Source of the DNA: an uncultured delta proteobacterium
Lineage (GTDB): Bacteria > Desulfobacterota > WTBG01
Direction: 5' to 3'
Assembly: GCA_963793865.1 (NCBI GenBank)
Contig: CAWCBP010000005.1
Span: 1 to 25,423, forward strand
Length of the DNA: 25,423 nt
Part shown: one piece after another, positions 1 through 25,423 of the stretch
How positions within the stretch are numbered: position 1 is the first letter of the stretch
Layout of the letters: each line of letters starts with the position of its first letter
Program-made: the position numbers and the translations under genes
Notes under the pieces: generated by a model
Told to the model about the DNA's origin: nothing
The model's input: only the letters and a program-made list of their open reading frames with translations
Databases searched by the model: none

Positions 1-34
1 TGCTCTATGTAGAAAATCTCCTACCATTAAATTA

Positions 35-64
35 AAGGCGGGAAGCTTTTCGGCCGCCCGCCTT
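35..64 (-). terminator. Putative intrinsic terminator after the MesB-like gene
   Basis: Inverted repeat AAGGCGGG (35-42) / CCCGCCTT (57-64), 25 nt past the stop codon of the minus-strand gene, followed on the minus strand by TAATTT. Confidence 0.55.
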
Positions 65-89
65 ATCAATTCATAAAAATCAGACATAA

Positions 90-1115
90 TTACGCAAGAT
101 GGTGTTTCCGACGGAGCCGTTCAGACAGTATCCTGGTAATGGAAAATGCCTTTTCCACGGTCGCTTCACGGTCAGGGTTTACCAGGCAGCAGGTGGCGGG
201 AGAAAGCATGCTCCGTTTCAGAAGATATTCGAGATCAATCCCCTGCTTTGTCAATTTCGCCCATAAGTTCTCAAGCAGTTTTTCCAGAGATTCGATGCTT
301 TCTTTCTCAAATGGTTCAATGTTGGTGGGAATGCCGCCCCAGATAATTATGCCTCCCCGGTCCAGAAATCTGCGGATGGAGCGCGCATAGGCAGTGAATA
401 TCTCACCGTTGCTGTAGGTGTCGAGTGACAACACATCGATGTCGAGATTGAGCAGAAAATCCCAGTCAGGATTACCGCAGAGGTGAATGCCGCGCGGGCG
501 TTCCACCAGCGAAAAAAACGTTTCCAGGTCACGCTTTGCCGCAACATCGCCATACCCTGACATGCCGCTGAAAACAAACTGCAACCCCGGTTCGTCGATA
601 AACATGAAGGCATGAGGATGACGCTTCTTAAGCTTGGCAAGCTGAACATTGACCCGCCGCGCCATAAAATCAATCATGAATGGACGGACGGTATCGTCGA
701 AAATGATCGGCCGTCCGTCCTGGTCGTTGACATTAAAACCAAAACTTACCGGCCCCTCAAGCTGTCCCCGAATGGCCGCCCGGCCAGTGAAATCGAGACC
801 CAGGAACCGGTGATATACTGACGAATAGGTTTCGCTTATATCAAAGTACTCCGGCTCTTCAAAATGAGCCATGGCCCCCTCAATCTCCTTGACAAACTTA
901 TCAAAGGAAAAGCGCAGCGTCCGTTCCTGCATGTTCAAAACGATCCCGGGGAAATGCTCCGAGGCCTGAACATACATGTCCTCGTAATAGCTGTAATGAG
1001 GCAGTTGCGGCCAGAAGGGCACATCCAGCGAAAGTGACGCCCTGAGCGCGCGATCAACGTCGGTGTGCGGCATGACCGCCATTGCAGTGGTGAGAAGATT
1101 CCCCGGGATGCTCAT
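90..1115 (-). CDS. Single-barrel MetE-like zinc methyltransferase (core methionine synthase, MesB-like)
   Basis: 341 aa, the size of the MetE C-terminal barrel. Contains MPHTD...FWPQLP...EDMYVQ, the FIDEP motif, zinc ligands H-x-C (GIHLCGNPDW), DVLSLD (Asp at the MetE Glu position) and a C-terminal SPATCC. Confidence 0.75.
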   Translation of the reverse strand: MSIPGNLLTTAMAVMPHTDVDRALRASLSLDVPFWPQLPHYSYYEDMYVQASEHFPGIVLNMQERTLRFSFDKFVKEIEGAMAHFEEPEYFDISETYSSVYHRFLGLDFTGRAAIRGQLEGPVSFGFNVNDQDGRPIIFDDTVRPFMIDFMARRVNVQLAKLKKRHPHAFMFIDEPGLQFVFSGMSGYGDVAAKRDLETFFSLVERPRGIHLCGNPDWDFLLNLDIDVLSLDTYSNGEIFTAYARSIRRFLDRGGIIIWGGIPTNIEPFEKESIESLEKLLENLWAKLTKQGIDLEYLLKRSMLSPATCCLVNPDREATVEKAFSITRILSERLRRKHHLA

Positions 1116-1131
1116 GCCTTATTTCCAGCTG

Positions 1132-1268
1132 AAAATTTATTGTCTTGACGTGAATCGAGATTCATTTCTCTCGTTAGATAATATTATTCAGCAAAAGGAT
1201 ACTATGCAAGGATTATAATCAATAATACCGACGGCAAAGATAAAGGATATACCATCATGGGAACATCA
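1132..1268 (+). repeat. Diverged direct-repeat copy of the hcp promoter, RBS and 5' end (partner copy 22341-22479)
   Basis: Collinear shared blocks: TCTTGAC-TGAATC-AG, ATATTATTC, an identical 19-mer CAAGGATTATAATCAATAA (1207-1225 = 22417-22435), AGATAAAGGA and ATGGGAACATCA (1257-1268 = 22468-22479). Confidence 0.85.
1144..1159 (+). promoter_or_regulatory. Crp/Fnr-type (HcpR-like) box with a downstream -10 candidate (TATTAT 1182-1187)
   Basis: CTTGA-CGTGAA-TCGAG matches the box upstream of hcp (CTTGA-CTTGAA-TCAAG) at 14 of 16 positions and lies in a homologous flanking context. Confidence 0.6.
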
Positions 1269-1325
1269 GGTTTATTCGATGAAGTTTTTGGCACACCGGG
1301 GAGAAAATGTGCGGCATCGGTTTGA
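1257..1325 (+). pseudogene. hcp 5' remnant: 22-codon ORF MGTSGLFDEVFGTPGRKCAASV
   Basis: The first four codons (MGTS) are identical in DNA to the hcp start and follow the homologous RBS (AAGGA). Similarity ends after 1268 and the ORF stops at TGA 1323-1325. Confidence 0.45.
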
Positions 1326-1568
1326 TCTTCACTCGGTTCATGGGTAATCTGAGTTATATCGCACAGAGACAAGGTGTTTGACCTATCAGCCAAAAGGTGG
1401 TAAAAAACCGGCAACGGCCCATCCGTCCGGGGAAAGAGTTTGTTATTCGGCATCTTATTGCACGTCGCGTACAGTTTCCACTGTTTTATCCATGAAGTCC
1501 TTCAATAACCCGACCGCCTCCACACGTGCATTATTATAATAACGCAGAGATATGTGGAGTAGGACACC

Positions 1569-2564
1569 GTGAAAAAATTCTTTGAGGTGCATGACCGTTT
1601 CTTCCGTATTCCCTTCATGGTAGCAGCGGGTACGGCTCTGCTTGCAACTATTATTCATGGGTGCGGAATGGGCAAAAACCTGACCATGGTTGTGCAGGAG
1701 TTCCCCCGGGCTTCTACCTGCGGGCACTGCCACATTGATATTTTCAACGAATGGTCGGCATCACCTCACGCTGAGGCGTATACGAACCCGCGATACCGTG
1801 AAGCCACCGACGAATATCGATTTACCGAATGTCTTGGTTGTCACACCCCGGAACCGGCAGTGAGCAATATCACACCTTCACATCGCGCAATCTACCGGGA
1901 TGAGGGAGTGACGTGCATATCCTGTCACCTCGAAGAAGGGAAGCTGTCCGGACCATTATCCCCCACCGGGATGGTGACACCGCATCCTGTGGGGGTGGAT
2001 GCAGATCAGTATCGTGACAGTCGCTTCTGTGGTCGCTGCCATGAAGGAACGTTCGCTGAGTGGGGCACGGTTACAATGAAAGATAAGCGAACCTGCCAGC
2101 AGTGCCATATGCCGGAGCAAATACGCAAGATAACCCAGCCGGCGGGAACACTCTCCAGGTTTCTCGTCTCCTTTGAAAAGAATGTTGTACAAAAGCGCCA
2201 CACCTTTGCCGCTATTCCGGGCGAGCTCGAGATCAAACCCTATTCGCTAGAGATACGGTATCATAAAGAAAAAGCGACGATTACCGCAACCAATAATCTG
2301 CCGCATTCTCTTCCCGCCGGTGACTTCGGCATACGGATTAATGTGCTCAGTGTCTCAATAGTTGATGCAAAAGGGGATCATACCGCTATTGCTGAAAGGG
2401 AGCTCATCAAGGATCTGGGAAGTGCCATTCCACCGCAATCATCAGTTGAATGGGAAGTTGCTATCCCCCCGGAAGCGCGGGAGATTTGTGTGAGGATGAC
2501 CCGCAGGGGGTATGAAAATATTGATACGCACGAATTAATGCAGACAGTGATCCTTTTACCATGA
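1569..2564 (+). CDS. Pentaheme cytochrome c (c554/c552-like), exported, possibly a lipoprotein
   Basis: Five CxxCH motifs (CGHCH, CLGCH, CISCH, CGRCH, CQQCH), c554-type EWSASPHA context, and a hydrophobic N-terminus ending in IHG-C (imperfect lipobox). GTG start with GGAG/AGGA upstream; ATGA overlap with the next gene. Confidence 0.85.
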   Translation: MKKFFEVHDRFFRIPFMVAAGTALLATIIHGCGMGKNLTMVVQEFPRASTCGHCHIDIFNEWSASPHAEAYTNPRYREATDEYRFTECLGCHTPEPAVSNITPSHRAIYRDEGVTCISCHLEEGKLSGPLSPTGMVTPHPVGVDADQYRDSRFCGRCHEGTFAEWGTVTMKDKRTCQQCHMPEQIRKITQPAGTLSRFLVSFEKNVVQKRHTFAAIPGELEIKPYSLEIRYHKEKATITATNNLPHSLPAGDFGIRINVLSVSIVDAKGDHTAIAERELIKDLGSAIPPQSSVEWEVAIPPEAREICVRMTRRGYENIDTHELMQTVILLP

Positions 2565-4537
2565 AGAGTTTGTTTCGCCGCTTTTCTCCACTCGCCATTG
2601 CTTTCCATTGGTGCCATGGGATTCCCTATGTGGTGCTTTTTACCACCGGGACAATCATTTGTTTACAGCGGATGCTTGCCCGGGAAATCATAGAGCACGC
2701 GGTGCTGTCCCTGGTTCATCGGGTTGCAGGCATCGTACTGGTGGCAGTCCTGGCACAGCTTGCTCTTCTGCTCTTATATTCGAGAGGCCTCACGTCTTGC
2801 CTGCGGACACTTCGTGATGTGGCGGCCTGGAGAGCGCGCGACCTGATCTGGTTTTTGAAAATCCCGCTCAATGCTGTTTTCCCGGGTTTCAGCCTCCCCC
2901 CGGCGGGACGGTTCAACCCGGGGCAAAAGCTGAATATTCTGGCTGTTCTGATACTGCTGGGCGGGTTCAGTGTCTCCGGAATTTTCATGATGATCATTCC
3001 CGGTGCCCTGGGAGCCTGGGTTATTCACGCACTGCTTTTTGTGCCCGCAATCGCACTTTTCATGCTCCACCTTTTCTTTTCTCTCATCAATCCGCCAACC
3101 CGGAAGGCCTTAGGGTGCATCTTTACGGGCTATGTTTCTTTCGACTACATTGCATCCCACCATCCGCTCATGGTGCGGGGGGGAAGGGCGCGCTCTCATG
3201 GCTCGCACATATCCTGGCTTTCTGCAGTAACCGTGCTCATCCTCTTCATGCTTTTTGTGAGCGGGGCGGTGTGGACATACGGTTTTGAACAATTCAACAA
3301 CCGCATTCTCACCCTGTGGAAAAACCGTGGTACGGAAATAATATTGCCCGGAGGACTGTGCACCAGTCATGCTGATGATCCTCAAGCACACCGCTGCAGG
3401 TCCTGTCACACGCTCTTTACTTCGCTCCCCTCAGCTGCCTGCCTGTCCTGTCACCTTGATATTGTTCTGGTCATGAGTGAGCGCTCGGGTTTCCACGGCA
3501 CACTTAATGACGAATGCAGGGTGTGTCATGCTGATCATGCAGGCAGAACCGGTGACATAAGGCGGCTCGACTCGGAGCGGTTCAACCACAATCTTGCGCG
3601 TTATCCCCTCGACGGGAAACACCGCGAACTGTCCTGCGCTGCGTGTCACGGCTCTGGCGGAGGAGATGGCATCAATGAGCGCGCACGTTATATCAACCTG
3701 TGCTTTGAAGCATGCACCGATTGCCACCAGGATCCACACGGGGACCAGTTCCTCCAGACCTGTGAGCAATGTCATTCTGTCAACGGCTGGAAAGATCGGT
3801 GGCTGGTCGATGCACACGGCGGCGAAACATCATACCCTCTCCTGGGGAAACACGCTGCGGTTGAATGCGTCGAGTGTCATCCCTTGCCCGCTCCCGGAGC
3901 TGCCTTCGCTGAAGCGCGTTTTACCGGCATAGCAACAAGCTGCGAGGGGTGTCATGACGATCCCCATCGGGCGGAATTCGAGGCTGCCTGCGCAACGTGC
4001 CATACGGAAGCGGACTGGAAAGGACCGGGTCTTATTTTCACGCACGCCAGAAATAGCAGCTTCAGCATCGATGCCATTCACGGCGGCCTTCCCTGTTCCT
4101 CCTGTCACCCCGGTGACACAACACCGCAATACCGCCCTCTCTCGAAGACCTGTGAAGGATGCCATCGGGATGCAGAGATGGAGTTGCAGGGAGTTGTGCC
4201 CGCATTTGCCGGAAGATCTGATCCACATGCAAACCGCGTTGCATGCACCGAGTGTCACCGGACAGATGTTGCCTCCCCCTCACCTGCAGACTATGCCCGT
4301 GCATGCGGGGCCTGTCACAACCACCATTACGAAAAGCTTTTTTATGATTGGATGAAATCGCTCTATGAACGCGAAGTGCGGGCTGCGAAAATAGCGCAGG
4401 AATTGCGTAAGCGCAATCTCCCGGCGGCGGAGATGTTCGAAGCCAAGATGAGGGAGGCCAAGGCTGTTGGGTTGCACAATGTTTTACTTGCCCGAATGAT
4501 GTGGGATGAGATTCTGGCTTTGCCTTCCGATTTGTGA
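2561..4537 (+). CDS. Cytochrome b (FdnI/formate dehydrogenase gamma-like) fused to a 13-heme cytochrome c domain
   Basis: N-terminal TM helices with His ligands (FHW, LVHRVAG, IHALLFVPAIALFMLH) and the GRFNPGQK signature. An extra TM helix follows, then 13 CxxCH motifs with repeated YPLxGKH...CxxCH...CxxCHxDPH...CxxCH units. Confidence 0.85.
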   Translation: MKSLFRRFSPLAIAFHWCHGIPYVVLFTTGTIICLQRMLAREIIEHAVLSLVHRVAGIVLVAVLAQLALLLLYSRGLTSCLRTLRDVAAWRARDLIWFLKIPLNAVFPGFSLPPAGRFNPGQKLNILAVLILLGGFSVSGIFMMIIPGALGAWVIHALLFVPAIALFMLHLFFSLINPPTRKALGCIFTGYVSFDYIASHHPLMVRGGRARSHGSHISWLSAVTVLILFMLFVSGAVWTYGFEQFNNRILTLWKNRGTEIILPGGLCTSHADDPQAHRCRSCHTLFTSLPSAACLSCHLDIVLVMSERSGFHGTLNDECRVCHADHAGRTGDIRRLDSERFNHNLARYPLDGKHRELSCAACHGSGGGDGINERARYINLCFEACTDCHQDPHGDQFLQTCEQCHSVNGWKDRWLVDAHGGETSYPLLGKHAAVECVECHPLPAPGAAFAEARFTGIATSCEGCHDDPHRAEFEAACATCHTEADWKGPGLIFTHARNSSFSIDAIHGGLPCSSCHPGDTTPQYRPLSKTCEGCHRDAEMELQGVVPAFAGRSDPHANRVACTECHRTDVASPSPADYARACGACHNHHYEKLFYDWMKSLYEREVRAAKIAQELRKRNLPAAEMFEAKMREAKAVGLHNVLLARMMWDEILALPSDL

Positions 4538-4682
4538 TGTGAACCCGCCCGATTTTCAGGTGGCAAAGAGAATTGGTACATGGTACAAAGTACGGCAGAG
4601 GCGCCGGTAACCATTCGGCCTGTTTGCCCTCGGGGCGGAAATGATTGAAAAGGAAAGGCCACTCTTTGTCTGAGGCGGGACA

Positions 4683-6071
4683 GTGAGTAAAAAAATACTA
4701 TTTATCAACCCCGTAACCAGAGAGCAGGGAAGTCTGGTTACCGACAGGGCAACCCGTTTTCCTCCCCTTGGCCTTGTTCTTCTGGCGGCCTTGACTCCTC
4801 CTGATTGGGATGTTGAGCTCATCGATGAGAACTTCGATTCATTTAGTTTCCGGAATGCTGATCTTATTGCACTTTCAGCGATGACAGCGACCGTGAACAG
4901 GGCTTACGAAATAGCGTCCTTATATAAAAAAGAGGGGATTCCTGTGGTTTTGGGCGGTATCCATGCATCTATGAGACCTGATGAGGCCCTTTGCTATGTT
5001 GACAGCATCGTGGTCGGTGAGGGGGAGCCTGTGTGGCGGGAGTTGTTACACGACGCTCAGGCAGGAAAACTGAAAAAACTCTATAGAGGCACGAGGGCAT
5101 CAATGGACGACATTCCATTCCCCCGGAGGGATTTGCTCTCCCCCGGCTATCGTATGGGTTCCATCCAAACCGCACGGGGTTGCCCCTTCGGTTGTGAATT
5201 CTGTTCGGTAACCCTTTTCAATGGAGGAACCTATCGCTCCCGGCCAATCATGCAAGTAGTTGAAGAAATGAGAACCATCACCCAGAAGGTCGTTTTCTTT
5301 TTAGATGACAATATTATCGGACCGGATGCGCGATCACGAGCCCGCGCCGGCCTGCTTTTTGATGCCATAACGCAAAGCAGGATCAATAAGTTATGGCTGG
5401 GTCAGGCTACTGTTGACTTTGCCGACGATGAAAAACTGGTGCGGAAGGCTTATGAAAGCGGATGTCGCATTATCTTTATAGGATTTGAATCGATTAATGA
5501 AAAAAGTCTCAAAGAAATGAGAAAGCTGATGAACCTTGCCAAGGGTATTGAGCATTACGGAGAGTGCATCAAAAGGTTTCATGAGCAGGGAATTGCCGTG
5601 TGGGGCAATTTCATCCTTGGACATGACAGTGATGATCGTGCTGTCTTACAGAACACCAAGGAATTTATCATGAGAAGCGGAATTGATTTGATCAGTTTCT
5701 CCTGTCTCACGCCTCTTCCCGGAACGAGATTGTTTGAACGTCTCGACCGAGAAAAACGGATTATCTATCAAAACTATCCACACGATTGGAACCTGTATTC
5801 ATTCACCGATGTTGTTTTCAGACCGAAGCATATGACGCCGGCAGAGCTGGATTTGGGAATTAAGGAAGTAGCGGGCGGTATTTTTTCACCCTTCCAGCCG
5901 GAACGCACCCTGGTCAGATCACTGCGAGTGAACAAGAGCCTGACCTCTGCTCTCATGGCATATGCGATGAACCGGGCTTTTAAAAGAACAGCAAAGATGA
6001 TCATGGCACAGAAAGAAAAACGGTGGAGTTCCGGTTGTTCAGCACGTAAGGAGCCTGGCACAATTTCATGA
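4683..6071 (+). CDS. Cobalamin-binding radical SAM protein (class B)
   Basis: N-terminal B12-binding domain (FPPLGL, VVLGGIHAS, VVGEGE), TARGCPFGCEFC CxxxCxxC motif, FFLDDN, IGFES and TPLPGT. Confidence 0.9.
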   Translation: MSKKILFINPVTREQGSLVTDRATRFPPLGLVLLAALTPPDWDVELIDENFDSFSFRNADLIALSAMTATVNRAYEIASLYKKEGIPVVLGGIHASMRPDEALCYVDSIVVGEGEPVWRELLHDAQAGKLKKLYRGTRASMDDIPFPRRDLLSPGYRMGSIQTARGCPFGCEFCSVTLFNGGTYRSRPIMQVVEEMRTITQKVVFFLDDNIIGPDARSRARAGLLFDAITQSRINKLWLGQATVDFADDEKLVRKAYESGCRIIFIGFESINEKSLKEMRKLMNLAKGIEHYGECIKRFHEQGIAVWGNFILGHDSDDRAVLQNTKEFIMRSGIDLISFSCLTPLPGTRLFERLDREKRIIYQNYPHDWNLYSFTDVVFRPKHMTPAELDLGIKEVAGGIFSPFQPERTLVRSLRVNKSLTSALMAYAMNRAFKRTAKMIMAQKEKRWSSGCSARKEPGTIS

Positions 6072-7267
6072 AAAGGAAAATCTTACTCACCGGTGCCACA
6101 GGATTTGTAGGAAGCAATCTTTTAGCCGCCCTGCTTGATAAAGGCTTTGAGGTCATTTGCCTGATCAGAACCCGGAGGGGTGAGGGCCCCGGCAGCCGTC
6201 TATTCCGTTCTCTTGAAGGTTGTTTTTCCGGGAAGCGGCAGGTGAGGCATGCGCTGTCACAGGTTACCGTCATGCAGGGCGACATCACGAAGGAAAATCT
6301 GGGTGTAGAACCGAGTGATTATCGTATGCTTACAAAGCAAATCAGCAGTGTTTTTCACTGCGCCGCTTCAACTGAGTTTCACCCCCTCCCTTCCCGGGAA
6401 CTATGGGGGTGCAACGTTCAAGGCATGGAAAATATAATACGCCTCGCCCTGGAAGGATCGAGTATTAAGGATTTCCATTATATTAGTACGGCGTATGTTG
6501 CCGGAACCAGGGATGGTGTCATTTTTGAAGATGAACTCGACACCGGCCAGAAGTTTAATAATGAATATGAAGAGAGCAAATTTATGGCGGAGACGATTCT
6601 CAATCGATACAGGAAAGACTCCGACGTAAAGATAACCATCTACCGGCCAAGTATCATTGTCGGTCACTCATGCACGGGAAAAACCACACTCTTTAACGGC
6701 ATGTATCTTTTTTTACGCTTATTGTACCTGCTTAAAAAGCGTTATCAGACGGGCAGCAGTGCGGGAAAGACCGTAATTCCCCTGCGCGTTGTGGGAGGTC
6801 CCCAAACAACCAAAAATTTTGTTCCTATTGATTATGTGATCCGTATGGTCATGAAAATATTTGTGGACCCCCACGCCTGGGGAAAAACCTATCACCTCAT
6901 CAATACTACTCCACCCACCCTTGATCACATCAAGGTGGTCATGGAAGAGATCTTAGCCGTTGAGGGGATACAGTTTGTGAACCGGGAAGCCTTTGATCTT
7001 TCGCAGACCTCCCGGATGGAACAATGGTTCGCCAGAGAAACAGCGAGCTATAGTTCATACATGCTCAAGGAGCCCATCTTTGACGACAGGTTGGCCGGGA
7101 AACTGCGCAGCGAAGAATGGGGCAGCACCACTGTGCTTCTCGACCGGGAAGCCCTGGTGAGACTCTTTGCCTATGCAATTGACTCTCACTGGGGTAAGAG
7201 AGTGAACGGGCAATTCGATGCGATGCAGATGGAGAGAACAGTCTCTGCCCGTGCCCACAATGATTAG
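6068..7267 (+). CDS. Extended SDR of the fatty acyl-CoA / thioester reductase (R-domain) type
   Basis: ILLTGATGFVG Rossmann motif, HCAAS, YISTAYVAG, catalytic YEESK and YRPSIIVG. ATGA overlap with the upstream gene. Confidence 0.85.
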   Translation: MKRKILLTGATGFVGSNLLAALLDKGFEVICLIRTRRGEGPGSRLFRSLEGCFSGKRQVRHALSQVTVMQGDITKENLGVEPSDYRMLTKQISSVFHCAASTEFHPLPSRELWGCNVQGMENIIRLALEGSSIKDFHYISTAYVAGTRDGVIFEDELDTGQKFNNEYEESKFMAETILNRYRKDSDVKITIYRPSIIVGHSCTGKTTLFNGMYLFLRLLYLLKKRYQTGSSAGKTVIPLRVVGGPQTTKNFVPIDYVIRMVMKIFVDPHAWGKTYHLINTTPPTLDHIKVVMEEILAVEGIQFVNREAFDLSQTSRMEQWFARETASYSSYMLKEPIFDDRLAGKLRSEEWGSTTVLLDREALVRLFAYAIDSHWGKRVNGQFDAMQMERTVSARAHND

Positions 7268-7299
7268 TTCAGCAGGGATGCGATGGAGGAAAAGGGTCG

Positions 7300-7680
7300 A
7301 TGGATGAAGCACACGGCAGCCTTGTTGAGCGATACTTTGAGCAATTTCTTCCACAGGTCATCGGCAAGTCAATTTTTGCAGATCTTGATAATCTGAGTGT
7401 TGTGGTACGATTTTTTATTACAGACGGCGAACGCGGATGGACGATTAGCCTGGAGAAGGGGCAACTGATCCGGATTGAGCGGGGCTCCGCCCCGGCACAC
7501 ACCTTTTCCTACAATCTTGACGCACAGACGCTGCTCCAGGTTGTTTCGGGAACCGTGTCTCCCCAAAAGGCATTCTTTACGGGAAAAGTGAAGATACAGG
7601 GAGACACGCTCAAAGGGCTTAAACTCGCTATGATATTTGACCGGTTTATTAGGGCCTATCCATTCACGTGTGCTCTTTGA
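7300..7680 (+). CDS. SCP2 sterol/lipid-carrier domain protein
   Basis: 126 aa with the C-terminal SCP2 signature G-x-x-SPQKAFFTGKVKIQGD. Confidence 0.8.
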   Translation: MDEAHGSLVERYFEQFLPQVIGKSIFADLDNLSVVVRFFITDGERGWTISLEKGQLIRIERGSAPAHTFSYNLDAQTLLQVVSGTVSPQKAFFTGKVKIQGDTLKGLKLAMIFDRFIRAYPFTCAL

Positions 7681-7720
7681 GCACATGTCACTGTGCGGTG
7701 ATCCATTGGTACCTGATAGC

Positions 7721-8434
7721 ATGGCAATGGTTATCGAGGAAAATGTTTCTTTTATCTCGGATGGGCTCGCATTAGAGGGCGTCCTGAGTTATGACCAAGA
7801 GCTCTCTCACGCTCCCGGAGTCATTCTGTGTCCGCCTCACCCCCATTTGGGGGGAGACATGAATAATAATGTCATCATGGCAGTTCAGAATGCCCTGTCC
7901 CGCGCTGGTGTCATAAGCCTGCGATTCAACTACCGTGGCGTGGGCAACAGTCAAAGAGCCGGGGTTGATGAAAAAGAGGATCTTAAAGCCTTTTGGGAAA
8001 ACTCCTGGGCACCGGATGATGAAGCGAAAGAACAGGATGTGTTGAGTGCTATTAATTTTCTGCGGGGAATACAGGGATTAATTCATGATCAGGTTTTCCT
8101 GGTAGGTTATTCCTTCGGGTCGTATCTTGCTCTGAGAGCTGCAGAAAAGTGTCCAATGGTAAAAGCACTGGTATTAATATCACCCACTGTCCATTTCCAT
8201 GACTTCACCTATCTCAATTATTCCTCCATTAACAAGCTTGTTGTTAGCAGCAATAATGATTTTTCCTGCCCACTGGAAGAACTGATGCGCGTGTATGATG
8301 GTTTTTCCTCTCCTAAAGGCTTATATCTTGTTGATGATGCAGACCATTTCTTCATTGGCTGTGAAGACACGGTGAGTAAAAGGATTGAACAGTTTATAGT
8401 GGAGCAGCATGCGGGGGAAACGGCCAATGGATAA
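7721..8434 (+). CDS. Alpha/beta-fold hydrolase (COG2945-like)
   Basis: CPPHPHLGGDMNN, LRFNYRGVG, nucleophile GYSFG, NDF and ADHFF. The start is uncertain (in-frame ATGs at 7685, 7721 and 7727). Confidence 0.85.
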   Translation: MAMVIEENVSFISDGLALEGVLSYDQELSHAPGVILCPPHPHLGGDMNNNVIMAVQNALSRAGVISLRFNYRGVGNSQRAGVDEKEDLKAFWENSWAPDDEAKEQDVLSAINFLRGIQGLIHDQVFLVGYSFGSYLALRAAEKCPMVKALVLISPTVHFHDFTYLNYSSINKLVVSSNNDFSCPLEELMRVYDGFSSPKGLYLVDDADHFFIGCEDTVSKRIEQFIVEQHAGETANG

Positions 8435-10625
8435 ATATATTGCGTGGATTCTGGCACATCCCATGAGTATGATGGGATACTTGTTCTGTATCGCCGCCGT
8501 ATTTATCTATTTTGGTTTTTCAGTAAACATGGATAACAGCATGGAAGTGTGGTTTCCCTCTTCTGATGTTGCAGTGGATCAGTATCAGCGCTTCTTGCAG
8601 GATTTTGGAAACGACGAGTTCATCCTTATTGCCGCTGAGCACAAGGCGGGTTTTACCTACCAGGAGTTGCTTCTTGATCAAAAACTGACTCAGGCGCTTG
8701 AGGAGGTAAACGGCATAGCGTCGGTTTTCAGCCTCTCTAACATTTTTAACCAGGCTTCACTGGATTTTAACGCGTTTAGGGATGGTATGCTTGCTTCATC
8801 GCTCTTTCGCCGAGCACTCATCTCAGACGATGGGCGGGTAACCGCTCTCATCATGCAGTTATCTCCAGAAGGTCTGCGAAACCGGCAAGGAGTCGTGGAC
8901 AGGGTAAGAGAGCTTATGGTACGTGAAGTGCCAATAAGTGAAAAACTCTTTATTGCGGGCCCTCCCATATTCAATACAGAGCTGGACCGAATGTCACGAA
9001 GCGCGGCGGTATACTACTTCCCACTTTTATTTTGCGTTATCGTGTCTATTCTTTTCTTCCTTTTCCGCTCGCTGGTGGGGGTGTTTCTTCCAACTTTCAT
9101 AATAATCCTTAGTCTTTTATTTACGCTGGGCTGGATGGGACTCTGGGGCGGATCCATCAATATAGTGACTGTTGCTCTTTTCCCACTGATGATGGTTTTA
9201 TCACTCTCCTATAGTATCTATTCGTTGAGTTCCTACAATAATTACATGAGGGCGGAACCGGTTACCCCCTCCGAGGACCGCAAAAAAGAGATTATTGCGC
9301 ACTCCTGTAAGGAGGTGCGTTTCCCCATTTTTTTATGTGCCTTGACAACAGCCGTTGGTTTCGATGCTTTGATCGTGAGCGAGGTCACTCCCGTAAATGA
9401 TTTCGGTTTTTTCTCGACACTGGGCATTTCTTCTGCCTTCCTGCTGATCATGTTTTTCTTACCCCCCGCCTTGCTTTTGTTCCCCGCACCTTCCCGACCG
9501 TTCGAAGGCAATAAAGCAAATAAAAGACTTCATCACTTGTTTCTATACCTTAGTTTTTTCGTGGTAAACAAAAGGTATCACATACTTGTTTTTTGTCTTA
9601 TTCTCTTTTTCGCCTCTCTCAGTGGCATTGCCCGATTACAGGTAGAAACCAATGCTTTAAAATTTTTCCCTCAAAACAGTCAGATGGTGCAGACCTACAC
9701 CTTTATTGAAGACCGCCTCACCGGTCTTTCGCCCATAGAAATTGTAATTGAACCAAAAAATGTGCAGATAACAAATCTGCTTCCTCCTCGCTCCACTTTA
9801 ACGGAAGTCAGACTGGTTCAGGATTTTCTTTCCCGTCAAAAAGAGATTGTTACCTCGAAATCTATAGCAAACATTTTGGAAGATGACATCATGCAGGGTG
9901 TGTCACGACAGCCCTTGCGCCATCACGCACCCAGCGTGAACGATGCTGCCGTCGAAGGATATTTTAACCTGCAACGACAGGCGGTTCGCGTTTCAGCTAA
10001 GGCCAGGACGTTAGGATCATCAGAATACCGGATGTTGATTGAAAAGATTACCCACTACTTGAATACATGCTTGAGGGGAGATCTAAGGGCCTACACGACG
10101 GGAATCGTACCGATCATTTTCGAGATGCAGGATAAGTTGCTTGCATATCTGATCGAGAGCTTTTCTATTACCTTTGTAATTATCGGGCTCATCTTTCTCT
10201 TTCTCACCCGGTCATTCAAAAACATGTTAATCAGCATGATTCCCAATGTTCTCCCCATTGCGATGGTTCTGGGATTCATGGGCTGGGCCGGCATTAAATT
10301 AGATGTAGCCACAATCATGATTGCGAGTATTGCTTTAGGCATAGCTGTTGATGATACAATCCATTTTCTTTCAGTTTTTAAAAAGATGCCGTCTGGCCAG
10401 GGAGGATATGATCAACGCATTCATTCAACCCTTTCATCGGTTGGAGAGGCAATGATTTTTGCCTCGGTGGTCAACATGTGTGGATTTGCTGTCCTCTGTT
10501 TTTCCGATTTCGGACCGATGATCAACTTCGGATTGTTATCGAGCGTAACGATATTTTTTGCGCTGATATGTGAACTGATAATAATGCCTGCATGCCTGGC
10601 CGCATTTAATGTAAGACTTCGCTGA
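8427..10625 (+). CDS. MMPL/RND-family membrane exporter
   Basis: Two repeats of one TM helix, a periplasmic domain and five TM helices; ALTTAVGF and GIAVDDTIHF motifs. The ATG at 8427 follows GGGGGA and overlaps the hydrolase stop. Confidence 0.9.
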   Translation: MDKYIAWILAHPMSMMGYLFCIAAVFIYFGFSVNMDNSMEVWFPSSDVAVDQYQRFLQDFGNDEFILIAAEHKAGFTYQELLLDQKLTQALEEVNGIASVFSLSNIFNQASLDFNAFRDGMLASSLFRRALISDDGRVTALIMQLSPEGLRNRQGVVDRVRELMVREVPISEKLFIAGPPIFNTELDRMSRSAAVYYFPLLFCVIVSILFFLFRSLVGVFLPTFIIILSLLFTLGWMGLWGGSINIVTVALFPLMMVLSLSYSIYSLSSYNNYMRAEPVTPSEDRKKEIIAHSCKEVRFPIFLCALTTAVGFDALIVSEVTPVNDFGFFSTLGISSAFLLIMFFLPPALLLFPAPSRPFEGNKANKRLHHLFLYLSFFVVNKRYHILVFCLILFFASLSGIARLQVETNALKFFPQNSQMVQTYTFIEDRLTGLSPIEIVIEPKNVQITNLLPPRSTLTEVRLVQDFLSRQKEIVTSKSIANILEDDIMQGVSRQPLRHHAPSVNDAAVEGYFNLQRQAVRVSAKARTLGSSEYRMLIEKITHYLNTCLRGDLRAYTTGIVPIIFEMQDKLLAYLIESFSITFVIIGLIFLFLTRSFKNMLISMIPNVLPIAMVLGFMGWAGIKLDVATIMIASIALGIAVDDTIHFLSVFKKMPSGQGGYDQRIHSTLSSVGEAMIFASVVNMCGFAVLCFSDFGPMINFGLLSSVTIFFALICELIIMPACLAAFNVRLR

Positions 10626-10638
10626 TAAAGGAGCGAGT

Positions 10639-11757
10639 ATGTTTGCGCAATGGTTCGCACAGCCCCCTGATGAATGGCTTCGACATGTAATAGCCATCCA
10701 TTTTCATCCTGAGACGGGAACACCGTACTGGATTGAAAAGGCGCGCGAGCTGGGCGTTAATGCGCCATGCGAAATCAAGACCCTTGAAGACCTTAGCATC
10801 TTCGGTCCGATGGATGAGATGGCAATGACCACCCGTCCCATAGAGCATTTTATACCCCTTGAGTATTCCACGGAAAAGAGGCGTTTCATTTTAGGCGATA
10901 CGGCAGGCACTACCGGTACACCCAAGGTGACTGCTTACCGGGAAGACGAATTTTATCTCGCGTTTGTGGAATACTTTGCCTTTGTTGCTGAGGCAATGAA
11001 TTTTCCGAAAGGCGCCAACTGGCTGTGGATAGGGCCGAGTGGTCCGCACATCATAGGCAAGGCGGCGAGAATGGTCTGCTTGAGGATGGAAAGCATGGAT
11101 CCTTTTTCCATTGACTTTGATCCCCGGTGGATAAAAAAGCTTGCTCCCGGATCCATGGGATGGAACCGATACCTTCAACATATAGAGGATCAGGCGCTGC
11201 ACATTTTACAGACCCAAAAAATTGAAGTGTTATTTTCAACCCCTCCGGTGATTAAACGGCTGGTATCGGTACTGGATGATACTCAGAAAGCACGAATTAA
11301 AGGCGTTCACTACGGGGGAATGCCGCTTGATGCTGAATTCTACCAGGAATTGAGAACCGTGCACTTTCCCAACGCGGTTCATATTTCGGGCTATGGAAAT
11401 ACGCTTTTCGGAGTATGTTTAGAGGTCGGCAACAGCGCGATCGGGCCAACACACTATTTTTCACCCGGACCCCGGCTGATTTTGAATGTTGTTCCCCGCG
11501 TTGAGGGCCCTCACGACCGCGGGTCGGGGCATGAGCAACCCGGCCGCAAAGTGGACTATGGTGAGCGGGGACAGGTGATGTTCCACCGGCTTGATGAAAG
11601 CTTTCTCATTATCAATATGTTCGAGCGGGATGAGGCGGTGAGAATCCCCCCGAGTTCGCGTGCCCTGCAGATGGGATTGTCGCTCGATGGCGTGAGTGAT
11701 CCGCAGCCTATTGCCGATACGGCCGGTAACAGCAAACCTGCCCTGGGGCTTTATTAA
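10639..11757 (+). CDS. EhpF-like atypical adenylating enzyme (ANL superfamily, PaaK-related)
   Basis: Motifs collinear with Pantoea EhpF as I recall its sequence: HFHPETGTPYW, TAGTTGTPK (P-loop), PSGPHIIG, FSIDFDPRWIKK, STPPV, GYGNT, VDYGERG, ERDEAVRIP and C-terminal GLY. Strong RBS AAGGAG. Confidence 0.75.
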   Translation: MFAQWFAQPPDEWLRHVIAIHFHPETGTPYWIEKARELGVNAPCEIKTLEDLSIFGPMDEMAMTTRPIEHFIPLEYSTEKRRFILGDTAGTTGTPKVTAYREDEFYLAFVEYFAFVAEAMNFPKGANWLWIGPSGPHIIGKAARMVCLRMESMDPFSIDFDPRWIKKLAPGSMGWNRYLQHIEDQALHILQTQKIEVLFSTPPVIKRLVSVLDDTQKARIKGVHYGGMPLDAEFYQELRTVHFPNAVHISGYGNTLFGVCLEVGNSAIGPTHYFSPGPRLILNVVPRVEGPHDRGSGHEQPGRKVDYGERGQVMFHRLDESFLIINMFERDEAVRIPPSSRALQMGLSLDGVSDPQPIADTAGNSKPALGLY

Positions 11758-11818
11758 AAATATGTGCGGTTGTCATGTTCCTGCGCACAACTAACTTCGC
11801 ACGAGGGAGAAGACTTTC

Positions 11819-13021
11819 ATGGATACGCGGTTGAAAAAAATTGAACTGCTGGCTCCTGCGGGCAGGTGGGAGGTTTTAGACGTAGTGCTGGAAAGGGGCG
11901 CGGATGCCGTGTATCTCGCGGGGAAGGAATATAACATGCGCAGGCATCGCTCCGATTTTAATTTCAGCCGGGATGAAATCGCGCGCGCCGCAGACAAGGT
12001 TCACGCCGCCGGCGCGAAAATCTATATTACCGTCAACAGCCTGCTCAGCGAGCGAGAGCTTGATGAAATTGGAGAATACCTGGCCTTCCTGGAGTCGGTG
12101 GCGGTTGACGCTCTTATTGTCCAGGATCTTGGACTTATTCAGCTCATCACTCGGTCAGGGTTCAACCTGCCCCTCCATGCAAGCACCATGATGAACATCC
12201 ACAGTGCGGAGGGAGCGCGTGCCTGTGCCGATTCGGGCATCAGCCGCATCATTTGCTCCAGGGACGTCGCCCTGCACCAGGTCAAGCAGATGCGGGATGA
12301 CAGCGGACTCGAGATGGAATACTTTGTCCATGGAGATATGTGTATCGCGCAGAGCGGCCAGTGTTATATGAGCGGCATCCTTTTTGGCAGGAGCAGCAAC
12401 CGGGGTAAATGCATGAAGCCGTGTCGCTGGCCCTATCAGATGGTAAACCAGGGAGGAGGTGTGCTGGAGACCAAGATGGATGGTTCGTATCTCCTCGCGA
12501 CAAAGGACATCTGCCTCCTGGAATTCATACCGGAACTCATTGAAGCGGGGGTACATGCTCTGAAGATCGAAGGCAGAATGCGCGCGCCGGCCTTTCTGGC
12601 CGGTGTTGTCGAGGTGTACCGCAGGACGATTGACCAGTACTGCAGTGATCCCTATGGCTTTATCAACGATATCCGTGCATACGATGAGCTCTACCGCAAT
12701 CGGGTAAGAGATTTCTCAGCATGCTGTGCTTTGCGCAAACCTGACGCCGGCCTGGTGGGATCATCCGGAGAGAGAGAGCCCTTTTTTTTGAGTACCGCGG
12801 TGAGGGAAAAGGAAATAGACCTGTTGCATCCCGAGGAAGTCTTCAATGATACAGGAGATGTGCAGACGAGAAGGACTGATCAGGTGAACCGGGTGCTTCT
12901 TGCCGTCCATGCGGGGTCTCCTGAGGGTGCCCGGGAAGCCCTGGAGCGGGGGGCAGAATGGATTTACATTGGCGGGGAGGTTTTCCGTCTCGAGGACAAA
13001 GATGGGGGCTGTCTTCCTTAA
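11819..13021 (+). CDS. U32-family [4Fe-4S] protein, N-terminal part of a probable single gene 11819-13866
   Basis: ELLAPAG, ADAVY, LHASTM, FVHGDMC-x6-C-x15-C-x3-C and LKIEGRMR. The last ~40 aa begin a second U32 barrel (ALERGAEWIYIGGEVF). Confidence 0.85.
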   Translation: MDTRLKKIELLAPAGRWEVLDVVLERGADAVYLAGKEYNMRRHRSDFNFSRDEIARAADKVHAAGAKIYITVNSLLSERELDEIGEYLAFLESVAVDALIVQDLGLIQLITRSGFNLPLHASTMMNIHSAEGARACADSGISRIICSRDVALHQVKQMRDDSGLEMEYFVHGDMCIAQSGQCYMSGILFGRSSNRGKCMKPCRWPYQMVNQGGGVLETKMDGSYLLATKDICLLEFIPELIEAGVHALKIEGRMRAPAFLAGVVEVYRRTIDQYCSDPYGFINDIRAYDELYRNRVRDFSACCALRKPDAGLVGSSGEREPFFLSTAVREKEIDLLHPEEVFNDTGDVQTRRTDQVNRVLLAVHAGSPEGAREALERGAEWIYIGGEVFRLEDKDGGCLP

Positions 13022-13866
13022 GGGACATCATCTCCCGGGCACGCGACATGGGGAAAAATGTCGGACTGCTGACCCCACGGGTTACCCTTGCGCGCCAGCT
13101 GGATGAACTTAAGTGGTTTTTGGATCAGGCCGGTTTAGTGGCTCCGGATGCCGTGTTGGTCCATAACCTTGGAAGCCTGCACCTGGTCAGAACACAAAGC
13201 GATATTCCCATGTATGCTGATTTTTCTTTCAATGTGTTAAATCGCAGCTCCATTGAGTATCTCAGCCGCCTGGGGGCACGTCAGGTAACGCTTTCCCTCG
13301 AAGCATCTTTTAAAACCCTTAAGGATTTAGCCGGCAGCGCCTGTGTGCCTCTTGAGTGTATCATCCACGGCCCCATCCCCGGAATGTATTTGGAACACTG
13401 CCTGATGAGCATGAGCCTGATGAATACCACGTCTCACGATCCCTGTCGAGGTCCCTGCCGTTACCTTCAGTGCGGCCTTTCAGATACACTGCAACAAATC
13501 CACCCCATCGAAGTGGATCAATACTGCCGCACTCATCTTTTGTTCTCAAAGGATCTGGCCTGCCTCAATTACGTTGCAGATTTTGTGAATACCGGTGTTC
13601 GCACATTACGAATCGAGGGGCAATACTATGAGAAGGAGTTGGTGGGAGCGCTCACCGCGCTCTATGCGGATCTCATTGCAAACCCGTTTCAGGGCATTAA
13701 CGCTGCACGTTTAAAACGTCTCATCGCCATGAGTCCGCGGGGCTTCAGCCTGGGGGCATATCCGAAAGGCATATGCGAAGATGCCTCCCAGCCGCATACT
13801 GGACCCTCCCCGGATGCGCAGCCCGTCCTCCGGGACTCTTCCTTGAGGCACTCTTCGGCTCACTGA
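12958..13866 (+). CDS. U32-family protein, C-terminal part (second U32 domain after the frameshift at ~12981-12984)
   Basis: VLVHNLG, ADFSFNVLN, VTLSLE, IHGPIPGMYLEHC...CRGPC, LFSKDLACL and LRIEG. It lacks its own U32 N-terminal strands, which are in the upstream frame. Confidence 0.75.
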   Translation: MDLHWRGGFPSRGQRWGLSSLRDIISRARDMGKNVGLLTPRVTLARQLDELKWFLDQAGLVAPDAVLVHNLGSLHLVRTQSDIPMYADFSFNVLNRSSIEYLSRLGARQVTLSLEASFKTLKDLAGSACVPLECIIHGPIPGMYLEHCLMSMSLMNTTSHDPCRGPCRYLQCGLSDTLQQIHPIEVDQYCRTHLLFSKDLACLNYVADFVNTGVRTLRIEGQYYEKELVGALTALYADLIANPFQGINAARLKRLIAMSPRGFSLGAYPKGICEDASQPHTGPSPDAQPVLRDSSLRHSSAH

Positions 13867-13884
13867 TCCTCGGGAGCAGCTTAT

Positions 13885-15189
13885 ATGTCGCAAACCTATC
13901 TCGGACCGGAAGCAATTCTCGAGAAGAAGAAGAGATACCTCATTCCCTGTGTCTACCATTTTTACCGAAACCCGCCTCAGATCGTGAGAGGGGAAATGGA
14001 ATATCTGTATGATCACCAGGGGAAGAGGTACCTCGATTTTTACGCAGGGGTTGCGGTGGTCAATGCAGGACACTGCCATCCCGAAATAACAGATAAAATA
14101 TGCAAACAGGTCAAAACGCTGCAGCACACCACGGCCATATACCTCACCCAGCCCATGGTGGAGCTTGCAGAAAGATTGTCATCGATTACTCCCGGAGACT
14201 TATCCAGCACCTTCTTCTGCAACAGCGGTTCCGAGGCAAACGAGGGAGCGCTTATGCTTGCCAGGCTTTTCACCGGAAGAGAAGGGTTTGCCGCGCTTGA
14301 AAACTCTCTTCACGGGAGAACCTATTTGACCATGAGCGTGACGGGCATTCCCATGTGGAGAACAGATCACAGCTTGTCATCCCGGGTTGTGTTTATCCCC
14401 CCACCCTACTGTTACCGTTGCTCATTCCAGTTGAGCTACCCGAGTTGTGATCTCAGATGTGCCTATGAGATTGAAAAGGCAATAGACAGCATAGGATCGC
14501 ACCGGATTGCTGCTTTTATTGCAGAACCCATTCAGGGCAATGGAGGCATCATTGTTCCACCTCCCGATTATTTTAAGGTGGCAAAGGACATCCTGGATCG
14601 TCATCGGATTCTCTTCATTGCCGACGAAGTACAAACGGGCTTTGGACGGACCGGAACCATGTTTGCCGTCGAGCAATGGGGCGTTGTGCCCTCCATTCTC
14701 ACCGTCGCTAAGGCCCTGGCAAATGGTGTGCCGGTGGGGGCATTTATCACCAATCCGGATATTGCCTCCTCTTATACTAAACCGGGTGCCTCAACCCTGG
14801 GGGGGAACCCTGTAACTGCAGTAGCTGCACTTGCAACACTAGAAGTCCATCAGAAATATAACCTGCGAGGCAATGCTGTAAAGATGGGAGAACATTTCAT
14901 GGAATGTCTCTTAGCCTTACAGGAGAAACATGCTCTTATCGGGGAAGTGCGGGGAAGGGGTTTAATGCTGGGGGCAGAACTGGTCAGGGATAATAAGACT
15001 CCCGCTGCTCAAGAGACAGACACTATTCTGGAATACCTGAAAGATCACGGGGTTCTTATTGGTAAAACCGGGGCAGGTAGAAATGTTCTTACTTTTCAAC
15101 CACCCTTAATTATCTCAAAAGATCAGATTGATCAGGTCGTAACAACACTGGATCGCGCCCTGGCTCAGCCCATGGCTAAAAGCGCGTGA
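13885..15189 (+). CDS. Class III PLP-dependent aminotransferase (AGXT2/GabT-like)
   Basis: YLDFYAGVAVVNAGHCHP, NSGSEANE, LHGRT, IAEPIQGNGG, FIADEVQTGFGRTG, PLP lysine in AKALANG, and STLGGNP. Confidence 0.92.
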   Translation: MSQTYLGPEAILEKKKRYLIPCVYHFYRNPPQIVRGEMEYLYDHQGKRYLDFYAGVAVVNAGHCHPEITDKICKQVKTLQHTTAIYLTQPMVELAERLSSITPGDLSSTFFCNSGSEANEGALMLARLFTGREGFAALENSLHGRTYLTMSVTGIPMWRTDHSLSSRVVFIPPPYCYRCSFQLSYPSCDLRCAYEIEKAIDSIGSHRIAAFIAEPIQGNGGIIVPPPDYFKVAKDILDRHRILFIADEVQTGFGRTGTMFAVEQWGVVPSILTVAKALANGVPVGAFITNPDIASSYTKPGASTLGGNPVTAVAALATLEVHQKYNLRGNAVKMGEHFMECLLALQEKHALIGEVRGRGLMLGAELVRDNKTPAAQETDTILEYLKDHGVLIGKTGAGRNVLTFQPPLIISKDQIDQVVTTLDRALAQPMAKSA

Positions 15190-15318
15190 AGAGGATGAGG
15201 CTTTTCCTTGTAATGTGCAATATCACCGGATTATCTCACCTGTAAAAATGCAAGGCAAACCTCCGAAGCAGGCGTGAGGAAGTTCCAACCATCCCCATGT
15301 CAAGCGGAAAACAAATTC

Positions 15319-16725
15319 ATGAAGATATTGCTTGTTTATCCTGCACCGGAACGATTTCCCATCAGCGTCTATCAATATCGTTATGTTTCGGTTCCCGCCA
15401 TATTGACGCACATGGCCGCCCTGACTCCTCCTGAACACAGCATCAGGCTCGTCGATATGATGGTTGGTGACCCTGTGCCATATAACGAGGCGTTCGATCT
15501 CGTTGGTATCACAGTTCGAACCCCTATGGCACCTGTTGCCTATCAGATTGCGGACCGGTTCCGCGCACAGGGAATCACGGTTGTGCTGGGAGGAGCTCAC
15601 GTTTCCGTGCTGCCGGAAGAAGGAAAGACACATGCAGACTCGGTAATTATTGGTGAAGCAGAGGACACCTGGAGTTTGCTCCTGCATGATCTTGAAACTC
15701 AGCAGATGGCAGACTATTACGTTTGCGGACCTCATGAAACCAACATGCTAAAAGGGCGGGTGAGGCATCTACCGCAGCGCCCGAACTTGAAAGGTCTGCC
15801 TGCTCCACGCACTGATCTGCTTGATCGCGACAGGTACATCATGGATACTTTTATGACCACCCGCGGCTGTGTTTTTGGCTGTCGTTTTTGTAATGTGCAG
15901 CCACTGTTTGGATCGCACATACGTCACCGTCCAATTCCAGAGGTAATAAAAGAGCTGATTGATGCACGTCGACTTTTGCTTTCCGTGGATGACAATGTAT
16001 TCGGAGCACCGGGGGATGCAGACTATTACCTGCAGCTCTATGGGGCGATGAAGGACCTCAGACCCGCCAGGTATTGGGCCGGACAAGGTTCGCTTGCGGT
16101 GGCATCCTATCCCCGGGCTGACAAACTGCTTGAAACAGCCTCCAGAAGCGGTTTGTCGCTTTTAACCGCAGGTATTGAGGCGTTGGATTGCACGGGGCTT
16201 GAAGAAAGCGGTGCTTACCGGAAGCTCGGGCTTGTGCATGCAGAAAACATGTCTGCCTGGCAGACCGGTGAAAGCATCAAGAAGATTCAAAGTTATGGTA
16301 TCAATGTGCTCGGGTATTTCATCATAGGATTCCGGCAGGATACCATGAGTTCATTTGACCGCGTATTGGAGTTCTGCGATCACCATTCGATCATACCGGT
16401 ACCCATTCTTCTCCATCCTCTACCCGGCACGGAACTCTATGATGAATATGTGCGGGAAGGTCTCATGCGGGACGGGGCCGACTGGGCCGATTTTGATGGG
16501 GCCCATTTAGTGCTTCTCCATCCGGCATTTGAGAAAACCGGCATTGAGACGGCCTACATAAAAAAAGTGATGGAAGCAAACAGTCTCGCGCGACGGACAA
16601 GACGGAACCTGCTGCGGCTTTTTGCGAATCCGCGAATCGACAGCGCCATAAACTTCTACAAAACCCAGCAGGTGATGCATCGGGGAATACGTGAGTACGT
16701 AAACTGCATGAACCATTCGGAGTGA
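15319..16725 (+). CDS. Second cobalamin-binding radical SAM protein
   Basis: MKILLVYP start (ATG 15319 preferred over GTG 15274), VVLGGAHVS, IGEAE, TTRGCVFGCRFC, VDDN and PLPGT. Confidence 0.9.
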   Translation: MKILLVYPAPERFPISVYQYRYVSVPAILTHMAALTPPEHSIRLVDMMVGDPVPYNEAFDLVGITVRTPMAPVAYQIADRFRAQGITVVLGGAHVSVLPEEGKTHADSVIIGEAEDTWSLLLHDLETQQMADYYVCGPHETNMLKGRVRHLPQRPNLKGLPAPRTDLLDRDRYIMDTFMTTRGCVFGCRFCNVQPLFGSHIRHRPIPEVIKELIDARRLLLSVDDNVFGAPGDADYYLQLYGAMKDLRPARYWAGQGSLAVASYPRADKLLETASRSGLSLLTAGIEALDCTGLEESGAYRKLGLVHAENMSAWQTGESIKKIQSYGINVLGYFIIGFRQDTMSSFDRVLEFCDHHSIIPVPILLHPLPGTELYDEYVREGLMRDGADWADFDGAHLVLLHPAFEKTGIETAYIKKVMEANSLARRTRRNLLRLFANPRIDSAINFYKTQQVMHRGIREYVNCMNHSE

Positions 16726-16891
16726 AAGACTGCTCGGCATGCCACCGGCCGGAAACCATGCAAATCCAGGACACGGGAGGAAACAGGCAAGCAAGAAAAA
16801 ATGGAACGGGCAGTGAAAAGAAGAAAGGGGGGAGCCGGTCTGCAAGGGCTGCCGTGCGGACAATAGAGCTTATCCGGAGTTGATTCATTGT

Positions 16892-17440
16892 TTATAGCCA
16901 GAACTCGGGATATTTCCTCTTGGCGGGAATATTATTAACCAGGAGGGCTATAACCAGCATAATGGCGGCACCAGTTCCAACCGGCACAATCGTATACCAG
17001 TACCCAAGATCATGAATCTTATCGCTCCCGGTTACGGCTATCAGGGCGGTCGCCCCGCCGGGCGGATGCAGGGTCCTTGTGGCATGCATAACCGCAAGAG
17101 AAGTGGCAACAGCGAGAGCGGATGCCAACCACATCTGATCGTGAAAGAACTTTTGGGCAGTAACACCAATAAGGGCTGAGATAATGTGCCCGCCGAGGAG
17201 GTTCCTTGGCTGGGCCAGGGGACTTCTCACCACACCGTACAGTAAAACCGCTGAAGCCCCAAACGATCCTGTTATAAATAAGATATCACCATTATTAAAA
17301 AGATTATAATGAATCCATGCAACCACACCAATGCCGAGAAAAGCCCCGGTCCATGACCACAGAATCTCGGAGAGGCTTACCCCGGGGGGGCTCTTCGTGG
17401 TGCCCCGCATTTTGCTCAGGTAATGACGTAGTGTTTCCAT
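16892..17440 (-). CDS. HPP-family membrane protein (family includes nitrite transporters)
   Basis: SFGASAVLLYG..SPLAQPRN..GGH and TLHPPGGATAL motifs with several TM helices. ATG 17440; alternative TTG 17446. Confidence 0.92.
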   Translation of the reverse strand: METLRHYLSKMRGTTKSPPGVSLSEILWSWTGAFLGIGVVAWIHYNLFNNGDILFITGSFGASAVLLYGVVRSPLAQPRNLLGGHIISALIGVTAQKFFHDQMWLASALAVATSLAVMHATRTLHPPGGATALIAVTGSDKIHDLGYWYTIVPVGTGAAIMLVIALLVNNIPAKRKYPEFWL

Positions 17441-17487
17441 GACCAACCGGCGCTATCACCGCGCAGCATTGTTAACCGTTACCGGTT

Positions 17488-18102
17488 CTATCTCGATATT
17501 CTGCCGACCGGCATCTTCAGCAGATCACCCCTGGTGACTATTCCTTTCAAAACGGCAGCGCTATCAACGACAGGAATTCTATTAATCTTTTTTTCATGAA
17601 AGAGGGTGTTGATTTCAAAAACGGTGGCGTTTTCAATGACGGTAATGGCAGGCGCGGTCATAATATCGCGGGCTTTCTGAGCACGGATGGGCATGACAAG
17701 ACACCATTTATTCCTCAAACAGTTTGCAATCACCGCCATGAAATTTGTTGCACTGCCATCTCCCATGGTGCGGAGAAAGTCCTTTTCAGAAATAACACCG
17801 ACAACCCTTTTCCCTTCATCGACAATGGGTAACCCTGATATCCCCTTCTTACCCATCAGCTGCGCTACTTCTTCAAGTGAAGCAGCAGGGGTAACGGAAA
17901 CAACATTTACAGTCATAATGTCCTTTGCTTTAATTGACTCCACTACTCTCTGAAAGGCCTTGCGACAGGCAATGGTATAGATGTGCTTAAAATCTTCCGC
18001 TGTAATATCCAAATAGCCGGGTATTTCTTTCATTGCCCGATAAATATCATCATCCGACAGTACAATATCATTAAGCTTGGTATCATTGAGTAATTCGCCC
18101 AT
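17488..18102 (-). CDS. CBS-domain pair protein associated with the HPP gene
   Basis: Two CBS domains (AKDIMT...ISGLPIVD...VGVISEKD; ARDIMT...INRIPVVD...GIVTRGD) and an N-terminal YLDITAED motif. Directly upstream of the HPP gene on the same strand. Confidence 0.9.
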   Translation of the reverse strand: MGELLNDTKLNDIVLSDDDIYRAMKEIPGYLDITAEDFKHIYTIACRKAFQRVVESIKAKDIMTVNVVSVTPAASLEEVAQLMGKKGISGLPIVDEGKRVVGVISEKDFLRTMGDGSATNFMAVIANCLRNKWCLVMPIRAQKARDIMTAPAITVIENATVFEINTLFHEKKINRIPVVDSAAVLKGIVTRGDLLKMPVGRISR

Positions 18103-18269
18103 ACCCACATCCCGGACAATGGCATAGCGCGCGTTCGCTCGGTTTGCTCATTGCACCTCTGTTGAAATTAATGCATACAATATTCTGTTTTTTCTACCAA
18201 AGTGTTTTACCCATACGGGTAATGGAATTCACAAACTACTTTTATAATAACATGCATGATTTGCTTCAG

Positions 18270-18287
18270 ATATGATATAAGTCATAT
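18270..18287. promoter_or_regulatory. Crp/Fnr-type palindrome in the divergent CBS-HPP / Rieske intergenic region
   Basis: Perfect ATATGA-N6-TCATAT (TGA-N6-TCA core). A plus-strand TATAAA at 18309-18314 starts 30.5 nt from the box centre, close to the spacing at the other two boxes (30.5 and 31.5). Confidence 0.5.
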
Positions 18288-18356
18288 TTATAAGCGGTGG
18301 GTATGGTGTATAAAGAGATGAGAAGAAACGGCAGCAAAAGGAATAAAAATTAAAAC

Positions 18357-18812
18357 GTGCGAGGCAACTGTTTGGGAAATAAAACGAGCGATACGGACAG
18401 GCGAACGTTTCTTGGGAAAGTGTGGACTGCCGCACTTGCTCTCGCCGGTTGCTCCGCCGCCTTCATTGCGGGCGGTTTTCTCTATCCGGTAGCGAGGCGC
18501 AAGTCCCCGCCTTTGTTTGTGTGCCTGGAATCACAGGTCTCCCCCGGGAAACCTCTTGAAATAAAGGATCCGGAAGGAAGAAATGTTCTCCTCCTGCGAA
18601 AGGATGGCGGGGAAATTATTGCGCTCGGATCTATCTGCCCTCATTTGGGCTGCACCGTTTACTACCGGCCGCAGAAGAACATATTTGAATGCCCCTGTCA
18701 CCAGGGTGTTTTTGACGCGGACGGCAACCCGATAGCAGGTCCACCGGAACAGCCACTCAATCATTACGAAACCGAAGTGCGCGGCGGTAAGGTTTTTGTG
18801 CAATTCGCATAG
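18357..18812 (+). CDS. Rieske [2Fe-2S] subunit of a Rieske/cytochrome b complex
   Basis: Tat motif DRRTFL plus a TM anchor, and boxes CPHLGC and CPCH. The start codon is uncertain. Confidence 0.92.
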   Translation: MRGNCLGNKTSDTDRRTFLGKVWTAALALAGCSAAFIAGGFLYPVARRKSPPLFVCLESQVSPGKPLEIKDPEGRNVLLLRKDGGEIIALGSICPHLGCTVYYRPQKNIFECPCHQGVFDADGNPIAGPPEQPLNHYETEVRGGKVFVQFA

Positions 18813-18820
18813 GAGACGTT

Positions 18821-19894
18821 ATGGAACAGCAGGCACGGGAGGGGTTGCTCAAAGCCTTGCCCATAGACATCAAGAGCCTTTACGAAAAGGCTGATGAACC
18901 GCTTCCCCACTCCGTGAAGCTCTGGTGGTGGTGCTGGGGAGGAATCCCCGGTCTGTTATTTGCAATTCTTGCCCTGTCGGGACTTATCCTGTCCATATAT
19001 TACCGCGCGGAGCCGGAGACCACCTACAAGTCGATTGCCTTCATAACCGGGGAAGCGCGATATGGGCAGTTTGTCCGTTCGGTTCACCGGTGGGGCGCAA
19101 CCTTCATGATTGTCTGCGTGTTCCTGCATATGCTCCGGACCTTCGTGACAGCGGCATTCAGGGATTACCGGTGGGGAGCATGGGTCGGCGGCGTAATCCT
19201 TCTGGCGCTTACTCTGGGAATGGGCTTCACCGGTTATGCCCTGGTGTATGACCAGAAAGGTTATTGGGCTTTGACCATTACCTCCAACATTATTGCCACG
19301 GTTCCGTTCATCGGAGAAATGCTGAAAAACCTTTTCCTGGCGGGAGACAGGATCAACCCAGCCACGCTGAGCCGCATGTATTCCCTGCACGCGATGATAC
19401 TCCCCGCCTCCTTAATACTGTTTGTGATGGGCCATCTTTTCTTTGTGAGGCTTATGGGATTATATCTGCCCGGAAACAAGCGAGACCGGCAGGAGGAAAA
19501 GGAGCGCATGGCACGCGAAGGTGCTTACCACTTTTATCCCGACCACCTGGCGAGCGAGTTTGCCGTTTTCCTGTACCTCGTCCTGGTGATCTCGCTCCTC
19601 TCACTGGCATTGCCCGCTGTCATGGGTGAACCGGCCGACCCGGCAGTTACACCGGAGCACATAAAGCCGGAGTGGTATTTTTATCCCTTCTACCATCTGC
19701 TCAAGATCGTTCCCGGAGCCGTTGGAGTAACCATCATTGCCATCTTCGGCATTGGGCTTGTGTTCTGGCCGGTTTTGGATCACCATCTTTTTCAGCGGAT
19801 TGACAGGTTTGTCGGGTGGCGTCTTGATTTGAGCCTGGTGCTCGGTTTGATGGTTGCGGCATTGTTTCTTTTCTGGACATTTGCCGAGGCATAA
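18821..19894 (+). CDS. Cytochrome b of a Rieske/cytochrome b complex (b6-like domain and subunit IV-like domain in one chain)
   Basis: CWGG, RSVHRW...LHMLR, FTGY, YW, SLH...GH heme ligands, and TPEHIKPEWYF Qo motif. Confidence 0.92.
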   Translation: MEQQAREGLLKALPIDIKSLYEKADEPLPHSVKLWWWCWGGIPGLLFAILALSGLILSIYYRAEPETTYKSIAFITGEARYGQFVRSVHRWGATFMIVCVFLHMLRTFVTAAFRDYRWGAWVGGVILLALTLGMGFTGYALVYDQKGYWALTITSNIIATVPFIGEMLKNLFLAGDRINPATLSRMYSLHAMILPASLILFVMGHLFFVRLMGLYLPGNKRDRQEEKERMAREGAYHFYPDHLASEFAVFLYLVLVISLLSLALPAVMGEPADPAVTPEHIKPEWYFYPFYHLLKIVPGAVGVTIIAIFGIGLVFWPVLDHHLFQRIDRFVGWRLDLSLVLGLMVAALFLFWTFAEA

Positions 19895-19896
19895 GC

Positions 19897-21507
19897 ATGA
19901 AGGAGGCATCCATGAGTCTTAAGCTAAAGCAGGCAATCATTGCTGTTGTCTCTATGGCCATCGTTGTGGTGCTCGCCTACGTCGTATACACCGAGCGCAG
20001 ACACGAGATGGTTGAACACAAAATAATAGTAAAGCCGGATTCTGCCGGCTGCGTAAGGTGCCACGGCTACGGGGATGATGGAGGGGCCGGCAGCAGCCCC
20101 GGCATCGTCAAGCACTGGGAGGCCAGTGTCCATGCCGCGCAAGGTGTCGGTTGTGCGGATTGTCACGGTATGGCTGCCGCGGGCAGTGTCGAGGATATTG
20201 AAAACCCCCGGTACGTGGTCAGCACCACCTGGGACAAGAACACCGGCCTCAAGACGGTTGCGCTTGCCATGCAGGACGGCAGGCCTGTGGAGCGGGCGGA
20301 CCTCTGGGAGCATGAGGGCACCCAGATCGTAGTCGGCGTTTCTCCCCGCACCTGTGCCCGCTGCCACGAAAAGGAAGCCACCGAGTTCTTCAACTCCCGG
20401 CACGCATCGGCAGCCCAGTTCATCGGCTCCATAGATAATTTTCTGGGTCGTTTTGCCGAAGGTCCGGCGGCCGCCAATAATGGCTGCCAGCAATGCCATG
20501 GCAGTGTGGTGAGGATTGCCTCCACGGATGCGCCTGCCAAAAACCCCCGCTATGCTCCGGACACCTGGCCCAATACGGGAATGGGCCGTGTCAACAGTGA
20601 TGGATCATGGGGCTCATGCAGCGCCTGTCATTCCCGGCATGAATTCTCCGCGGAACTTGCCCGGCGTCCTGAGAACTGCGGGAAATGCCACATGGGTCCG
20701 GACCACCCGCAGATTGAAATCTATAACGAATCAAAGCATGGAATTGCTTACAGGAAGAATGAGCGGTTCATGCAATTGGACCTGCCCGGAGGCAAATGGG
20801 TGCTGGGAAAAGACTACGCTCAGGCACCGGTGTGTTCTACCTGCCACATGGGCCCGGTGGCACGGCACGGGAATTATCCCGGGCTGGAGCTCACCCATGA
20901 TGTGGGTTCGCGCATCTCATGGACGAATCGACCTGAGATATCAATCCGACCGCAGGGCATCACCGCGGCGGATGGGAGGGTGCTGCTCAAGGATTCGGAG
21001 GGTCGCCGTGCCGACATGAAGCAGGTGTGCCTTACCTGCCATTCGGTCAACTGGGTGGACAACTTTTATGTCCAGTATGACGAGGCGGTCGAACTCTACA
21101 ATAATAAATATGCCAGGCCGGCTGTGGCGATTTATGATTTCCTCAAGAAGGAGGAGCTTCTGGATGAAGTGCCCATGAACGAAGAAATGGATTATGTATT
21201 CTTCGAGATCTGGCACCATGAAGGGCGAAGGGCCCGCCACGGGGCCAGCATGATGGGGCCTGATTATGTGCAATGGCATGGGTTCTATGAATTAACCCGG
21301 AACATGTATACCCACTTCCTGCCCCTGGCGGTTGAGGTTGGAGAAAAGGCGGGAAAGGGCGACCTTGTTCGCGGCTTCATAAAAGATACCCTGCGCGGAA
21401 CGGACGGCAAAGACTGGGAACCGTATCATCAATGGACGGAAGGGCTCAGCCTCGATCAAAAAGAGGCCATGATCGAGTGGGAAAAGAGCACCTATCAGCG
21501 ACACTAA
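19897..21507 (+). CDS. Membrane-anchored octaheme HAO-family cytochrome c, reductive (epsilon-Hao-like) type
   Basis: Eight CxxCH motifs, CSACHSRHEFS...ARRPENCGKCHMGPDHPQIEIYNESKHG, WHHEGRRARHGASMMGPDYVQWHG, and an N-terminal TM helix. Alternative start ATG 19912 follows AGGAGG. Confidence 0.88.
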   Translation: MKEASMSLKLKQAIIAVVSMAIVVVLAYVVYTERRHEMVEHKIIVKPDSAGCVRCHGYGDDGGAGSSPGIVKHWEASVHAAQGVGCADCHGMAAAGSVEDIENPRYVVSTTWDKNTGLKTVALAMQDGRPVERADLWEHEGTQIVVGVSPRTCARCHEKEATEFFNSRHASAAQFIGSIDNFLGRFAEGPAAANNGCQQCHGSVVRIASTDAPAKNPRYAPDTWPNTGMGRVNSDGSWGSCSACHSRHEFSAELARRPENCGKCHMGPDHPQIEIYNESKHGIAYRKNERFMQLDLPGGKWVLGKDYAQAPVCSTCHMGPVARHGNYPGLELTHDVGSRISWTNRPEISIRPQGITAADGRVLLKDSEGRRADMKQVCLTCHSVNWVDNFYVQYDEAVELYNNKYARPAVAIYDFLKKEELLDEVPMNEEMDYVFFEIWHHEGRRARHGASMMGPDYVQWHGFYELTRNMYTHFLPLAVEVGEKAGKGDLVRGFIKDTLRGTDGKDWEPYHQWTEGLSLDQKEAMIEWEKSTYQRH

Positions 21508-21550
21508 GAACTCCGTTAATCTGCAGGACCTGACCGGGCTGTGCCGCAAA

Positions 21551-22240
21551 CTATGCAAGTCGGCGCGCGCCGCCGGCAAGCGCTTTGAGTCCCTCGCGAT
21601 CAAGGATTTTGATGGTGCGCTGTCCCGGGGAGGCGATCAGATCCTCGCTGCTCATGCGGGCCAGAATGCGGGAAAGCGTTTCCGGTATGGTTCCCAGCAG
21701 GCTGGCAAGCTGGGTCTTGGATATATCCAGGGTGAGATGCGGTGAGCGGCCCCCGGTTTCGCTGAGATAGAGCAGGTAGGCGGACAGCCTGCCCGGCACC
21801 TCTTTTAACGACAGGTCTTCGACCAGTGCGCTGAACCTTCGCAAACGCACGGAGAGCACGGCGAGCATGTTCATGGCAAGGGATGGATTCTTTTTTATCA
21901 AATCAATAAAGGCCCTGCGCGGGATGAAAAACGATTTGATTTCTTCCATTGCCTGAGCATGGGCGGGAAAATGCGCCCCGGAGAATACCGGGACTTCGCC
22001 AAACGGTTCACCGGGACCGATGATGTGCAGGATCTGCTCTTTTCCTTCGCGGGAGATTTTGAACACCTTGACCCGCCCCGAAATGACAAGGTAAAATCCG
22101 TCCCCGGCATCGCCTTCCGCAAAGATGGTTTGCTTTTTTTTAAAAGACTTCCGCACCGCTATCGATGCTAATTGTTTATGGTGTTCCGGTGTCAGCCCCT
22201 GGAACAGGGGTATGTCTGCCAGCTGTTTCAACACATCCAT
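21551..22240 (-). CDS. hcpR: Crp/Fnr-family transcriptional regulator, HcpR type
   Basis: cNMP-like domain (GKEQILHIIGPGEPFGE), HTH with LGTIPETLSR (ExxSR), and divergent arrangement with hcp. Confidence 0.8.
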   Translation of the reverse strand: MDVLKQLADIPLFQGLTPEHHKQLASIAVRKSFKKKQTIFAEGDAGDGFYLVISGRVKVFKISREGKEQILHIIGPGEPFGEVPVFSGAHFPAHAQAMEEIKSFFIPRRAFIDLIKKNPSLAMNMLAVLSVRLRRFSALVEDLSLKEVPGRLSAYLLYLSETGGRSPHLTLDISKTQLASLLGTIPETLSRILARMSSEDLIASPGQRTIKILDREGLKALAGGARRLA

Positions 22241-22352
22241 TTTTCACCTCATCGTTGCGTCTTTGAAAGTATCAACCCGGGTTGTTCCAATTCAAGGCAT
22301 GCGGAAAGCATTTCCGGCGAAGACATCCTCAGCTCAAAAAAATATTTACTTT

Positions 22353-22368
22353 CTTGACTTGAATCAAG
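22353..22368 (+). promoter_or_regulatory. HcpR/Fnr-type binding site upstream of hcp, with -10 candidate TATTAT at 22392-22397
   Basis: Perfect CTTGA-N6-TCAAG palindrome between the divergent hcpR and hcp genes, at class II activator distance from the -10 candidate. Confidence 0.75.
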
Positions 22369-22467
22369 GCTTATTCTCCCGCATCGGCCTATATTATTCC
22401 TCACAAGGCTCGTATTCAAGGATTATAATCAATAACCCAAACATCAACAGATAAAGGAGGCAGCATT

Positions 22468-24111
22468 ATGGGAACATCAACTATGTTTTGTTATCAATGT
22501 GAACAGACGGCAAAAGGCGAGGGATGCACCAAAGGCGGTGTATGCGGAAAAGATCCGGATGTGGCGGCGCTGCAGGATTTGTTGGTGCATGCGGTGCAGG
22601 GACTCTCCCAGGTTGCGGTTGAGGGCCGCAAAGCAGGCGTCACGGATAAGCAGGTCAATGCGTTTACCGTGCAAGCCCTCTTTGCAACGCTTACCAATGT
22701 GGATTTTGACGCCGAGCGTTTTATGGAACTGATCAACACCTGCGTTGAATTGCGGGAAGAATTGAAGAAGAAGGTGAAAGCGGCCGGCGGGAAGGTGGAC
22801 GTTGCCTCAGGGCCGGCAGTCCTTCAGCCTGCGAAAGATCTTGACGGTTTGATTGACCAGGGCACAAAGGTCGGCTTGAAGTCGGATCCCGGCATTGACC
22901 CGAATATTCTCTCCCTGCAGCACACAACGCTGTTCGGCATCAAAGGTGTGGCCGCCTATGCGGATCATGCCCGGATTCTCGGCCAGGAAGACGACAAGGT
23001 GTATGCTTTCATTCATGAAGGTCTGGCAGCAATGCTGAATAAAGACCTGACCCTGAATGACTGGGTCGGACTTGTCCTGAAATGCGGGGAAATAAATCTC
23101 AGGGCCATGGAGCTGCTCGATGCCGGCAATACAGGAACCTACGGGCATCCCGTTCCCACCAAGGTACCCCTGGGAGCGAAGAAGGGAAAGGCCATTCTCG
23201 TTTCAGGCCATGACCTGAAAGACCTGGAAGAACTCCTGAAGCAGACCGAGGGCAAAGGAATCAACGTTTATACCCATGGCGAGATGCTGCCCACCCATGG
23301 ATATCCCGGGCTTAAGAAATACCCGCATTTCTATGGCCATTACGGCACCGCCTGGCAGAACCAGAACAAGGAATTTGCCGATTTCCCCGGCGCCATTCTG
23401 ATGACCACCAACTGCATCCAGAAGCCCAGAGAGTCATATAAGGACAATATCTTTACCATCGGCCTGGTGGGCTGGCCCGGCGGACACATATTTGGACAGG
23501 AATTTTGCCCCGGTGATCGAGAAGGCTCTCGCCATGCCCGGGTTCGCTGCAGATACGCAACGGCAAGTCTGTCACGGTCGGATTTGCCCGAAATGCGGTC
23601 ATGGGCGTTGCCGGATAAGGTCATCGAAGCGGTGAAGAGCAAAAAGATCCGGCATTTCTTCCTGGTGGCCGGCTGTGACGGGGCAAAACCGGGCCGGAAC
23701 TATTACACCGAGTTTGTGGAAAAAGTCCCCAAAGATTCCGTGGTTCTGACGCTTGCCTGCGGTAAATTCCGCTTCTTTGACAAGGACCTGGGAGACATCG
23801 GGGGATTCCCGAGGCTGCTTGACATCGGTCAGTGCAATGATGCCTATTCGCCGATCCAGATCGCCGTTGCCCTGGCCAAGGCATTCAAGGTGGGCGTAAA
23901 TGAGCTGCCCCTGTCGATGATTCTCTCCTGGTATGAGCAGAAGGCTGTGGCGATTCTGCTTACGCTTCTGCATCTGGGGATCAAGAATATCCGCCTCGGG
24001 CCGAGTCTTCCGGCCTTTATTACCCCGACAGTGCTGGATGTGCTGGTGAAGAACTTTAACATCATGCCCATCACGACGCCGGACAAGGATCTTAAGGCAA
24101 TAGTGGGATAA
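22468..24111 (+). CDS. hcp: Hybrid cluster protein (NO / hydroxylamine reductase) with internal compensating frameshifts
   Basis: MFCYQCEQTAKGEGCTKGGVCGK cubane motif and hybrid-cluster ligands GHD, HGEM, TNC, GCDG, ACGK, GQCND, WYEQKA. RBS AAGGAGG. Segment ~23481-23613 reads out of frame. Confidence 0.95.
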   Translation: MGTSTMFCYQCEQTAKGEGCTKGGVCGKDPDVAALQDLLVHAVQGLSQVAVEGRKAGVTDKQVNAFTVQALFATLTNVDFDAERFMELINTCVELREELKKKVKAAGGKVDVASGPAVLQPAKDLDGLIDQGTKVGLKSDPGIDPNILSLQHTTLFGIKGVAAYADHARILGQEDDKVYAFIHEGLAAMLNKDLTLNDWVGLVLKCGEINLRAMELLDAGNTGTYGHPVPTKVPLGAKKGKAILVSGHDLKDLEELLKQTEGKGINVYTHGEMLPTHGYPGLKKYPHFYGHYGTAWQNQNKEFADFPGAILMTTNCIQKPRESYKDNIFTIGLVGWPGGHIFGQEFCPGDREGSRHARVRCRYATASLSRSDLPEMRSWALPDKVIEAVKSKKIRHFFLVAGCDGAKPGRNYYTEFVEKVPKDSVVLTLACGKFRFFDKDLGDIGGFPRLLDIGQCNDAYSPIQIAVALAKAFKVGVNELPLSMILSWYEQKAVAILLTLLHLGIKNIRLGPSLPAFITPTVLDVLVKNFNIMPITTPDKDLKAIVG

Positions 24112-24122
24112 AAAGGTACGAA

Positions 24123-24173
24123 AGATCGGGGGTTCAAGCGCGCAGGTGAAAAATAAGCTTGAACCCTCGATCT
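24123..24173 (+). terminator. Stem-loop downstream of hcp
   Basis: 17-bp arms AGATCGGGGGTTCAAGC (24123-24139) / GCTTGAACCCTCGATCT (24157-24173) with one G-U pair, followed by CTTTAAT. Confidence 0.6.
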
Positions 24174-24270
24174 CTTTAATAGTATTCATATACTGCAGTA
24201 AGGTGAACAATATAATCAGTTCGTTTGTCAGGGTTCACCAACCGTTTATTTCTCCGCCGGGGAACGCCAC

Positions 24271-25364
24271 ATGCACATAGGAAAAAAAATTCTGGATGAC
24301 ATCAGGCAAACGCTGGTTACCGACTATAACATCAACCTCACCGGTGAGGAATACGAAACCGTTACCAACGCTTTTGCTGATAGCCATGAGAAATTCCACC
24401 AGGGTGATTATAAGTCCAGACAATGTGCCTCGGTGGGATTGATGAAAAAGATTCTCGAGCATGACGGGAAGGAAAAAATACTCCTTTTTTTATCAGAGCT
24501 GGCAGGCATGGAACCGCAAATCCAGGTACTGCAACCCTGGAACAGAGACCACGTTGTTCATGCCCTTAATACCTTCTTCACCGGTGTATATATACTGAAA
24601 AGGATCGACGTCTTCGGGCATCACCACGTGCCTTATAATCCGACTCTTATGTGGAAACTCATCGGCCCCACTCATGACCTTGGATACCCCGTCGAAATCG
24701 CGGGGAATATTAAAAAGAATTCATGGATATCATGAACGGCATTCTTTCTGAAACCAACCCCGCTTCACCTGAGCTGAGGCAACCGATGTGTCCTGATAAT
24801 CTTGATGTGCTCTGCAGGGGCAGCAGTGCAAATGATCTCATCCAGAACCGCCTGAATGAATGGCAGCTTGGAATCGATGTGTATGATTATTATGCGTGGT
24901 TACAGAAACGCAACAGAATGGATCATGGAGTAATCGGTGCCCTCGCCCAGCTCAAAGTCATGGATGCGCTGTGCCGGGAGAAAAGCACAGGGACCCTGCA
25001 AACAAACACAGACGGCAGTGCAACACATTGTAATGAGGAATGTTTTGAATTGGACGTGGTATCTGCGGCAGCTTCACTGTTTATTCATAACATAAACGTG
25101 CGTTATCCTCGTTTCACCAACAAGATACATTTTAACATAGCTCCCATAGCATTCCTGCTTTTCCTGTGCGACACGTTCCAGGAGTGGGATAGATATGCCG
25201 ACCGCAGAACCGTATTCCGCGGGGATGAATTCAACATAGAATACAGGGATAAAAGAATTTTTTTGTCCGTCCCGCATGAACTGGAAGCAAGCATCTATGA
25301 GATTTTAAATAAGCGGCTCGAGGGCATACCAATAAGCGTCAATGGTCAACTCGCTGTGGATTAA
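24271..25364 (+). CDS. HD-superfamily metal-dependent phosphohydrolase-like protein split by a frameshift (ORFs 24271-24735 and 24723-25364)
   Basis: RDHVVH and THDLGYP lie in the first ORF; MDHG, IHN and LCDTFQEWDR lie in the second. One extra A in the run at 24712-24716 joins them into a 364-aa protein. Confidence 0.6.
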
Positions 25365-25423
25365 AAATTGCGCAACAGCGTAATTAGCATTAAGTAACCC
25401 GGCAAGGATGAGGGAAACATTGT

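Follow-up and report, generated by a model that had tools for sequence, protein, structure and literature searches.

Gene layout of the window

The stretch of DNA analysed here (the window) is an entire contig, C5, of 25,423 bases, from an assembly (G000) of 3.85 Mb in 14 contigs. The larger contigs have a higher GC content. Near its left end lies unk341 (90..1115, minus strand), whose 341-residue product has no Pfam or NCBIfam match; Atlas features liken it to the C-terminal part of MetE, a resemblance to be taken as a lead only. Orthologues or homologues of unk341 are located 2-11 kb from hcp on the same contig in G001, G041, G011, G056, G033 and G051. Divergent from unk341 is the segment with which this study is concerned, a relative of the hcp control region (1132..1268, plus strand), hereafter copy A. 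It is followed by 300 nt (1269..1568, plus strand) that would serve as leader if transcription started in copy A, and by a 12-gene operon (1569..16725, plus strand) annotated from Pfam and NCBIfam. Its products are a multihaem cytochrome c, a cytochrome b561-multihaem fusion, two B12-radical SAM enzymes, an acyl reductase-like protein, an SCP2 protein, an alpha/beta hydrolase, an MMPL protein, an AMP-binding-like protein, a U32 pair and a class III aminotransferase. Homologous clusters with a different gene order are present in Planctomycetota MAGs.

Downstream, Pfam identifies genes for an HPP membrane protein and a CBS-pair protein (16892..18108, minus strand), which occupy the far end of the extra block discussed below. 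The HPP protein is 66% identical to the product of the first gene of an operon in genome G040 that is preceded by an HcpR-type box. Next comes an operon for a Rieske protein, a cytochrome b and a multihaem cytochrome (18357..21507, plus strand, Pfam), upstream of which lie a variant box of putative regulatory function, ATGAT-ATAA-GTCAT (18272..18285, no strand assigned), and the hexamer TATAAA (18309-18314). The window is completed by hcpR (21551..22240, minus strand), encoding a Crp/Fnr-family protein with a cNMP-binding domain and an HTH_Crp_2 domain (Pfam), and by the divergently transcribed hcp (22468..24111, plus strand), encoding the hybrid cluster protein of the Prismane family (Pfam E 6.5e-164). 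No other hcp fragments were found within the window. A minus-strand open reading frame of 83 codons (1202-1453) overlaps copy A and has no Pfam match; it was set aside.

Further hcp and hcpR genes are found elsewhere in this genome. A 2.65-kb duplicate of the hcpR-hcp region, 91% identical in DNA, lies on contig C8 and contains a third copy of the promoter (C8:493547-493687), which is 74% identical to copy A and about 87-90% identical to the hcp copy. Its hcpR encodes a protein 98.7% identical to that of the window, and its hcp is disrupted by many single-base indels, the best frame containing nine TGA codons and one TAA. An additional intact hcp, 70% identical, has no similar promoter; a box of the ATGAC-N4-GTCAT type, to which the variant box ahead of the Rieske operon also belongs, is present upstream of the third hcp on C8.

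The genome thus has two hcpR genes, with a recognition helix of the TTGAC type. The helix reads GTIPETLSRILARM and, when aligned to CRP, would have Pro-Glu...Arg at the positions linked to T at motif position 3. For delta-proteobacteria other than Desulfovibrio, the predicted HcpR motif is the FNR-like wyTTGACnnnnGTCAArw, and the same source ties this recognition-helix pattern to the TTGAC-type motif (Rodionov et al., 2005, PMC1274295). We collected 29 hcp upstream regions from 60 related genomes (one further locus had no upstream sequence and two others were incomplete). A box of the form TTGA[CT]-N4-NTCAA occurs 83-143 nt before the ATG in 22 of them; most of these boxes have [G/T]G next to them and a TAnnnT hexamer about 20 nt further on. 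The hcp box of the window, TTGACTTGAATCAA, fits the HcpR motif, as do those of these 22 regions.

The hcp promoter proper (22341..22479, plus strand), hereafter copy B, contains this box at 22354-22367, the -10 hexamer TATATT at 22390-22395, a 19-mer at 22417-22435, a Shine-Dalgarno region at 22449-22460 and the ATG at 22468. Its box centre lies 29.5 nt ahead of the first base of TATATT. In class II promoters activated by Crp/Fnr proteins, for instance at the FNR sites of E. coli, the activator site is centred near -41.5. Copy B and the promoter of the HPP operon of G040 would both conform, since a box centre 29.5 nt before TAnnnT is expected to put the box near -41.5. Copy A differs from this arrangement in having, in the window strain, a spacer that is 1 base shorter and AATATT as the homologous hexamer.

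A diverged copy of the hcp control region

The earlier note had proposed that 1132-1268 aligns collinearly with 22341-22479 with about two indels, and a global alignment bears this out: 103 of 139 columns are identical (74%), with two single-base indels. The local alignment score between the two intergenic regions is 63, compared with a mean of 10.7 (sd 1.4) and a maximum of 16 in 300 shuffles, and a blastn search inside the own genome pairs copy A with the hcp promoter at E 2.5e-16. Judged from the sequence, copy A is a true, though diverged, paralogue of the hcp control region, comprising core promoter, 5' leader, the remnant of a Shine-Dalgarno region, the ATG and three further codons. Each of the shared elements listed in the earlier note was located: the box (1145-1158), the 19-mer (1207-1225), AGATAAAGGA (1238-1247) and ATGGGAACATCA (1257-1268), the last consisting of the ATG and next codons and recurring at 22468-22479. 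The 19-mer is the longest identical stretch between copies A and B. An identical run of this length within 139 columns at 74% identity is not very unlikely, with a probability of about 0.1 by our own estimate.

Similarity ends directly after the fourth codon of hcp, as had been claimed. Of six comparisons of 1269-1568 with the three hcp genes, one per gene and strand, five gave scores within the shuffle range (11-13, with shuffle maxima of 14-16); the sixth, on the opposite strand, was a marginal match (score 18, shuffle maximum 15). Nothing convincing was found on either strand of this stretch. A DNA search with 1100-1600 in the genomes of the 60 relatives gave matches only in the own genome. 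In a metagenome scan, an 18-base piece of the shared 19-mer hit 102 stretches, only three of which were true relatives (L140, L193 and L229); all three are hcpR-hcp loci and none is of the copy A type. Part of the 19-mer, AAGGAWTA, is common to the hcp leaders of G001 and G031, and within the 19-mer of copy A (1207..1225, plus strand) lies a perfect 10-bp palindrome, GATTATAATC (1211-1220).

The box of copy A (1145..1158, plus strand) is a degenerate HcpR-type, that is, Crp/Fnr-type, site, TTGAC-GTGA-ATCGA, followed by GA where hcp has GG. On a position weight matrix built from the hcp boxes of 22 relatives it scores 7.9 bits, compared with 26.1 bits for the boxes of both hcp copies. It differs from the hcp box at two of 14 core positions as well as at the flanking G, and it keeps nine of the ten core positions of TTGAY-N4-RTCAA. 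Tested against the consensus half-sites TTGAC and GTCAA or ATCAA, it fails in the right arm, which reads TCGA where all 22 boxes of the relatives read TCAA; for this reason we do not file it as an HcpR site. The -10 candidates of copy A are GATAAT (1177-1182) and TATTAT (1182-1187), both within 1177..1187 on the plus strand, and the positional homologue of the TATATT of hcp is AATATT. In the window strain, the box centre is 28.5 nt from AATATT and 30.5 nt from TATTAT, where hcp has 29.5 nt. In the Shine-Dalgarno region (1238..1247, plus strand), AGATAAAGGA stands in place of the hcp counterpart AAAGGAGG, the GGAGG of hcp having become GGATA.

We compared copy A with six hcp-type promoters: the two in this genome, three from metagenome contigs and that of G001. 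Of the 76 columns invariant among the six, copy A keeps 65 and departs at 11. Of these 11 departures, three are in the box, one is at the first T of the -10 hexamer and two are in the Shine-Dalgarno region, six in all. The A>G change in the right arm of the box and the G>A change in its flank are both at invariant columns, and neither position varies among the 22 boxes of the relatives. Measured against these promoters, copy A is eroded, with box and ribosome-binding site degraded, and its four hcp codons are a relic. The earlier note had held that the functional-looking blocks were conserved while the spacers had diverged; this is true of the 19-mer and the start codon region and does not apply to the box, with its two core changes and altered flank, or to the Shine-Dalgarno sequence.

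Two contigs from Logan, spanning 813-1789 (run X3) and 957-1449 (run X1), represent strains 3-4% different from the window and carry the same arrangement, bridging copy A into both flanking genes. The difference counts given here each rest on one contig of low depth. Within the 137 nt of copy A, X1 differs at 8 bases and carries one insertion; it differs at 1 of the 159 coding bases of unk341 that its contig covers, and has five changes in 1269-1449. Divergence from X1 in copy A is about 6.6%, with 2.8% and about 6% in neighbouring non-coding DNA; between strains, copy A is no better conserved than non-coding DNA nearby. In X1, a C inserted behind 1167 alters the distance between box and -10 by 1 base. 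Both X1 and X3 have 1180 A>T, which creates TATATT and which, together with the insertion, places this hexamer in X1 at the 29.5 nt spacing found in hcp. X1 has a further change in the Shine-Dalgarno region (1243 A>C). The 19-mer and the -10 region are retained in the three strains.

The hcp codons M-G-T-S open a remnant frame of 22 codons (1257..1325, plus strand), which is probably not a conserved gene. A C inserted behind 1271 in X1 shifts this frame five codons in; we therefore rejected a conserved leader peptide and regard the frame as a relic.

Order of events at the locus

The only informative genome from the same genus is G001, G002 and G003 (87% and 73% complete) being without an unk341 orthologue. 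On contig C36 of G001 the order is unk341 (89% amino acid identity), a 432-nt spacer, the Rieske-cytochrome b-multihaem cytochrome operon (79-83%), hcpR and hcp. The window has this same order with some 17 kb more between unk341 and the Rieske gene, which in G001 directly follows the spacer. About 109 nt of the G001 spacer are homologous to the hcpR-hcp intergenic regions, with scores of 24-25 (200 shuffles: 9.7 +/- 1.2, maximum 14), and the homologous part begins close to the start of hcpR and takes in the hcp box. Two boxes are present in the spacer, and the one on the hcp side, TTGACGCGGATCAAGG, is intact; it shares with the box of copy A the G that follows TTGAC. The presence of an hcp-type control region beside unk341 is thus not special to the genome studied here. 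In G001, this control region faces the Rieske-cytochrome b-multihaem operon.

The extra block has a foreign appearance. The first cytochrome gene of the 15-kb operon is found in none of ten genomes of the same family (59-94% complete), including the three of the same genus, and its best relatives, 44-49% identical, are in Planctomycetota MAGs and in G040. Third-position GC is 0.46-0.63 in the 14 genes of the block (at most 0.55 in 11 of them) and 0.56-0.66 in six flanking genes. Given that the searched relatives did not yield it, together with the gene order of G001 and the lower third-position GC of most of its genes, we interpret the block as having been inserted behind a promoter copy older than the insertion.

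The best explanation overall, and one that we consider about as likely to be right as wrong, would be that the operon landed behind a pre-existing hcp promoter copy, which is now decaying. The ancestor of the genus would already have had an hcp-type control region beside unk341, facing the Rieske-cytochrome b-multihaem operon. Later, the compositionally different block of about 17 kb, made up of the 15-kb operon and the HPP and CBS genes, would have come between the control region and the Rieske operon, and by this accident of insertion the 15-kb operon would have ended up behind an old HcpR-type promoter. Copy A is eroding, with two invariant box positions and the ribosome-binding site gone and a spacing from box to -10 that varies between strains. 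It may still fire as the sole recognisable promoter before the operon, its dependence on HcpR weakened or lost.

This order of events bears on two proposals of the earlier note. The first was capture of the promoter by the 15-kb operon. The direction of such an event finds no support, as G001 has the control region beside unk341 facing the Rieske operon and the 15-kb operon was found in none of the ten genomes of the family that were searched; the promoter was probably not copied to the operon. The second was replacement of an hcp paralogue. No convincing similarity to hcp coding sequence was detected past the four codons in 1269-1568, nor any other hcp fragment in the window; nothing there supports such a replacement, though a lost paralogue at this site is conceivable.

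The homology of copy A, the third promoter copy, the shared gene order with G001 and the erosion are direct observations; we infer that the block was inserted here rather than deleted in G001, and that copy A is the same copy as that of G001. Loss of the block in G001 is a possible alternative to insertion. Direct alignment of copy A with the G001 spacer is not significant (score 13; shuffles 10.4 +/- 1.3), the two overlapping only in an A-rich stretch and the box, and their orthology therefore rests on position and orientation. Moreover, identity is 0.73 between copy A and the own hcp promoter and 0.66 between the own hcp promoter and that of G001. Copy A is thus nearer to the hcp promoter of its own genome, which suggests a younger duplication or gene conversion and fits these better than a simple old copy. 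No flanking direct repeats, integrase or tRNA were found around the 17-kb block when the window was searched, the contig ends do not overlap as those of a circular element would, and neither 1269-1568 nor 18109-18356 has homology to the G001 spacer.

Homologous 5' intergenic regions before unrelated genes are known in prokaryotes and have been proposed as a route of regulatory rewiring, termed promoter reuse or propagation (Nijveen, Matus-Garcia and van Passel, 2012, PMC3575422). As in the cases that this source describes, the regions compared here are similar, lie within one genome, and precede unrelated genes, hcp and a multihaem cytochrome c. Copy A departs from those descriptions in being old and diverged (74%) and in carrying four codons of the source gene, and also in that the operon seemingly came behind copy A rather than copy A to the operon.

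Transcription of the operon and a possible role of HcpR

Copy A is oriented towards the operon, and the plus strand shows no terminator-like site from copy A to 1569. The would-be leader has no marks of a structured RNA: Rfam gave no match in 1050-1650 at E up to 1, and the predicted fold of 1194-1580 is no more stable than that of shuffled sequences (z-score +0.55). A promoter scan of the plus strand gave no candidate beyond 1182. The only other TATAAT ahead of the operon, at 1535-1540, is destroyed in both X1 and X3 by 1536 A>C.

The earlier note proposed that the 15-kb operon may be under NO or nitrite control through HcpR, with its product tied to nitrosative stress; this would make copy A a functional class II promoter that depends on HcpR. 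Control of the operon by HcpR is plausible, although we lean against it, and the same holds for copy A as a working promoter of this kind. With nine of ten core positions intact, the box matches its consensus as well as some functional Crp/Fnr sites of other bacteria do, and HcpR may still bind it. The orientation, the -10 candidates at 28.5-30.5 nt from the box centre and the stretch free of terminator-like sites would all suit a promoter reading into the operon. Hints independent of copy A come from other genomes. In G040, a perfect box, TTGACTTAAGTCAAGG, stands ahead of an operon encoding HPP, MMPL and two cytochromes (45% and 39% identical to those of the window), and its centre is 29.5 nt away from a TATTCT hexamer, exactly as far as in hcp; locus L011 is 100% identical to this G040 locus. 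A perfect box also lies about 250 nt upstream of a multihaem cytochrome-Rieske-cytochrome b operon in G027, which belongs to another family. In addition, predicted HcpR regulons of delta-proteobacteria reach cytochrome c-like genes according to Rodionov et al. (PMC1274295).

Several observations count against a working HcpR promoter. The right-arm and flank changes, TCGA for the TCAA of all 22 relatives and GA for GG, alter columns that are invariant in the hcp-type promoters compared. One-mismatch boxes are common in this genome (388, compared with 291-313 in shuffles), and the box of copy A alone therefore says little. The spacing between box and -10 differs by 1 base between strains, and class II activation usually tolerates such changes poorly. 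Finally, comparison of the strains reveals no better conservation in copy A than in other non-coding DNA nearby. Separately, a search with the strict HcpR pattern found no box in the Planctomycetota cluster loci L009, L010 and L012-L015, whose sequence stops short of the first gene of the cluster.

It is also conceivable, if unlikely, that copy A is an inert relic, with transcription of the operon starting at a promoter, in 1269-1568 or elsewhere, that was not recognised. The erosion of box, Shine-Dalgarno region and remnant frame would be expected of a relic, as would a divergence in X1 that equals or exceeds that of the neighbouring non-coding DNA, and a leader of 375 nt, as transcription from copy A would imply, would be unusually long. 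On the other hand, no convincing alternative promoter is available, the plus-strand scan being empty after 1182 and the TATAAT at 1535-1540 not being conserved, and the three strains have kept the 19-mer and the -10 region.

An improbable variant is that the relic now acts as a sigma-70 promoter that needs no activator, the change from TCAAGG to TCGAGA having produced a -35 element (four of six matches to TTGACA) 16 nt before GATAAT. The promoter scan does return TCGAGA-16-GATAAT (1155-1182) with 9 of 12 matches and a spacing within the 16-18 nt of sigma-70 promoters, and in our reading both box changes at invariant positions shift the sequence towards the -35 consensus. Matches of this quality nevertheless arise by chance (two in the region, compared with 1.1 +/- 0.9 in shuffles). 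Furthermore, X1 destroys both GATAAT and the spacing (1178 A>G, 1180 A>T and the C behind 1167), and X3 weakens GATAAT through 1180 A>T.

An assembly chimera, in which reads were joined across the repeated hcp promoter, might be suspected because the window is itself a complete contig, short at 25.4 kb, in an assembly of 14, and its GC is below that of the larger contigs. However, the two copies agree at just 74% and never share more than 19 consecutive bases, and the same junctions occur on contigs of two other runs that differ from the window by 3-4%. Misassembly, named in the earlier note as a threat to its reading, is therefore very unlikely indeed.

Taken as a whole, the interpretation of the earlier note is partly supported. 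With regard to the HcpR (HcpR1-type) regulon predicted by Rodionov et al. (PMC1274295), the locus agrees in the divergent hcpR-hcp pair, in an hcp box that fits the motif and in the Pro-Glu...Arg pattern of the helix. It differs in the box of copy A, which is off the motif in the right arm (TCGA) and in the flank, and the 15-kb biosynthetic operon is not among the targets noted from that source.

A more speculative extension, which we consider rather unlikely, is that the cytochrome pair, the HPP protein and the lipid-like biosynthesis genes form an NO or nitrite stress module that has been wired to HcpR twice: through a canonical box in G040, and here by landing behind an hcp promoter copy, in the course of which it would have supplied the displaced Rieske operon with the variant box at 18272-18285. 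If this were true, nitrosative stress would be the trigger for making the product of the 15-kb operon.

The comparison provides a well-supported HcpR box for this bacterial group and points to the Rieske-cytochrome b-multihaem operon, unk341 and the HPP operon as candidate members of the HcpR regulon. If copy A is still responsive to HcpR, nitrite or NO would give a first physiological entry point to a conserved and uncharacterised cytochrome-plus-biosynthesis cluster that is also present in Planctomycetota. Whether or not it responds to HcpR, the locus would be a natural example of regulon rewiring, in which a foreign block settles behind a duplicated control region whose activator site then decays.

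Elements of the hcp leader and a variant box

The 19-mer common to the hcp leader and to the copy of the hcp promoter that precedes the 15-kb operon contains a perfect 10-bp palindrome, GATTATAATC, at window positions 1211-1220 (promoter copy) and 22421-22430 (hcp leader), from which TATAAT can be read on either strand. The adjoining AAGGAWTA is also retained in the hcp leaders of two related genomes, G001 (same genus) and G031, so the 19-mer region may act as an element of the leader or be bound by a second protein. Further downstream of the promoter copy, inside the would-be leader segment that has no detectable homology to hcp, lies a weak terminator-like hairpin followed by a T-run (1413-1427, minus strand). 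It could halt antisense transcripts ahead of unk341.

A different motif, a variant box of the type ATGA[CT]-N4-GTCAT, is found at 18272-18285 in the AT-rich spacer between the CBS/HPP genes and the Rieske operon, with TATAAA (18309-18314) at class II distance from it. The same type of box, ATGACATAGGTCAT, is located about 130 nt 5' of the third, intact hcp of this genome (contig C8, 185652-187283). This variant box may be where a second Crp/Fnr regulator binds.

A second hcpR-hcp module and the genes around hcp

Besides the pair in the window, the genome carries a further hcpR-hcp module at C8:491845-494486 (locus L001, about 7850-10490). Its hcpR differs from that of the window by 6 mismatches in about 690 nt (~99% DNA identity), and from the hcpR-hcp intergenic region on, identity drops abruptly to about 90%. 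The hcp of this module shows about 30 indels, mostly single-base, and its best frame contains nine TGA and one TAA codons. Either it is a decaying hcp pseudogene beside a maintained or converted regulator, or the stretch is poorly polished. DNA adjoining this duplicate shares 80% identity with the window's final 123 bases, and the two genes 3' of the window hcp (24271-25364; 154 and 213 aa) matched no Pfam or NCBIfam family.

The product of unk341 (90-1115, minus strand) likewise had no match in Pfam or NCBIfam. In its Atlas features the protein is similar to clusters that carry the names methionine synthase family / MetE C-terminal (score 0.97), and this likeness is to be taken as a lead only. 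In six related genomes (G001, G041, G011, G056, G033 and G051) the contig that carries hcp also holds homologues of unk341, at a distance of 2-11 kb, and one homologue in G051 has a perfect HcpR-type box 92 nt upstream.

Cytochromes and biosynthesis genes in related genomes

L011, a contig locus from the genome of G040 (locus L006), also has homologues of both cytochromes encoded by the window's 15-kb operon; there they share an operon with HPP (254 aa), a 92-aa ORF, MMPL and a 365-aa ORF. Upstream of this HPP operon there is a perfect HcpR-type box (598-611), with a -10 element at the spacing seen in hcp. In the Planctomycetota MAG contigs L009-L015, the 15-kb operon's biosynthetic genes are found again together with both cytochromes, in the changed order MMPL, AMP-binding-like, hydrolase, U32, U32, aminotransferase, cytochrome c and, last, cytochrome b-c. 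Both cytochromes thus make up a conserved unit with these biosynthesis genes.

Follow-up and report, generated by a model that had tools for sequence, protein, structure and literature searches.

A conserved, undescribed gene cluster whose relatives point to a branch from futalosine-dependent menaquinone synthesis

What molecule is produced by the gene cluster that lies in a 25,423-nt stretch of DNA (hereafter, the window) from an uncultured delta proteobacterium? The cluster is also present in most well-assembled genomes of anammox bacteria, which play a central part in the loss of nitrogen from oceans and wastewater and whose electron transport is incompletely mapped. The original prediction was an undescribed cluster of anaerobes for the synthesis and export of a lipophilic molecule, possibly an aminolipid or a membrane redox carrier. 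We compared the window with 80 genome loci and 80 metagenome loci.

Extent and conservation of the cluster

The ten co-oriented genes (nine to ten in the original listing; positions 4683 to 16725), all on the + strand, were recovered at that span (Table 1). Gene spacings are −4, 32, 4, and −8 nt from rSAM1 through the SDR, SCP2, and hydrolase genes to the MMPL gene, and 13, 61, 18, and 129 nt from there through the EhpF-like, U32, and PLP enzyme genes to rSAM2. The cluster starts further upstream than had been proposed, since orthologs of two cytochrome genes (positions 1569 to 4537) sit inside 31 (pentaheme cytochrome) and 30 (b561-multiheme fusion) of the 80 related genome loci; these two genes belong to the cluster. 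The pentaheme cytochrome of the window and all 29 orthologs compared (29/29) contain five CxxCH motifs, and this cytochrome never occurs alongside an alternative lipoprotein, c14. The fusion is 35 to 38% identical to its orthologs in L084 and L085 over most of its length.

Table 1. Genes of the cluster in the window
Feature	Positions	Strand	Basis
Pentaheme c-type cytochrome	1569..2564	+	Pfam c554/c7; 5 CxxCH; lipoprotein-like N-terminus
Cytochrome b561-type membrane domain + 13-heme c cytochrome fusion	2561..4537	+	Pfam Ni_hydr_CYTB + c7/c3
B12-binding radical SAM enzyme 1 (rSAM1), accessory, probable methyltransferase	4683..6071	+	Pfam; CxxxCxxC
Thioester-reductase-type SDR, probably acyl-ACP reductase	6068..7267	+	NAD_binding_4
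SCP2 lipid-binding protein	7300..7680	+	Pfam SCP2
Alpha/beta hydrolase, proposed aroyl transferase	~7685..8434 (start maybe 7721)	+	Ser-Asp-His intact
MMPL/HAE3-type RND exporter	8427..10625	+	Pfam MMPL
EhpF-like aryl-acid adenylating enzyme, cluster marker gene	10639..11757	+	PDB EhpF match
Tandem U32 protein, two conserved Cys sets	11819..13866	+	Pfam U32 in both frames
Class III PLP enzyme, AGXT2/ETNPPL-like group	13885..15189	+	Pfam Aminotran_3
B12-binding radical SAM enzyme 2 (rSAM2), clade-restricted accessory	15319..16725	+	Pfam; CxxxCxxC

The core gene set (i.e., SDR, SCP2, hydrolase, EhpF-like ligase, MMPL, tandem U32, and class III PLP enzyme) is found again in anammox bacteria and other Planctomycetota as well as in Desulfobacterota and Hydrogenedentota. 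SCP2 was detected in 48 of the 49 genome loci that are at least 15 kb long, the SDR in 47, and the PLP enzyme in 45; MMPL (37 loci), the tandem U32 protein (35), and the hydrolase (34) follow. Because most of these loci share the core genes, the co-occurrence is not due to chance. The EhpF-like enzyme has 1,027 homologs, with the top matches coming mostly from anammox bacteria, and 39 of the 64 genomes encoding hydrazine dehydrogenase carry the cluster (in the subset of at least 3 Mb, 32 of 40). Not all anammox bacteria have it, and it also occurs in many non-anammox lineages. The supposed restriction to anaerobes was not supported, as many Planctomycetia loci (Gemmataceae and Pirellulaceae) carry the cluster. 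Literature searches found no description of it; the cluster is conserved and apparently uncharacterized, as had been anticipated. Absent from the original prediction were the cytochromes, the occurrence in anammox bacteria, and the futalosine link, which points to a likely substrate.

A PKS or NRPS core gene is missing, in agreement with the original prediction: neither profile scans of the window nor the annotated neighbors common to at least three loci revealed a PKS/ACP/KSIII assembly line, and the window contains no FAS genes. With neither a PKS or NRPS nor a terpene core, the cluster is likely to escape rule-based mining.

The futalosine link and the U32/MqnD-paralog swap

The genes mqnA and mqnE-mqnC immediately precede the SDR gene in two genome loci (L085 and L067) and four metagenome loci (L135, L140, L161, and L163), and mqnE-A-C-D occupies the same position in L078. 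MqnP (prenyltransferase) and MqnL (decarboxylase) are absent from all three genomes with in-cluster mqn genes, which represent two independent lineages only and include two drafts. The single 7.5-Mb chromosome of G063 also lacks MqnD and MenD, and its mqn genes therefore cannot complete menaquinone by known enzymes. Draft gaps do occur, since G082 lacks MqnP and G081 lacks MqnL, neither having in-cluster mqn genes; in another draft (G098), which has a reduced cluster, no MqnA/D or MqnC match was found. The window contains no mqn gene, and the futalosine link thus comes from relatives; the genome of the window (G000) keeps a separate complete futalosine menaquinone set on contig C8. A branching of the cluster from futalosine (menaquinone) synthesis is well supported by genomics. 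If true, this branch would be a second outlet of the futalosine pathway within respiration-linked physiology, and it would account for those genomes that retain mqnA/E/C but not the genes needed to complete menaquinone.

A paralog of MqnD (PDB TTHA1568 match; E = 1e-47) is present in related loci, mostly in the U32 slot. It carries the motifs IHEELL and F-A/C-N, in contrast to the canonical IHE-S/G-R-F-T-Y and YVN. IHE is retained in 26/26 sequences, while the Tyr of YVN and the Asp of DVE/DIE, which we take to be substrate-pocket residues, are replaced. The tandem U32 protein and the paralog were found in 50 and 16 of the 80 genome loci and in 43 and 10 of the 80 metagenome loci, respectively, and never together; a search of 38 genomes detected no tandem-U32 ortholog anywhere in the 16 paralog genomes. 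About four state changes are required on the EhpF tree, and a single clade of paralog loci was rejected (p-AU = 0.0002). No U32 protein is known to catalyze an MqnD-like reaction, and this repeated swap offers a direct clue to a new U32 function. Since a non-redox paralog replaces it in many Planctomycetia loci, the U32 protein is not necessarily a hydroxylase, contrary to the assumption of the original prediction.

In the window, the U32 protein is encoded by two overlapping frames, with the frame change (positions ~12982 to 12985) in a short T run. This is likely an assembly indel because the closest relatives (L086; L006, 678 amino acids) are uninterrupted at this site and 3 of the 22 G000 genes compared with relatives show frame changes. 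The motif CX6CX15CX3C (C175, C182, C198, and C202), known from UbiU/UbiV (10.1101/587956), is followed by another conserved group of Cys residues in the C-terminal half. Known U32 enzymes perform prephenate-dependent hydroxylation and require an electron acceptor, and functions are known for only a minority of U32 subfamilies (PMC10990095). An identity as the RNA hydroxylase TrhP/RlhA was not supported (181.5 bits against a TrhP equivalog cut-off of 534); G000 and G061 have separate shorter and longer U32 genes.

These features bring to mind a pathway in which a prenylated quinone (menaquinone or a precursor) is bound by SCP2 and hydroxylated by the tandem U32 protein without O2, with the cytochromes accepting the electrons. 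SCP2 plus two U32 domains mirror UbiT-UbiU-UbiV, down to the four-Cys motif (10.1101/587956), and, given the need for an acceptor, it is suggestive that, of the 31 genome loci with cytochromes, 30 encode the U32 protein and none the MqnD paralog. However, all scores fall below the family cut-offs (UbiU, 155.5 bits, or 195 for an intact homolog, against 440; UbiV, 35 to 47 bits, or 82 for an intact homolog, against 275; and the UbiT-type NF047962, 27.8 bits for the window SCP2 against 46.9). Furthermore, G063, G090, and G097 carry U32 but lack both MqnP and MqnL and hence a menaquinone to modify, the non-redox paralog substitutes for U32, L145 pairs the cytochromes with the paralog, and the ligase is left unexplained. 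We regard this pathway as quite improbable.

The PLP enzyme, for which the best PDB match is ETNPPL (a phospho-lyase), has Lys277 in 50/50 sequences, while the presumed keto-acid-binding Arg position in a C-terminal strand, which we placed from GabT, is Thr, Ala, or Val in 48 of 50. No PLP ortholog was found in G079, G093, G098, or G101, all of which lack both U32 and the MqnD paralog. Two genomes depart from this pattern, G081 (U32 without a PLP ortholog) and G080 (a PLP fragment with neither partner), and in both the contig ends inside the cluster. The PLP enzyme is kept in G083 and G091, in which the SDR was not found. This distribution suggests that the PLP enzyme is a functional partner of U32 or the MqnD paralog.

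A proposed pathway

The EhpF-like enzyme is similar to EhpF over its full length (E = 5e-29; residues 13 to 359) and keeps the GTTGxPK loop. The best PDB match of the SDR is the MxaA R domain (E = 2e-25), CAR R domains match as well, and its catalytic motifs are conserved. In one genome (G066), an SDR ortholog lies within a type II FAS operon (KS-KS-FabG-ACP-KS-SDR-FabZ; tree support, 99), and the SDR is probably an acyl-ACP reductase. Natural fusions join SCP2 to the SDR (L007 and L085) and to EhpF-like ligases (P0162, P0166, and P0179), and in one case (P0128) the hydrolase to an EhpF-like enzyme. The Ser, Asp, and His of the hydrolase are invariant in 34/34 aligned sequences. The predicted complex of the EhpF-like enzyme and hydrolase scored 0.36 (best control, 0.00), with runs sharing at least 96% of contacts and a partner pLDDT of at least 88; the score mark was reached by 116 of 157 solved pairs and 2 of 215 mismatched pairs, although at scores up to 0.60 only by 18 solved pairs and both mismatched pairs. 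This modeling gives weak support to a complex. The MMPL protein (203 bits for TIGR00921, below the cut-off of 352) is present in 54 of the 80 genome loci and missing from many Planctomycetia loci.

The EhpF-like enzyme and the SDR might alternatively form a split carboxylate reductase, with the PLP enzyme converting the resulting aldehyde to an aminomethyl group, the hydrolase acylating the amine, and the futalosine-derived acid retained. EhpF/EhpG and GriC/GriD are split reductases, and the myxochelin proteins MxcG/MxcL likewise combine a reductase with a class III aminotransferase. The similarity to EhpF, the resemblance of the SDR to carboxylic acid reductase and NRPS R domains, and a distant EhpF-family protein that carries a class III aminotransferase domain (P0185) are in line with this scheme. 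However, the PLP enzyme is kept in genomes in which no SDR was found (G083 and G091), it is lost along with U32 or the MqnD paralog while the SDR stays, and the SDR is able to move into a FAS operon (G066). We consider the scheme unlikely; its weight partly overlaps that of our preferred explanation because the futalosine head group is shared.

From the genes, which alone are observed, we infer the product and chemistry of the preferred pathway as follows. The product would be a non-isoprenoid naphthoquinone carrier, built by adenylating a (probably aminated) hydroxynaphthoate and linking it to a fatty alcohol, and then exported. MqnA/E/B/C (encoded on C8 in G000 as a housekeeping set) would convert chorismate to cyclic dehypoxanthine futalosine (cDHFL) for use by the cluster. 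The PLP enzyme and the tandem [4Fe-4S] U32 protein, or the MqnD paralog, which genomic data delineate as a module, would then convert cDHFL to a hydroxynaphthoate with a modification, most likely an amination; where a reduced cluster lacks this module, plain 1,4-dihydroxy-6-naphthoate would be used. Judging from its family, the EhpF-like enzyme would adenylate the carboxyl group that menaquinone synthesis removes. The SDR would reduce acyl-ACP to a fatty alcohol, to be bound by SCP2, and the serine hydrolase would transfer the naphthoyl group to this alcohol. MMPL would export the product to the periplasmic side, for use as a redox carrier by the b-/c-type cytochromes or lipoprotein c14, and the two B12 radical SAM enzymes of this clade may add optional methyl groups.

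The radical SAM genes had been counted among the core in the original prediction, but they occur in 2 of the 80 genome loci and 2 of the 80 metagenome loci and are accessory. The two enzymes share 33% identity and the CxxxCxxC motif. rSAM1 has a Pfam match, scored under every NCBIfam cut-off, and has no ortholog in related loci (best match, 25 to 26%). For rSAM2, only four other sequences reach at least 66% identity; an ortholog (66%) adjoins the SDR gene on its upstream side in L007, and one of five genomes tested has an ortholog. The original aminolipid suggestion, read as a quinone-free, radical-SAM-centered tailoring of membrane lipids, hopanoid-like (HpnN/HpnO/HpnP) or ladderane-like, would agree with the strong anammox presence, with weak NCBIfam matches to HpnN, HpnA, HpnJ/R, and TIGR04072 (all below cut-off), and with TIGR04072-like genes beside L007 and L019. 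We judge it very improbable, given the rarity of the radical SAM genes (2/80 loci), the many non-anammox carriers and the anammox bacteria without the cluster, and the mqn genes, which it does not explain. The hopanoid version is largely refuted, as no squalene-hopene cyclase exceeded the cut-off in G000 (98.6% complete), G063, G066, G067, or G101, with no match at all in the profile search of G000. The clusters proposed for ladderanes are FAS-II loci that contain other genes (PMC2649909; 10.64898/2026.05.19.726425), and an identity with them was not supported (TIGR04072 matches of 76.5 and 42.5 bits, below the cut-off of 360, and no FAS gene in the window).

Overall, an exported lipophilic product is supported, and the redox carrier is the better of the two original suggestions, at the expense of the aminolipid. 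On balance, we think it probable that the cluster makes and exports a futalosine-derived naphthalene head with a lipid tail. More tentatively, the product may be a fatty-tailed amino-naphthoquinone of a new class of respiratory carriers, which is exported to the distal side of the membrane, is wired to dedicated b/c cytochromes, and accompanies menaquinone in most anammox bacteria, with U32 acting not as a hydroxylase but as an iron-sulfur enzyme that aromatizes an aminated cyclic futalosine in the role taken elsewhere by the MqnD paralog. The exact structures given for the U32/PLP or MqnD-paralog product and for the tail joining by SDR, SCP2, and hydrolase are rather doubtful. A named substrate and assayable enzymes are now proposed for the cluster.

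Relationship to known systems

EhpF/EhpG (phenazine AGA), GriC/GriD (grixazone), and ThnN/ThnO (thienamycin) share with the cluster a family of short adenylating enzymes, and some EhpF-like homologs are labeled ThnN in their source annotation. In contrast to EhpF/EhpG and GriC/GriD, the cluster has a thioester-reductase SDR and a serine hydrolase, and profile scans found no EhpG/GriD-type acyl reductase domain among the 22 window proteins. PhzA/B had no match in five carrier genomes, nor in any control genome. UbiT/UbiU/UbiV resemble the cluster in SCP2, two four-Cys U32 domains, and a quinone-like product, whereas the U32 domains of the cluster are fused, score below the family cut-offs, and are swappable with an MqnD paralog, and the cluster lacks a prenyltransferase. 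The polyketide (alkyl) quinones of Streptomyces, reportedly alternative respiratory carriers made by a type III PKS, are similar as non-isoprenoid, alkyl-tailed quinones beside menaquinone, with no common gene shown.

The canonical futalosine pathway (MqnA-E, MqnP, MqnL, and MenG) shares its early genes with the cluster, and presumably cDHFL or a naphthoate, but the carboxyl group removed in menaquinone synthesis is apparently ligated in the cluster. A parallel in this respect is the PM100117/PM100118 branch of Streptomyces caniferus (gonM1-M4, GonSL, and GonMT), for which dedicated mqn genes and an AMP ligase feed a naphthoquinone unit (PMC4763440). In that account, extra futalosine genes serve a non-menaquinone product, the naphthoate carboxyl is retained with a proposed adenylate activation, and ring methylation is optional, as we propose here (PMC4763440). 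The cluster differs in having no PKS, ACP, or KSIII and in using an EhpF-type ligase and U32 or a divergent MqnD plus a PLP enzyme, and its SCP2, MMPL, and cytochromes suggest a membrane carrier rather than a macrolide decoration.

Gene content and distribution of the cluster

The window constitutes the whole of contig C5 of its source genome (G000; 3.85 Mb; 98.6% complete). Every gene listed in the original prediction was found there, and all are co-oriented, with -8 to 61 nt between neighbors from the first B12 radical SAM gene (rSAM1) through the PLP enzyme gene and 129 nt ahead of the second (rSAM2). The tandem U32 gene is broken by a frame change; since the genes of close relatives are unbroken across this site and frame changes were seen in 3 of 22 tested G000 genes, the split is probably an assembly indel. 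Promoter and terminator scans stayed at chance level (17 versus 16.3 and 20 versus 14.8, respectively). A Brocadia locus was covered in 30 of 30 bins in four RNA-library contig sets, although DNA carry-over is possible because its flanks were covered too.

The search with the EhpF-like protein yielded 1,027 homologues within the length range searched, and the named top matches are mostly from Brocadia, Kuenenia, Scalindua, and Anammoxibacter (approximately 50 to 55% identity). Relatives were confirmed in a genome collection (178; loci counted in the best 80) and in metagenomes (192; loci counted in 80); the two sets are not independent, because some metagenome loci duplicate genome loci. Contig ends cut many of the 80 genome loci, and loci of at least 15 kb (n = 49) were counted separately. 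Among the best 80 of 178 genome loci and these 49, respectively, we found SCP2 (64 and 48), SDR (62 and 47), the PLP enzyme (55 and 45), MMPL (54 and 37), tandem U32 (50 and 35), the hydrolase (47 and 34), a pentaheme cytochrome (31 and 27), and a multiheme cytochrome (30 and 26). These counts bear out the predicted co-occurrence of the core genes in related genomes, and on their basis the window's cytochrome genes are counted as cluster members. The B12 radical SAM enzymes, which had been placed in the core, are accessory (2 of 80 and 2 of 49); in L007, a locus of the window's clade, the gene immediately preceding the SDR gene is an rSAM2 orthologue (66%).

The cluster is patchy in the G000 lineage, being present in 1 of 60 relatives and in none of 400 phylum members, and its vertical inheritance there is not supported. 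Within the anammox class, 59 of 132 genomes carry it. Its presence in 39 of 64 genomes with hydrazine dehydrogenase (32 of 40 of those of at least 3 Mb) led us to reject it as an anammox core gene set. In a quick, unrooted EhpF tree, the window's clade grouped with the anammox clade (SH-aLRT, 99); because the tree is unrooted, no donor is named.

Mutual exclusions, co-loss, and linkage to mqn genes

A divergent MqnD-family gene (here, the paralogue) lies inside the cluster in 16 of the 80 genome loci, mostly between the ligase and PLP enzyme genes. It matches TTHA1568/MqnD (E = 1e-47) and constitutes a separate subfamily; most genomes bearing it have two additional MqnA/MqnD-family matches. 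The paralogue and tandem U32 never occur together (0 of 80 genome loci; 0 of 80 metagenome loci), and a tandem U32 orthologue was found anywhere in the genome in 17 of 38 genomes searched, including 0 of 16 paralogue genomes. On the EhpF tree, the U32/paralogue state switches four times, and grouping of all paralogue loci in one clade was rejected (p-AU, 0.0002; 29 rows). An independent-pairs count of rows with either state, which is a swap count rather than a test, gave three swaps on starred branches (p, 0.25). That tandem U32 is an ordinary substitute for the menaquinone MqnD was rejected, since G000 and anammox genomes also carry canonical MqnD.

The PLP enzyme gene is accompanied by U32 or the paralogue in 54 of 55 loci. 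Five genomes have neither partner; in four of these (G079, G093, G098, and G101), no PLP enzyme orthologue was found (best match, 38 to 40%), and the fifth (G080) has a fragment of the gene at a contig end; the orthologue in G078 matches at 59% (569 bits).

Genes for the early futalosine pathway also enter the cluster. In L085, L067, and four metagenome loci, mqnA and an mqnE-mqnC fusion, the MqnC half of which scores above its family cut-off, adjoin the SDR gene. In the Hydrogenedentota locus L078, the cluster begins with mqnE-A-C-D. These arrangements represent two independent lineages, and two of the three genomes concerned are drafts. MqnP was not found in 6 of 30 genomes tested, including all three with in-cluster mqn genes, in which MqnL was also not found. 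The cluster therefore appears to supply early mqn genes where menaquinone cannot be completed. One genome, a single 7.5-Mb chromosome (G063), contains only MqnA from the MqnA/D family and no MenD over the cut-off. Where menaquinone can be completed, as in G000, the cluster presumably borrows a futalosine intermediate. G098, which carries the cluster and has no mqn match, is a counter-case to this link.

A second exclusion concerns the cytochromes (31 of 80 genome loci) and a lipoprotein family, c14 (16 of 80); no locus has both, which suggests that they are alternative periplasmic partners. No Pfam or NCBIfam family covers c14. Its structure model is confident (pLDDT, 84); Foldseek returned no match at an E value of 0.001 or better, and VIA-align an NLP-like fold (Z, 8.8; rmsd, 3.8; 173 aligned) that is near the chance level for such searches.

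Proposed pathway and alternatives

Genomics directly shows which genes make up the cluster, both exclusions, the joint losses, and the mqn linkage; the chemistry proposed below is inferred. The PLP enzyme and U32 (or the paralogue) would convert cyclic dehypoxanthine futalosine (cDHFL) into a modified naphthoate, which the EhpF-like ligase (PDB match to EhpF, E = 5e-29) would adenylate. The SDR would make a fatty alcohol to be held by SCP2, and the hydrolase, whose catalytic triad is invariant among aligned orthologues, would transfer the naphthoyl group onto it. MMPL would then export the lipid product for use by the cytochromes. Cleavage of cDHFL to dihydroxynaphthoate by MqnD is redox-neutral. 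By our mass balance, conversion of transaminated cDHFL to an aminonaphthol would require a two-electron oxidation, which fits an iron-sulfur partner (i.e., U32); for the paralogue, we guess that air provides this oxidation in aerobes.

The PLP lysine is invariant. At the alignment column that we take to be the keto-acid-binding Arg position of GabT-type enzymes, 48 of 50 PLP enzymes have Thr, Ala, or Val, and the best PDB match is a phospho-lyase; for these two reasons, the aminotransferase assignment is graded as likely. Retention of the PLP enzyme in G083 and G091, neither of which yielded an SDR orthologue, speaks against an SDR product as the substrate of the PLP enzyme; that an aryl acid is instead reduced to an aminomethyl group seems unlikely to us. 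The SDR is of the R-domain type and is frequently fused to SCP2. The presence of its orthologue (support, 99) within a type II FAS operon in G066 suggests that the SDR acts on acyl-ACP. A ladderane link through this operon was rejected on the distribution of its long ACP, which 24 of 47 carrier genomes have, only one of them anammox, and which is also present in all six of the sampled members of G000's class that lack the cluster. Hopanoid tailoring was likewise rejected; no squalene-hopene cyclase over the cut-off was found in the five carrier genomes searched, including G000.

Further fusions join SCP2 to EhpF-like ligases and, in one case, the hydrolase to the ligase. The predicted ligase-hydrolase complex scored 0.36 (best control, 0.00; contact agreement, 96% or more; partner pLDDT, 88 or higher). 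Passes at this level numbered 18 among 157 solved pairs and 2 among 215 mismatched pairs, and this modeling weakly supports their pairing of ligase and hydrolase. In two distant EhpF-family proteins (P0185 and P0221), the fusion partner is a class III aminotransferase or a zinc alcohol dehydrogenase.

Related loci and known systems

Features of the window and of related loci
Location	Strand	Feature	Remarks
Window 90-1115	-	341-aa protein	No Pfam or NCBIfam match; presumably resembles cobalamin-independent methionine synthase catalytic domain
Window 1569-4537	+	Cytochrome genes	
Window near 12982-12985		Frame change in tandem U32	
Window 18357-24111		Rieske protein, cytochrome b, octaheme HAO-like cytochrome, then CRP/FNR regulator, hybrid cluster protein	Probably serves nitrogen-oxide reduction or stress; not conserved together with cluster
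Window near 23440-23600		Out-of-frame stretch in hcp	Further indels likely
Window 24271-25364		Two overlapping ORFs	No family matches; possibly a single frameshifted gene
L058:13116-14237; 15 more genome loci		c14	Lipoprotein with invariant Cys-Gly-Cys and His; takes the cytochromes' place in cluster
L147:6997-13107		Variant cluster: other single-domain U32, SDR-SCP2, EhpF-like, YceI-like, hydrolase, ABC exporter	No PLP enzyme within locus
L007:16526-18106; L019:16018-17433; L096:12141-13604		Different B12 radical SAM family beside cluster	Three lineages; L019 scores 351.7 (TIGR04072 cut-off, 360)
L033:14637-15660; 26 more anammox loci		Split cytochrome b (petB/petD-like)	Degenerate PEWY motif; no Rieske partner within cluster
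G000:C14:57200-66300; L193, L199-L206		Type II FAS/PKS-like operon, several ketosynthases, unusually long ACP (~132 aa)	Across G000's class and many Planctomycetota
G000:C8:622000-639000		Full canonical futalosine menaquinone gene set	
G000:C8:637236-638105	-	Gene after futalosine set	Looks like a further U32-type protein

The original prediction described an anaerobic cluster with B12 radical SAM and U32 genes for an exported lipophilic metabolite (such as an aminolipid or membrane redox carrier). This reading is partly supported: its conserved, apparently undescribed cluster stands, with the radical SAM genes outside the core; a non-quinone aminolipid as the product is highly improbable. The cluster is apparently an undescribed, conserved branch of the futalosine pathway with a testable substrate. 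No description of it was found in the literature outside subscription journals, and supplementary tables of anammox transcriptomes or proteomes may list its genes.

The cluster is distinct from the ladderane candidate clusters (PMC2649909; 10.64898/2026.05.19.726425), and its ligase is a member of the EhpF family (PMC3175449). It resembles UbiTUV (10.1101/587956; PMC10990095), but its proteins miss all three family cut-offs, and we consider a UbiUV-like hydroxylation of a prenyl quinone improbable. Although the cluster does not share the PKS/ACP feature of the PM100117 naphthoquinone branch, the futalosine branch proposed here would work most like that system (PMC4763440).

What the first reader, a model, noticed from the sequence alone, without database searches (positions are those of the whole stretch)
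18357..21507. Three-gene Rieske/cytochrome b complex in which the c-type subunit is a reductive octaheme HAO-family enzyme
Seen: Rieske, cytochrome b and an octaheme protein separated by 8 and 2 nt, with no cytochrome c1/f gene. The octaheme has MMGPDYVQW where Nitrosomonas HAO has HVNPGGWTY (alignment from memory), giving Met for the His ligand and Trp for the P460 cross-linking Tyr. Known: HAO homologs without the Tyr cross-link (epsilon-Hao type) reduce nitrite and hydroxylamine, and Rieske/cytb-HAO pairings are described in anammox bacteria with extra subunits. Inference: a minimal quinol:nitrite/NO/hydroxylamine reductase that could conserve energy through a Q-cycle, unlike NrfAH.
Basis: partly seen in the sequence, partly recalled or inferred. 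Interest (0 to 1): 0.72.

Follow-up and report, generated by a model that had tools for sequence, protein, structure and literature searches.

The report
Quinol-fed eight-heme nitrite defence complex
Three adjacent genes encode a Rieske protein, a cytochrome b and an eight-heme enzyme with a predicted membrane anchor, which likely assemble into one complex that uses membrane quinol to reduce nitrite or nitric oxide, here probably for protection rather than nitrate respiration; the trio is already proposed in print but no bench test was found.

Summary
Confirmed, with two corrections. The three genes are real, but the octaheme probably starts at 19912 (gap 17 nt, not 2), and the cross-link position can be Q459 or W460. 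Neither is Tyr. The octaheme is epsilon-Hao/IhOCC-like (Met452...Trp460). The idea is in print: Kublanov 2017 (PMC5317091) describes adjacent Rieske, cytochrome b and epsilon-Hao genes in Caldithrix abyssi and proposes direct electron transfer and proton-motive force. This scan noted the trio before (37 findings, at least 28 genomes).

Added here: (1) All 36 Rieske/cyt b-linked octahemes carry an uncleaved-type N-terminal anchor; NrfD-linked ones (0/21) and stand-alone ones have signal peptides instead. (2) A complex prediction gives weak support for the anchored N-terminal part docking on cyt b (0.55, best control 0.00). (3) The cyt b is unsplit yet keeps the heme-ci cysteine. (4) This clade has no nitrate reductase in the genomes searched and sits beside hcpR-hcp and HPP, with HcpR boxes upstream in 6 of 18 relatives.

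Most likely a menaquinol:nitrite/NO reductase used for nitrosative defence. The Q-cycle and the product are untested.

The parts
18357..18812 (+). Rieske [2Fe-2S] protein with twin-Arg anchor, boxes CPHLGC (94-99) and CPCH (112-115). Gly117/Phe119 at the two potential-tuning positions, so predicted low potential.
   Evidence: Gly/Phe rule from PMC3509893
18821..19894 (+). Unsplit seven-helix cytochrome b (b6 plus subunit IV fused). Heme b ligands H89, H103, H190, H205; Qo motif PEWY 283-286; CxGG cysteine C38 (putative heme ci); invariant H242 and E246.
19900..19906 (+). Shine-Dalgarno AAGGAGG, 5 nt before ATG 19912, the likely true start of the octaheme
   Evidence: sequence; homologue N-termini
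19912..21507 (+). Octaheme cytochrome c of the HAO family, epsilon-Hao/IhOCC type (531 aa from 19912; frame open from 19897; residue numbers in this report count from 19897). Eight CxxCH motifs; about 40-residue clade-specific insert between hemes 2 and 3.
19918..20007 (+). N-terminal helix (residues 8-37): predicted uncleaved membrane anchor and docking helix for cytochrome b
20701..20706 (+). D269-H270, the distal-pocket pair aligned with N. europaea HAO D267-H268
20929..20931 (+). R345, invariant (86/86), aligned with HAO Tyr334; candidate anion-binding residue (inference)
21250..21276 (+). M452...W460 (MMGPDYVQW): Met at the HAO His459 position, no Tyr at the P460 cross-link position
21551..22240 (-). 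Crp/Fnr regulator, HcpR-like (recognition helix reads IPETLSR), divergent from hcp
   Evidence: PMC1274295
22354..22367 (.). HcpR-type palindrome TTGACTTGAATCAA upstream of hcp; the only exact match to the pattern in the window
22468..24111 (+). hcp, hybrid-cluster (prismane) protein; has an out-of-frame-looking stretch near residues 340-376
16892..18108 (-). Divergent CBS-domain (17488-18108) and HPP-family membrane protein (16892-17446) genes. HPP as a nitrite transporter family is recalled, not tested.
18271..18284 (.). Degenerate palindrome ATGATATAAGTCAT upstream of the Rieske gene; a possible weak HcpR site, not an exact match

Best explanation
The three genes encode a Rieske protein, an unsplit cytochrome b and an epsilon-Hao-type octaheme that likely form one membrane complex, predicted to oxidise menaquinol and pass electrons to the octaheme, which likely reduces nitrite, NO and hydroxylamine as part of nitrosative defence. 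Shown by sequence: all cofactor ligands, PEWY, the heme-ci Cys, the missing cross-link Tyr, conserved clustering and the hcpR-hcp/HPP context. Predicted: the octaheme's N-terminal helix stays in the membrane and packs on cytochrome b, placing hemes 1-2 where c1 normally accepts from the Rieske head. Inferred: quinol oxidation at PEWY is bifurcated. One electron goes via the low-potential Rieske cluster down the heme chain to catalytic heme 4; the other crosses hemes bL/bH(/ci) to re-reduce quinone, so protons would be translocated as a by-product. Ammonium is the likely end product, with NO escaping when the donor potential is limiting and Hcp removing it.
For: Octaheme: best PDB sequence hit and best Foldseek hit are both IhOCC 4QO5 (E 2.7e-36; E 2.8e-18). 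Met...Trp in 86/86 aligned sequences and 162/165 locus ORFs, none with Tyr at either candidate position. Met eight residues before Trp is the stated epsilon-Hao hallmark (PMC8940962). A cross-link-deficient HAO reduces nitrite, NO and hydroxylamine and cannot oxidise (PMC8042395). Complex: Rieske plus cyt b adjacent in 19/23 distinct close loci, in two gene orders. Anchor motif in 35/36 Rieske/cyt b-linked octahemes (36th has it by eye), 0/21 NrfD-linked and 1/57 stand-alone, with signal-peptide forms nested among anchored ones in several places on the tree. Complex score 0.55, best of 3 controls 0.00, including the control with cyt b replaced. That mark was reached by 116 of 157 solved complexes and 2 of 215 mismatches, but at 0.60 or under by only 18 of the 157 and by both mismatches; runs agree in at least 77% of contacts, partner pLDDT at least 69. 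Q-cycle residues are invariant in 131/131. Menaquinone (futalosine) genes are present. Role: no napA-level hit in this genome or 5 relatives with the trio, narG 0/41, nrfA 1/41. HcpR box upstream of the operon in 6/18 close relatives, 0.04 expected.
Against: No activity, expression or potential measurement exists. The complex pass is rated weak by the tool, used only octaheme residues 1-91 (from 19912), and gave no contacts. The window's own Rieske promoter has no exact HcpR box, and the 6 relatives are about 4 independent cases. hcp is in only 4, crp in 6 and HPP in 2 of the 21 trio entries, though many contigs are short. HAO-family enzymes are trimers and Rieske/cyt b complexes dimers, an unresolved mismatch. 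A Rieske donor may be too oxidising for six-electron reduction: Kustc0458 gave only NO with a +55 mV donor, and making NO is not protective by itself. Residue-based Rieske potentials can mislead (Kustd1480 measured +335 mV without the Tyr). The anchor regex was written after seeing the sequences. In 108 of 151 more distant loci the octaheme has no recognised quinol module beside it.
Confidence: 0.6

Rival explanations
1. Same complex and chemistry, but its main job is growth-supporting respiration of nitrite to ammonium, with the Q-cycle giving more proton-motive force than NrfHA.
For: Intact Q-cycle core. Menaquinol at about -70 mV against nitrite/NO at +380 mV leaves ample driving force (PMC12954380). 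napA lies in 4 of 20 distant trio loci (NapA identity checked). HcpR regulons include respiratory nrfHA and nar in Geobacter, so the box does not exclude respiration.
Against: No nitrate reductase was found in this genome or in relatives with the trio, so nitrite must come from outside. The flanking genes are stress genes. Three of the five relatives with the trio carry dsrA, where nitrite defence is the usual need (recalled).
Confidence: 0.17
2. The octaheme is mainly an electron wire standing in for cytochrome c1, or reduces a non-nitrogen acceptor such as a sulfur oxyanion.
For: The genome encodes about 40 multiheme ORFs that could accept electrons. No substrate has been shown for this subfamily in the papers read.
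Against: Active-site D269/H270 and R345 are conserved. Neighbours across the family are nitrogen genes: hcp, napA, amt, nirB-like, qNor. No terminal oxidase to feed was found.
Confidence: 0.1
3. The genes are co-regulated but there is no stable complex; a soluble carrier links Rieske/cyt b to a separately anchored octaheme trimer.
For: Trimer/dimer mismatch. The C. abyssi paper prefers tetraheme NapM as main mediator. Complex support is only weak.
Against: No carrier gene lies in the operon. The anchor is kept only with Rieske/cyt b. The score fell to 0.00 when cyt b was replaced.
Confidence: 0.09
4. The complex runs backwards, oxidising hydroxylamine and reducing menaquinone by reversed electron flow.
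For: HAO fold and distal pocket are kept.
Against: No cross-link Tyr in either register. Cross-link-deficient HAOs lack oxidative activity.
Confidence: 0.04

Closest known systems
Caldithrix abyssi Cabys_2558/2557/2556 (Rieske, cytochrome b, epsilon-Hao) in the nap cluster; PMC5317091, passages read
   Same: Same three adjacent genes with consecutive locus tags, no c1, Tyr-less octaheme, no NrfA. The paper proposes transfer from Rieske/cyt b via NapM or directly to the octaheme, and pmf generation.
   Different: There it is inside a nap cluster in a nitrate respirer. Here no nitrate reductase was found and the context is hcpR-hcp/HPP. Genomic proposal only. Its sequences were not in hand, so orthology is untested.
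IhOCC, Ignicoccus hospitalis octaheme cytochrome c (PDB 4QO5)
   Same: Best sequence and fold match; Met at the position of M452 and Phe, not Tyr, at W460.
   Different: About 21% identity over the structural alignment; archaeal; no Rieske/cyt b partner known to me.
Campylobacterota epsilon-Hao (Haase 2017; not read, known through PMC8940962 and PMC8042395 passages)
   Same: Trp at the Tyr position and Met eight residues before; reductive.
   Different: No epsilon-Hao sequence was compared directly. The Rieske/cyt b anchor is not described in the passages read.
Kuenenia Rieske/cytochrome b complex Kuste4569-4574 (PMC12954380, introduction and passages read)
   Same: Rieske/cyt b with an HAO-like octaheme proposed to reduce nitrite to NO using menaquinol.
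   Different: Split b6 plus subunit IV, extra multiheme and NAD(P) oxidoreductase subunits, high-potential Rieske (+303 mV, Ser/Tyr). Here three subunits, unsplit cyt b, Gly/Phe Rieske.
Kustc0458/0457 reductive HAO (PDB 6H5L; PMC8042395, passages read)
   Same: Cross-link-deficient; reduces nitrite, NO, hydroxylamine; partner docks at heme 1.
   Different: His, not Met, at the M452 position (weak alignment); partner is a diheme cytochrome, not Rieske/cyt b.
NrfHA / NrfABCD nitrite reductases
   Same: Likely functional equivalent. In one genus, two genomes have the trio without nrfA and one has nrfA without the octaheme. Class relatives wire the same octaheme to tetraheme-NrfC-NrfD.
   Different: Eight CxxCH and no CxxCK; HAO fold; quinol oxidation by a bifurcating Rieske/cyt b core.

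Membership tests
epsilon-Hao/IhOCC-type reductive HAO | Eight CxxCH motifs and HAO fold | tested here: met
   (pLDDT 88.3)
epsilon-Hao/IhOCC-type reductive HAO | No Tyr at the cross-link position; Trp there with Met eight residues before | tested here: met
   M452/W460 in 86/86; one-residue register ambiguity, Q459 or W460, neither Tyr; hallmark from PMC8940962. Model confidence is low at 456-459.
epsilon-Hao/IhOCC-type reductive HAO | Groups with Campylobacterota epsilon-Hao in a tree | not tested
   no named epsilon-Hao sequence was fetched
epsilon-Hao/IhOCC-type reductive HAO | No 460-nm band; nitrite and hydroxylamine reductase activity | not testable with these tools
   needs protein
Oxidative HAO (P460) | Cross-linking Tyr467 and His459 | tested here: not met
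NrfA / octaheme ONR | CxxCK catalytic heme motif | tested here: not met
   all eight motifs are CxxCH; NrfA/ONR folds score only E>0.09
Rieske/cytochrome b complexes | Membrane-anchored Rieske with both cluster boxes and disulfide cysteines | tested here: met
   27/27 in alignment A2
Rieske/cytochrome b complexes | Four heme-b histidines and Qo motif | tested here: met
   H89, H103, H190, H205, P283-E284-W285 in 131/131
Rieske/cytochrome b complexes | Bifurcated quinol oxidation with proton translocation | not testable with these tools
   needs proteoliposome assay
Canonical bc1 | Cytochrome c1 subunit | tested here: not met
   octaheme in its place; no c1/f gene in flanks
b6f-type complexes | CxGG cysteine for heme ci and b6-type His spacing | tested here: met
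   C38 aligns with the b6 Cys of 2ZT9; Cys in 116/131; heme occupancy untested
b6f-type complexes | Split cytochrome b6 plus subunit IV | tested here: not met
   single 357-aa chain; close homologues are also about 357-366 aa
Anammox Kuste4569-4574-type complex | NAD(P) oxidoreductase and extra multiheme subunits, split cyt b | tested here: not met
   three-gene unit only
Caldithrix-type nap-Rieske/cyt b-epsilon-Hao cluster | Adjacent Rieske, cyt b, Tyr-less octaheme without c1 | tested here: met
Caldithrix-type nap-Rieske/cyt b-epsilon-Hao cluster | Linked periplasmic nitrate reductase | tested here: not met
   no napA in close-clade loci, this genome or 5 relatives
HcpR regulon | TTGAY-N4-RTCAA box upstream of the operon | tested here: inconclusive
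   exact box before hcp, only a degenerate one before the Rieske gene; exact in 6/18 relatives

The most novel reading that the evidence does not exclude
A stand-alone three-subunit enzyme in which an HAO-fold reductase is itself the c-subunit of a Q-cycling complex. It is clipped on by a dedicated anchor helix that is exchanged for a signal peptide whenever the Rieske/cyt b core is lost, and it is built on an unsplit cytochrome b that still binds heme ci. It would let strict anaerobes without nitrate reductase turn nitrite/NO defence into proton-motive force.
Probability: 0.35. Interest if true: 0.72.

Novelty: new variant of a known kind. Interest (0 to 1): 0.47.

Why it matters
Nitrite ammonification is usually scored by nrfA and treated as non-electrogenic at the reductase step. 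A widespread Rieske/cyt b-octaheme complex would be missed by such surveys, is often annotated as hydroxylamine dehydrogenase, and could raise the energy yield of nitrite reduction. The compact operon makes the 2017 proposal testable without Nap. It also bears on cytochrome b evolution: PMC3509893 found the heme-ci Cys only with split cyt b, and PMC5600118 describes fused cyt b as having two hemes, whereas this family is fused and keeps CxGG. The core idea is not new, which limits the surprise.

Tried and rejected
Direct alignment to N. europaea HAO stopped before the C-terminal helices, so the Ruegeria HAO from plasmid locus L190 served as a bridge; hhalign also stopped short. Y457 and Y464 were considered as substitute cross-linkers and rejected because Phe replaces them in 14/86 and 15/86. 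A separate c1 in the window: none; the multiheme pair at 1569-4537 belongs to another operon. A foreign or mis-binned contig was considered because crp-hcp is duplicated at 91% on C8; a same-genus genome has the same trio-crp-hcp order at 79-83% identity, so the locus is taken as genuine. Sequencing runs: no RNA holder listed, best share 0.24, none laid; no evidence either way. The promoter/terminator scan was uninformative. With one mismatch the HcpR pattern in the window is at chance level (4 found, 3.6 expected). Papers not held: Marzocchi 2022 and Kjeldsen 2019 on cable bacteria, and Dibrova 2013; they may describe the same pairing or a fused cyt b with CxGG. Two open cable-bacteria papers list Rieske, CytB and a periplasmic multiheme/octaheme without, in the passages read, joining them. 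Searches found no biochemical study of the trio; the library lacks most subscription papers. No supplements were read. Our-findings look-ups by sequence, by place and for the HcpR/anchor wording returned nothing.
Full report
OBSERVATION. The window is a whole 25.4-kb contig (C5) of a 3.85-Mb genome rated 98.6% complete. The closest relatives by octaheme identity (73-83%) are mostly labelled Thermodesulfobacteriota. The octaheme likely starts at 19912, behind AAGGAGG, as its homologues do. Residue numbers here count from 19897.

THE OCTAHEME. It has eight CxxCH and no CxxCK. Sequence and fold searches rank IhOCC (4QO5) first, then Kustc0458 and the HAOs (model pLDDT 88.3, low only at 456-459). 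Alignments to N. europaea HAO stopped short of the cross-link region, so I bridged through the Ruegeria HAO, which aligns full length with 1FGJ and fixes H459 and Y467. M452 aligns with that His in all three MAFFT modes. The loop is one residue shorter, so Q459 or W460 faces the Tyr. Met...Trp holds in 86/86 aligned proteins and 162/165 locus ORFs, and none of these has Tyr at either place. This is the epsilon-Hao hallmark as stated in PMC8940962 (passages). D269-H270 match the HAO distal pair, and an invariant R345 sits at HAO Tyr334. A cross-link-deficient HAO reduces nitrite, NO and hydroxylamine and does not oxidise; it gave ammonia with methyl viologen but only NO with a +55 mV donor (PMC8042395, passages).

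THE QUINOL-OXIDISING CORE. The Rieske protein has a twin-Arg anchor and both cluster boxes. None of 27 trio Rieskes has Ser or Tyr at the tuning positions: Gly (one Ala) and Phe. PMC3509893 reads Gly/Phe as below +200 mV (passages); PMC12954380 shows such predictions can miss. The cytochrome b is one chain of seven predicted helices. Its four His and P-E-W are invariant in 131/131, and C38, aligned with the heme-ci Cys of b6, is in 116/131. PMC3509893 found that Cys only with split cyt b, and PMC5600118 describes fused cyt b as two-heme (passages); PMC4122944 lists CxGG clades without this one in the passages read. Dibrova 2013 could not be read. The genome has futalosine-pathway menaquinone genes and cytochrome c maturation genes.

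IS IT ONE COMPLEX? One search examined 176 locus entries. In the close clade (at least 54% identity; 25 entries, 23 distinct) Rieske and cyt b are adjacent in 19. One more has cyt b at a contig edge, two are cut off, and one (L101) truly lacks them. Two orders occur, Rieske-cyt b-octaheme and octaheme-Rieske-cyt b; several loci are near-identical, so these are not 19 independent cases. Among 151 more distant loci, 20 have Rieske/cyt b, 22 a tetraheme-NrfC-NrfD module, 1 NapC and 108 none recognised. Of 165 loci with an intact eight-heme ORF, an anchor-type N-terminus was found in 35/36 with Rieske/cyt b (L007 missed by the pattern but plain by eye), 0/21 with NrfD and 1/57 stand-alone loci with long flanks (L149, itself behind a Rieske/cyt b pair); 3/49 edge loci have it. 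Mean peak hydropathy was 2.75 against 1.80 and 1.97. The pattern was written after seeing the sequences. On a FastTree tree of 119 sequences (two thirds of the unanchored stand-alone ones left out), anchored forms fall in several clades with signal-peptide forms nested among them, including L101 inside the window's clade; deep support is poor. A prediction of cyt b, Rieske and the first 91 octaheme residues scored 0.55 against a best control of 0.00, and 0.00 when cyt b was replaced. The tool calls this weak: 116 of 157 solved complexes and 2 of 215 mismatches reached the mark, but only 18 of the 157 and both mismatches did so at 0.60 or under; runs agree in at least 77% of contacts, partner pLDDT at least 69. 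The prior was favourable, so I count it as modest support. The trimer/dimer mismatch is unresolved.

WHAT FOR? The trio lies between CBS-HPP and an HcpR-like regulator divergent from hcp. The HcpR consensus wyTTGACnnnnGTCAArw (PMC1274295, passages) is matched before hcp at 22354. An exact TTGAY-N4-RTCAA lies within 400 nt of the operon start in 6/18 close relatives, about four independent, against 0.04 expected; the window's own promoter has only a degenerate palindrome. This genome shows no NapA-level hit (best 30-42% on formate-dehydrogenase-like proteins), no nrfA, dsrA, heme-copper oxidase/NorB or bd oxidase. narG was not found in 41 genomes, nrfA in 1 of 41, and napA in 0 of 5 relatives with the trio, which are 79-95% complete. 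Three of those five have dsrA. In genus g14 two genomes have the trio and no nrfA, one has nrfA and no octaheme, and one has neither. Class relatives place a NrfD-type module with the same octaheme among the same hpp/cbs and crp/hcp genes (L181), and a Desulfosarcina plasmid has NapC-octaheme among HPP, CBS, Crp, norR and a NO reductase. The octaheme is therefore a modular reductase with three interchangeable quinol feeds. In this clade it sits in a nitrosative-stress setting; napA is linked only in 4 of 20 distant trio loci.

MECHANISM. Shown: ligands, motifs, clustering, context. Predicted: the anchor packs on cyt b. Inferred: menaquinol (about -70 mV) is oxidised at PEWY; one electron passes Rieske to heme 1 and on to heme 4, where nitrite, NO or hydroxylamine is reduced; the other returns through the b hemes, translocating protons. 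The driving force to nitrite/NO is about 450 mV. Whether six-electron reduction is complete at Rieske potential is open. Confidence 0.6; growth-supporting respiration 0.17; wire or other substrate 0.10; no stable complex 0.09; reverse direction 0.04.

NOVELTY. PMC5317091 (passages) already reports consecutive Rieske, cyt b and epsilon-Hao genes without c1 in Caldithrix abyssi and proposes direct transfer and pmf. Anammox complexes are a richer parallel. This scan has 37 earlier findings with these words in at least 28 genomes, seen after my own reading was recorded; they agree and are not independent evidence. The searches listed under Tried and rejected found no biochemical test. What differs here is the Nap-free, HcpR/hcp setting, the anchor that tracks the Rieske/cyt b core, and the fused cyt b with CxGG. 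Verdict: new variant of a known, untested kind; interest 0.47.

Noticed in passing
window 4683-16725 (+): Long cluster of two B12-binding radical SAM genes, an NAD-dependent reductase, SCP2, alpha/beta hydrolase, MMPL transporter, AMP-binding protein, two U32 proteins and a class III aminotransferase. It looks like unusual lipid synthesis; a resemblance to ladderane-linked clusters is recalled only, and one search found nothing.
   Followed up: partly
window 1569-4537 (+): A five-CxxCH cytochrome followed by a cytochrome b561-type membrane domain fused to 13 CxxCH motifs.
   Followed up: no
window about 23485-23600, in hcp: About 36 codons read out of family frame compared with the L001 hcp, then return; probably compensating sequencing indels.
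   Followed up: partly
window 21549-24170 vs G000:C8:491845-494486: hcpR-hcp is duplicated at 91% identity; the C8 hcp copy has many indels and two HcpR boxes, and lacks the trio. A third hcp (70%) is at C8:185652-187283.
   Followed up: partly
G000:C14:175113-177959: Tetraheme-NrfC-NrfD module 58-79% identical to those that partner this octaheme family elsewhere, but with no octaheme gene after it.
   Followed up: partly
G000:C13:27619-29193 and C8:7633-10243: Two more Rieske/cytochrome b units: one directly after succinate dehydrogenase/fumarate reductase genes with no c subunit seen, one with a five-CxxCH C-terminal part. Neither has the heme-ci Cys.
   Followed up: partly
G000:C1:605484-606776 (-): Second, apparently soluble octaheme HAO homologue (24% identity) with His...Trp instead of Met...Trp, next to a rubrerythrin-like gene.
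   Followed up: partly
L149:2854-7337: amt, Rieske, cyt b, then two octahemes in tandem: an anchored His...Trp type and one 43% identical to the window's.
   Followed up: partly
L022, L031, L116, L117, L118: A distant clade of the trio lies directly behind ammonium transporter genes, some near a nirB-like gene, hinting at ammonium as product or an assimilatory role.
   Followed up: no
L068, L075, L077, L080, L178, L180, L181, L184: Exact HcpR/Fnr-type boxes about 2.7-3.3 kb upstream of the octaheme, near the start of the NrfD-type operons.
   Followed up: partly
G000:C1:548796-576891: Dense island of about 14 multiheme cytochrome ORFs with up to 14 CxxCH each.
   Followed up: no
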